From Eledone cirrhosa (taxonomy: Eukaryota): DNA of 64,000 bases. The stretch covers positions 75,268,001 to 75,332,000 of the forward strand of contig OZ024744.1 of NCBI GenBank assembly GCA_964016885.1. The letters run 5' to 3'. This document shows positions 1 through 64,000 of this stretch, piece after piece; positions within the stretch are counted from its first letter, which is position 1; the number at the start of each line of letters is the position of its first letter. Below the pieces are notes generated by a model. That model did not search any database. It was not told the origin of the DNA and saw only the letters and a program-made list of their open reading frames with translations. A program made the translations under genes and the position numbers.

Positions 1-639
1 GCGCAAGATTCCAGGAGCTGGAGTCCATTACTGTTTCACTCACCAATGCTGATATTGCCTATTACTCTCTCCCAAACAAAATCTAATCCAATCCTTACGT
101 TGAAGTCCCCGAGTTCTATAAGTCTATTTGCTCTGAGCGAGCTTGATGAGGGACGATAGTTTTTCAAAGAAATCATATTTAACTTCATATGGGTTGATCA
201 ATATTGGAGCATATGATGAAGTTGTCAGTGAGTGACAGGCAGAGTTTCATTAAGCGATATTTATGCACTTTTGGGGTTCAGTGAGGTTCCTCATTAGCGT
301 AGGCTTGATGGCAAAATAAACTACTGCTTCTCTACGTTCATCCTCGCTTCTCCCTAATTAGAGAAAAGTGTAGCCAGTATTTTCTTCAGTGTGATGATCT
401 CCGGTGAGCCTGATCTCTCTGAGTGCAGCGTTTTGACATTGAACCTCTAGATATTAGTGCTGTGCGTCTTTCAAGCCTGTTTGTATTGACAACGAGGAAG
501 TCCCTATGGCAGTGGTTCCCAAACTGTGCACCTTCGTGGAATGGTGCAACTCAAGATGTAATTAGGTGCGCCACAAATAAGCAAGATTATACTTCAAAAA
601 TACAAACTGAATTCATTATAAAATCCATATATGATTGTC

Positions 640-1470
640 AAGTTCCCCTATGGTGCTTGGGAAGCCATCAAGTGCAACCTGGCCTCGGACAGGCTAGCAC
701 GCCAGCTCGACCAGCACCATCTTGAATGTTTTCGCGGGGCCTAGAAACCCCACAATGGTGCCTGGCTCCATACCTTACCCTCCTTCTCAACTGGCATGCA
801 ACTGCACAATGATAGCCTGCACATCGGGATTTTCCTCAGGCTCGGCCTCCGGATCAGCGAGCCACACAAATGTCGCAGCGGATCCACCGTAGACTCTTTC
901 GGCCGCCAGCCGCTTTCCTGTCGCAACAGTACGGGTCACTTTCCAGGCCATACTGCTTTCAACAAGGTCATAAAACATGGCTTGGATACTGCAGGCTTCC
1001 CCTCCCAGCTCGAGCCAGTAGGGCTGGACCGAGGGGACGGCAACAGTAAAGACGGCATGACAATCTTCCCGTTCCGCGGTGAAAAACCCCTCGTCTGGGA
1101 TGACACTTACAGCTGCAACCTGGGGCAGCATGCGACTAACCCAGGTTCTGCTGAACTTTGGGAGGGTAGACTATTCAAGTATCGATCAGGTTTGCAGTCG
1201 AGCCCCTAACAGTAGAGACTTCTGGTGTCCTTGGCCGTAGGGCTACCTCCCTACTTACCAACATAGGCGCTGAGCTGGCGAGCCACAAATGTGAGCCTCA
1301 CGATATGGAATGGCTCATCCAGCGCATCTCCCTCCAGGGAAATGCCTTATTTATTCTGTCCACCGGGGCCTTGTGGCGGTCAACGCGTGGGACCCCATTT
1401 GCTCATAATTGTGAGAGATGGGGAGGGCGAGACAGATTGAAGCAATGACAGTGGGAGTTCGGCTTCTCTG
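640..1470 (+). mobile_element. CRE-clade non-LTR retrotransposon, degenerate 3' fragment (restriction-like endonuclease region)
   Basis: ORF 796-1209 and neighbouring frames give GAWLHTLP, LRLGL..EPHKC.SG..VDSFG..PLSC, AGFPSQLEPVGLDRGDG..KDGMTIFPF..KPLVWD, VETSGVLG and WLIQRIS..QGNA. These match the CRE-type CCHC + PD..D RLE C-terminus. A related copy at 49556-49700 delimits the 3' end. Confidence 0.75.
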
Positions 1471-1500
1471 TGTTCAGACCTGGTGTACGTGTATTTGCTC

Positions 1501-1590
1501 CGTAGAGCGTCAGTCGCCATGCTCTGCAACATAGTTATGGCCCTTTGCGTTCTAAGTTCAAATCCCGCCGAGGTTAACTTTGTCTTTCAG
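1501..1590 (+). mobile_element. tRNA-derived SINE family A, partial copy
   Basis: gtagagcgtcag...gttcaaatcccgccgaggttaactttg matches the fuller copies at 5975-6165 and 60838-61030. Confidence 0.75.
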
Positions 1591-2697
1591 TTATTTTCAC
1601 ATATAAACAAACAATTTGGAAGGATTTAATAATATAACTAACTTTCGAACATAACTAAACTAAAATTTAGAAAACAACAGAAGTTTTCGCCGTACTTTTG
1701 ACTAAATAAATTTTAGCCTGATAGTGGGGTTTAAAACCCTCTAAAAATGGAAAAGGATGGCGAAACCTATTTCTACTAAATTTCAAACTTCCATCGCTAT
1801 TTCAAAACAAAGTAACTAAACTAAAAATGGAACCATTGAAAAAAATAAACATGGATATTGATAACTTACTTAGCTCCATTCATTGATTAAAGAAGGAACT
1901 AGAACTAATTTTTCTGTATTTTAAATTATGTATATTTCTACTTTCTGCTAGTATAAATATATGTTATTTAAAAATATATTCGAATTTCTATAATAATTTT
2001 ATCTGTTCTAAAGAGCACCGCGATGAAAAAAAAAATATGGGGGAACCACTCTTCTTCGGGATTGCTCGAACTGAAATAAAATCTCTCTGAAATATAGCGT
2101 AACATCTTTAAAATAGAAAAAAAGAAAATACCATGTAGTCTCAAGTATAAAAATAGACGAATTGCTCGTGGCTAGTAAAACTTTAATCATAGGTCTAACT
2201 AATCTGAGCTGATCTGGGGATAAATGAAAACAACAGTAACAACATCACCAAATAGCAACATGCTGCTTCGAAGCGGCAGATGTATTGATACTGTCGGAAG
2301 GTGCCAAGGTGACGCCTGGTTCATGTCGACAGCTGGCAATAAAGAAAAACAACAGCGTAGGCTGACTGTAATTAATTTCAATAACTTTATTGTCAATATG
2401 ATATTGATGCGTGCCGTAGAGTAGTTGTAGGTCCCAAAGGAACTGAATCGACTGCACAGTTTGTTTTCGTTTCCTGATCATAAAATTTCGGTTTCTCTTA
2501 TATTAATCATGTCATATACATTGAATATACGTTGTATGATGGTATTTAGTTTCTTAGTTTGCTCATCTGAGTCGTAGCACCTATGTAAGTAATCAATATT
2601 ATCTATGATACATTTAAATGTTCAATTCGATTGGATGTTCTGTAAGGAGAAGGTTTGAGAATTTAGAATAAACATCGCCATCCAGAGGGCTATTATT

Positions 2698-4560
<1,863 letters not shown>

Positions 4561-4904
4561 AAATGTATGTCTGTGAGTGCGTATGGTGGGTTGCAGATGG
4601 AGGGGTGTATTTGTGTGTCCGTGTATGTATTAATTTATGTTGATATAGATAGAAACGTAATTCTCGCTGTAAAATATGAGAAAGAATTTCAAGATAAGAT
4701 CGAAAACAAAAAGTTATAATATATTAGCTGGACAGCAGATAAAATTCATTCACGCAAAAACAGAAGAGCGAGTCATATGGAATTTAGAATATTTAAGGAA
4801 TTATTAGAAAACAAAATACATCTATTAAGGTACAAATAAATAATAAATTTAAATTTAGGCTCAACAAGTAAAGCAATTTTGTTTGATATAACTCTCGGTT
4901 AAGG

Positions 4905-5480
4905 CAGCGAATTAGCAGTATCATTAGAACATTGGATAAAATGTTATGCATCATCCGTTTCAGAAATCTGTGCTCTGAGTTCATATCTCGCTGTGTTCAC
5001 TTTTACTTTTCACCATTTCAAGGTCGATAAATGAAAACACCAGTCAAGTACTGGACTCAATTCTTCTATCATATATCCTATAATTAAAAAACCAGTCCAG
5101 TACAGGAGTCAATTCTTCCCTCATATCTCTTATAAATAAAACACTAGTCCAATACAAGATTCAGTTCTGCCTCTAAATCCATTAAAAATAAAAGCCAGTC
5201 TAGTACCGATGTCAATTCTTCCGTCATATCTCTTATAAATAAAACACCAATCCAGTACAGATATCAATTCTTCCTCTATATCTCTTATAAATAAAACATC
5301 AGTCCAGTATAGAAGTCAATTCTTCCTCTATATCTCTTATAAATAATATACCAGTCCAGTATAGAAGTCAATTCTTCCTCCATATCTCTTATAAATAAAA
5401 CACCAGTCCAGTACAGGAGTCAATTCTTCCGTCATATCTCTTATAAATAAAAAAGAAATCCAGTACAGGAGTCAATTCTT

Positions 5481-5538
<58 letters not shown>

Positions 5539-5750
5539 AAATAAAACACCAGTCCAGTACAGGAGTCAATTCTTCCTCCATATCTCTTATAAATAAAACA
5601 CTAGTCCAGTACAGGAGTCAATTCTTCCGTCATATCTCTTTCTCATCCTCTCTCTTTTCCTCTGAAAAGAAATTGGTTGTGTTCCTACCTGGGAAAAGAT
5701 GGTTTCCACAAATTTTAAATATCCAAGACACGACGGCAATCCTATGACTC
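4905..5750 (+). mobile_element. Degenerate long variant of SINE family A with internal tandem amplification
   Basis: The head (attagcagtatcattagaa...ctctgagttc...aggtcgataaa) and the tail after the array (ctctgaaaagaaattgg...cctatgact) are collinear with the copy at 54174-54500. Confidence 0.65.
5027..5640 (+). repeat. ~52-bp minisatellite, about 11 units, interrupted by (TA)n
   Basis: Unit ataaataaaacaccagtccagtacaggagtcaattcttccgtcatatctctt repeated head-to-tail; (TA)n at about 5483-5535. Confidence 0.92.
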
Positions 5751-5974
5751 TACCAGTAAATAAGGATTTATACATGGTATCAAACGCTTATTAGAATGCC
5801 CTCACCTTATTTCACTATGTTTTATGTTGCAGAAAAGTAAAAACCTGCAAGATTTGAATTCAGAATATAAAGTACCGTATGTAAATATCACAAGACTTGT
5901 TTCAAACAGCCTACCGATTCAGCAAATTCACAAAATATCATAACAAAACATTATTATTATTGCCACGTGCAGTG

Positions 5975-6165
5975 GATTGGTGAATTGGCAGTATCGGTAG
6001 AGCGTCAGACACCATGATTTGCAGTATAAAGTTATGGCCCTTTATTTTCTGAGTTCAAATCCCGCCGAGGTCAACTTTGCCTTTCATCCTTGCGGGGTCG
6101 ATAAAATAAAGTACCAGTAATACACTGGGATAATTGCTGGCCTTGTGCCAAAAGTAGAAACAATT
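5975..6165 (+). mobile_element. tRNA-derived SINE family A, full length, with probable TSD
   Basis: A-box-like tggcagtatcgg, B-box gagttcaaatcc, central gcctttcatcct..ggggtcgataaa..agtaccag (resembles the Meta/MESC-type SINE domain as I recall it). Flanked by near-identical attattat..tgccacgtg at about 5950-5969 and 6163-6182. Confidence 0.85.
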
Positions 6166-6814
6166 ATTATTTTTGCCACGTGAAGATGGACTCTGCTAGA
6201 AGACAGATTCTAACATGGTGGTGGTGGTGAGGATGATGATGAAAGTGATGATGATTATGGTGGTGTTGGTGAAGGTGGTGATGATGAGGAGGAGGGGGGA
6301 GAAGGAGGGGGATTAGCACAAGGCTACCTCTGGTCAAGCAGAGCTCTGTATCTAGTTATACCTTATTCACTTCGTCCTATTCTTTTCTTAAAATACGTCC
6401 TCCTATTCTTTTCTTAATATACGGATGTGATTTGAAGGAGATTGTGCTGCTATTTCTAGATGTCTAAAGTGTTCACGTTGATTCAAAGCTGATGTATTGA
6501 GAAGGAATGTCAAATTTATGAAAAACATAAATCAGAAATAAAAAGTTAGATTTTCAGCACGATGATTGATTATGTTCAAGATTATTAATATAAGAAATTG
6601 GGTATTACAAAGAATCGCATACCATTTATAATACAGTAATGTATTATTATTTCAAATATCATAGCCTAATGGATAGATTTGAAAACGACTGGGCTGCTTG
6701 TCAAGTTTGAGAGTGGTGAAAATCTTTCAAAAGATACTTACAGGCCCTATAAGAGACAGTTCGGAAGGTAGACCGGTCCGAGCCGCTCAAATCTCCTCAC
6801 AGCCCCTTTGTTTA

Positions 6815-6980
6815 GCAATATCGGCAGAGCATCAGACACCATACTTTGCAGCATAGAGTTATGAGTTCAAATCCTGCCGAGGTTAACTTTGCCTTTTATC
6901 CTTACGGGGTCGATAAAATGAAATACAAGTAATGCACTGGGATAATTGCTGGCCTTGCGCCAAAAATAGAAACAATTATT
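6815..6980 (+). mobile_element. tRNA-derived SINE family A
   Basis: Same B-box, central domain and ...gtagaaacaattatt-type 3' end. Confidence 0.85.
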
Positions 6981-7732
6981 TTATTATTTTCCAAAGGTCA
7001 GCAATCATGCATATTCTTCAACTTTCTTTTTACCGGGAACCGTCTATTTTTTTCTATGAAAAGAATAGATTGTTTTGCTCATTGAAGGGATAAAAGAAAA
7101 TATTTATGAACACAGTTGTTAAACTGTTCTTATTTTTTTTTTTGCTGCTGGTAATTTGTCTCATTTATTATTGAACTCAAGTGTCTTTTGTGTTTATGAA
7201 AACGGAAAAGGAAGGGAAAGGCAAGGGCTCTAGGGTCACAGAAGAATGGGGAGGGAGAAGGGGGTGATGGGCTCTAGGCCTAGGGCGTGGCAATATTATA
7301 TATTTCACTTCGGACATCGCTTTCGTTTTAAAACCTGTACCTCTGATTACATTTTATATCAATTATGTTAGGTTTAATATCTCAGATAAGTTTAAAATTC
7401 ATCCTTTAAAAAACTATCATTTAGGTTCGTTAATTATATCTGATTATTAATTATTGTTTCGGCTCAAAGTGAAATGGAGAAATAAATCTTCTTCTTCTTG
7501 GTCGGCTTGAATAGCAGAACCCACGGTCTCTAGGATGAGTGGAAGGGGAAATGGTGTATCAAAACAGAGACTTGGCCCAATTGATTGCAACAGAGTGAAC
7601 TCTACTAAAGTCACTCGAGAGGCAAATGAAGTCCACAATAAAATTGGAACTAAAAATGCAAAGACCTGGAAAAAATATCGTAAGATCTGTCATCCGATAC
7701 TCTAGCGACTAAGCTAGTCTAATGGCTTAAAC

Positions 7733-7982
7733 CAGGCATGGGCAACCTTTATTGAGAAGCGGTCCGCATCATCAGGTAGGCCGCAAGCTAATTTACATTC
7801 GTGACAACATTAATTGATTTGTTTCTTCAGAATTCGTACACGTTGTTTTCCTCGATCGTAAAAATGATAGAAAGATAAATTACGACTGAAAAGTTGGGTT
7901 AAAAAAAATCAGAAAGATTTCATTTAGGTGACTTAGGTGAGCTATTCAGAAAGCTTCGCAGGCCGCAGGTTGCCTATGAATG
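7733..7982. mobile_element. hAT-type non-autonomous DNA transposon (MITE)
   Basis: TIRs caggcatgggcaacc / ggttgcctatgaatg, subterminal ggccgca motifs, and an imperfect 8-bp TSD gcttaaac / gcttagat. Confidence 0.7.
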
Positions 7983-8220
7983 GCTTAGATTCATGTTTTA
8001 TTTAGAAAGGAATGGAAAGCAAATTTGTCATCGGTGGAAGCTAGTTCAGAATGCCACTAAATCTATCACTCAGTCGATACCAAGTTTATCAATATATCTG
8101 CGTATCTTTAGAGGAATCCACACAGTTGTAAACAATTAAACTAAGTCTCCAGTTTGAGGATATTTCCTACCTTTCCCTTTCCCAGCAATAATGGGGGCCT
8201 TGAAAGGGGTCATGGTCACT

Positions 8221-8345
8221 GTGAAGGCGCGTGGCTGAGTGGTAAGAGAATTAGATTCATAATCGTGAGGTTGTCAGTTCGATTCTTGGACCGGGTGATG
8301 CGTTATATCCTTGTGCAAGACACTTTATTTCACGGTGTTCCTTCT
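8221..8345 (+). mobile_element. tRNA-derived CORE-type SINE family B, partial
   Basis: A-box tggctgagtgg, B-box gttcgattc, CORE-like ccttgtgcaagacactt; homologous to 12715-12935. Confidence 0.7.
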
Positions 8346-8870
8346 ACCTGGAGTTGCGACCGAGAGATAGTAATAGCAATTGGAAATACTAACTGAAACA
8401 TTATTTCCTCGGTCCGATTTGACGAAAGTCGATCGACTATATATATGGTCACTGCTTTCTTTTTTTCTGACTAAGTGATTCTAAAAAAAGCAAGAAATTG
8501 GTGTATGTTTCCCGTGTTTCACATTTCAAATGATATTTTGCAAGAGTTGCCTAGAGGTTAAGTGCTGTCTAAATGTTTCAAGTAATGTAGGCCGCTTCTT
8601 TTTTTTCGTTTCGTAGTTTGTGTGTATTTTTTTAACCAGAAAAATAGCAGCCCAACTAAAGGTGAATGACTTTGGTGATATGGGCTTATGTTTTATGTCA
8701 AGCTACATGCATAAGGGTATGATTTCAAACATCTACTGGACTGCTACTGGTGGAGGAAGGACATGACCTGCATAAAACAGGACAAGCTCTTTCCAGTCAG
8801 CTGAATTAAAGTGTCATATGTTCATGTGTGTAGTAGGTTTAACGTATAGGTGTGTAGATACAAGATAAAG

Positions 8871-8912
<42 letters not shown>

Positions 8913-9029
8913 CTGTGTGTGCGTGTGGGTGTGGGTGTTTATGTGTGTGTATGTATATGTATATATATGTATATATATATGTATATATATGTATATATGA
9001 GAAAGTGAGATGGATGAGAGAGATGTAAA

Positions 9030-9150
9030 TTCCTGGCCGCTTGACGCCGCGGTCGGGATTTTATATATCTCTATACCCACTCTACATCACCACATGCATT
9101 GAGTACTCCCATGATTAGTGGTCTCCCCTGTCTCTGCACAGCAGGCGCTT
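9030..9150 (+). mobile_element. Short fragment of a Penelope-associated terminal repeat family
   Basis: The gtcggg...tacccactctaca...attgagta motif is shared with 37850-37975, 38690-38820 (reverse) and 45045-45150 (reverse). Confidence 0.5.
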
Positions 9151-9494
9151 TCTCCCCTCTCTATCTCTCTCCCTCTTTCTCTCTCTCTCTCACACAATCT
9201 CTCTCCCTCTCTCACTCCCCCTCGTGTGTGTGTCTGTTTGTGTATGTGTGTGTGTGAGTAATGTGAGTGTGTGTATGTAGTGCGAGTGTGTGTATGTCTG
9301 AGGAGAAAGATAAGACATAGATAGATATTGCTAGTTTGTTATAAGCTTGTATTTGTTTATATTTATTATTACTTCTTGGATAATTCGATGGTGCAAACTT
9401 CTTTCTAATCTTTAAGCAGAGAATTCCAAACCAACGAAATTCACAATAGACAATCAGGGTACTCCTTTGTCTTATACAAAATATAATGATAATA

Positions 9495-9498
9495 AAAA

Positions 9499-9539
<41 letters not shown>

Positions 9540-9566
9540 AGAAGAAGAAGAAGATAAAAAGGAATG

Positions 9567-9640
<74 letters not shown>

Positions 9641-9682
9641 AAGAACAAGAAGAAGAAGAAGAAGAAGAAGGGATATAGAAAG

Positions 9683-9719
<37 letters not shown>

Positions 9720-9720
9720 A
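9495..9720. repeat. Compound (GAAA)n/(AAT)n/(AAG)n/(GA)n microsatellite
   Basis: Seen directly. Confidence 0.95.
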
Positions 9721-10163
9721 TTGTGGAAATGTGTGGGGGGGTAGGAGAGAAAAACTAATGGAAAGAACAATTTCGAAATGTAAACATCTGTTTTGTGTTT
9801 AACACAACCAAATCGTCTTAACCATTTAAGATCTTTGAACTAAATGAGAATGAATTCATAGAATAACTATGTTTCTCTTTGAAAAGAATTCGCACAACTT
9901 CAGGAAACTGACAAGCGTCTATTCTACTCTATTTTTTTTCTTTTCGTTTTTTTTTTGTTGTTGTTGTTTTTTTGTTTTGTTTTGATTTTTTTGTTTTGTT
10001 TTGTTTTTTTTTGTTTAATTTATTCCAGTAATCTGACATTGTGTTGGGTAACCCTCTAAGTATGCATCCATTTCTTAAACTTCATTCATAGTTACACATA
10101 TTTATTTTACATTTTTAATAAACACCTCAGTAACTCTATAGCGAAACGGATTTTAACTCACAC

Positions 10164-11440
<1,277 letters not shown>

Positions 11441-11699
11441 CACCATTGCCATTCTGAATATCATTACCATCTTTGGAAAAGAAATATACATTGATGAAAG
11501 TTGTCTTTTTCTTTAAGTTTTTAAGAATGAACATAAACGAGAATCAGGAAAAGAAAAAAAGAGAAAGAAAGAGATAGAGAGAGATAGAAAGAGGGGGGGG
11601 GGGGGCATAAAAATTAATTAATGAAAAACAAGGAATAGAAGTACGGGTCATAACTTACACAACTGACTGGGCCGTATTTCTCACCTGTCCCCCTCGGAA

Positions 11700-12060
11700 A
11701 ATTATGACGAAAACCATCTTGCCAGCAACATCAGCTAAATTAGCCATTCTATCTCATGGGGCTCAATTTTTGGTACAATGCTCTTTTCCCGATTTTGCAG
11801 AGAAAAGTAACAGTCCGGTATCGAAAGACAATGGATGTCTCTGTGGCAACCGGCATGAAAATGGAGGCGGTCGGCTTCTGACCAGAGTAACATTGTTGGA
11901 TTCGGAGAGCGTGTTGCAGCATGTGGCGTACCAGATTGTTGCTTTTTATAATTTCTTTGTGTTCATTGAGTGCCTTGCGATAGTGATTTGTTTTCTTGTG
12001 GTTTATGTATCTAGACATTTGGAACGGAAGTTGATATCTGGGGCGGAGTGCTCATAGACG
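11700..12060 (-). mobile_element. Possible decayed GIY-YIG (Penelope-like) C-terminal fragment
   Basis: ALNEHK..I....LVRHM and, in another frame, REKSIVPKIEP.EN weakly resemble PLE endonuclease C-terminal motifs. Confidence 0.3.
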
Positions 12061-12071
12061 ATTTATAATAG

Positions 12072-12222
12072 GAATTGGCAGTATCAGTAGAAGGGCGGAC
12101 GCCATGCTTTGCAGCATAGAGTTACGGCCTGTTACGATCTGAATTCAAATCCTGCCGAGGTTAACTTTGCCTTTCATCCTTACGGGGTCGATAAAATAAA
12201 GCACCAGTAATGCACTTGGGTA
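12072..12222 (+). mobile_element. tRNA-derived SINE family A
   Basis: gaattggcagtatc...ttcaaatcctgccgagg...gcctttcatccttacggggtcgataaa. Confidence 0.85.
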
Positions 12223-12714
12223 ATGAGATATGTGAGATTTTCAGAATCTAAAGTGACTTTAGTTGTTATGTTGTGCAACCCTCTCCTTTGAGTTATCTTT
12301 TAAGCGGTAAATTCTTCTCCAATGACTTTTCTATGTTAGACAGTTGAATTTCGGATAAATAGCCTAGAGGCACGGATGGTTGGGGTGATTGGTTGTTGTA
12401 TGATTATGTTTAATATATCAATTGATTTGTATTTTTAACTTTTATTCGGATGTTTGAATATCAAGTGGTTTGTGTAATTGTGCTGTATTAGAAATCAACT
12501 ATAGTTTGAGCCATGTATTCTATGATGGAAGAGGAATTTATTTTAAGATTGTATTGTAGATTATTTATTTTGTTGTAACACTATCTATTATACATATATA
12601 CCTTTATCGTCTGACTGTCGATCTAGTTGTGATCATCTCACCTTCTATAATGGTATATTGTATCAAGCAGTGATTTATCCAGCACATCTGAAGTACAAAG
12701 TCTGTCTTAAGCCA

Positions 12715-12935
12715 GAATGCTTATTTGGCCGGTATTTTCCTGGTTTCATGGCGTGAAGCAACTGAGAGTACAAGACTCCCTCCGTGGACAAGAATCCAGT
12801 CTATCAGTTGAGTATACTGAAGCAACGTGAAACCAAGTGTTTTTGCTCAAGAACACAACATGTAGCCCAGGAATCGAACCCACGACATTATGATCGCAAG
12901 TCCCACACCCTTACCACTAGGCTACGTGCCTCCAC
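12715..12935 (-). mobile_element. tRNA-derived CORE-type SINE family B
   Basis: Minus strand reads A-box tagcctagtgg, B-box ggttcgattcc, then CORE-like tgtgttcttgagcaaaaacactt. Confidence 0.75.
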
Positions 12936-13415
12936 TATCCAGCACATACACACACTCAATCACGGTAGGATAAATATTGAGGAACATTTGGCTGCTATTT
13001 TAGTATGTATATATGCCGAGTAGAAGCTTGTGGTATCTATCACAAAAACCGACGTTTATGAGCGACATGTACACGAAAGACAGTACTCAATAAGACTTTA
13101 GTTATCATCAGAGATAACGGGACATCTAAGTGAGAGCAATCCTTCTTGAACCAATTGGTCGTGCTGGATGTCTGATGAATCGTCAGATAACGACTCTCTA
13201 CTACAGCTTTTCAATAAATAATAATCTACATTAACTAAAGTAATGAATACCTTCTGCCGCGTAATTACATTTCATTCCAGTCAATACTACCAAATGTATA
13301 CTGAAACACACACACACACTTACACACACACACACATACACACATACACATACGCGTGCGCACACGTTCATACACAGACATACATACACACAAACATGCA
13401 TACGTGCATATATAT

Positions 13416-13418
<3 letters not shown>

Positions 13419-13492
<74 letters not shown>

Positions 13493-13563
13493 GACAGATA
13501 GACAGACAGACAGACAGAAAGGAGTATTAGATAGACAGATATATATAGATAGATAGATAGATT

Positions 13564-13628
<65 letters not shown>

Positions 13629-13635
13629 ATAGATA
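13419..13635. repeat. (GA)n-(GACA)n-(GATA)n tract abutting the 3' end of Tx1 fragment A
   Basis: Seen directly. Confidence 0.95.
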
Positions 13636-14876
13636 TATTTCTTTATTAGCCACAGGGGCACAAAAGAAGGGGACAAGTACAAAGGGGGAAGTTTACATAC
13701 AATAAAAACGTGTAAAATGTTATCACAAATGGAATTTAAAAAGTTAGTCGATTTTCCCCAATAGAGGGAGACAGTTTATATAGGTAACACATACCCCCCC
13801 CAAAAAAAAATGTACAACCCTCATCTCCAGGAGTAGGAAGAGTTTGTACTCCTTTCCTCTCCTCCTCCTTTTCCTCAACCTACAGGCTGATATAGAGAGA
13901 AGGCCCATTCACTCGGGCCATTCTCGCCACTTTCACCCACCTTTCATGAAACTTGCTGGGGTACAGCACCTCTCTCTCCATCCTGATTCTTCTTCCAAAG
14001 TGGTATTTGAAAAAAAGAATCAGTTGTTGGCCGGAGAGAAAGGTGTCTGACCTCAGCCCTTTCAACCTTGTCCACCATACAACCTCTTTCGCCATAGCTA
14101 TCACACAAAGGAAAACCGCCTCTCCTTCGTTTTTGAAGGAGGGTGGCGGTTTGATCATGACAATGGACTCGGTGGTCAACTGGATTGGTCCCACCCGCGA
14201 CAATAGTCGTTCTACATAGCCCCACAGGTCAGTGACGCCCGGGCAGTGTATGAATGCGTGCGCGACGGTTTCTTCGTCTCGCACGCACCTCGGACAGATC
14301 TTTTTTGCAGGGTCCCTGCCCGGGCGCCCATGTCTGTAGAGCTTGTCTCGAACTGGTAGAGCTCCTCGGTAGCACTGCCAGGCCAGGAGGGACTTTTGGA
14401 AGTTGTCCATCGGTCCCGGGCGGAAGGTCCTAGCGAACAGACTGGCCAGATCATCTTCCTCTACGCCTAGAGTTTCACCGAGCGCGTCGTCGCACTTGCT
14501 GCGGACCAACCCTCTATAGAATGACGAAGTGGAGTCTCCACTGATCGCCGGGTCCGCCTGCCAGAGGGCTGTGAGCCTGAGCACATTCGATGTGCCAGTC
14601 GCCCATTTTCCTCGGTCTTTGCTTGACCCAGGACTGCAGCTCGGTCAGCGAGACGAGTCGTGGGAAGGCTGGCCTCACGAACGGGGCCCACACCGGTTGT
14701 CCGGTGAGGAATACGTAGAGATGCCGCAGCCTGAGCGCGTGTTTAAGCATAGTCAACCACGGCATCCCCAGCCCTCCGTTAGAAGGGTGTTGGCAGCAGA
14801 TGGATCTTCTCACCAAAGGAGCCCGCCTCTTCCAAAGGAATCGGAAGAGCGCGCGCTCCATTTTGGCGAGCGTTTT
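13636..14876 (-). mobile_element. Tx1/L1-clade LINE, 5'-truncated copy A (post-RT region, CCHC, 3' UTR)
   Basis: ORFs 14514-14861 and 13880-14584 (GGLGMP, CPRC..DEET..H.F.HC). The 3' end reads aataaagaaatatatctat; (GATA)n lies on both sides. Confidence 0.93.

Positions 14877-14972
<96 letters not shown>
14877..14972. repeat. Pure (GATA)n tract between Tx1 copies A and B
   Basis: Seen directly. Confidence 0.98.
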
Positions 14973-15775
14973 TCTTTATTTGCCACTGGGGCGTACAAAA
15001 ATTGGACATTACAAGACGTGACGGCGGGGGTTTTACATAAAAATAACTTTAACATTAATAAATAACAAACTATATATAATAAAATAACAATTGAAATCCC
15101 CAGTTTCTGATGAGTACAGTTCTTAGAAAAACATAAGAGAGAAGTTTTACACCCCGTGGATAGAACAACCCTCAACACCAGGAACACGTTTTGTTGGTGT
15201 TCCTGTCTTCCCTCTGTTTATCTTCCTCAATCTACAGGTTTATATACAGAAATCCTATTCACTCGGGCCATTTTTGCCACATTCACCCACCTTTCAGCGA
15301 ATTTACTGGGATATAGGACCTCTCTCTCCACTCTCACCTTCCTTCTGAAGTGATACTTAAAGAAGGGGATAAGTTGTTGTCCCGAGAGAAAGGTGTTTGC
15401 CCTAAATAATTCCACAGGTCGGTCACCCCTGGGCACTGAACATTTGCGTGCAGAACGGTTTCGATGTCCTGCTCGCATCTTGGACAGGTCCTTTTGGCAG
15501 GATCTCTGCCAGGACGTCCGTGCCTGTAGATTTTGTCTCGAACTGGTAGAGCTCCTAGGTAGCACTGCCAGGCCAGAGACCTCTGGAAGTTATCCATAGA
15601 CCCTGGACGGAAAGTCCTCCCGAACAGACTGGTCAGTTCGTCCGCCTAGAGTTTCCCCGAGAACGTCGTCGCACTTCTCCTCCACTAATCCCTTATAGAA
15701 TGTCGAAGTGGAGTCTCCGTTGATTGCCGTTTCCGCTTGGTAGAGGGCTGTGAGCGCTTGTAGGCACTCGAGGGT
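14971..15775 (-). mobile_element. Tx1/L1-clade LINE, 5'-truncated copy B with internal deletion
   Basis: ECLQALTALYQA..., DNFQRSLAWQCY, CPRCEQDIETVLH, FFKYHFRRK. A deletion near 15405 joins DLWNY to RANTFLSG. The 5' junction abuts degenerate gataggtagatagacagata. Confidence 0.9.
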
Positions 15776-16787
15776 CGATAGGTAGATAGACAGATATTTT
15801 ATATAGATATATCTTATATATATATGCAACCATATGAGTGTGCGTTTATGTATATATATGTGTGTGTGTGTGTGTGCGTGTGTGAGAGAGAGAGATGTAA
15901 GCACGTATGTATACATGTATGTTCGTATACCTATACACAAAAAACACTTATAAATCATATAGACATTGATGTCATTGCTGGAAATGCTTCTTTTATTTTA
16001 TCTTATTCCATGACAGATTAATAAAGGCAGTAAGAAAAATATATATAATGATAACATGTAATGTGTTGAATCTATGAAACGAACGCACGAATTTCTTTTA
16101 ATTATTTACGAAGCATTCAAAACAAAAATAACAAAAATGAAATTCCATTGTTGACAGCATTGATGGTAAAAACGTTACCATATTTTTTTCCTTCTGACAA
16201 CAGCTACATTTTTTTTTATTATTCTTGTTTTGTTTTTCATTCTCCAATTGAACATTTTTTTTTTTTTGTTAATCGTCTTTTAAAAAAGAAATCAGAATAG
16301 AAACTGTGTATATTTGAATGAGAGTCATTGGAAAGTAAAGTAGAGGTATGCAGTTTAATGAGGATAAAGAAAAGGGGAATGGCATTGTGTATAGGGATGG
16401 AGGTTGGGAGTTTTTCTTGTATTGTAAATTATTTGATATTTTGTTGTAACACTATTTATTATACACACGCAGGCAAACAAACACGCTCATATATACATGC
16501 AAGCATAGATATATAGATAGATAGATAGATAGATACATACATACATACATACATACATACATACATACATACATACATACATACATACATACATGCATGG
16601 TGGCTGCCAACTCGTTTTCGAGTACGGCGACTACTTTATATCCATGTAGGAGAAACCGTACCGATGCGCTGAACATACATGCATACATACATACATGCAT
16701 ACATGCATACATGCATACATACATACATACATACATACATACATACATACATACATACATACATACATACATACATACATACATACA

Positions 16788-17000
16788 TGATGGCTGCCCC
16801 CCTCGTTATGAGTATGATCATTGCACAATATAACATTATTAATAATTATCAATTAATTTTATCGTGCAATGCCTGTGCGTGAAGATTTTTTTTTTAAAGT
16901 GGGGAAAGGCTGTGCACTGAGCCAATCCCACTCTCTGAGCGACAGAACTATAGCCCGAAAAGAAGAAAAGATCAACATCATCGGTAACTACTGAACCGCA
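16788..17000 (-). mobile_element. Unclassified ~200-bp interspersed repeat ending in (TATG)n
   Basis: gatggctgcccc...aagaagaaaagatcaacatcatcggt recurs at 46868-47190 and 47505-47686, always directly after a (CATA)n tract. Confidence 0.7.
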
Positions 17001-17448
17001 GGTTTTATGTCGGAGTTATCCTAGATTCCTGAGTTGCCATCTCATACATACATACATATATATATATATATAGAAATAGTATTTCGCTTCAAGCATAGCT
17101 TTATACAAATATGTATAGAAAATGCGTATTTCTAAAGAAATACGGTTTTAGGAAGCCGTAGCTATGCAAACACCGGAGATAACGCCCTCTGGTGGTGTCC
17201 AGCAGAAGCAAGGAGGACAACCATCTATGCATTACAGGTTTTACAGGCCTTCCTCAGGACGGTCCTTCCCACAGCTTGCGACTACTGGACTTGAAAACAG
17301 TCAAGATTATATAGTTTTCTCGTCTGTGTAAATGAGGTGATTAATCTCATTTGCATATGAAGCTGCATAAGTTGGCTCAACTTATAATAGAATAGAAATA
17401 GTATTTCGCTTCAAGCATAGCTTTATACAAATATGTATAGAAATTTCG

Positions 17449-17495
<47 letters not shown>

Positions 17496-17533
17496 CTAAT
17501 CTGAAGTTTCACCAGTGTATTCGCAGACTAGAT

Positions 17534-17565
<32 letters not shown>

Positions 17566-17632
17566 TATCTATCTATCTCTCTCTCTCACAGACACACATA
17601 CATATGTACGCACACATATATATATATATATA

Positions 17633-17729
17633 CAGCGTTGTGCCCCAAAATGTTTACTACTTTGAGTACCTACATAGGCAATATTTATTAGAATGTTGTT
17701 ATGTGTATACATTTTGGGAGAAGAGCCTG
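17633..17729. mobile_element. Tc1/mariner-type mini-MITE in (TA)n
   Basis: Imperfect TIRs cagcgttgtgccccaaaatg / cattttgggagaagagcctg with TA on both sides. Confidence 0.55.
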
Positions 17730-17758
17730 TATATATATATATGTGTGTGTGTGCGCGC

Positions 17759-17789
<31 letters not shown>

Positions 17790-18180
17790 CGTGAGTGCGT
17801 GTGTGTGTGTTTATAAACTCATCGAACATCATTATTAATGCTCGATATAACGCATACGTACATATGCATATGTATATATGTATGTGTCTATATATATGTG
17901 TGTGTACGTGTGCATACATACATATATATACATAACGTTTTTAAATTTGTTTTGCAAGATTTCTCATCTGAAAACGTGTGTTGAAACAGATATCATTATA
18001 CAATAAAAAATGACAACAACATATACGAGTGTTTTTATTGGCAGCATGAACCTCCCAAAGCGTAACTATATATATATATATATATTGTTATACTTTGGGA
18101 GTGTCAAGTTGCCAATAAGAAACGAAATATATATATATAAGAGAGTATTGAAGTTTGCTTGAAGCATTGTGGAATAATAA

Positions 18181-19694
<1,514 letters not shown>

Positions 19695-20658
19695 ATGTGT
19701 GTGTGCGTGTGTGTCTGTATGTGTGTGCGTGTGTATATATATATATACATACAATTGATATTAAATAAATGGAAACTATATTTATAAAACCATATTTATT
19801 CTATTACATAAATATCTCTTATACATATATATATATATATATCTTATACACACACACACGCATATATATATATATATATATGTGTGTATGTATATATACG
19901 ATTAGTTGGTAAGTTTCCGTGAAATTCCCCTCATAAGTAGCACGCAGTTTGATAGAACCCGAAAGAACATTGTTATGAATGGAACTCCTTAATTATCCAT
20001 TCCTAAATTATATATACATTTATCACAAACATTCCTACTTTGAAAAGAAAATACCTTCTCATATATATTTATACATCTAATGTCACCTAAATATTACAAT
20101 CATTTCTAAATTCCTTGATTGAAAACAATTTTTAATATTTTGTGAATATTAAAAGGTCTCGTTTAGTGCAATGGTACATAGCGCTGATTTGAGGTGTACC
20201 GAGATCGATTTGCTGTGGCGGCTGCTGACCAATTTTACCGTCGGTATGATTTTTTATCCGATTTCCTAAAGCTGTTCTCCTACGTTCCAGATTTTCTTCT
20301 TTTCTAAAAATACATCTCATATATTGTTCTATATTATTATGAAGATATTAATATTTCATTGAATGATAATATGTTTTAATAATCAATTATCATTTTTGTT
20401 CGCTCACAATATGAGGTCAATATTGCATTGTTATGATTTTAAAGCAGACGATTCTATCCCGTTTTTCCCTTTCATGGGTTTTATATGGCTAACTCGTCCG
20501 AATATTTTATAGTCAGACCCTCACTTATGTCCAGTCGCTAAAGCCTAAGGGTATTTTACCCGATGTTCTAACGCTATTATCATTATCATTATCATTGTAG
20601 CGACGTTGTGCTTCGATATCAATACTTTCAAATTTTAAATCATCAAAGTGCGTCGATA

Positions 20659-20659
20659 A

Positions 20660-20724
<65 letters not shown>

Positions 20725-20729
20725 CTATC
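20659..20729. repeat. (TATC)n tract at the 5' junction of Tx1 element 1
   Basis: Seen directly. Confidence 0.97.
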
Positions 20730-20943
20730 TCTGGGATGGACACACGCGTATAACTTGCTGAGTAAGTTCTGTTTAAATTTCTATAGAAATTCTTGTCTGT
20801 AAACTTTAATTTTTGTACCATTTTGTAGAGGGACTGCCAGGTCAAACTTTGATCTGGTCAGTCTCTCAAAATATTCTACGCCTTTAGGCGAAATAGTTAA
20901 ACAAAAAAAGTTTTTTCTTGTTGAAAAGTTAACATTTTTTAAA

Positions 20944-22199
20944 ATGGCTGAAGCTTCTTCACCAAAATTCGAAGGAGGAAAGGGGAAGGTAAACTTACAT
21001 TTCCCCCTGCCACTGTCACAGTAGCAAAGGTCAAAAAGAAAGGCCAGCCAGAGGAAGGATTTTCTCCACCTGTTGACCGACAACTTGACGTTGCCATGGC
21101 AACAACCCAAAGAACCAGCGGCACCAGCAACAGCAACAACAACAACAATGCGACGGACGAAAACAACACCAATAACAATAACAACAACAACACCAATAAC
21201 TGTGATAACAACAACACCACCAACTACAACAGCAACACAAACAAAATAAATTTCTCCTTCGCCGAGACGGCAAGGAAAACCCTCGACTATCTGCCAGTAG
21301 ATATAACCAAAGCGAAGGAGCCACTGGCAGATGCCAAAAAATATATAGTGTACGGGGAAAATGGTTCATTCACGATCCATCCCCCCCCCCCCGCCCCGGA
21401 ACTAAAAGGCCAGAGACTCCTAAACATTGTCATGTTTAGGACAATCTCGAATAAAAGCAAAAAACCAGCTCAACCATCACAGAGTGAGATAGAGCTGGTT
21501 TTAAAAGACGTCATGAAGGACATCACATCACCTTCATTCAGAAGGATAGACTCTACGGGAGTCTATCCATTCTCATGAAGGACAGGGACACAGCAGTGAA
21601 ACTGTCCATCAAACCAATCACATCCACCGCATACACCTTCTACCCTACGTACATGGGTAGAAGAACACAAAAAATAAAAATCCACACCATCCTGCCGATT
21701 ATGGACATATGGTGGGTTTTGACAGGTTTCCTGGACCTGGATGATGACTCGCTGGTGTCCATGGGAAAGGCATCGGGTGACGCGTTCAGTGGAACGAGCC
21801 TCGAACTTGTAGTTCAAATGAGGCCCGAAAGGATCGCCCAGATCCCTGAACGCGTCATACTGGATGATCAAACTTTCATCACAATCACAACTGAGGGTAG
21901 GCGGCCCTCGTGTTACCTCTGCGGAACCAGAGGTCACCTGAGGGCTGTCTGTCCCCAACTTAATAAGAAAACCCCAATCCTGCCTACACCACCAACAACT
22001 GCACAACCAACACAATCATTAACCGCGTCCTCCTAAAAAACTACCCCACCCCTCCTCAAACAACCACACAACTCCAAACTCCCCAACCACACAACACACT
22101 GATGCCCCTACACTTCCACAAACCACCACCCCACCAAACAACCCATCCCCCACCCTAATGGAAATTGTGCAGCCCGATACCCGGGACGCAGAGAGGTAA
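20944..22199 (+). pseudogene. Element 1 ORF1 (gag-like, CCHC zinc knuckle), frameshifted and internally deleted
   Basis: ORFs 21096-21578 and 21575-22036 align with element 2 ORF1. It lacks roughly 650 bp that element 2 has before aaccgcgtcctcctaaaa, and ends MEIVQPDTRDAER*. Confidence 0.85.
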
Positions 22200-22223
22200 G
22201 TGCCTTTTCTCTTCACCACCAAC

Positions 22224-25200
22224 ATGGCTATGCTAAGAGTAGGCTGTTTAAATGCGCGTGGCCTGGGCTCAACTTGGAAGCAAGCAATGCTTCTAAATGA
22301 CCTTAGGTCACAACGTATAGATGTGATGGTTATTTGCGAGGCCCGGATCAGCAACGTGCGGCAGCTGGCCCCCACCTTTTGATGACTTTGAGATGCACGC
22401 ATCTCTCTGTCAGCCCGGAGGTGGGGGTGGGGTTGTCGTTCTGCTGCAAAAACATCTGGGTCTCGCAACACAGATGGTACATTTGGACCCGGAGGGTCGA
22501 CTAGTGGTTCTGGACCTTGGCAGTGGTGAAGGCGGAGCGTTTAGGTTGGTAGCCGCCTACGGCCCTTTCGGGTCAATGCGGCCGGACTTCTTCCATCGTC
22601 TGGAGACTTTTCTAGGGACGTCCCGCTCCTTGCTATTAGTGGGGGACTGGAATGGTATCCTAGATGCACGCTGGGACTACGTAGGGGCCTGTCCCGATAG
22701 AGAGGGGTGTAATAGCCTCAAAGGGTTAATCGGTCGATTTGATCTGGCCGATAGATATCGACTAGATTTTCCGCCTGCGCCAACCTGGACTTGGGCAAAT
22801 CGTAGCGGATCATCTAGGTCGTACCTAGATAGGTTCTTAGTTAGAATTAAGGATAAGGACTTTTTAAGTTGTCCAAAAATGCGCATGGTTGGCTATTCAG
22901 ACCACAAGTTAGTGACCGGCAAGTAAGGTTTACAGGAACCGGATTAGCACTTTAGTTAAGGAGCGGTTGACGGGGGCCATCGACAACAGCAGGTGGTGGG
23001 GATCTCTCAAAAGAGAGATTAGAGTAGTCTCTATAGAATTTAGTAAGGAGTTAGCCTCCAATAGAAACAGGAAGGAAAGGGAGGTGGTAGATAGAGTAGA
23101 AGAGGCAATTAGAAGCGGCGACGTGGCCAGATTGCTAGCATCGAGAACGGCCCTGGGCCTGTTCTTCGACGCGAAACACGAAGGCTGTATCGTCCGAAGC
23201 AAAATACGTGCTCTGGGAAACGAGGGGACCAAAGATGTTAGCTGGGCCCGCGTGACAGAAGCCAAAAGAGGGAGCAGATCCACTATCCGGTCTTTGCGAG
23301 ACCGGGATGGACGGGTGATCCTTGAACCTAAGCAGATGTGCAGGCTTTTCAAAGGCACTTTGCCGGATTGTTCGGAAGGGGGGGGGGCGGTTGGGGATGT
23401 GGACTTTGGTCATACCTCGACGGCCTGCCGCGTCTCTCGGACAGGGAGACGAAGTCCTGCGAGGAGCCGATTTCAGCCGCTGAGATAGAGGACGTGCTGA
23501 GCCAATGCGGCAAACGCAAATCCCCGGGTCTCGATGGTCTTCCATACGAACTATATCTAGCTATGCCGGACTTGTTCCCCGAACTCCTCGAGGCGGTCTA
23601 CTGCAACTGGCAACAGAACGGGAGAATTCCCTGTGCTGTGACCAAGGGCGTAGTCACGCTAGTGAGGAAGGACGATATAAATAATAAAGGACGATATAAA
23701 TAATAAAGGGGGACGATATAAATAATTTCAGGCCCATAACTCTGCTAAATACAGAGTTACAGATTTTGGCCAAGGTGCTAGCAAAGAGGTTGGCGCTTGT
23801 CGTGGGCAACCTGGTGGGAGATGCGCAGACATGTGCTATCCGGTCCAGGTCCATCCACGACAACCTCTACCTCATGCGATTCATCATAGAGAGGGTTGGG
23901 AACGAACCCGGCTTTGGTGGGGCCCTGATCAACTTGGATCAATCTAAGGCATTCGATAGGGTCGACCTTGGTTACCTGGATGCGGTGCTAGCGGCGGCAG
24001 GCTTCGGGCCCGTTTTCAGGGGCTGGATCAATGCCATGCACAGCAGCCGCATCTGCTCTAGGGTCAAGGTGAACGGCTACCTCTCGGAGCCTTTCGAAAT
24101 CGCGCGGTCCATCCGAAATGGGTGCCCTCAATCCTCCCTTCTGTATGTAATGACTCTAGAGCCACTGCTGCGGAAGTTGGAGTTGTTGCAGGGCATCCCG
24201 TTGGAACCGGGATTGCAGAAAGCGGTGTCAGCCTACGCCGATGACGTAACAGTAATGGTGTCGACGGCCTCGGAAATCGGGGCGATTGGCACCTTACTGG
24301 AGGAGTACGAAAGGTTTACAGGGGCCAAGCTGAACCGGGACAAATCAATCGGTCTGCAACTAGGCACGTGGAGGGGCAGATCGATGCCCTCCGATGGCGT
24401 CGTCGGGCGCTGGACGGAGGGCCCGGTGAAGTTGCTCGGGGTCTGGTTCGTACCAGACCTCCAGGTGGAGAAGAACTGGAGTGAGGTAACGAACAGGGTG
24501 TTTGCACTGACCCAGAAGTGGGCCGAGTGCAAACTGTCCCTGAAAGGTCGGGCGGAGGTGGCGAACACTTATATAGCGTCCGTCATCTACTACCGTCTGA
24601 CCGTTGTGCCTTGCCCAAGTGAAACGCTCGCCAAAATGGAGCGCGCACTCTTCCAATTCCTTTGGAAGAAGCGGGCTCCTATGGTGAGGAGATCCATCTG
24701 CTGTCAACACCCTTCGAAAGGAGGGCTGGGGATGCCGTGGCTAATGATACGTAAACACGCATTAAGGCTACGGCACCTTCAGGTATTCCTCTCCGGTCAA
24801 CCGGTGTGGGCCCCGTTTGCGAGGCGAGCCTTTCCCAGACTCGTCTCACTCACGGAGCTGCAATCCTGGGTCAAGCAAAGATCGAGAAAACTGGGCGCCT
24901 GGCACACCGAGTGTGCCCAGGCGCTCACGGCTCTCTGGCAGGCGGACCCGGCTGTCAGTGGAGAATCCACCTCGTCATTCTATAGAGGGCTGGTGGTTAG
25001 CAGGTGCGACGACGCCCTCGGAGAAGCCCTAGGCATGGAGGAAGACGAACTGGCCAACTTGTTCGGTAGGACATTCAGCCCGGGACCCATGGATAGCTTC
25101 CAGAGGTCCCTGGCCTGGCAATGCTACAGAAGGGCTCTGCCCCTTCGAGAAAGGCTCTACAGACACGGGCGCCCGGGTAGGGACCCCTCGAAAAAGATCT

Positions 25201-25625
25201 GTCCCAGATGCGTGTGCGACGAGGAAACCGTTGCACACGCATTGGTACACTGCTCGGGCATTGCCGATCTGTGGGGCTATGTCGAACAACTGCTGCCAAT
25301 GGTGGGACCGATCCGGTTGACCACCGAGTCTATTGTAACGATCAAGCCGCCTCCCCTCTTCAAAAACGAAGGAGAGGCGGTGTTTCTGTGCGTAATAGCC
25401 ATGGCGAAAGAGGTTGTATGGTGGACGCGTCTGAAAGGACTGAGGTCAGACACCTTTCTCGCTGACCAACAACTGGTCCGTTTCTTCCGATATCATTTCG
25501 GAAGAAGGATCAGGATGGAGAGAGAGGTGCTGCACCCCAGCCGTTTTTATGAAAGATGAGTGAAAGTGGCGAAAGTGGCGAGAATGGCCCGTGTGAATGG
25601 GCCTTCACTCTACATCAGACTATAT
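22224..25625 (+). pseudogene. Element 1 ORF2 (APE endonuclease-RT-CCHC), disrupted; longest open piece 23766-25559
   Basis: LDQSKAFDRV, SIRNGCP, AYADD, KLLGVWF, GGLGMP, CPRCVCDEETVAHALVHC. Confidence 0.93.
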
Positions 25626-25888
25626 GTGAGGAAGATGAACGACCAAGGGAGCACCCCTTCTCTGTGCTCCTGAGGAAAAGGGTTGCACACTTTTTTTCGG
25701 GGGGGGGGGCGACCCCTCAAGGCGCCTCCTCTCTATTGAGGATTTTGGTATACATTTTATTCTGTTATATTTTATTTTATTTTTATATTTTGTTATTGCC
25801 TCCTCCTTATTGAGGACGCCTTGTTTTGTAAACTCCCCCCATTGTACTTGTCCCACTTTTGATGCCCTGGTGGCAAATAAAAGAAACA

Positions 25889-25916
25889 TATCTATCTATC
25901 TATCTATCTATCTATA

Positions 25917-25947
<31 letters not shown>

Positions 25948-25952
25948 TTATC
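25889..25952. repeat. (TATC)n spacer between elements 1 and 2
   Basis: Seen directly. Confidence 0.97.
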
Positions 25953-26191
25953 CATTCTAGCTGTCGTCTGTTCGATAGCGTAGACGTAATTCACTTCGCG
26001 CAGAAGTTTTATTCCAATTTATTGCGGAAATTTTGTAAGTTTAATTTTAATTTTGATACTATTGTGTAGTTGACCCCCCGTTTGAACTGTCAGGCGGTGG
26101 GTCAGCTCATTTTCGTCCCTCCCATGGTTGAAAAACCTGTTTTTAAAAAATTTTGTTGCATAAAATTTCAATCGTTTGGGAGAAATGTTAA

Positions 26192-28144
26192 ATGCAGCTA
26201 ACGAAAATAGTGCTGGGGGGGGGGACAGCGGTAAGAGTTGTAAGCTCGCACGCTTTAGTCCCCCCTTCCTTCCCAACTAACGTGATAGAGAAGGAAAGGA
26301 AAAATAAAATAAAAACAGACGAATGTGCGGAGAAAAATGTCGAGGAAAACACAAATCTGGAGATTGATTCCAACAACAACAAAAATTTGAAAGAATTGCA
26401 TGACAATATTAATACCACAGACAAAGAAACAACAAACACAAAAATAACATTTGAAAACAACAACATCATAACAGAAAGCAAAACAGACGACAAAGTCAAC
26501 ACCAATAACATCTCATTTGCACAAACAACAAAAAAATCTTTAACGTACATACCTGAAAATATTTCAGATGTGGCACAAAGAATAAAAAACGCCAAACAAT
26601 TCATAACTCAAGGGGAAAATGGAGCCTTGTCGGTAAAAATGCCCCAAGAACCCACCAAAAATATTGAATGTCGGACGGTCGTTTTCCGCACCATCAACAA
26701 CATCTCAAAAAAGCCGCAACAACCAACACAAGTAGAAATTAAAGCGGTACTTAGAGAAGTATTTAATGAAGCCACTTTCATAAGAAGAGATAGGCTGTAT
26801 GGAAGCCTGGCCATTATTATGAAGAACGAATCGGCGGCGAAAAAATATGCTTTGTCGCCGATTCGTTCGACAAATTTTACCTTTTATCCATCTTATATGG
26901 GTAAAAGAACTCAGCGCATATGGCTGCATGTGATGATGCCAGATATGGACTACTGCTGGCTCATAGCTGGCTTCATCGATCCAGCGAATGACAACGTGAT
27001 TTCCATTGGGAAAACCACAGGCAATGCGTTCAGTGGAACAGGTATAGAACTTGTAGTGCAAATGAAGCCTGAACGCATTGCCCAAATACCCGACAGAATC
27101 CTATTAGAGGGCCACGGGTATATAAACATTAGCGTGGAGGGGAGAAGGCCGTCCTGTCATATCTGTGCAGGCAGAGGGCACCTGAAGGGGGATTGTCCCC
27201 AACTCAACAAGAAGAAAACCCTGCTACCAACACCAGCTCCACCACCACCACAACAGATAAACAAACAACAAAACTCAGTCCTACCCAACCCGTCCCTCAG
27301 TAAAACTACACCACCACCACAGCACAAACAGACACAACGTATTACCCAAAAACAAAACAGAATCCCACCCAACCCCTCACTCAATAAAACAACACGACCA
27401 CCACAGCCACAACACACAACACAGTCTAACATAGTGACATCCATCTCCCCCACAAAGAAAACTAACACGGAAACACTACCAGCAAACATACCTCTTCCCT
27501 CCAACACTGAAGATAACCCAACGAATTCGGAGGAAGAAACGGAGTCCTTTAGACAGATTAAAAGGAAAAAAAGAAAACATGTGCAAAACACACAAGGCCA
27601 AACAGCCCCTACCCAAATGTCAACACAATCCAACAAAACACAAAATACCCCTCCACCAACAAACAAAACCAAACCTGCCCCTCCCCTCTTCGAAACACTC
27701 ACACCATCCGAAAAAAAGACATTACACTATACTTACATCAACAGAAACAATAATAAATTAAATGAACTCATAAACAATAACCCTTCGGTACAAACCGAAG
27801 GTGTAAACTTTGTTTTTTCAGAAAACAACCCACAATTAAAATTAATAAAGATCCCAATGAACCTCTACCAAAAACTAAAAAAGGATTTTAAGGAGGACGT
27901 AGGACCACCCTCTGTCAAACCCATAAACCGCGTCCTCCTAAAAAGCTTTCCCCTTCCCCTTCCCCTCCCCAACACAACTCCAAACACCCCAACGCCACCA
28001 CACACTGACGACCCCACACCACCACAAGACATCCCTTCACCCAACACCTCCGACCCATGGAAGTTGTGCGACCCGAACCCCGGGAAGCAGAAAGGTAGGT
28101 CTCTACACTCTCCTTTGGCTTTGCCGCCCACATGGATGTGTTAA
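26192..28144 (+). CDS. Element 2 ORF1, gag-like nucleic-acid-binding protein (CCHC knuckle)
   Basis: Open 650 codons with CHICAGRGHLKGDC, a P/Q/T-rich linker and a conserved C-terminal block. By comparison with other copies the true end is probably MEVVRPEPREAER* (stop 28096-28098) in another frame. Confidence 0.85.
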   Translation: MQLTKIVLGGGTAVRVVSSHALVPPSFPTNVIEKERKNKIKTDECAEKNVEENTNLEIDSNNNKNLKELHDNINTTDKETTNTKITFENNNIITESKTDDKVNTNNISFAQTTKKSLTYIPENISDVAQRIKNAKQFITQGENGALSVKMPQEPTKNIECRTVVFRTINNISKKPQQPTQVEIKAVLREVFNEATFIRRDRLYGSLAIIMKNESAAKKYALSPIRSTNFTFYPSYMGKRTQRIWLHVMMPDMDYCWLIAGFIDPANDNVISIGKTTGNAFSGTGIELVVQMKPERIAQIPDRILLEGHGYINISVEGRRPSCHICAGRGHLKGDCPQLNKKKTLLPTPAPPPPQQINKQQNSVLPNPSLSKTTPPPQHKQTQRITQKQNRIPPNPSLNKTTRPPQPQHTTQSNIVTSISPTKKTNTETLPANIPLPSNTEDNPTNSEEETESFRQIKRKKRKHVQNTQGQTAPTQMSTQSNKTQNTPPPTNKTKPAPPLFETLTPSEKKTLHYTYINRNNNKLNELINNNPSVQTEGVNFVFSENNPQLKLIKIPMNLYQKLKKDFKEDVGPPSVKPINRVLLKSFPLPLPLPNTTPNTPTPPHTDDPTPPQDIPSPNTSDPWKLCDPNPGKQKGRSLHSPLALPPTWMC

Positions 28145-31100
28145 GAGTAGGATGTTTGAATGCACGTGGCCTGGGCTCAACTTGGAAGCAAGCAAAGCTT
28201 CTAAATGACCTCTGGTCACGTGGTATAAATGTAATGGTTATCTGTGAGACTCGGATCAGCGTCGTGCGGCAGCTGTCCCCTACCTTCGATGACTTTGAGG
28301 TGCACGCATCTCTCTGTCAACCTGGAGGTGGGGGTGGGGTTGTCGTACTGCTGGAAAAACACCTGGGTCTCGCCGTACAGGTTGTTCACTCGGACCCGGA
28401 AGGTCGTTTGTTGGTGCTAGACGGTGGCAGTAGTGGAGGTGCGGCCTTGAGACTTGTCGCCGTCTACTCCCCTTTCGGAGCTGAACGACTCGACTTCTTC
28501 CAGCGTCTAGAGACTTTTCTGGGAACGTCGCGTTCCCTGCTTCTACCGGGGGACTGGAATGACATCCTAGATGCACGTTGGGACTATTCAGGAGCATGTC
28601 CTAATGGAGGGGGTGTAACAACCTCAAGGGATTACTCGACCGTTTTAACTTGGTCGATAGATATCGACTAGATTTTCCAACTGTACCAATCTGGACTTGG
28701 ACGAACCACAGTGGTCAATCTAGATCGTATTTAGATAGATTCTTAGTTAGAAGTAAGGATAGGGACATATTAAGCTGTCCAGAAATGCTCACGGTTGGCT
28801 ATACAGATCACAAATTAGTGACCTGCGTAGTCAACCTCGAGAGAACACATAGACAGGGTCCCGGTTACTGGAAACTTAATTTGTCTTTACCGGCAAAAGA
28901 GGCTTACAGAGACCGAATTAGCAGATTAGTTAAGGAGAGGTTGCCGGGTGCAATCGTCAACAACCGATGGTGGGCATCTCTCAAAAGAGAGATTAGAACA
29001 GAATCAATAACTTATAGCAAGATGTTAGCTGCCGATAGGAATAGGAACGATAAAGAATTAACAGGTAAATTAGAAGAGGCAATCAAGAGCGAAGATGTGG
29101 CCAGAGTGCTGGCACCGAGGACAGCCTTGAGCCAGTTTTTCGATGCAAAGCACGAAGGCTGCGTCATTCGAAGTAAAATACGTGCTCTAGGTAATGAGGG
29201 GGCCAAAGCCGTTGGCTGGGCCCGCGTGACAGAAGCTAAGAGTGGAAATCGATCCACCATCCGGTCTTTGCAAGACGAGGATGGACGGGTTATCCGGGAG
29301 CCTAAGCAAATGTGCGAGGCCTTTCAAAGGCACTTTGCCCGATTGTTCGGGGGAGGCGAGGGTCCGGGCGGGGACGTGGATTTCGGTCCATACTTCGACG
29401 GCCTGCCGCGTCTCTCAAGCGAAGAGGCAGAGTCATGCGAGAGATCAATCTCGGCTGATGAGATCGGGGATGCGCTGAGCCAATGCAGCAGACGCAAATC
29501 TCCAGGTCTCGATGGTATACCTTACGAACTTTATTTAGCATTGCCGGTCTTCTTCTCTGGACTCCTCGAAGCAGTCTACTGCAATTGGCAGCAGAACGGG
29601 AGAAGTCCTTGTTCTGTAGCCAAAGGCGTAGTCTCGCTGGTGAGGAAGGACGAGAACAAGGGGATAGTATAAATAATTTTCGGCCCATAACCCTGCTAAA
29701 CACAGAGTTAAAGATTTTGGCCAAGGTGTTAGCAAAGAGGTTGACGCTTGTCGTGGGTAGCATTGTGGGAGATGCGCAGACATGTGCTATCCCATCCAGG
29801 TCCATTCACGACAACCTCCACCTCATGCGATACATCATAGAGAGGGTTGGCAACAAACCCGGCTTCGGTGAGGCCCTGATCAACTTGGATCAGTCTAAGG
29901 CGTTCGATAGGGTCGACCATGGTTACCTGGATGCGGTGCTAGCGGCGGCTGGGTTCGGTCCTGTTTTCAGAGGCTGGATCACTGCCTTCCATAGCAACCA
30001 CATCTGCTCTAGGATCAAGGTGAACGGCTACCTTTCGAAGCCGTTCGAAATCACACGATCCATTCGACAGGGGTGCCCTCTCTCCTCCCTTCTGTACGTA
30101 TTGACTCTCGAGCCTTTACTGAGGAAGTTGGAGTTGTTGCAGGGTATCCCCCTGGAACCAGGATTGAGCAAAGCGGTGTCGGCCTACGCCGATGACGTAA
30201 CAGTAATGGTATCGACCGACTCGGAGATCGAGACGATGGGTACCTTACTGGAGGAATACGAAAGGTTGTCAGGAGCGAAACTGAACCGGGAAAAATCCAT
30301 CGGGCTGCAACTCGGAACGTGGAGAGGCAGGCCGATGCCTCCCGACACTGGACGGAGGGCCTGGTGAAGTTGCTTGGGGGCTGGTTTGGACCGGACCTCC
30401 AGGTGGAAAAGAACTGGGCGAGGTTACGAGCAAGGTGTTTGCACTGACCCAGAAATGGCCCAAGTATAAGCTGTCCGTGAAAGGTAGCGCGGAAGTGGCG
30501 AACATTTACATAGCATCCATCACCTACTACCGCCTGACTGTCGTGCCTTGCCCTAAGGAAACACTCACCACCATGAAACGCGTGCTCTTTCAATTTCTTT
30601 GGAAGAAGCGGACTCCTATGGTGAGAAAATCCATCTGCTGCCAACAACCTTCGAAAGGAGGGCTGGGGATGCCGTGGTTGATGATGCGTAGGCAGGCATT
30701 ATGGCTACGGCACCTACAGGTATTCCTCACTGGTCAACCGGCGTGGGCTCCGTTCGTGAGACGAGCCTTTCCGAGACTCGTCTCGCTCACCGAGCTGCAG
30801 TCCTGGGTCAAGCAAAGATCCGGAAAACTGGGCGACTGGCACACTGAGTGTGCCCAGGCGCTCAGAGCTCTCTGGCAAGCGGACCCGGCCATCGGTGGAG
30901 AATCCACCTCGTCATTCTATAGAGGGCTGGTGGCTAGCAGGGGCGATGACACCCTTGGAGAGTCGCTGGACATGGAAGAGGACGAACTGGCCAGCCTGTT
31001 CGGTAGGACATTCGGCCCGGGACCAATGGACAACTTCCAGAAGTCACTGGCCTGGCAGTGCTACCGGGGGGCTCTACCCGTTCGAGAAAAGCTCTACAGA

Positions 31101-31552
31101 CACGGGCGCCCGGGCAGGGATCCCTCGAAAAAGATTTGCCCTAGATGCGTTCGTCACGAAGAAACCGTTGCGCACGCATTGGTGCACTGTCCGGGCGTGG
31201 CTGATCTGTGGGGCTACGCCGAACGACTGCTATCGTGGGTGGCGCCGATTCGATTGACCGCCGAGTCCGTGGTAACAATCAAGCCGCCTCCCCTCTTCAC
31301 AATGGAAGCAAAGGCGGTTTTCTGTGCGTAATAGCCATGTTGAAAGAGGTTGTTTGGTGGACACGATTGAAAGGTCTGAGGTCAGGCAACTTCCTCTCTG
31401 GCCATAGTCTGGTCTACTTCTTCCGATATCACTTCGGAAGAAGGATAAGAATGGAGAGAGAGGTGCTTGGCCACAGGCAGTTTTATGAAAGGTGGGTGAT
31501 AGTGGCGAGAATGGCTCGTGTAAATGGGCCTTCTCTGTATACCATCCTGTAG
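28132..31552 (+). pseudogene. Element 2 ORF2 (APE-RT-CCHC) with several frameshifts
   Basis: MDVLRVGCLNARG, GDWN, YTDH, GPGYWKLN, FRPITLLN, QGCPLS, YADD, CPRC...HC, ending VNGPSLYTIL*. Confidence 0.93.
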
Positions 31553-31806
31553 GTAAAGAAGTGAAGGAGAGGGGGGCACCTTCTCCATGTGCTCCCTGGG
31601 CAAAGGATTGCACACTTTTTCGGGGGTGTGTGCAACCCCCATCACGTCCCCTCGCTTTTGAGGTTGTTTCTGATTATTTTCATTTTATACCCTTTTTACT
31701 CGGTTTTATGTAAACTCCCCCTTTGTATTTGTCCCTTCTTTTTAAGCCTTTATGGTAAATAAAGAAATATATCTATCTATTTATCTATCTATCTATCTCT
31801 CTCTCT

Positions 31807-34800
31807 GCCTGACGCGTGGAACATCACCGGTAAGATTTTTTGTAAATTGATATGCGAAAAACAGAACAAATTGTTTGAAAAAACATATTATTTTGCAGAT
31901 TAACCCCCAAGCTAAATTGTCAGCAGGGTGGTAATCCAATTTTTCGCCCCTTTAGGGGCGAACATTTAATTTTAAAATTGTTTTAAAATATCAAATTTTG
32001 CCAACTATAAAACATGAATATCACGAAAGGAACGCTGGAGAACGTCGACAGAGAAAAGAGAGAGAAAGAGGCAGATTTTAACGTTATATCTGCTTCTGCT
32101 ACTATGGCCGTCGCCATAGATACGACTGTCAACAAAGAGAAAAAAATATTGCCACTTAAAGATTGTACAATTTCTACCGTCGAAGCAGAGAAAAATGAAA
32201 ACACAGGAATTAAACCCATTAACATACATACACATGATACACAGATACATCTACACATAAAGTTTCACCTCGTCAAGGAACTGAGATTTCCAACACCGAG
32301 GCTAACAACGATAACAACAACAACAGCAACACCACACAAAAAAAAATGTCTTTCCTTGAAACAGTGAACAAAAAACAAGATTTTATAAATCTTGACATCT
32401 CCAATGCAAGAGATATGCTCCAGCAAGGGAGAGAATTTGTAACTTTCGAAGAGAAGGGGGGGGGGGTTTAGAATTAACTCACCCCTTGAAATAAAAGAAG
32501 ACACAGTTCGAAGGACAGTGACCTTTAGGACTGTGTCCAATACCACGAGAAAGCCGATATTTTTTAGTCAATGAGATATAGAAGATACCTTGAAGGAAAT
32601 TCTAGCAAATATCGAATTTCTCTAACGAGAAAAACAGTACGGAAGTGTTTCCGTACAGTTTAAAAGCGAGGCACTTGCTCCAAAACATTCTGTGAAACCA
32701 ATAGTGTCATAAGTATTCACCTTTTTCCCTACATACATGGGAAAAATGACACAAAAAATAAAAATAAAAAATATACCCCCAAACATTAACATCTGGCTTT
32801 GGCTGGCTTTGTAGAGCCAGAAACTGATATGATTCTTTCGATACGAAAGTCTATTCGACAAAGGGGAGCGGGTGCTGATTTGGAGATTCTGTTGCAAACG
32901 AGGCCGGAGAGAATCTCCAAAATACCCGAAAGAGTCGTCATCGACAACAACAAAATAAACATTTCGGTAGAAGGGCGAAAAATTCCTTGCTTTCACTGTG
33001 GTAACACAGCACACCTAAAAGCCTCCTGTCCTTCACAAACACACCACAACATCATTAAAAAAACACTATTACCAACACCAAAACAATCACCACCACCACA
33101 TGTACAACAACAGACGAAACGAGCAATCACACCAAAAAACAAACAGCCACTCAACCAACAGCAACAGAAAAAACAGAGACAACACCCTGATGACCACAGC
33201 CCCACCCCATCCCACTCCATCAAACACTACCACAAACACGCACACCAAAACACCACCACCCCACAACATGCCCCTACCGCACATTCCTGAAGATGATTAT
33301 TCATCGACGGATGAAGCTGCTTCTCCTTCTTTAAATGAAGAAGAGGGAGAGCCGCGGAAATCTAAAAGACAAAAAAGAGACACCACAAAGCCCCCAAATT
33401 CCAATCACCAACACCAACACACAACCACAGACACAAACAACAACACACAACACCACAGTCAAACGTCCCCCTACCAGCAAAAGCAACACCAACACCACCC
33501 CAAACACAAGCACCCACCATAAAAAGAAAACTCCCGGACGAACAACAAACAAAAACAACACAACAAAAACACAAACAACAATACGCATACATCAAAACAA
33601 ACAACAAGAGTTTGATGGAGGTCATCTCCCAAAACCCCAAGGTGGAGACGGAGGGCAAAGCTTTCGCAAGGCAGAATCGTCTCCACACCTTAAACTTAGG
33701 GTTTCAATGGAAACCTATAATGACCTGAAAAATAAATGTTCACAGGACGTGGGCAACCTGGATGCGGTGCTAGCGGAAACCCATCAACCGCATCCTGTTA
33801 AAATGTATCCCCGCCCCACCCAACACCCCATTCAACACCCAAATGGAGATTGAACAACCGGATCTCCAGGAAACGAAAAGGTAAGTGCACCTTTCGTCCT
33901 TTTTCTCCAACTCTTCTTCACCAACATGGCTAGTTTACGAGTTGGAACTGTGAATGTGCGTGGCCTAGAGATGCCCTGGAAAGAGGGCCAACTTTTAAAC
34001 GACCTTAGGTCACACGGTATGGATGTGATAGCCATCACCGAGTCCAGGATCCACAACAGGCAGCAACTAACCCCTATCTTCGAAGACCTTGAGATCTACG
34101 CATCTCTCTGTCAGCCAGAAGGTGGAGGGGGAGTGGCTGTCTTGTTTCGGAAGAACCTGGATGTCGAAGTACAGCAAGTACACTTGGAACCGGAGGGTAG
34201 AGTGGTAGTCCTAGACATGAACAGTATTGGAGGTGGAGCCTTCAGACTGGTGGCCGTTTATGCCCCGACTGGGCAATCGCCATCACGGCCAGACTTCTTT
34301 AAGCGTCTAGAGTATTTCCTGAGAACGTCTCGCTCCTTACTTTTAGTGGGGGACTGGAATGGTATCCTAGATATACGATGGGACTATGTGGGAACATGTC
34401 CCAGTAGAGGGGTTTGCAACAGCGTCAAAACTAATCGGCCAATTCCAACAGGCCGATAGGTATCGACTGGATTTCCCGACTGCACCACAGTGGACGTGGG
34501 CAAACCGCAGCGGGATATCTAGATCGTATTTAGATAGGTTCTTCATTACAGAAAGGGACAAGGAGATGTTAAGCTGTCCACGAATGCACATTGTTGCCTA
34601 TTCAGATCACAAATTAGTCGTCTGCTTAGTCAACCGTGATATGACACATAGACAAGGACACGGATACTGGAAGCTGAACGTGTCGTTTCCGGGACGTAAA
34701 GCTTACATTGAACGGATAAGTAGACTAGTCAAGCAACAGTTAACGAGAGCCATCGTCAACAATAAATGGTGGTACTCTCTCAAGAAAGCAATTAGAATAT

Positions 34801-37560
34801 AATCGATAGGGTTTAGCAGAGAGTTAGCCTTAGAGAAAAACATAATAGAAAGAGAACTAGTAGCCAAGGTAGAGGAGGCACTTAGAAGTGGCAACGCGGC
34901 TAGAGTGTTAGCGTCGAGAACGGCACTGGACCAGTTCTTCGATCCGAAACACGAAGGCTGCGTGGTCAGAAGCAAAACACTTGCTCTAAGAAACGAAGGA
35001 GCGAAAGCTGTCAGCTGGGCCCGAGTGGCGGATGCAAAAAGTGGCAACAAGACCACGATTCGGTCTTTGAAATACCAAAACAGACGCGTGCTACTTGACC
35101 CCCAAGCAAATGTGCACGGCCTTTCAGCAGCAATTTGCGCGACTGTTTGAGCAGAACGACGGTGAGCGGAACGTGGCAATGGACTTTAGTTCATACCTCG
35201 ACGGCCTGCCACGTCTCTCGAACAGTTACGCCGAGTTATGTGAAAGACTGATCACGGACACTGAGATACGGGACGTTCTGGTCCGCTGCGGGAAACGCAA
35301 GTCACCCGGACTAGATGGTCTACCCTATGAGTTTTACATAGGCATGCCGGACTTGTTCTCTGGCGTCCTCGAAGCCGTCTACTGCAATTGGCAGCAGAAC
35401 GGGAGAATTCCCAGTTCTGCATGCAAGGGCGTAGTAACGCTGATCAGGAAAGACGAGAACAAGAGGGGCGAAATTAACAACTTCAGGCCAATAACTCTGC
35501 TCAACACAGAGTTAAAGATTTTGGCCAAGGTACTAGCGACGAGGTTGGCGCTTGGCGTCGAGAACCTGGTAGGGAAAGCGCAAACGTGTGTAATCCCGTC
35601 CAGGTCCATGCACGACAACCTCCACCTCATGCGATACATCATAGAGAGGGTGGTAGTAAACCCGGCTTCGGTGGGGCTCTGATCTGGATCAGTCTAAGGA
35701 ATTCGATAGGGTCGACCATCGATACTTAGAAGCGGTCCTCAAGGCGGCAGGTTTCGGTCCTGTTTTCAGAAGCTGGATCGAGGCGATGCACACCAGCACC
35801 TGCTCGAGCGTCAAGGTGAACGGCTACCTATCGGAGCCGTTCGCAATCACGCGTTCGATTCGACAGGGATGTCCTCTCTCCTCCATTCTGTATGTATTGA
35901 CTCTAGATCCACTACTGAGCAAATTGGAGCTGTTGCAGGGCATCCTTCTAGAACCGAGCCTGCGCAAAGTGACGTCGGCTTATGCCGACGACGTGACGGT
36001 TATGTTGTCGAGCAACTCGGAAATCGGGGTGATCGTCAACTTACTGAAAGAATACGAAACGCTGACGGGAGCAAAACTAAACCCGGACAAGTCTGTCGGT
36101 TTGTAAGTCGGTACGTGGAGAGGAAAACCGATGACATCCGACAGCGTCGTTGGACGCTGGACGGACGGACCGGTGAAATTGCTCGGGGTCTGTTTCGGTC
36201 CACACCTCCAGGTGGAGAAAAACTGGAACGAGGTCACGGCCAGAAGTGGGCAGAGTGCAAACTGTCCTTGAAAGGTCGAGCGGAGGTGACGAACACTTTC
36301 ATAGCGTCCGTCATCTACTACCCCTTGACTGTCGTGCCTTGTCCCCGTGAACACCTCGCCAAGATGGAACGCATGCTCTTCCAGTTTCTGTGGAAGAAGC
36401 AGGCTCTGCTGGTGAAGAGATCCGACTGCTGTCAACACCCTCCCAACGGAGGGCTGGGAATGCCGTGGCTGATGATGCGCAAACATGCCCTGAGGCTGCG
36501 GCATCTCCAGGTATTCCTCACCGACCCCCAACCGGTGTGGGCACCGTTTATGAGACAGGCTTTCCCACAGCTGTCTCGCTGACGGAGCTGCAGTCCTGCG
36601 TCAAGAAAAGAGCGAAAACGATGGGCGCCTGGCACATTGAATGCGCTCAGGCGCTCACAGTCCTCTGGCAAGCGGGCGCAGCAATCAGTGGAGACTCCAC
36701 TTCGACATTCTATAGAGGGATTGTACGTTACAAGGGCGACGACGGGCTCGGAGAGACTCTGGGCGTCGAAGACGATGAGCTCACCAGACTGTTTGGTAGG
36801 ACTTTGACTTTCCGCCAGGGACCTATGGACAACTTCCAGAGGTCCCTGGCCTGGCAGTGCTACCGAGGAGCTCTACCGGTTCGTGACAAGAACTACAGGC
36901 ACGGACGCCCGGGCAGGGATCCTTCCAAGAGGACGTGTCCAAGATGCACGCAGGACATTGAAACAGTCCTGCACGCAATTGTACACTGCCCGGGCGTAAC
37001 TGACCTGTGGAACTATGCAGAACAACTGCTGTCGCGTCCATAGTAAGGATCAAACCGCCAGCCTCTTTCAAAAACGAAAGAGAGGCGGTTTTTCCTCTGT
37101 ACGGTGGCCATGGTGAAAGAAGTTATATGGTGGACGAGATTGAGAGGTCTGAGGACAGATGCCTTTCTCTCCGGACAACAATTGATTCCCTTCTTTAAGT
37201 ATCACTTTAGAAGGAGAATCAGAGTGGAGAGAGAGGCACTGCACCCCAGTAAATTTACTGAAAGGTCGGTGAATGTGGCAAACATGGCCCGAGTGCTTGG
37301 GCCTTCTCTGTTTATAAGCCTGTAGGTTAAAGAAGAGAGCAAATGGAAGAAAGGGGCACTTGCACAACACGCTCCTGAAGTTGAGGGTTGTTCTGTCGAC
37401 GGGGTATTAAACAACCCATTTGTGGTGCTTCCCGCCTATTGGGGAGTTCGATTGTTATAATTGTTTGTTTTTATAGTTTTTACACGACTGTATGTAATAT
37501 CCACGGCATGTCTTTTTATTGTCTCCTTTTCTTGTGCAACCTTGTGGCAAATAAACAAAT
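31807..37560 (+). mobile_element. Tx1/L1-clade LINE, element 3 (full length, more decayed, divergent subfamily)
   Basis: ORF1 fragments with CFHCGNTAHLKASC; ORF2 fragments 33926-37325 (VGTVNVRG, GDWN, QGCPLS, YADD, CPRC); preceded by tatctatc/ctct and ending aataaacaaatatatctatctatct. Confidence 0.94.
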
Positions 37561-37572
37561 ATATCTATCTAT

Positions 37573-37750
37573 CTAGGGAGGATAACATTCCCGAGATCCA
37601 TGGACGAGATCTCTCCAGCGGTCTCTGTCCTTCATCATCGCCCTCATGTCCTGCGTCTCCCAGAGACCAGTGTCTATTCTTAGGGCATCAACATATGTCA
37701 ACCTCGGTCTCCTCCCTCTTCTAGTGTGTCCGTGTAGGGCGAATCCCACA
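37573..37750 (-). mobile_element. RTE-clade LINE extreme 3' fragment whose tail is (TAGA)n
   Basis: HGHTRRGRRPRLTYVDALRIDTG...MMKDRDRWR is a typical RTE C-terminus; the TAG stop runs directly into atagataga on the minus strand. Confidence 0.75.
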
Positions 37751-37809
37751 GGAGCACCGAACGCAGTGTCAACTCTGAATGTGGTGAGCATATCCAGCTA
37801 ATCTCAGTC

Positions 37810-37978
37810 TCCTCTGATGGCTGTTTCTGGACTGTCCAGAAATAGCCATCTGAGCGGCTTGAGCTCTGCTGTCGGGGTTAAACATTTTCTTATTACCCAC
37901 TCTACAACCCTAAGTATTGAGTAATCTGGTGCGTTCTGGTCCATCTGGTTCTTTACCACACTTCCTTCGTTATATATA
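37810..37978 (+). mobile_element. Penelope-associated terminal repeat fragment ending at (TA)n
   Basis: Reverse complement of 38685-38825, with a local hairpin ctgatggctgtttctggac/gtccagaaatagccatc. Confidence 0.6.
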
Positions 37979-38058
37979 TATAAACAGAAATAGCAGCACA
38001 ATCAGTACAGTATATGGAAGGTATATATTAGGTTAACGTTTGATATAACAGAAAGAGG

Positions 38059-38097
38059 GTCTTAACGTTTCGGACGCTAGTCCTTCATCAGAAAGAA
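38059..38097 (-). ncRNA. Minimal type I hammerhead-ribozyme-like motif
   Basis: Minus strand: tcttt CTGATGA a GGAC tagc GTCC GAAA cgtt aaga. It has the core boxes, a 4-bp stem II and a palindromic AACGTT stem III region. Confidence 0.65.
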
Positions 38098-38654
38098 TAA
38101 GAAATAAAATGTATTGAGGGGACGGGTGGGATGGAATTGGACAAAATGTTTTTAGATAAAAATGACAGGTCCATTCATGTCGACATCTCTTGCAAAACTG
38201 TTGGTGCTGGCGTTTTGTGTATGATTTATTTTTTAGAAAAAGTAGATGATAGAGCGCGTCTACCTGAAATGGAAAGAAAACCGTTTTGTAAAAAGAGCTA
38301 TACTTGAGCACGTGCGTAAGCATGTGTGTGTGTGTGTGTGGGGGGGGTTATTATAGGTCCGTACGAAGCTAAGAAAAATGTGTGTGTGTATATGTGAGTA
38401 ATAGAGTGTGTGTGCATGTAAATACGAAGCTATGAGCAAAAGTATGTTAATATAAGGGTGTGTATCGGCATGTATTAGTTGTAAGAGGAGCTGCTAATGA
38501 TTAAGAGAAAGCGATATATATATATATGATGTATATATATATATGATATATATGATGTATTTCTTTAATGCGTCGAAACATCAGCGACCCACAGCAGACA
38601 GTCGAAGAGCGGGAATTGTCCTTCTGTTTGAGTTTCTCTTACGTTTTCTAAACA

Positions 38655-38684
<30 letters not shown>

Positions 38685-38687
<3 letters not shown>

Positions 38688-40222
38688 ACGAAGGAGTTCT
38701 GGTAAGGAACCCGATGGACCATAATGCACCAGAGTACTCAATACTTAGGGTATTAGAGTGGGTAATAGGAAAATGTATGACTCCGACAACAGAGCTCAAG
38801 TCGTTTCGACGGCTATTTCTGGACTAAATTAGAATTGTTAGCCTGGTAAATAAAAAGCCGAACTTTTCAGGTGGTACTTCCTTATATGGGAAGATTGTAG
38901 ATCTCAAGAGGATTGGTCAAGATTTCTTGTAAACATAATTAAGTCTATCATTTCCCCCTGATCAACAGATGCCGAGAACGTAACGTGATCTACCAGTGCA
39001 ACGTGAGGACGGACACCTCCAACAAAGCTTATATAGGACTAACCGCTTGTGAATTTAAGACCCGGCTCTACCAGCACCGACATACGTTCCGAAACCCGGT
39101 CCCGCGACACGCCACTACACTTTCGGGCCACATCTGGGACCTCCAAGATAATAACATAACATACAATCTTACTTGGAGTTTACTGTCCCGAGCTAACTCC
39201 TACACGGGAGGACGCCGTCCGTGTAACTTATGCTCGGAGGAAACATTACAAATGATGCTTACTAAGGACCAACTCCTAAACAAAAAAGACGAACTGGTAA
39301 ATGCATGCAAACACCGACTGCGTAGGACTTACCTCGCCCTCAAACCCCTACGACCCGGGTGGGTACACAATGGCTGAAACATTCCACTTACCGAATAAGA
39401 TAGGGGAAACCCCAGCTTAGTCTCCTCCTATCACTTCCTTCCACTCCCGATCTTCTTCCTCTTTATTTGTTCTCCCTTTGCCTACCCCGAGGCAGCCATC
39501 GGGCCTCTGTAGCCCCAGTACCCCAACCCCAGTAAATTAAAGGTAGCATTGGCTGAAAACGCAATACTAACTAATCATAGCAGCTGTGTTAGGCTCCAGA
39601 GATGTTGTATTACTTTTTGCTACCCAATTCTATAATTTCAAAAATTCTTATTTAGTATCTTCTATTCTCAATTTATTAACCTATTCTATAGCATTGGCCG
39701 AAAAAGCAACGGTAACTAAATATAGCAGCTGTTTTAGACTCCACCCGGTTTTTGTTTTTTATCACTTCTTATTATCCAATTTTATATTTTTATTATCTTT
39801 CTCTTATTGTTTATTGTCTCCAAATCTCAATTGATTTACCTACTCTATAACGTCCCTCCTCGATTTTCTCCAGAACCCTTTTTCGCCTACTTTCCTCTAG
39901 CCTACTTTTATACACAATCCTTAGAATTTGCTGTATATATTTCACTTTCAATGCTTGACCGGCTCCACGCACTCCCTCATTGCTCTACAGGCAAGTTCAG
40001 CCCCCCCCCCCCCCCCCACACACACACACTGCCATGATAGACTTAATTGTGTTTACAAGAAATGTTGCCCAATCCTCTTGACAACTACAAACTTCCCATA
40101 TAAGGAAGTACCCCTTGAAAAGTTCGGCTATTTATTTACCAGGCTAAACATTCTAATTTAGTCCAGAAATAGCCGTCGAAACGGCTAGAGCTCTGTTGCC
40201 GGGGGTCATACATTTTCCTATA
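38685..40222 (+). mobile_element. Penelope-like element 3' part (GIY-YIG endonuclease) with an inverted terminal copy
   Basis: GIY-YIG ORF at 38985-39377; about 38765-38951 is the reverse complement of about 40035-40222; (TA)n lies at both outer ends. Confidence 0.8.
38985..39377 (+). CDS. GIY-YIG endonuclease domain of a Penelope-like element (5'-truncated)
   Basis: VIYQC...YIGLT..FKTRL..H..TF, TTLSGHIW.L, CNLC.EE, LLNKKDEL...CKH. Confidence 0.85.
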   Translation: MIYQCNVRTDTSNKAYIGLTACEFKTRLYQHRHTFRNPVPRHATTLSGHIWDLQDNNITYNLTWSLLSRANSYTGGRRPCNLCSEETLQMMLTKDQLLNKKDELVNACKHRLRRTYLALKPLRPGWVHNG

Positions 40223-41219
40223 TATGTATATATATTAATATATATATATATAGAGAGAGAGAGATATATATATACCTATGCCAGCAGGCAGAATTATTGG
40301 TTAGCAGAGAAACAGATAACATAGTTGCGAGAGAAATATAGCTTTGGGTATAAATGAATGCATTTTACAACATTTGCATAATCACCCCAATTCACTTCTT
40401 TTTTTGTTTCTTTTATTGCCGTAGTTTTATTTATTTCATGAATTCTAAATAAAAAATGTACAACTATTTTGTCAACTTGTAACGTTCGAGTAACAGGCGG
40501 AAAAAATGATGCACAATCATTATACTATAAGTTTAATGGCAGAGGACTAACTCTAAATTATTCAACTAGTTATCAAAGTGTAATTATTGTAAAAGTGCGT
40601 ATTTATTTAATATGTGTAATCATACATATATAGATGTATTATTCATGATCGTTCTAAAACCTTTTACAACACTATTGATTCATACGACAGTTTCAAGCGA
40701 TTTAAAAATTTTAGAAATAAATTTTAAAAAATTAGCTATACTGAATATTTTTAACTTTAGTATTATTATTTCACGTTCATGGTGTTGTATAGGTGCTGAT
40801 TTTATATAGGTTTGATATTATATTCGTGCAAAACATAAGTTTTGTATAAATATAATATGTTTTCCAAAAATGTTCGGATATATTATTTATATTCTAAAAA
40901 TGCTCTAGCGAATAAAAGGTTAATTGAATTCATTTTTACATTTAAATGGCTTCATATTTTACATTAAGTGAAGAAATGTTTGCCAGAAAGAATGTGAAAA
41001 TTAAATAGCAAAAGCCAATAATGCGAAATGTCTAAAAGTGATTAAAATACCAAATATATATATATATTAATCACTTTCAGCAGAAGAAATGAGTGTCTAG
41101 TAGAAGGAGGAGGAACATTATTGTAATAGATTGTCTTTACCTTTCATTTTTTAACCCCCTCCATATATGTATGTATATATATGTATATATATGGGTGCGG
41201 GGGGGGGGGTATATATGTA

Positions 41220-41256
<37 letters not shown>

Positions 41257-41585
41257 GAGAGAGAGAGTGTAATAATACAAGGACGATTTGTTAACCCTTC
41301 ATTGCGTTTATTGTTCGCTATTTATCAGAATATTCTGTCATTACATCAGCAGAGGTCCGACGAGCTTTTTTATTCCCAAGTCGGGCTAGATCGATACAGA
41401 TCGAACCTTGAGCTGATCAATAACGAAACGAGCGTCACCAATCTATAAACGTAATGAAGGTTTAACAAATCATACTTGTATTATTATATTACACTCTGTT
41501 TAGCTCTACACCTCAATACAGCCGTGAACCTAAATATAGAGTGCCCACCTGGGTGAAACTACAGTAACTTCATGTTACACTCCCT

Positions 41586-41678
<93 letters not shown>

Positions 41679-41683
<5 letters not shown>

Positions 41684-41872
41684 TTCTACAGGACTAGAAC
41701 TGTTTCATTCTTTAGAAATCATCAGGAATATGCAGATTTCTGATGATTTCTAAAGAATGAAACAGTTCTAGTCCTGTAGAATCTCATCTATATTAAAACT
41801 TTTATACTCTGCTATGTATTGAGTACCTTACTTACTGTGGTTACCTCCGATTCAACCCGGAACAACTTACCT

Positions 41873-41920
<48 letters not shown>

Positions 41921-42056
41921 AATATGTTTATGCCGAGTTCAATCGGGGATAACCACAGTAAGTAAGGTACTCAATTTATACTCAAAAAGAGTATAAATAT
42001 TTAATATAGAAAAGGCTTCCTGATGATTTCTCCCGAATGAAACAGTTCTAGTCATA
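41679..42056. repeat. Nested inverted repeats carrying hammerhead-like CTGATGA...GAAAC cores, within (TA)n
   Basis: Perfect ~47-bp arms at 41679-41786; a second inverted pair at about 41790-41865 / 41935-42010; ctgatgatttc....gaatgaaacagttctagtc at 41740 and 42020. Confidence 0.75.
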
Positions 42057-42142
42057 TGTACATATATGGGTACATTTAATGTATTGCTTATATTTTCAAA
42101 ACATCAAAATGGAGCAAAATATATGAGAAAACAATACAGTAT

Positions 42143-42322
42143 AATTGTTTCTATTTTAGGCACAAGGCCAGCAATTACCCAGTGCATTACTGGTACTTTA
42201 TTTTATCGACCCCGTAAGGATGAAAGGCAAAGTCAACCTCGGCGGGATTTGAACTCAGATCGTAAAGGGACGTAACTATGCTGGAAAGCATGGCGTCCGT
42301 CCCTCTACCGATACTGCCAATC
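42143..42322 (-). mobile_element. tRNA-derived SINE family A
   Basis: Reverse complement of the family A consensus. Confidence 0.87.
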
Positions 42323-42744
42323 CTAATACAATAACGATAGTTGAATACTTGGTATAGTGGGAAAAGTGTCTTAACGTATCGGACATTACTTCGTGATCGG
42401 AAGATAGAACGAGAAAAGCGAAAAGATGGAAAAGAGTTTAAGAAAAGAAAGAAAACAGAAAGGTTTTCACTTTGAAAACGCGTCTGCACTTAGGCAGCCA
42501 TTTTGGAAGATTAGATTTCAGAAGGAGACTTGCGTATTAAAAAGTTCCAAACAGAAAGATAAGCACCGAGGAGTTAGAATATGGGTATTTGTGCGATTGA
42601 GTCCATCTGTGTGTGTGTTTCAATGTCTGTGTCTGTCTGTGTACCTGTGTGCGTCGGTCTTATTTTTATTTATTTTTTTTTTTAAAGCTATGTACGTATG
42701 AAGCTCGCTATGCATGTCAAAACCTGACTATGGTTCAAACATTA

Positions 42745-42945
42745 ACGTGAAATTCCGTTATAACGAAACTCATGGGGTACAAAAACAATACATTGTAACG
42801 AAAATTTCTTTATAACGAGATCGACCTAACGCATCGAGCGTGTGGCCAAGTTTTTTTTAAAAATTCGTTATACTGAAAAATTGGTTAGAATAGTTATACT
42901 GAAAAATTGGTTATAATGGTATTCGTAGTTACAGAGCGTATGTAT
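42745..42945. mobile_element. Possible decayed pogo/Tigger-like MITE
   Basis: Repeated (c)gttataacga / ttcgttata motifs near both ends; termini unclear. Confidence 0.35.
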
Positions 42946-43603
42946 TATATTGTATATAGTGTTTGCACTGAGGTACATTTCTTTCCTCCGTTATTCAATG
43001 GGGATTTCAACGTTTTCGCTATCTCTCGGCAGTATAAGGGCCGAAGCACACGCTTGTGTGGGTTTCTTCTCTGAAAACCTTCTGCTGTACAGCTTTCCTA
43101 AGAGTTTGTTACCACTATGTCAAGCAATATGAATGCTATCAGGGAATAACCGGGCGTTTTTCTCTAATCCGTAGCACAATTTCTTGTTCTCTCATTATGC
43201 ATGTTATCATACAATATTTTGCACCAATCATGTGCTCGCTATAGAAAACTGTGAGTTTTCCCGAGAAGTGTTTGTATATATTGTACCATTTGATGTTGTT
43301 GCGCGGGGTACTTTTCAATCTTGCCTTTTTCAATTTCTTTTCAATTTCTTTTTCGATTTCTTTGACTGAAAGATCCAAAAGCGTAGGAAGAGATTTCCAA
43401 CTCAAATAGAAGTAACTCCTCATTGATCAAAAGACGGCTTTACGAGAGTCTGGGTGTACCTTGTGTATGCATCTCCCAAGTTCTTCTATTACTTTTAAGG
43501 AATCCTACCTGGTATTTTTCAAGTAAATTTTTCATAAAAGCCTACATATATTGCGAATAAATGTTTCTCTATAACAGCAATCAAATAACAATGTTGAAAC
43601 ATA

Positions 43604-43707
<104 letters not shown>

Positions 43708-43884
43708 CGTGTGTATGTATGTGTGTGCGTGTGCGGGAGTATGTGTGGGTATTGTGTGCGCGCGCGTATAGTGACCTATATTTGTAAGTCCATATATTTA
43801 CATTTACTATTCCCCCCGCCGAACTACACGGATGTTAGCGCACGAGTACATACACATACACATATACACACACGCACACGCACG

Positions 43885-44001
<117 letters not shown>

Positions 44002-44628
44002 TATATATATATGAATATATATATAGAGAGAGAGGAGATCAAAATAGATCAAAATAAATTATTTTAATCATATTACATAGAGCTCTATATAGTGTAATAT
44101 TCTCTAAAATGCCCAATTTTATATGCTAACCGAGCATTTTAGAGAACATTACACTATAAAAAGCTCTATGAATATAAGAGCTATAAACATGATTTTCAGA
44201 ATTTCATTTACAAGAATTATATTTAGGTGTAATATTATATAGTATAGTAAAACATAGCATAGTAATTAAAAAATACATTTAAACGAAAACCTAACGCTTC
44301 TTACATAATTGCTTAGACCACTGTTTCGGATGACCAAAGAAAATGTCAATTAGCATAATTAAAATTGGTTAATTAGTAAATTACGTCTATTTACAGCTTT
44401 ACCAAGAAAATTCAAATAAATTGTCTTGTATTGGTAGCAACGTCTAGACAGTGACTAAATTTACAGACAAAATGATACGGCTATAGTATAGAAACCATGT
44501 GCATTTAGATTCAGAAAGTATCTGGTACGACGTTAAAAAGCTAGAGATTAAAAGGAGAGCTAGAAATAACTCACCAAGAGCCTTAAAATCTACAACTCAA
44601 CCTAAATTAATTTGATTAAGGGAATAAT

Positions 44629-44721
<93 letters not shown>

Positions 44722-45186
44722 ATAGATATAGATATAGATATATAGACAACAAAATGGGTCTTTTTCTATTTCCATATGCCACTTGACCTCTAGTTGCACG
44801 TAACTCCCCATGTTCGATATATAAGTCACGCTAATTTACGCATTTCAAAAGCCTGCTTCGTATTTTCCTCTCTTCTGTAATTACATTTAACCTACCCTTA
44901 TATATTCTTAGTTCTATTTAAACACCTTATTCCAACAATCCCTTCTATCTCAAATGAAGAAGCTGTCCCAAAATTTCTTGAAAAGTACTTGGCCATACAG
45001 ATAATCAACAGTTTATTTGGAGTCCGTTATATATATATAGTCTGCGGTTGTGAAACCGGTGACACCACTAATCATGGGAGTACTCAATGCATGGGGAGAT
45101 GCAGAGTGGGTATAGATTCATCCCGACCGCGGTGCAAAGAGGTTTCGGCTTGTGTCACAATCGAAACTCTTGACCCAGTGGTCGGG

Positions 45187-45329
<143 letters not shown>

Positions 45330-45332
45330 CTA

Positions 45333-45379
<47 letters not shown>

Positions 45380-45624
45380 ATTTATATCAGAATAGAGGCG
45401 GTAAAAACCAGTTAGCCAAATACTCACCAGTGTACTCAGTACTCGATACTTGGAGAAGTAGAGTGGATAACATGAAAGGTTCGGGACCGCGACAGCTGAT
45501 CTCCTGCCGTTTTAACAGCTAGAACGGTTTGGATCTATATATATATACATACACATACATGCATACATACAAACAAACAAACATACATACATACTTACAT
45601 ATACACATACATACATGATAAGAT

Positions 45625-46785
45625 GATGAGAGTTGGGAAGGAACTCCTTGAGAGATATTCCCTGTATGATAATCAAAAACTCACACCCAAGGATCGCAGT
45701 ATCGCAGTATCGCAGTATCGCAGTGAATCCATGGATGAAAAACTGCATGCCTATCAGCAACAAATCATGCATGGATATGTTGCCAGGAAGCTCCAGAGTG
45801 AGAGTAATATAGATCAGGAAAGTAGTCTATCTTGGACCAACAACTGCTATATTGGCTCCCACTTTGAAGGATACGCTTTTGAAATCCAGGAATAGGAGAT
45901 TAGCACGAAATACCTGATTCACAAAAGATATAGGGATGCAGGCAAAACACCTAGATGTGATAACAAGTGCAGACTCTGCAGAACTAACATCGAAGATATC
46001 ACCCATGTCATCAGCAGCTGTCCAAAGATGTCATCGCGGTACTATCTACCTATGAGGCATGATGTAGTGGCCAAAACACTGTATAATGCAGTTCGTAACA
46101 AAGATAGCCCCGATAATAAACACATTAAAAGCTACAACAATGTGGAAGAAATCCAGTTACATAATATGAAAGAGTACTGGTGGAATGTTCCAGTAAAAAC
46201 CCCAATAAAATGCAGGCATAACAGACCAGATATTATGATATGGGACAGAGATTAGAAAACATGCACAGTAGTGGAAATTAGCTGCCCAGCAGATGCCAAT
46301 ATAATATCAAAGATTAGTGAAAAGGAGAATATTTATGCAGAACTGATAAGAAATCTGCAGATACTCCACCCTGATTACACCTTCAGATTTATGCCTGTGA
46401 TTATTGGGGCACTGGGATATGTTAGTAACTGCCTGAATACAAATCTTGAGAAGCTAGGCTTCACAGAAACAGAAAGAACACAACTAGTTAGGAAACTACA
46501 AGTGCAATCCATTAATGGAACAGTAAAAATATGTAAAACATTCCAAAACTTTTGCATCTAATAACTACATATACACATGTACAGATACAAAGCATATACA
46601 CATGCACACATACAACTCAAAACACCCACATCCACACATACAATAACATCCATATCTACACATGCATACATACATATCTACCTAGTTGATGTTGTATAAA
46701 TTCCAATGAGAGAGACTTGTGTCTATGTTAGAAACCAACTCTCTCTGTGTTGGTAAAACTTTGTGAAATTATAAAACCAGAAGAA
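45625..46785 (+). mobile_element. R4/Dong-like non-LTR retrotransposon, 5'-truncated (CCHC + restriction-like endonuclease)
   Basis: MHG, EGYAFEIQE, CRLC...EDITHVISSC, RHDVVAK, HNRPDI, VEISCP, EKENIY, MPVIIGALG; a few in-frame stops; (CATA)n on both sides. Confidence 0.87.
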
Positions 46786-46867
46786 CATACATACATACAT
46801 ACATACATACATACATACATACATACATACATACATACATACATACATACATACATACATACATACA

Positions 46868-47190
46868 TCATGGCTGCCCCCTCTTTATCGAGTATGGTCA
46901 TTGCACAATATAAGATTATGGGTCGATAAAATAAAGTACCAGTAATGTACTGGGTAATTGTTGGCCTTATGCCAAATGTAGAAACAATTATTAAATAATT
47001 GTTTCTACTTTAGGCACAAGGCCAGCAACTACCCAGTGCCTCACAATATTAAATAATGCTGTAGTGCAATGCCTGTACGTGATGATTATTTTTAAAGTGA
47101 GGAAAGACTGTGCACTGAGCCAATCCCACTCTCTGAGAGACAGTAGCTATAACTCGAAAAGAAGAAAAGATCAACATCATCGGTAACCCT
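46868..47190 (-). mobile_element. (TATG)n-tailed repeat interrupted by inverted SINE A ends
   Basis: Homologous to 16788-17000, with 46920-47040 replaced by SINE A 3' sequence and its reverse complement. Confidence 0.75.
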
Positions 47191-47859
47191 ATTATTTCTA
47201 TTTCTCCGCGCATATATATACTCATGTATGCATGTATATACATATATACATATACATATATATACTCATGTATACATGTATATACATATAGAAATATACA
47301 CACATGCATGCATGTATATACATATTTATATGTATGGCCATTGACTCTTATGAGTTCATCAGCCCTTTGTCAGGTTTTGTTTTTTGTCCTGCAGGGTGTC
47401 CAAAATCATCTTCCTCACCAAGTAAACTTGGTGGGGTTACCGGTTTAGTCGCCGACGACCCGACCATGTGACAGGTTGTACTACATACATACATACATGA
47501 CATGATGATGGCTGCCCCCTCGTTACCGAGTATGGCCATTGCACGATATACCATTATTAATACTTATTAATTAATTGTATCGTGCGTGAAGATAGTTTTA
47601 AAGTGAGGAAAGATTGTGCACTGAGCCAATCCCACTCTCTGAGAGTAGCTATAACCCTAAAAGAAGAAAAGATCAACATCATCGGTGTGTCTGTGTATGT
47701 ATGTATGCGAGTGTGCTTGTGCATGTTTATTTAATAAATACAGTTATATTTTGGAATCCGTACTTTAATCAGAAATTTGTGATTCTTTAAATTTCAACAC
47801 CTAGAAGATTTTAAATTGAATGAGATATCAAACATGCTTGGTTATTTAAAATTAAGAAC

Positions 47860-48175
47860 TACTACAAAAACAACAACAACAGCAACAGCAGCAACAACAA
47901 CAAAAGTTACAACAACAGCAACAACAGTTACAACAACAGTAACAACAACAAAAGCCATAACAACAAGAATTGCAACAACAACAACAGTTACAACAACAGT
48001 AACAACATCAAAAGGAACAACAAGAACAGCAACAACCATAACACCACCAACAACAACAACATCAACAACAGCAACAACAGCTACAACAAAAACAACAACA
48101 GGGACAACAACTGCAACAACAACAAGTAACAACAGGGACAACAACTGCAACAACAACAGTAACAACACCATCACC

Positions 48176-48207
<32 letters not shown>

Positions 48208-48344
48208 CAGCAACAACAACAACAGCAACAGCAACAACAGCAACAGCAACAACACCACCACCAACACCAACAACAACATCCACAACACCAACAACAACAT
48301 CATATATAACAGCAACAAGAGTAACAACAAGAATAAGAACAGCT

Positions 48345-48377
<33 letters not shown>

Positions 48378-48470
48378 CCGCCACAAACACCACCAACAAC
48401 AGTAACAACAACAGCCACTGCAGCAATAGCAACAATAATAACAGCAATAAAAGCAACAGCAACAATAACT
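47860..48470. repeat. Degenerate (AAC)n/(CAA)n microsatellite
   Basis: Seen directly. Confidence 0.92.
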
Positions 48471-48669
48471 AAATGTATTGATTTAAATACTGGAAGTAAA
48501 TCTAATTTAATTTTTATTTTATATGTGATTCATTTATACATTGTTTGTTTGTTTGTCTTTTTTTGTTTGTTTTATTTTATTTTTGTTTTTTGTTTTTGTT
48601 TTTTTCATGGTAGCCATCACTGGTATTTTAGTTATTGCAGTTGTGATTATTTTTATTATTATTTTATTT

Positions 48670-48716
<47 letters not shown>

Positions 48717-48823
48717 TTTGTCATTAGCATCTGAATGGACATTGCTATTAAATCGGTTTTTATCACTGGTGCAGCTGTGTCGTACTACTGTCATATGAGT
48801 TAGAATATATATATGTGCATGTA

Positions 48824-48872
<49 letters not shown>

Positions 48873-48879
48873 ATATATA

Positions 48880-48920
<41 letters not shown>

Positions 48921-48997
48921 ATATATATATATATGTGTGTGTATGTATGTGTGTGTGTATGTGCGTATATACATGTATATATAATTATGTATATATG

Positions 48998-49032
<35 letters not shown>

Positions 49033-49113
49033 GTATATATATATGTATATATATATATATATTTATATGTATATAATATATATATATATGTATATATATA
49101 TATACATATAGAT

Positions 49114-49147
<34 letters not shown>

Positions 49148-49155
49148 ATCCATAC

Positions 49156-49186
<31 letters not shown>

Positions 49187-49555
49187 TAATTATATATATA
49201 TATGTGTGTGTGTGTGTGTTGTATATATATATGTATGTATTATTTTTCTGAAACATATAATAATGACAGACAGAACCCTAATATCCCAGATGTTATTTAT
49301 GAAATATATTTCTTATCTTATTATTTGACGTGATTGTCATAAAATCAAATTAGTTTCAGTCGTCATCCAGGGTTTACGTTTCAATTCTCTGGGTTACTTA
49401 ACCTTTAAACGATATATGTTGTAAATATTGTTATTTCGTGTTAAGAAAAAAAAAATATATATATGTTTAGATTGATTTCACATAGTGTGTGAGATGTGTG
49501 TTGGTGTAAAAAGTGACCAATCACATTGTTTACAATTTCACTCTCTGTCTATGGT

Positions 49556-49700
49556 CCCAACTTGGAAGGTCCGAACTCCCACTGTCATCGCCTCCATCTC
49601 TCGGTATGGTGAGCAAATGAGGTCCCACGTGCAGGCCCCCTTACAGTCCCGGCGGACAGAATGGAGAAGGCGTTTCCCCGGAGGATGGTAAGGGAGATCC
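49556..49700 (-). mobile_element. CRE-like element extreme 3' fragment
   Basis: The reverse complement (ctccggggaaacgcc...attctgtcc...gtgggacctcatttgctca...atgacagtgggagttcgg) aligns with 1330-1465. Confidence 0.75.
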
Positions 49701-51806
49701 TAAAAACACTTTCTAACTCATCCTCAATAATTGTCGAAATCTAATGTTCTGCATAAGATTTTCTTAGCCAGAGTTAGCTCTGATCAAGCAGACTTATGCT
49801 GAAAGACAATCAAGCTGTAACTGTGATTATTGTTTTGTTTGTTTACTCTTTTACTCTTTTACCTGTTCCAGCCATCCAGCTGAGGCCATGCTGGGGCACC
49901 GCCCTTGTTTGTTTACTTTTTCGAACATTTAGTGTGTCTAGTACTGAATTATCCAATCTGTTATTTTGTTTTAAAAAAGACAGTGGGATTTAATTTGATG
50001 AAATGTGAGTTGTGTTTCAAACTTGCCGTGTGACCACACAGGGGTTCGCACCCTCTTTGGATCTATCAAATGTATGCAGCGTCGATGGCATGGTGTTATT
50101 CATGTACAACTACATTAATGTGTGTGTAATATGTGTGTCTGTTTCTATGAGAGTAGGGTACGATTTAACGTAGATTTGACTGTTGTTTCTAGCAGTTCAA
50201 GTAACCACGTAGCATTGCCCTCGTTAGCTTGGCTAGTTTAGGTATTTAGTATATATATTTTTATATGAATTATTTCATTATTTAGTTATAGTTAGATACT
50301 TAATCTAGCAATGATATTCTATTCGTTACCCAATGCAAGCAGTTAGTGAACGATTAATATAATTTCTATTCAGCTATTGTTACATTTTATCTGTAAAATG
50401 AGATTATTAACTGGATAAGGTATTGCAGTATCTATTATTCGGTCAATAGTTAGAATCGGCTGCAGGCATTTCGAAGTGGTTCTTGGCTGTTTGGGACCAA
50501 ACCATCAAACCATTAATTAATTATTCAGTGGAGAGATTTATCTTATTTAGAATCGCTTAATATGAAGAGACCCCGACTAAACACTGGCTTTTATATAACT
50601 CTATAATTGTTGTCATCACTCACATCTTATTTGAAATGTTTCATAAACATGGAAACTCTGATACTGTAGGAGGTACTGTTGATAAACTTGTAGAAATTTA
50701 TTACAAACATTTTAGTTTATTTTTTAATTCGTTTTAAATTATTCCAGTTATTTACCTAAAACATAACTACCAAAATGTAATCATGATTTAATAAGTCTTG
50801 AGAATAGTTATACCTGTTATGATTAGACGGTGGGCGGAAATAAAATCACAAGAAAAGTTTTACACAAAACGTTACATTTTTGACTCGGAGAAAAGATTTA
50901 AACCAGAATATAAGTGTTTCTTTTTTTTTTTTTTTTTTTGACAGATTTTATCGATTCAATGTAGAGAATCTCTCAGTGTCATGAAAAGCCATTGATATAA
51001 AAAATAATTGAACAGTATCTAATAAAAACGCAACACACCTTTAAAAGGAACAGAAAAGGGAAACAAAATAAGAAAATGAAAAGGAGAAAAACAAGGAAGA
51101 ATCAAGCAACAAAAGAAAAGGAGAGAGTGAGGGACAGTCACTAAATTTCAGTTTGAGCGGTACCTTAGACGCGCCCTACGGACAAAACGGCAAGAGCCTT
51201 ACTGCGGAGAATGGCAAGAGACACCTACTGCAACATCCAGCCCTCAAGCTTCCTCCTCAAGCGGCCGCCGTCTTTCCGATTTACGGAAAAAATCAGCAGT
51301 GTGGGACCAAGCTTTTCTTGTGTTCTTGCTTTTTCCCCTTAACTTTATACCCTTTTTATGGTATTAAATAAAATGTTACTTTTTCTCTTGTCACTAATGT
51401 TCTTCAAGGATTGGGTCAAACAAACCTAAAAACTACTACAGTTGTTTATATAAAGTCAAAGTAGAAAGTCAAAGTAGTCATCTAAGTACAACAATACTTA
51501 GCACTTTCACTTTGTTTATTATCTGTTTCTGTCTGTCTTGTTTATTATTTCTGACTTTATAGTTTCTTTTTATGATATATTATTGTTTCAACTTATATAT
51601 TATCGACCATTCTTCATCTTCACTTTTGATATTGTTGCTAAATGCGACAATTTTCTGAACTGTTTTTTCTTCTTCTATCTTTTATTTTTCTCCTTTGAAC
51701 AATTTTTGACACAATTATTACCTCTTTTCTAGACACTTATTCCATTGCCTATATATAGCATCCAATATTTTGTCAATTAACACATAGCCACGGTACACAT
51801 ACATAC

Positions 51807-52041
51807 CAATAAATTTGGGAAATCTTTTCTCTCGGAAATTCCAATAAAATCCCGCTTATTTGGAAAGGAATGCCGTCATCTAAACTTAAAAGCAAAGTTA
51901 ATCCAAGCTTTTCTAATGTGAGTGATGTAGAATTACTCAATTCAGCTAATGGTTCATATGTTAGGTCAGTGGGTTTTTTCTTTGTTTTTTTTTTATTTTT
52001 AGATTTCAGTTCATGGTGACCCTTCTTTGTTAATTGTATTT
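51807..52041 (-). other. Candidate host coding exon of unknown gene
   Basis: Minus strand tttgcag| acceptor, open frame EIQLTKKGHHELKSK...LLEFPREKISQIY, and TG|gtatgt donor; non-repetitive sequence. Confidence 0.35.
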
Positions 52042-52313
52042 CTGCAAAGAACATATTTGTTTTGTTTTCATTGCTACAGCCGTAGAATAACTGGCAACAT
52101 AAGTATTACTGCTATTAATTGTAGTAATATTTTACCTATCAATCACTCGAGGCAATTGAGAAAGCATTTACATTTGTTTTTACTTTCCGTGGAATTATGT
52201 ATGTGTTGGGTACACACATACACTTACACAAGAATACGTAACCCCTGCACACACACACACTTACATATATTACACATATACACTCATATAGATACACATA
52301 TATATATATATAT

Positions 52314-52377
<64 letters not shown>

Positions 52378-52497
52378 TATATATATATATATATTCATAT
52401 CTCTGTGTGTGTCTGCGTGTGTGTCTGCGTGTGTAAATAAATATGTATATATATATGTCTATGCATATATATATAAATATATTTATATATATGCATT

Positions 52498-52529
<32 letters not shown>

Positions 52530-52555
52530 AGTGAGTGTATATATATGTATGTATA

Positions 52556-52604
<49 letters not shown>

Positions 52605-52672
52605 ACATATATATATATCCTAATATATCCCTTCCACATACTGTACCGATTGTGTTGTTATTTCTGTTTACC

Positions 52673-52808
<136 letters not shown>

Positions 52809-54173
52809 ACATACATAATACATACATACGATCATATATACACATACTCCACCCAATTCCTTCCATTTATATAGTTCTTTTAAAAATTCGTAATTGTGTG
52901 CTATTAAATTATTAGAATACATTGCAATAATAATATTTGTCACTGTAGACTTTCCGTTGCTACTTAAAAGTCAAATTATAAGTATGCTATTTAGGATTAC
53001 AAGTCCAGGACTTAGAAGAACGGGCAATTCATTTTTGAGAGGATACACCAGAGTTTACAAAATTGATTCAAGTGTTATTTTCTAAGAATACGTATAAGTC
53101 CTTAAAACTAAAAGCAATTGTATAATTCTGTTTGGCGTCAAATGTTGGCGCTGCCAATGACAAATGCAGGTAAATCTGATGGCCGTATATATTATTCTCT
53201 CACTCTCTTTAGCTACCATTTTCTTTCTTTTCTTCAATTCTATTTTGTTTTGTCAATGATTTGTTTATTTCTTTTACTTTCTTTTTTTTTCTTTTGTTGT
53301 TGTTGTTGTTGGTGGTGTTTTCCCCGCTCCTAATTCCCACCCTTTTTCACTTCTATTGTCTATATTCCACTTATTTATATGTACCGCCACAGACACACAG
53401 AATGCAAATAGACGTAACACGTAGAGTATGAATTGCATGCGTACATAGCTTATATAGTTTATATATATATGTGTGTGTAACATAGATAGTTTATATATGC
53501 GTACATATTTTTGTATGTATATAAGTATATGTGAGTGTGTATATATATGTGTGTATATGTATGTATGTACGCATATTTACATGTGTCCATGTATGTACGT
53601 AACAATAGATGCAGTTATGGCCCCGTGTTTAAGAAGTTTGTTTTACAATCATGAGTTTCAGAGGTAGAACCAACCGCATCTTGGATAAGGGTTCTTTCCA
53701 GAGAATAGTGTTTCCCCCAAGGCTTGAAATTGAAATTATTAAATTTCGCCGTGGTGCATTTCCATCACCCAGCTTTCACGTTGCTTTAGTAACAAGTTTC
53801 AGAATTAATAGTAAGCGTTTTAGTGTTGATAGTAGTGATACATTTAAAACCAAGTGAAATAATTGTTTTCAACCATGAAACATTATGACCACTACCTTTC
53901 TGGTGCTGTGGTTTCAAAATCACCAAAGAACTTCTTCAGTAGAGGTTATATTAGCTAAAAAAAAAAACGTTTGTTTCTTTTCATCTTTCAGTTTTCAGCT
54001 TCTGGGTTAAGAATGAAATAGTTAATGTATGCTTTCATTAAAGGGGTTGCACAGTTAACAAGTTGAGTTCATATTCTAGAGATTTTTATTTTCAGTCAAG
54101 AACTTAGTTAATATAGTGACCAGACATTTTAGTAGACTTTTTGTTTTTAGTTAGATCTATTAAGCATGCATAG

Positions 54174-54530
54174 GCGGTGAATTGGCAGAGTAGTTAGAGA
54201 ATAGGATAGAATGCTTTATGGTATCCGTTCCGGTCCTCTGATCTCTGAGTTCAAATCCCACGGAGGTCTACTTTGCCTTTCATCCTTTCGAACTCGATAA
54301 ATAAGCACCAGTCTAGTACTGGGATCGATTCTTCCTGTACATCTATTTATCTCTCTCTCTATATATATATATCTCACTTTCTATTTTTCTCTGGAAGAAA
54401 TCTGCTGTACTCAGGCCTGGAGAGGGATGGGCTCCACCAGGCTTAAAATGGCCAGGAAACGCCGTATCTCAATGAGGCGCCCCTATGACTATCGGGTGTT
54501 ACGGGATCAGATATACATACATACATACAT
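54174..54530 (+). mobile_element. SINE family A, long-tail variant
   Basis: ggcggtgaattggcag head, B-box gagttcaaatcc, central domain, extended 3' region shared with 5640-5750, ending near (CATA)n. Confidence 0.78.
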
Positions 54531-55039
54531 TATGCAGTGAAGTTATAATTCGTCTCACACTTTAGACTAACTACTCCTGCATGTATAGGTATATGCAGGT
54601 ATGTATATATGTATGCATATATTTTTTGTATGCATGAATGTCAGTTAATGTACAAATCTGTATTTATAACTTACGTGATCATATACATATCTCTGTATGT
54701 ATATACGTGTCTATATGATAAACTTCCAAAATGTTTTTCCTAATTAACTATATATTTTCTTATTCTGTAAAATCTATCTAATTAAGAAATGTGTTGAGGT
54801 AGTCAGTTACATAAACAACTGCCTACTAATTACAGAGATAAATCTGATGTTATAATCCCTATGTGTATATATATATACCCGTTGAGAATCGATAGGATGC
54901 GGTCTCTCTTACGAGTATGTCATATAACATTTTATACATCTAATATTGTATTTTGTCTGAAGAAGGCATGCTATAATTTAGCAACCCTGAAATATATATA
55001 ATGAAATAAATAATGATGCTATATTGTTATATATTCCGT

Positions 55040-55048
55040 TTATTATTA

Positions 55049-55092
<44 letters not shown>
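55040..55092. repeat. (TTA)n tract at the 5' junction of Tx1 element 4
   Basis: Seen directly. Confidence 0.95.
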
Positions 55093-58000
55093 GAGTCTGA
55101 ACGAACGTCTTTTTGCTCGCTCCCGTAAGTTTATTTATTTACCTGTCAAAACTTATTTATTGAATTTGTTGTTGTTGTGTAAGGCATACAAGCCCTTGGA
55201 CTTTGCCCTGTGAAGGGGAAAGAATAATATTTTGGCCTTTTGGCCCAAATATTTGAACTCTTTTACAATTTAACAAAATCATTGAAAAAAAAAACATGGC
55301 TGAGCCACACTCCCCAGCGATATGTCTTTTGTCGTGCTACAACGACGTAAAAGTTGAGAGGAGCGCTACGGCGAAATTAACAGAAATTGATACAACAAAC
55401 ACCAACACAAACAATGTTAACAAAGACAGCAATGATAATAACACTGAGCACTCTAATTTTCAAAAAAATAACAGTAACAGCGACAACGAAAATACAGATA
55501 ACACCAACAGCAACAATAGCAACTGCACCGAGAACAACGGCGGCACCAAACACAACAATGATAACAGCGACAGTGATAACAACAGCACCAATAAGAACAA
55601 CGACAACAACAACAACAACACCAACGACAAAAAGAAGAACACTTTCGCTGCGGCAGCAGCAAAAAAGAAGCCATGCTTCAACATGGACCTCTCAAACAAA
55701 GATGAAAAGTTGGCCCAGGCCTGGAAGCTCATCGATCGAACAAGAGCAAACCTGGGACAACTTAACTGTCCCGGTAGAAGCTATTGAGGCAGTGGAGAGC
55801 AGAACGGTGCATTATAGATGCATCTCAGCACAAACCAAAAGGGCAGCTTTATTTCCACCAGCAGATGTCGAAGTAGCGCTGAGGTGCATCAAAGATGACA
55901 CCGAATACTTAGAGGGGCAGACAGTACGGCACCATTTCGATGCTATTCAAGTTGAAGCCCTCGCTATGAAACACGCTATGACTCCTTGCAAAACCAGCAA
56001 GGTCTTAATGTACCCCTCCCACATGGGAAAAAGAACGGGCCGTCTCCGCATTCCCAGAATCCCACCAGGACTTGACATGTGGTGGCTTCTGGGATGTGTG
56101 ATAGTGGAGGGGACGGATAGATGTGACAAGAACGGCCAGAGAGGATTGGTCCGGGGTTGACCTGGAGATCCTTCTCCAGATCAGGCCCGAGAATGTGAAG
56201 ACAATCCCGGACCACATCCGCCATCAGAATGGGACGGTCATTCACATTATGACCGAAGGTAAATGCCGCATTGTTTTGTTTGTGGGGAAAAAACCCATTT
56301 GCGACCTTCTGCCCTTAACTGCTGAAAGAGGCAAGAGGTCGAAAGGCTCCACTGTTGCCGACGCCGGGGCGAGGACCACAACCAACACCAGCACCGGCAA
56401 AACCACCAACAACAACACCAGTAGACAGACCACCACCAACATTGACCACCCAGGGGGAAAACGAGGAAAGCTATCAAATTCCCCCTCCCCCCCAAAATAG
56501 ACACTCCAATAAAACCATAAACATACATACAGATACACTTACAGACACAGACCCCTCATATACCAGTAGTGAAAATGAGGGAAATCCAAAATCTCCCAAA
56601 ATATAAAAAAGGAAACACAAAAAGTCAAAAAATGGCAACAAAGCACAAAAGCACCCACAATAAAAAACGCAGACACCACCCACGCAAACATCTCTCCAAT
56701 AACACCAACATCAACACCACCATCACCATCACCAGAATCCCCCAAACGCAAACAACCGAAACAGACGCAAGAACAAATATACACACAAACATCTGAAACC
56801 ACAGACACCGCACTCACAACAAACACAGATACAACCGAAACAACACCACCAAAACCATCACCACCACAGCCACGCAAACAAATAAAATCACATCAACAAA
56901 ACATACAAAACTTCGTGCTCGTCAGGAGGGCCAACAAGGAACTGATGGCCCTCGTAGCACGAAGTGAAAATATACAAAAAGAGGGGGACATTTTAGAATA
57001 AAGCACATTTCGCGGGCCGGAAGATTTGGTTCTGGTGCGAATGTCGCTCGACATATTCAAAGAAATACGAGACAGCTTTCCTCGGGACGTGGGAACCCCG
57101 AACGTAAAACCCACTTCAAGACTTTTAAAGGGGTTCCCAAAAGAAACCCCACTAACTATGGAGGTCGAACCACCCGACCTTTACAAGAGCCCGGAAGGTA
57201 AGTAAACCTTTCCTCTCTCTCTTTTAACCTGCCAACATGGCCATATGAAGATGAGGAAGTTTAAATGTTCGAGGCCTGAGATCGTCCTGGAAGCCGGGTC
57301 ACCTGCTCAACGACCTCAGGTCTATAGAAATGGATGTCATTGCCGTCAGCGAGACCAGAATTTCCGACACAAGCGCACTAGCCCCCATTTTCGACGACTC
57401 TCAGATCTTTGCATCTGTTAGCCGGTCGGGAATGGGAGGCGGGGTGGCAGTGCTGATTAGGAAAGGCCTGGATCTCGTGGATAAGGTCGATCCCCCGGCA
57501 CCGGAACGGGAAGTTGGTGGTCCTGGACGTGAACAATAACGAAGGTGGGGCATTACAACTAACGTGCTAGCGGCGAGAATGGCATTAGACCATTTATTCA
57601 ATGCGAAACACGAAGGTTGCATTGTCAGAGTTAGGGCGCTGGCACTGAGAAACGAGGGAACCAAAGCTGTTCGATAGGCCCGCATGGCGGAGGCGCAGCG
57701 TGGTAATAAAACCACGATTCGGACTTTGACGGACCGAGATGGACACGAGCTGAGCGATTCCAAGAGGATGTGTGAGGCCTTTCGCCAACATTTTGTTCGG
57801 TTGTTCGGGGGAAGTGGCGGGTCAGAGACGGTGTCGGACTTCAGTCCCTACTTCGATGGCTTGCCGCAACTCTCGACGGTCGACGCTGGGCGTTGCGAAA
57901 GGCCGATTACTTCAGCCGAGATTCAGCATGCCCTTGTCGGCTGTATGAAGCGCAAGTCATCCGATTTGGGTGGTCTGCCCCACGAGCTTTACGTAAATAA

Positions 58001-59572
58001 GCCACACTTGTTTTCCAATCTCCTCGAAGCGCTCTACTGCAACAGGCAGCAGAACGGGAGCATTCCCAGTTCTATGAGCCGGGGCGTAGTGACGCTGATA
58101 AGGAAAGACGAGAACAAGAGGGATACATTAGACAACTTCAAGCCCATAACTCTGCTCAACACAGAGTTTAACATTTTGGTCAGGGTGTTAGGAAAGAGGT
58201 TGGCGTTTGTCGTCGGGGATTTGGTTGGGGAGGCGCAAACTTGCGCAATCCCAACCAGGTCCATACACGACAACCTCCACCTAATGCGATACATCATAGA
58301 GAGGGTAGGGTGTAAACCTGGCTTCGGTGGGGCTCTGATCATTTTAGATCAATCGAAAGCATTCGATAGGGTTGACCATCGATACCTGGATGCGGTGCTC
58401 GAGGCGGCTGGCTTCCGCCCCGTCTTCAGAAGCTGGATCGCTGCAATGCACAGCGGCACCTGCTCGATGGTCAAAATTAATGGCCACCTCTCGGAACCGT
58501 TTCAGGTCTCCCGATCAGTCCGTCAAGGGTGCCTTCTCTCCTCCCTTCTGTACGTATTGACTCTCGAGCCTTTACTGCGGAAGCTGGAGCTGTTGCAGGG
58601 CATCTTGCTCGAACCGGGACGCGGAAAGCCTCTGTCGGCTTATGCGGACGACATCACCGTGATGGTGTCGGACACCTCAGAAATCGAGGTGGTCGGCAAC
58701 TTATTGGAGGAATATGAAAGGTTGACGGGAGCAAAACTTAACCCGGAAAAGTCAGTGGGCTTGCAACTCAGCACCTGGAGAGGCAAGTTCGTGCCGTCCA
58801 ACAGCGTCGTTAGGTGCTGGTCGGACGGACCGGTAAAGTTGCTAGGGGTTTGGTTCGGGCCAGACCTCCAGGTAGATAAGAATTGGGACGAGGTGACGGG
58901 CAGGGTAGTCAGTCTCACCCAGAAATGGGCTGGGAGGAAGCTATCACTGAAAGGTCGGGCGGAGGTGGCGAACGCGTACATCGCGTCTGTCATCTACTAC
59001 CGTCTGACTGTCGTCCCTTGCCCCCGTTCGCGCCTCGCCATCTTGGAGCGGCTCCTCTTCAAATTCTTGTGGAGGGGTCAGGTTCCGCTGGTGAGGAGGT
59101 CCATCTGCTGCCAGCACCCTCTACGTGGAGGGTTGGGCATGCCGTGGCTAATGATGCGCAGGCACGCGCTGAGGCTGCGGCATCTCCTGATATTCTGCCT
59201 AAACGGTGAACAGGTGTGGTCGCCGTTTGTCAGACGGGCCTTTCCGAAGCTCGTTTCTTTGACTGAGTTGCAGTCCTGGGTCAAGAAGAGATCGAGACTG
59301 GGTGACTGGCATCTGGAATGTTGCCAGGCACTCACTGACCTCTACCAGGCGGGCAATGTGGTCAGTGGAACTTCCACTCTGGAGTCCTATAGAGGATTAG
59401 TGGTGGGCAAGTGCGACGACGCACTCGGAGAGGCTCTGGGAGTCAACGAAGTCGAACTAACCAGTCTGTACCGGAGGACTTTCGAGCCGGATGATGGATA
59501 AGTTCCATAAATCCCTAGCTTGGCAGTGCTACCGGGCGGCACTGCCGGTTCGAGATAAACTCTACAGGCACG
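55093..59572 (+). mobile_element. Tx1/L1-clade LINE, element 4 (5'-intact, internal deletion, 3'-truncated)
   Basis: ORF1 fragments 55296-57205 (MAEP..., YPSHMGKRT, LQIRPE); ORF2 starts at 57237; deletion near 57550; RT ORF 57684-59501; homology stops after KLYRH. Confidence 0.93.
57684..59501 (+). pseudogene. Element 4 reverse transcriptase region (605 open codons)
   Basis: FKPITLLN, LDQSKAFDRV, RQGC, AYADD, KLLGVWFG, GGLGMP. Confidence 0.93.
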
Positions 59573-60837
59573 TTTGCAGCCTTTTATGAAACTTTATTGC
59601 ATTTGTGCCTTCGTGCGTGAAAATTGAATTAGTAATTTCGCCGTATTTTTTTACAACACAGAATAGTCTAATAATAAGAGAATATATAAGCCCGTGGAAC
59701 AGAAATGAACAGGTATTAGCTTGCGTGGGAATCGTAGGTAGCCACACCTCTTATTTTCGTGATAAATGTGCTAGCTGATTAAAGTAACTCATCCACTCGT
59801 TTTTTCCGTCACATTTAGAAACTACAATGTAAGCAACGGTATGTACGTAAACATCACGTGATTAGAAAGCGTCGATGGAATCTGTGTGTGCATGTGTGGT
59901 AGATAGACGCACATGTACTTAGTCCATGAGCGACAAGCATTTGTTGACACGCTTTTCTAAGGTAGCACATGAAAACCTGTTAATGGAAAGCGGTAGATAT
60001 AACTTCTTGTAAGTGATTTTATAAAAGCAATTGTTAAACGTTTCATAAACTACTTCACAAAAGCGGAAATAAAAATATCAATTAGTAAAAGATATCAACT
60101 TGATAAGGGTGTTAATAAGTGTATTTCTTTGTTCTATGAATTTAACTATATTGCCTATCGCTAACACTATATCATCAAAGATTTTATATATTTTGTTCTC
60201 TTGCTGTTGATAGAGTATGAACACCTCACCGGGTTGTCATTCAGTCACCTGTAAAATCTCTCATGAACAAAAGGTGGTATTCATATATAAACACCACCCT
60301 AGCTCTTCAATCTAGTTAATAAAAAATAAAAAAATGAAATATTCTAATTGTTTTCTTTTAGCAGTGTATTGCTTATAGGACATATATCTAAACTAACTTA
60401 TGCCATTAATACGATTAAAAAACTAACTACTGTCACATTTTATCTTATGATTACTTAGAATTGAAACCACTGAAATGTCACTAATTCGATTGAAAAAAGC
60501 ATGAGTATCACAGCATCCTAATAATCTCGTGTAAAACTTATCACGATTTTGAGATAAAGTTAAAAGGAAACCAATAATCTATTTCTTAAGAGTGCAATAA
60601 TGTTTGCAGAAATGCTTGAATCTCTTACAATATCTAGTTTCAACTCACTATTTTTTCCAGCCAGAAATATATGCTGCAGCTTTACATCTCCATACTCGGC
60701 GAGTCTGGGAACTAAGAAGCAGTAATATATTCTTGTGTCTATTTAAAGTGATATGCAATATTTGAATACTTATATTGTGAAATATTGACGAATCTTCAAA
60801 TTCAGTAACATTATTATTATTATTAGGGCGGTGAAGG

Positions 60838-61030
60838 GCGGTGAATTGGCAGTATCGGTAGAGGGTCAGACGCCAAGCTTTGCAAACAAAGAGTTGCGGC
60901 CCTTTATGGTCTGAGTTCAAATCCCGCCGAGGTTGACTTTGCCTTTCATCCTTACGGAGTCGATAAAATAAAGTACCAGTAATACACTGGGATAATTGCT
61001 GTCTTGGTGCCAAAAGTAGAAACAATTATT
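60838..61030 (+). mobile_element. tRNA-derived SINE family A, full length
   Basis: Preceded by (ATT)n and a duplicated gggcggtgaa; complete family A body. Confidence 0.88.
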
Positions 61031-61089
61031 ATGCTATGAAGGGCTTTTTCATTCAGCATGTTTTTCTTTGTTGTTACTTCTTTCTTTGA

Positions 61090-62480
61090 CATCCCCTGGT
61101 CTATTGTCTTCTCCTTAATACAGCCATAAGCTTAGGCTCGTTACTTTCAGGCACATATTTGTTAAACATCTTTTCTCCATCTGAACACAGTCCTCCACGC
61201 TGATTAGACCTCTCCCACCTTCCAATCTCCTTAAGTACAGTCTATCAACATCACCCTTCTTATAAAACATACTGTCGGTAATCATTAATGTCCTTGTATT
61301 TTCTATCCAGTTGTTTTTACTCGTTTACATTCCATTTAAGAATTCCCCCACTTTACCTAATATTAAACACAGCTCGGGAATTTACGGTACTTATGGCATT
61401 TCTACTATTCAGATATGATCTTAGTATTTCCCTTACTCTCCTTATAAATTCGGATCTTATAATCTTCATATTATTGTCCTTGGTTACCTGCTTCCACAAC
61501 ACCGAAATACCTATATCATTCTTCGGTGTCGATCTTTTTTATCAACTCACTCATTGGTATCAAGATTCATTTGCTTCTCTTCAATTTGCCCTTCCTCATC
61601 ACTAGGATTCCACACTTATTAACACCAAACACGATACATATATCATTGTTGATAATAGGAACAGTGTTAACAAGTACAACCCTCTCCTCTCCTCCCCCCA
61701 CCCCCACCTCCGCACACACAGCCGAAGTGCTTTAGGTCATCCATGAAGAGGAGGTGGTTGATGGTAAGCTCTCCTCTTCCCAGTTTGTATCCTACCTTCA
61801 CTTTTCGCAATATGAGGGTTAAGGGTATGAAAATAAAGACAAACAATAAAGGGAAGAAACTATCTCCTTGAAAGATACCTCCCTTGATTTTCCCTCCTCC
61901 CAAGGATTCTTCCCTGATGTTAACTCTGACTCCCAGTTCTTCATGCCATTATTTAACAGTAGTCTGATGTTGTCCGCCACCTTGAAGATTTCCACACACT
62001 TGCATAACCAAGATTGAGGAACCATGTCGAATAACTTCTTGTAATCTATCCACCCCAAGGCAAGATTAGTATGTGTTCTCTTGCTGTTCCTTATCATGGG
62101 ACTTCTTTCGGTATCCTTTCTGTTCCTCTGGCAAAAGGTTGTGTATGCCGAGGTGGTGGTAGATTTCCTCAGACACAATGTTTGTTAGCAATTTCCACAT
62201 CAAGACAGACATGTGATAGGCCTATATTTGGTAACGTTATCTCCCTTGGCTTGATCTTTCATTATTAGGACCGTTCTATCTTTTGCCAATCACTTCAGTA
62301 CTTCACCTAACACCAAGCAGTCATTCATTGAACAATTGTCAGTATCGGATGGTGAAACATCATATTTTTAGTCCAATAACCTTGCACACCATCCGGGGCT
62401 GGTAATTTCCAGTTGGTTAATTTATTTAGCTGCGTTTTAAAGGTTTCAACCGAGATACTCAAGTCAGGTTATTGGTAGGC
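61090..62480 (-). mobile_element. Decayed R4/Dong-like reverse transcriptase fragment
   Basis: NWKLPAPDG, WIDYKKLFDMVPQSWL, GIFQGDS..PLLF, INHLLFMDDLK; many stops and frameshifts. Confidence 0.8.
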
Positions 62481-62502
62481 TTGTTCATTAATTATTATTA
62501 TT

Positions 62503-62612
62503 TTGGCAGTATCGGTAGAGGGTTACGTCCCTTTACGGTCTGAGTTCAAATCCCGTCGAGGTTAACTTTGCCTTTCATCCTTACGGGGTCGATAAAATAA
62601 AGTATCAGTAAT
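62503..62612 (+). mobile_element. SINE family A, internally deleted and 3'-truncated
   Basis: ttggcagtatcggtagag...gagttcaaatccc...ggtcgataaaataaagtatcagtaatg. Confidence 0.82.
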
Positions 62613-64000
62613 GTATAGACTGGATTATCTGAATGTGGCAATGTGGACATGGGCAAACCGCATCGGGTCATCGAGATCGTATTTAGATAGGGTATTCTGT
62701 AGGGAAACAGAGAAGGCTAGTGTAGGTTGTCCACCACTTAAAGTATTCGACTATACGGACCACAAATTTGTGATCTGTAAAGTTGACTTAGATAGACTCC
62801 ATAGGCAAGGGCCCGGCTACTGGAAGCTGAACGCGTCTTTCCCGGCGCGCAAAGCTTACAGAGACAGGATTAGCGAATTAGTTAAGCGTGCGTTGTCGGG
62901 TGCGATCGTCAACAAAAGGTGGAGGTTTACCCTGAAAAGGGCTATTAGAGTAGAATCATAAGGTTTAGCACAGGAGTAGTGATAGAGGAAAATATAGTAG
63001 AGAGAGAGTTAGAAAGCTAGAAGAGGCGTTTAGGACAGGCATCGCAACCGACCTGCTTGCGGTGAGATTGGCATTCGACCAATTCTTCAACGCAAAGCAT
63101 GAAGGCTGCGTTGTCAGAGCTAGAGCGCGTGCTCTAAGAATGATGGACGAAAGCCGTTCAATGGGCCCGGGTAGGGAAGGCGCGACGTGGCAACAAAGCC
63201 ACAATTCGGTCTTTGTCTGATCAAAACGGGCGCATGATGCTCGAACCCGAGCAGAATTGTGCGGCTTTTATGCGTATATGCCAGACTTATTCGGCGACCT
63301 CTTGGCAGATGTCTACTGCAACTGGCAGCAGAACGGGAGCATTCCCAGTTTTGTGAGCCGGGGAGCGGTCGCGCTGCGGAGAAAAGACCCGAACAAGGGG
63401 GACGTTATAGACAATTTCAGGCCCATAACTCTGCTTATCGCAGTGTTTAAGATTTTGCAAAGAGATTAGCGCTTGTCGTCGGTGATCTGGTGGGAGAGGC
63501 GCAGACAAGCGCCATTCCGGACAAATCCATCTACGACAGCCTGCATCTCATGTGATACATCATAGAGATGGTGGTTAAGGAACCTGGCACGGGTGGGGCC
63601 CTGATCAACTTGGATCAATCTAAAGCATTTGATAGGGCGACCATCGGTTCCTGGCTGCGGTCTTCGAGGCGGCCGGCTTCGGGCCCGTTTTTAGGGTTGG
63701 ATCGCTGTGATGCATAGCGACATCTGTTCTATTGTGAGGGTGAATGGTCACCTATCATAGAATTTCAGCATCATGCGCTCGGTCCGCCAGGTTTGCTCCC
63801 TCACGTCCCTCGTGTACGTACGGGCCCTAGAGCCGTTACTGCACAAATAGGAGACGAAGAGGGGGTTCCCACGTGAACTGGGATGCGGGAGATCCATGTC
63901 AGCTTACGCCGACGACGTCACAGTGGTGATGTCGAGCACCAAACACGTCCAGATGCTTGGCACCAATCTCAAGGAATACGATGACAGGAGCAAAGATAAG
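62612..64000 (+). mobile_element. Tx1/L1-clade LINE ORF2 fragment (end of APE to RT), runs off the window
   Basis: WTWANR.GSSRSYLDR, YTDH, QGPGYWKLN, FRPITLL, LDQSKAFDR, AYADD; internal deletion near 63255. Confidence 0.9.

Follow-up and report, generated by a model that had tools for sequence, protein, structure and literature searches.

A candidate retained mini-intron in the 5' UTR of octopod Tx1-like LINEs

Elements copied from RNA are expected to lose their introns, and a retained intron is therefore unexpected. Keeping introns through retrotransposition has been called highly unusual, characteristic of Penelope-like elements and of unknown significance (PMC8557442). The stretch of Eledone cirrhosa DNA analysed here (64 kb, called the window) carries LINE copies with an intron-like segment in the 5' UTR, and the question it raises is whether that segment is spliced and how it has stayed in the DNA.

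Copies of one LINE group

The window contains at least seven pieces of one LINE group, and four copies, E1 to E4, have kept their 5' ends (Table 1). E1, E2 and E3 form a head-to-tail array with (TATC)n between the copies. All four are near-full-length and all are frameshifted; the ORF1 region of E1 is about 600 nt shorter than those of E2–E4. Identity among the copies is 78–87% for RT DNA and 26–55% for ORF1 protein and, to judge from their sequences, the four are separate subfamilies.

Table 1. Positions of the LINE copies and of their features in the window
Copy	Feature	Position	Strand	Details
E1	LINE copy	20733..25890	+	two-ORF Tx1-like LINE, decayed, between (TATC)n tracts
E1	DPE-like motif	20742..20749	+	ACG at 20744, donor 18 nt further on; RGACGTGY matched at 6/8 positions
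E1	Intron-like segment	20762..20828	+	GTAAGT...TTTTGTAG, 67 nt
E1	Predicted hairpins	20828..20890	+	hairpin 1 20828-20867 (acceptor G is closing pair); hairpin 2 20879-20890
E1	ORF1 ATG	20944..20946	+
E1	Second donor	22194..22226	+	AG/GTAAGT (22196) holding ORF1 stop; pyrimidine spacer; ORF2 ATG 22224
E2	LINE copy	25953..31770	+	Tx1-like LINE, longest 5' end of the four
E2	Start and DPE-like motif		+	CATTC at 25953; AGACGT at 25982
E2	Intron-like segment	26003..26069	+	donor site A/GAAGTTT without GT; acceptor TGTGTAG
E2	Predicted hairpins	26068..26131	+	hairpin 1 26068-26107 (both acceptor bases paired); hairpin 2
E2	ORF1 ATG	26185	+
E2	Second donor	28093..28134	+	AG/GTAGGT (28095) at ORF1 stop; pyrimidine spacer; ORF2 ATG 28132
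E3	LINE copy	31807..37562	+	Tx1-like LINE, third of tandem array
E3	DPE-like motif	31810	+	TGACGCGT
E3	Intron-like segment	31830..31898	+	GTAAGA...TTTTGCAG, 69 nt, A-rich interior
E3	Predicted hairpins	31898..31962	+	hairpin 1 31898-31936; hairpin 2 31943-31962
E3	ORF1 ATG	32014	+
E3	Second donor	33879..33928	+	AG/GTAAGT (33881) at ORF1 stop; pyrimidine spacer; ORF2 ATG 33926
E4	LINE copy	55093..59572	+	most divergent of the copies; (ATT)n at 5' flank; lacks its 3' end
E4	DPE-like motif	55103	+	GAACGTCT
E4	Intron-like segment	55125..55183	+	GTAAGT...TGTGTAAG, 59 nt
E4	ORF1 ATG	55296	+
E4	Second donor	57196..57239	+	AG/GTAAGT (57198); ORF2 ATG 57237
	ORF2-stop region	31550-31556, 37323-37330, about 25623-25630	+
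	ORF2-stop region	13875-13882	-

ORF2 encodes an APE endonuclease (PF03372) and an RT (PF00078), both above cut-off, with a C-terminal zinc motif (PF13966) that scores 24.6 bits, under its 27.5 cut-off, and this is the ORF2 arrangement of the Tx1 clade. The Tx1 preference for repeats as target is seen as well: all five intact 3' ends adjoin (TATC)n, and the 5' flank of E4 is (ATT)n. ORF2 of E4 matches Tetraodon pol at 257 bits, Xenopus Tx1 at 229 and human L1 at 129, and the closest named RT relative is a protein of Argonauta hians (62%). In an RT tree of 22 rows the window copies group with the Argonauta protein at a support of 100/99, and the join to the Xenopus Tx1 group is unsupported (58/54); as the tree has no L1 outgroup, we call the elements Tx1-like. 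The microsatellite LINEs of the Tx1 clade (Kibi, Koshi and crocodilian Tx1) likewise have two ORFs, APE, RT and zf-RVT, and insert into microsatellites, but the flanks in the window are (TATC)n or (ATT)n, and the cited part of their description mentions no Tx1 intron (PMC4494074). For O. vulgaris, 13 recently active L1-Tx1 families and 421 near-full-length insertions are reported (PMC13282606).

A profile search with ORF1 returned 337 protein matches at E ≤ 0.001, and an ORF1 word search none from 647 candidates. The window has no 5' end beyond those of E1–E4, and none of the further ends sought in genome contigs was confirmed, either among 25 pattern matches with an ORF1 pair or among 160 matches by endonuclease alignment. 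A covariance model of E1–E3 recovered at E < 0.4 only its three inputs; E4 was missed, and no new end came up.

The five intact 3' ends lack poly(A) (25876–25890, 31758–31770 and 37550–37562 on the + strand; near 13625 and 14973 on the − strand). They consist of AATAAA (in one of them in a CTAATAAA variant context), about 8 nt and then (TATC)n, with a conserved TGTAAA some 50–60 nt upstream; it may be that transcription stops within the microsatellite and that the transcript then pairs with the target. E4, which breaks off in ORF2 at 59572, is preceded by (ATT)n (55040–55093) in place of the (TATC)n found elsewhere, and its target repeat is possibly different from that of the other copies.

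The intron-like segment of the 5' UTR

One plan is common to all four 5' UTRs: an ACG motif, 18–20 nt, a donor, an AT-rich segment of 59–69 nt, an AG, hairpins and the ORF1 ATG. From E1 to E4 the distance from ACG to donor is 18, 19, 18 and 20 nt, and that from the acceptor AG to the ATG, which serves as an independent anchor, is 115, 115, 115 and 112 nt. The coordinates originally predicted for the segments of E1, E3 and E4 proved exact when checked on the sequence; for E2 the end at 26069 stood, and the start moved from a GC donor at 26000 to 26003, the position given by alignment. The donors had been placed about 25–50 nt from the 5' end; measured from the ends inferred for E1 to E4, the distances are 30, 43–50, 23 and 32 nt.

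GTAAG, a donor of the U2 type, is intact at the same position in three of the four copies and E2 lacks the GT. Its loss through decay is plausible, if unproven, since all copies are frameshifted. An alternative donor in E2, GTAATT at 25986, is weak, and GTAAGT at 26035 was rejected as it would give a 35-nt intron. The predicted 3' AG is present in all four copies, as YAG in three and as AAG in E4. The predicted T-rich stretch is found in each as an AG-free run before the AG, as in a U2-type acceptor (45–59% T in the last 22 nt), and does not extend to the interior of E3, which is A-rich (42% A, 35% T). A branch-point-like TTTAAT was noticed by eye in E1 and E2 only, the expected range being 18–40 nt before the AG. 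The literature searched gave no figure for the minimum intron length in octopods with which the 59–69 nt could be compared. The segment lies entirely inside the 5' UTR, and removal of an upstream ATG was rejected as its purpose, such an ATG being present in just one of the four copies (E3, 31852).

Between these ends the sequence is free to vary, as expected inside a U2-type intron. Alignment of the interiors is at shuffle level in five of the six pairs, with z values of 0.8, 0.3 and 0.3 for the pairs among E1, E3 and E4, and only E1–E2 is above it (4.3). The arrangement has nevertheless been kept despite the divergence of ORF1 protein and RT DNA. Shuffling by dinucleotides never (0 of 5000) put GTAAG inside one 15-nt window in at least three of the four UTRs, and block shuffling did so in 1 of 5000; the combined pattern of donor and acceptor occurs in 0 of 5000 under both nulls. 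An AG-free, T-rich acceptor at the same distance from the ATG in all four copies is reached by 0 of 4000 shuffles. An AG alone at a shared position turns up in 320 and 716 of 5000 shuffles and is not significant, and any shared trimer at a common offset is seen in 20 of 5000. The shuffles treat the copies as independent, which is defensible for E1, E3 and E4, because their interiors align no better than shuffles, and not for E1–E2. The AT-rich linker before the ATG is also constant in length (50, 50, 50 and 47 nt), and fixed spacing is therefore not specific to the intron. The claim of similar spacing despite poor similarity is borne out by these comparisons, and conserved ends around a diverging interior are what an intron would be expected to leave.

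The thresholds of these shuffles were picked post hoc, with the data already viewed, and the sequences number four, which leaves some room for chance combined with descent: promoter and structured blocks may be joined by an AT-rich linker that runs from GTAAG to AG by accident. Across the window, 9 of the 85 GTAAG sites (both strands, UTR sites counted) have an acceptor-like AG 50–90 nt downstream. The GTAAG has, however, been kept at one position in three copies in which the neighbouring sequence is saturated, and a second near-consensus donor is conserved independently (see below). We regard chance as very unlikely, and the donor–acceptor arrangement and its conservation as real and non-random features of these sequences.

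The segment is flanked by possible promoter elements on one side and by predicted stem-loops on the other. E2 starts with CATTC, which we take to be Inr-like. It lies about 30 nt before the ACG motif, near the spacing of Inr and DPE. The other three copies start merely 5–12 nt before the motif, compared with about 31 nt in E2, and their 5' ends are either slightly truncated or the starts lie in the flank. At the 5' junctions of E1 and E3 (20724–20733 and 31798–31807) a short (TC)n run follows (TATC)n; the corresponding region of E2 is 25945–25960. The ACG motif agrees in all four copies with six of the eight positions of RGACGTGY, the downstream element (DPE) of Drosophila LINEs and Penelope (PMC2377424), and two other sites in E2 tie with it. 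The original prediction suggested that the segment itself might overlap an internal promoter, spliced copies then being dead on arrival. Splicing would leave the DPE-like motif in place, since the motif precedes the donor, and a promoter inside the segment was rejected on its unconserved interior; promoter loss in spliced copies is not supported by these sequences. The donor itself could double as a promoter element, by analogy with the donor of human L1.

A stem-loop begins at the acceptor and is followed by a smaller one, with folding z scores of −5.9, −3.3, −3.6 and −2.5 in E1 to E4; the hairpins of E4 also come after the segment, but are unlike those of E1–E3. In the consensus structure of E1–E3, 8 of 18 pairs have changed on both sides, and the covariation score was reached by 0 of 500 shuffles in a test of three sequences on a structure derived from the same three. 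The acceptor G is predicted to pair with the end of the hairpin with a probability of 0.94–1.0 in E1–E3 and 0.45 in E4. This is suggestive of an acceptor G hidden by the stem, and weak evidence when taken alone, because 54–69% of all G's in these UTRs are predicted to be paired.

A second donor at the ORF1 stop

Like the acceptor hairpin, a second donor was passed over in the original prediction. AGGTA[AG]GT has four matches on the + strand of the window (22194, 28093, 33879 and 57196), all at ORF1 ends, and three more on the − strand. In E1–E3 the ORF1 stop lies inside this donor, the ORF1 end of E2 being in this frame if a 1-nt frameshift is assumed. E4 keeps the donor in another codon phase, with the stop 5 nt in, and this points to a constraint on the nucleotides rather than the protein. 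GTA[AG]G is co-located in all four ORF1 ends, and block shuffles place it so in at least three of the four in 3 of 5000 cases. Of nine ORF1 homologues that reach the C-terminal motif, two end in GK or GKS like E4, as judged by eye in 38 of 150 matches (those of at least 250 aa). The donor is followed by a spacer of 76–79% pyrimidine and then by the conserved ORF2 start CC[AC]ACATGG. Predicted pairing to a U1-like consensus is −10.3 to −12.2 kcal/mol for the second donors and −5.6, −8.2 and −5.7 kcal/mol for the intact 5' donors of E1, E3 and E4, which makes the donor at the ORF1 stop the stronger of the two on this prediction.

An acceptor for this donor was sought among 139 conserved AGs and none stands out. 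The AG of the ORF2 stop ranks third for pyrimidines, and randomisation of synonymous codons reproduces the site at p 0.04, 0.25 and 0.08. TTTTCAG in RT was rejected after the same procedure (p 0.27, 0.10, 0.10 and 0.005). A second intron of 42–53 nt that fuses ORF1 to ORF2 was also rejected: its first AG is in frame in E1–E3 and not in E4 and is mostly AAG, and such a fusion is disfavoured because ORF2 has a conserved start of its own. As far as these codon comparisons tell, codon content goes most of the way to explaining each of the candidate acceptors (first ORF2 AG, ORF2 stop and TTTTCAG in RT). At the ORF2 stop the sequence is CTGTAG in four of five copies, E1 having lost the AG. A further stop (TAA or TGA) stands 1–2 nt past this position in five of five copies, with an AG/GT junction in three; the junction could be acceptor-like or donor-like and is unexplained.

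One explanation of both donors is a two-RNA strategy like that of Ty1/copia. Removal of the 5' intron together with a second intron from the ORF1 stop would give an ORF1-only RNA and an excess of ORF1p; unspliced RNA alone would encode ORF2p and be reverse transcribed, so that the introns stay in the DNA automatically. The persistence of the ORF1-end donor in all four copies across the change of codon phase, its co-location beyond that of the block shuffles, the GK or GKS ends among homologues and the doubled stops after CTGTAG all fit such a strategy. So does the precedent of EVD, a Ty1/copia element with a subgenomic gag RNA, in which spliced RNA yields the structural protein and unspliced RNA the enzyme and the genome; the likeness depends on the second donor removing ORF2, and EVD, unlike E1–E4, is an LTR element (PMC8616336). 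The strategy lacks a standout acceptor, however, the candidate site at the ORF2 stop is near what codons alone produce, and E1 has no AG there. Nothing indicates that the two splicing events are coupled, and RNA spliced at the 5' intron alone would give rise to intronless copies; an ORF1-only copy is also absent from the window. We consider the two-RNA strategy unlikely, both for the ORF1-only RNA and for the unspliced RNA as sole source of ORF2p.

U1 is known to protect transcripts from early polyadenylation, and each A-rich ORF1 region contains three to five sense AATAAA (21245–21673, 26303–27844, 32490–33731 and 56508–56997). The GTAAG sites could then be binding sites, for U1 snRNP or for a transcription factor, at which no productive splicing follows; one would strengthen the internal promoter and both would guard ORF1 against early polyadenylation, with the AG kept just as the base of the hairpin. 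This would account for a second donor without a clear acceptor, for an acceptor G at the base of a stem and for the missing GT of E2, and the 5' UTR donor of human L1, most of whose RNAs are unspliced, has been kept as part of a RUNX3 site (PMC5860796). It leaves aside that the T-rich, AG-free run and T[TG]TNYAG before the stem are also conserved (0 of 4000 shuffles) and lie outside the hairpin in E1 and E3, and that an acceptor at minimal-intron distance brings a lone donor no gain. We rate such binding without splicing, the chief alternative to a spliced segment, as doubtful, in its promoter-strengthening and in its protective form alike.

Non-standard splicing would use the same signals differently: the 5' exon, donor, U-rich stretch and hairpin might together serve as a spliced-leader RNA, or an ORF1 circle might arise by back-splicing from the ORF1-stop donor to the 5' acceptor. 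The 5' acceptor and the second donor do bracket ORF1 (1367–2025 nt), and Rfam SL2 matches E1 at 20746–20846 (E 1.8; 18.8 bits, the gathering score being 41). That match is no better than chance and has no counterpart in E2, no Rfam family reaches its gathering score in the 64 kb, HDV-like and hammerhead ribozymes and SL RNA included, and a laxer scan at the ends of E1 and E2 gave best E values of 0.79–2.5. A cis acceptor also follows directly after the donor, and we give non-standard splicing hardly any weight.

Retention of the segment in DNA

Taking an inefficiently spliced intron and the two-RNA strategy together, we think it likely that the segment is really spliced, and the feature is probably spliceosomal. 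Whether it is a real U2-type spliceosomal 5' UTR mini-intron of an octopod Tx1-like LINE lineage, inefficiently spliced and with unspliced RNA as the template, we hold to be evenly balanced, and this is our preferred reading. Under it, Pol II would start at an internal promoter of the Inr/DPE type about 50 nt upstream of the donor, and recruitment of the spliceosome at the 5' intron would raise RNA output or translation, as in Penelope, placing the signals under selection. A donor with a weak exon side and a partly hidden acceptor would leave many transcripts unspliced. Unspliced RNA would still be translatable, because the segment is non-coding and mostly without ATG, and it would supply ORF2p and be copied in cis, keeping the intron in DNA; intronless progeny should arise yet found lineages poorly. 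The donor at the ORF1 stop would suggest that the spliceosome is used in more than one place. The preferred reading has to contend with a missing invariant GT in E2, the most complete 5' end, with the purine-rich interior of E3 and the AAG acceptor of E4, and with TTTAAT being evident in E1 and E2 only.

Provided that the segment is spliced, unspliced RNA must have been the template of all four DNA copies that contain it, and this part of the original prediction follows on that condition. The companion idea, that spliced RNA is the translated form, finds no support: the segment is wholly 5' UTR, and ORF2p of the L1 type copies the RNA that encoded it, a cis preference (PMC5860796, PMC3747384) that makes the RNA producing ORF2p the one copied. 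Copies lacking exactly the segment, as SpIREs would, number 0 among the 4 full-length ends in the window, which bounds the spliced share among full-length copies only to below about 53% (one-sided 95%).

The closest parallel is Penelope of Drosophila virilis. Penelope, and likewise Chlamys-3_cRei, combines an internal promoter carrying a DPE-like GACG motif with a donor some 45–50 nt beyond the start, and genomic copies have retained the short intron that follows in the 5' UTR (PMC2377424, PMC8557442); the signals of E1–E4 match this layout. The Penelope intron is 75 nt long, compared with 59–69 nt here, and lies 46 nt after the start; its deletion abolishes reporter protein and not RNA (PMC2377424). 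Splicing is proven for Penelope and predicted for E1–E4. A Penelope-like element has just one ORF, which encodes a GIY-YIG endonuclease, and carries pseudo-LTRs, whereas E1–E4 have ORF1 and an APE-RT ORF2, with a predicted hairpin where the acceptor lies and another donor where ORF1 stops. A terminal repeat shared by the 5' and 3' UTRs was sought in both orientations, and alignment was at shuffle level in three of three elements; rescue of the intron by a pseudo-LTR was rejected, since without such a repeat a second copy of the Penelope-like kind cannot restore it. The segment is laid out like the Penelope intron, and the element, on its domains and ends, is not Penelope-like.

Human L1 resembles E1–E4 in belonging to the L1 group of LINEs and in having a conserved donor close to its 5' end; its RNA is mostly unspliced and its spliced copies (SpIREs) are dead ends (PMC5860796). 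Splicing in L1 takes out 500–900 nt, promoter elements included, draws on several acceptors and has been described as harmful (PMC5860796), whereas in E1–E4 one acceptor stands at minimal distance, the part that would be removed is unconserved and the DPE-like motif would stay. TART of Drosophila is likewise a non-LTR element with spliced transcripts, but its introns are in antisense RNA and the signals of E1–E4 are on the sense strand (PMC1636488). In the literature searched, with most subscription journals and Repbase reports outside its scope, neither feature, the conserved intron of the 5' UTR or the donor at the ORF1 stop, is described for Tx1 elements. Splice sites in zebrafish LINEs were reportedly described by Tamura et al. 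in 2007.

A selected intron in a two-ORF Tx1-like LINE without terminal repeat would mean that retention of an intron is within reach of an ordinary target-primed element, and would part explanations by a mechanism special to Penelope from those by selection on expression. The donor at the ORF1 stop would further suggest a way for a LINE to produce ORF1p in large excess over ORF2p. A bolder and rather unlikely reading of the same signals is that the LINE is organised as a spliced gene, with a promoter exon, the 5' UTR mini-intron, an ORF1 exon closed by the stop-codon donor and ORF2 in a second intron. The corresponding division of labour, with spliced RNA giving ORF1p alone and unspliced RNA giving ORF2p and being the sole RNA copied, seems to us equally tentative. 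If true, cis preference itself would preserve the introns, and such a LINE would be the counterpart of the genomic/subgenomic strategy of copia and a second route to heritable retroelement introns besides Penelope-like elements.

The window also holds less complete relatives. Two 5'-truncated copies lie in tandem in (GATA)n on the − strand (13569–14875 and 14932–15767); the latter has an internal deletion of roughly 170 nt, which was rejected as a splice product for want of clean GT–AG ends by eye. A further, more decayed copy (62614–64000) starts in the endonuclease region and runs off the window. A dispersed repeat of 100–230 nt, 78–95% identical between copies (5947–6170, 6812–6980, 12072–12224, 42141–42321, 60807–61032 and 62519–62613), presumably resembles the common octopus SINE.

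Follow-up and report, generated by a model that had tools for sequence, protein, structure and literature searches.

A conserved donor-like site at the end of ORF1 in a LINE family of Eledone cirrhosa and its possible use in splicing out ORF2

In an abundant L1/Tx1-type LINE family of Eledone cirrhosa, a donor-like site at the end of ORF1 is conserved, ranks at or near the top of the GT sites of its element and is kept independently of the reading phase. The motif, GTRRGT, has the form of a conserved 5′ splice site that matches U1 and, by comparison of the subfamilies, looks to be under selection. An earlier note on this DNA had proposed that the whole of ORF2 sits inside a GT-AG intron. We regard such an intron as plausible, if unproven, and hold to it tentatively.

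The LINE family and its copies

The window is a stretch of 64,000 nucleotides (assembly GCA_964016885.1, contig OZ024744.1, positions 75,268,001 to 75,332,000 of the forward strand) that carries copies of the family in tandem arrays (Table 1). By its ORF2 domains, a separate upstream ORF1, a poly(A) signal and a simple-repeat tail, the family is an L1-group LINE. In ORF2 of an intact copy (L139, subfamily D′), AP endonuclease and reverse transcriptase domains were matched (PF03372, PF00078), and a zf-RVT domain (PF13966) scored slightly below the cut-off. The closest solved relative of this ORF2 is human L1 ORF2p (E = 3e-49). The protein relatives that were fetched stand at 38–44%. ORF1 measures approximately 600–715 codons in intact copies and contains a visible CX2CX4HX4C motif, for which the Pfam zf-CCHC match is weak (E = 0.32). 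A search of a large protein set gave no ORF1 homologues, and a representative set gave 120 distant matches that lack context. An ORF1 with a CCHC zinc knuckle is a feature of the Tx1 clade, whose LINEs show target preference, often for microsatellites. For this family the Tx1 label is tentative; the tree is a quick version with unnamed outgroups and no named Tx1 reference. Most of the 118 paired elements have AATAAA and a TATC or ATT tail. The tail type follows lineage, with TATC in 52 of 65 elements of B–E/H and ATT in 41 of 50 elements of A/F/G, and tail and target are not separated in these counts.

The letters and coordinates given in the earlier note for four donors and four stop AGs are correct (Table 1). 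The motif in element 4 is indeed kept in a shifted register, and this shift is a trait of its subfamily. The letters "ctatat" reported for the ORF2 end of element 1 are also right, but they reflect a change private to that copy: the ends in its cluster read CTATAG in 10 of 13 cases and CTGTAG in 2 of 13.

Table 1. Features of the LINE copies in the window (positions within the window)
Feature	Position	Strand	Remarks
Element 2, full-length decayed copy of subfamily D, (TATC)n tail	25957..31805	+	93–96% identity with 20 fetched copies
Element 2 ORF1, ~635 codons, CCHC knuckle	26192..28098	+	Frameshift just before the end in this copy; family-frame stop TAG at 28096–28098
Element 2 donor-like site, GTAGGT	28092..28100	+	GT at 28095; overlaps ORF1 stop; rank 2 of 296 GT sites
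Element 2 pyrimidine-rich spacer	28101..28131	+	Followed by ORF2 ATG at 28132
Element 2 ORF2 (domains in an intact relative: endonuclease, reverse transcriptase, zf-RVT)	28132..31552	+	Frame broken by stops and frameshifts
Element 2 acceptor-like site	31526..31553	+	AG at 31551–31552, within the ORF2 TAG; second among 99 YAG sites ranked on pyrimidine count (one tie)
Element 2 AATAAA signal	31758..31763	+	
Element 1 (subfamily B) donor-like site	22193..22201	+	GT at 22196; phase 2
Element 1 ORF2 end	25620..25628	+	TAG changed to TAT; private change
Element 3 (subfamily C) donor-like site	33878..33886	+	GT at 33881; phase 2
Element 3 ORF2 end	37314..37326	+	Two AGs: stop AG at 37324–37325 and another 7 nt upstream at 37317–37318
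Element 4 (subfamily A1) donor-like site	57195..57205	+	GT at 57198; phase 1; ORF1 ends Gly-Lys-stop across the site
ORF2 end of a 5′-truncated E2-type copy	13875..13905	-	Stop AG at 13880
ORF2 end of a second truncated copy	15227..15257	-	Stop AG at 15232; next base A, not G

The donor-like site at the end of ORF1

Positions −1G, +1G, +2T, +5G and +6T are identical in 10 of 10 ORF2-intact representatives. As a background, the four-fold sites in ORF2 of the same representatives are invariant in 49 of 244 cases (20%; G 20/81, T 5/36). With +1, +5 and +6 counted as free positions, the chance of the donor invariance is roughly 0.009, an estimate that rests on these three positions and on a motif chosen after it was seen. 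Outside the U1 footprint, positions −3, −2, +7 and +8 vary freely, and +3/+4 alternate between purines only. We take this pattern of invariant and variable positions to be that of the U1 consensus. The site ranks 1 or 2 among 237–342 GT sites in 13 of 13 elements.

The donor lies in phase 2 in subfamilies B, C, D, F and H, in phase 1 in A1, A2, E2 and G, and in phase 0 in A3. The ORF1 stop at the donor is TAA, TAG or TGA, depending on the subfamily, and the motif has stayed intact across at least three frame shifts. GTRRGT is kept at 29 of 29 tallied junctions of G, in E2 copies with intact 643-codon ORF1s (L325, L326) and in A3 (L330, L331, L379). Conservation of the donor beyond what stop-codon use requires, which the earlier note had left to be checked, is thus borne out by its invariance in all ten representatives against a 20% background, in three phases and with any of the three stop codons. 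The distance from donor to ORF2 ATG is 27–45 nt, across a spacer of 75–85% C/T (12 representatives, 11 subfamilies). Among 29 distant LINEs with a candidate ORF1, GTRRGT falls on the stop in two (L195, convincing; L222, doubtful), where a rough chance estimate is 0.6.

The ORF2 end and the search for spliced products

Signals on the acceptor side, at the ORF2 stop, are weaker than the donor. Invariance among the eight TAG representatives reaches 16 of 41 for two-fold G sites and 30 of 94 for four-fold G sites, so that TAG with the next G would be expected approximately 0.12 of the time; conservation beyond stop use therefore does not extend to this end, which stays at background level. The pyrimidine-rich stretch described upstream of the acceptor is present but coding, being made of Gly-Pro-Ser/Thr-Leu codons. 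The stop AG lies in the top 2–11 of 98–124 YAG sites in 11 of 11 TAG elements. G and G2 have T or A directly after it, and no shared branch-point motif was seen by eye. Free variation of the ORF2 stop among young intact copies had been named as counting against an intron, and it is found in part: subfamily F, which is young and intact, ends ORF2 with TAA in 20 of 20 ORF2-intact copies. The 3′ UTRs of F type carry a T-rich tract and CAG approximately 70 nt before AATAAA in 9 of 9 aligned, a strong acceptor-like site that is absent in other subfamilies.

The predicted intron of element 2 measures 3458 nt, and its two ends share a short repeat. For this element the earlier note had given an unchanged ORF1 end after joining; in TAG subfamilies the joined ORF1 end would be near-normal, with a stop within two codons, in a post hoc comparison. 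With the donor phase kept, 10 of 15 TAG subfamilies would have their ORF1 stop no more than two codons past the stop AG, against a permutation mean of 6.3 (p = 0.017). When an AG up to 9 nt upstream is also allowed, this rises to 15 of 15 (mean 10.3, p = 0.001), the upstream-AG rule having been added after five misses. The phases cluster by clade, and with one copy per clade the test gives p values between 0.008 and 0.12.

No SpIRE-like retrocopy lacking exactly the intron, as looked for at the suggestion of the earlier note, was found among roughly 5,700 genomic ORF1 ends, which counts in part against the intron. The genome-wide search covered A, B, C, D, D′, E2 and F. It gave no joined copies of A, B, C, D or D′ against 4138 ORF1 ends, none of E2 against 593 matches, where E2-type copies make up 95 of the 100 listed first, and none of F with either candidate acceptor, the comparison here being with 1057 ends of F2 type only. 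Fourteen matches to the joined F sequence proved to be small indels. At none of 30 3′ UTR loci was an ORF1 end seen upstream, and none of 86 rearrangement calls begins at the donor. In four contig runs mapped to L151, none of which is recorded as RNA, the 15 joints listed of 931 include none at the predicted sites. Most contig joints on L151 are cross-mapping between two neighbouring elements and say nothing on expression. A 505-nt contig of run X4 runs unbroken through the D′ acceptor; this run (88 million letters, second sample) may be RNA, although it is not recorded as such.

Two other introns were considered. A short intron of approximately 28–56 nt that would fuse ORF1 to ORF2 fails as a general rule, with the first AG out of frame in A1. 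B, D, E1 and part of the C copies do keep that AG in frame, and the failure in other C copies comes from L090 alone; lengths in this range look very small. The 5′ UTR of B, C, A1, E1 and some F copies contains a GTAAG...AG stretch of 58–70 nt, degraded in D, E2, G and young F1. Its use as an intron is unsupported because C has 244 unspliced copies and no spliced ones.

Possible functions of the site and known systems

The donor may allow some transcripts to skip ORF2. In our tentative reading, U1 would bind the donor at the ORF1 end, and a minority of transcripts would be spliced from it to an AG at the ORF2 end, giving an ORF1-only mRNA that makes ORF1p. The unspliced RNA would remain the sole template for ORF2p and new insertions. 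The acceptor options would be the AG of the ORF2 stop, the one lying 7 nt before it and, in subfamily F, the new site further into the 3′ UTR that the splice is predicted to use there. The likely gain would be extra ORF1p from RNA without the 3.7-kb tail past the ORF1 stop. A preference of the proteins for RNA in cis is proposed as the cause of the missing spliced copies. A copia-like strategy of two RNAs, with ORF2 as a regulated intron, the donor fixed and the acceptor moving, is less likely than not; under it, the shifts of the acceptor would let ORF1p keep its near-normal end.

It is unlikely, yet worth weighing, that U1 snRNP binds the site but rarely splices, guarding the RNA from premature polyadenylation or tuning its stability or export, so that the AG of the ORF2 stop is just a stop codon. 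A conserved donor beside an unconserved acceptor fits such binding, as does the absence of spliced genomic copies, and we take the pyrimidine tract directly behind the donor to resemble TIA-1 or PTB sites. Seven of 13 elements have an AATAAA 250–490 nt before the donor, but there it encodes Asn-Lys in an A-rich ORF and is accounted for by coding. On the downstream side no poly(A) hexamer is conserved, as just 5 of 13 elements have AATAAA or ATTAAA in the first 1.2 kb. The phase match and the 3′ UTR acceptor of F are also left unexplained. In Arabidopsis EVD, the U1 site is described as also preventing premature termination of unspliced RNA (PMC5580714).

Less probable again is that there is no selection past the ORF1 stop, and that an ancestral Arg codon, a stop and GT were simply inherited. 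Any stop between G and GT mimics a donor, and TAA, TAG and TGA all fit GTRRGT. Divergence among the subfamilies reaches at most about half of their four-fold sites, the invariance estimate has the limits given above, neither DNA nor contigs showed a product of the site, and the frequency in distant LINEs is near its chance estimate. Against this stand the low expectation for three invariant free positions, the free variation confined to positions outside the U1 footprint, and a site unbroken through the frame shifts. Very unlikely, finally, is that the motif, the pyrimidine tract and a strong ATG context together serve ORF2 translation through termination and re-initiation, or form a binding site on DNA or RNA, and only resemble a donor: the short pyrimidine spacer would suit this, and in human L1 a donor in the 5′ UTR persists because it falls within a RUNX3 site (PMC5860796), but the way in which some positions are fixed and others vary agrees with the U1 consensus.

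Retention of the donor across the LINE radiation in three phases suggests that the element may exploit U1 or the spliceosome to its own benefit, the opposite of a brake. Should ORF2 prove to be a facultative intron, a LINE would have converged on the way in which copia balances structural against enzyme proteins, and thousands of copies would come under a tissue-level switch formed by host splicing factors. Even a site that only binds U1 would be a control element in LINE RNA of a kind that we did not find reported in the literature searched.

Drosophila copia makes a gag-only spliced RNA, in which a long intron removes the enzyme region and rejoins near the 3′ end. The intron predicted here is likewise long and would take out the enzyme region, but copia is an LTR element, whereas two-ORF LINE RNA already translates ORF1 first without splicing, so that stoichiometry is a less compelling argument here than in copia. 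HAL1 (half-L1) elements are ORF1-only and exist as genomic families. Their ORF1 and 3′ end without ORF2 correspond to the predicted spliced product, but no such genomic derivative was found here among the subfamilies searched. Human L1 reportedly yields another spliced product, SpORF2, beside the SpIREs.

In SpIREs, splicing starts in the 5′ UTR, and 131 of 6,609 full-length human L1s are spliced copies; in the available part of that source, splicing of LINE RNA is described as a dead end or a brake (PMC5860796). Human L1 shares donors and acceptors within a LINE RNA, and its conserved donor may persist for another reason (PMC5860796). The donor here sits instead on the stop of ORF1, and the genome-wide search of the A–F types named above turned up no spliced copy. 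In plant Ty1/copia, the shGAG RNA of EVD encodes Gag alone and is made from a conserved U1 donor, as proven by RNA and mutants; there too the donor, which lies near the end of the structural gene, shows stronger conservation than the acceptor, and the enzyme comes from the unspliced RNA (PMC5580714). EVD is an LTR element with one polyprotein frame and a short intron coupled to early termination (PMC5580714), whereas the LINE family, known from DNA sequence, has two ORFs and a predicted 3.5-kb intron over all of ORF2. Kibi and Koshi, microsatellite-targeting Tx1 elements, resemble the family in their two ORFs, AP endonuclease and reverse transcriptase, and copies in simple repeats; the available part of their description mentions no splice signal (PMC4494074), and the repeats here are (TATC)n and (ATT)n.

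The LINE family and its copies

The window, part of a 3.0-Gb animal assembly, contains one LINE family whose copies are both tandem and scattered and approximately 70–81% alike. An intact relative has an ORF1 of approximately 630 codons with a CCHC knuckle and an ORF2 with endonuclease, RT and zf-RVT domains, for which human L1 ORF2p is the best solved relative. Membership of the Tx1 clade is plausible. One ORF1-end motif alone matched 4138 copies in the genome. The fetched copies were sorted into subfamilies that we label A1–A4, B1–2, C, D/D', E1–2, F1–2, G/G2, H, J and K (J, K, H and G2 with one or two copies each). Elements 1, 2, 3 and 4, the LINE copies of the window, belong to subfamilies B, D, C and A1, respectively; element 2 is decayed, with a frameshift near the end of ORF1 and a broken ORF2.

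Copies end in AATAAA and then (TATC)n or (ATT)n depending on lineage. Among the fetched copies, (TATC)n ends occur in B–E/H versus ATT in A/F/G, a split that suggests one LINE family with two microsatellite targets. The family looks recently active, since both ORFs are intact in some F, D', A2 and E2 copies (loci L251–L270, L129, L139, L149, L137, L325 and L326) and the D' copies are 98.6–99.9% alike.

Features of the window, in window positions
Feature	Position	Strand	Remark
Head-to-tail array of elements 1–3	20735-37575		(TATC)n at joins
Element 2	25957-31805	plus	subfamily D
AT-rich GTAAG...AG, element 1	20762-20828		near 5' end; 58–70 nt in the three elements
AT-rich GTAAG...AG, element 3	31830-31898		near 5' end
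AT-rich GTAAG...AG, element 4	55125-55183		near 5' end
ORF2 stop followed by a 3' UTR stretch resembling the C-terminus of P0037	13880	minus	by eye
Other mobile-element ORF fragments	44881-46561; 38943-39377		one with a weak zf-RVT match

The candidate donor at the ORF1 end

The donor and acceptor-like sites quoted in the earlier note were all found in the window. The donor, a candidate 5' splice site reading GTRRGT across the ORF1 stop, was compared in 10 copies with ORF2 intact or nearly so and proteins 66–98% alike. All 10 share the same base at each of positions −1, +1, +2, +5 and +6, purine-to-purine changes are the only ones at +3 and +4, and the flanking positions vary freely; by comparison, 49 of 244 four-fold columns are invariant. 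The chance of such invariance is approximately 0.009 with +1, +5 and +6 counted as free, a rough and post-hoc figure. The donor is in phase 2 in B, C, D, F and H, phase 1 in A1, A2, E2 and G, and phase 0 in A3, each phase being supported either by an extended ORF1 reading frame or by multiple copies. Conservation of the donor motif across subfamilies, which the earlier note proposed to test, is supported.

Ranked by match to the U1 consensus, the donor is first or second among the 237–342 GT sites of each element (13/13 elements). GTRRGT is present in 151 of 172 distinct fetched junctions; the other 21, 10 of which came from searches designed to find deviants, carry point changes, small indels and one deletion. 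Right behind the donor lies a tract of 16–34 nt, 75–85% pyrimidine, in 12 representatives (A3, mis-parsed, was excluded).

From 80 distant metagenomic LINE loci, we examined the 39 with a match starting near the ORF2 start. A candidate ORF1 was seen in 29, with GTRRGT on its stop in two. As this is near chance, the donor is, on the sequences compared, a trait of the window LINE family. The one convincing case in 29, itself near chance, is L195 (metagenome contig RCNA010001159.1), with GTGAGT across the candidate ORF1 stop in phase 1, as in E2.

The ORF2 end and subfamily F

The acceptor proposed earlier, the AG of the ORF2 TAG stop, is weaker than the donor. CTGTAG-like sites are present and rank high (2–11 among 98–124 YAG sites by pyrimidine count, 11 elements), but the preceding pyrimidine tract is coding sequence and retention of the AG in eight TAG representatives is expected approximately 0.12 of the time. 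Its loss in element 1 is private to that copy. With each subfamily's own donor phase, the ORF1 stop would fall at most two codons past the stop AG in 10/15 TAG subfamilies (p 0.017, phase permutation). In each of the five subfamilies that miss, an AG lying 7 nt upstream shares the frame of the ORF2 stop; if this AG is allowed, the tally becomes 15/15 (p 0.001), and nine clade representatives give p 0.008–0.12. The phase match is only a hint, because the upstream AG was admitted once the misses were known and related subfamilies tend to share a phase.

The ORF2 end does not always carry TAG. A search of the same genome with a distant ORF2 found 40 places, 39 free of internal stops, and the 20 fetched were all subfamily F, with the donor kept and ORF2 ending in TAA; F2-type ends alone number 1057 in the genome. 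TAG was likely lost in F, given that F falls outside A plus B–E/H in a quick tree and that an F-like end carrying TAG exists. F-type 3' UTRs have a T-rich tract and CAG approximately 70 nt before AATAAA (9/9 aligned), absent from other subfamilies. The TAG-bearing F-like copy has it too, so the tract would predate the loss. Separately, the C-terminus of P0037, a distant relative's ORF2 protein, runs on into a short stretch resembling read-through of an E2/C-type 3' UTR, hinting that the 3' UTR start was once coding or that an RNA structure is shared.

Genomic copies, readings of the donor and other sites

Precisely ORF2-less copies, which the earlier note had proposed to seek, were absent from genome-wide patterns for D, B/C/D/D', A and E2, and no genomic copy joining the subfamily F donor to its ORF2 end or 3' UTR site was found. 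The denominators were 4138, up to 593, and 1057 ORF1 ends (approximately 5,700 together); copies with mutations escape an exact pattern, by estimate perhaps 25–50% of them. Gapped patterns can find matches in this genome, as 244 hits in another search show. A spliced structure fitted 0/30 3' UTR loci and 0/86 rearrangement calls. For human L1, PMC5860796 gives spliced copies at approximately 2% and a preference of L1 proteins for their own RNA; L1 spliced RNAs still encode ORF2p, whereas the product predicted here is ORF2-less. As such an RNA would need help in trans to insert, and given that preference, the absence lowers the odds of an ORF2 intron only modestly. Contigs of four sequencing runs, none recorded as RNA, were aligned to locus L151, where a young D' element and one of subfamily C both lie, and no joint at the predicted sites was among the 15 listed of 931. 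None of those 15 comes from run X4, and an X4 contig crosses the D' acceptor unbroken.

We tentatively favor the reading that a minority of transcripts use the U1-type donor to skip ORF2. U1 binding without splicing, ranked second, is a doubtful account; that U1 acts at the site, the claim common to both, is somewhat probable. In plant copia, a single site serves in both ways (PMC5580714). Plain inheritance of the ORF1-end motif, ranked third, is unlikely, and a translation or binding signal, ranked last, is improbable. The literature searched, mostly outside subscription papers, contained no report of an ORF2-spanning intron in a LINE, and novelty is claimed within that literature; TART introns lie in antisense transcripts (PMC1636488).

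Two other splice-like sites were seen. The GTAAG...AG stretch near the 5' end precedes a hairpin-like inverted repeat. It has decayed in D, E2, G and young F1, and in C it is retained in 244 genomic copies and spliced out of none. A strong pyrimidine tract and CAG lie just before the ORF2 ATG in L325, L152 and L153 (E1/E2) and L137 (A2). This CAG is 28–36 nt behind the donor, scores highest of the acceptor-like sites in E2 and A2, and could serve an upstream donor to give an ORF2-only RNA.
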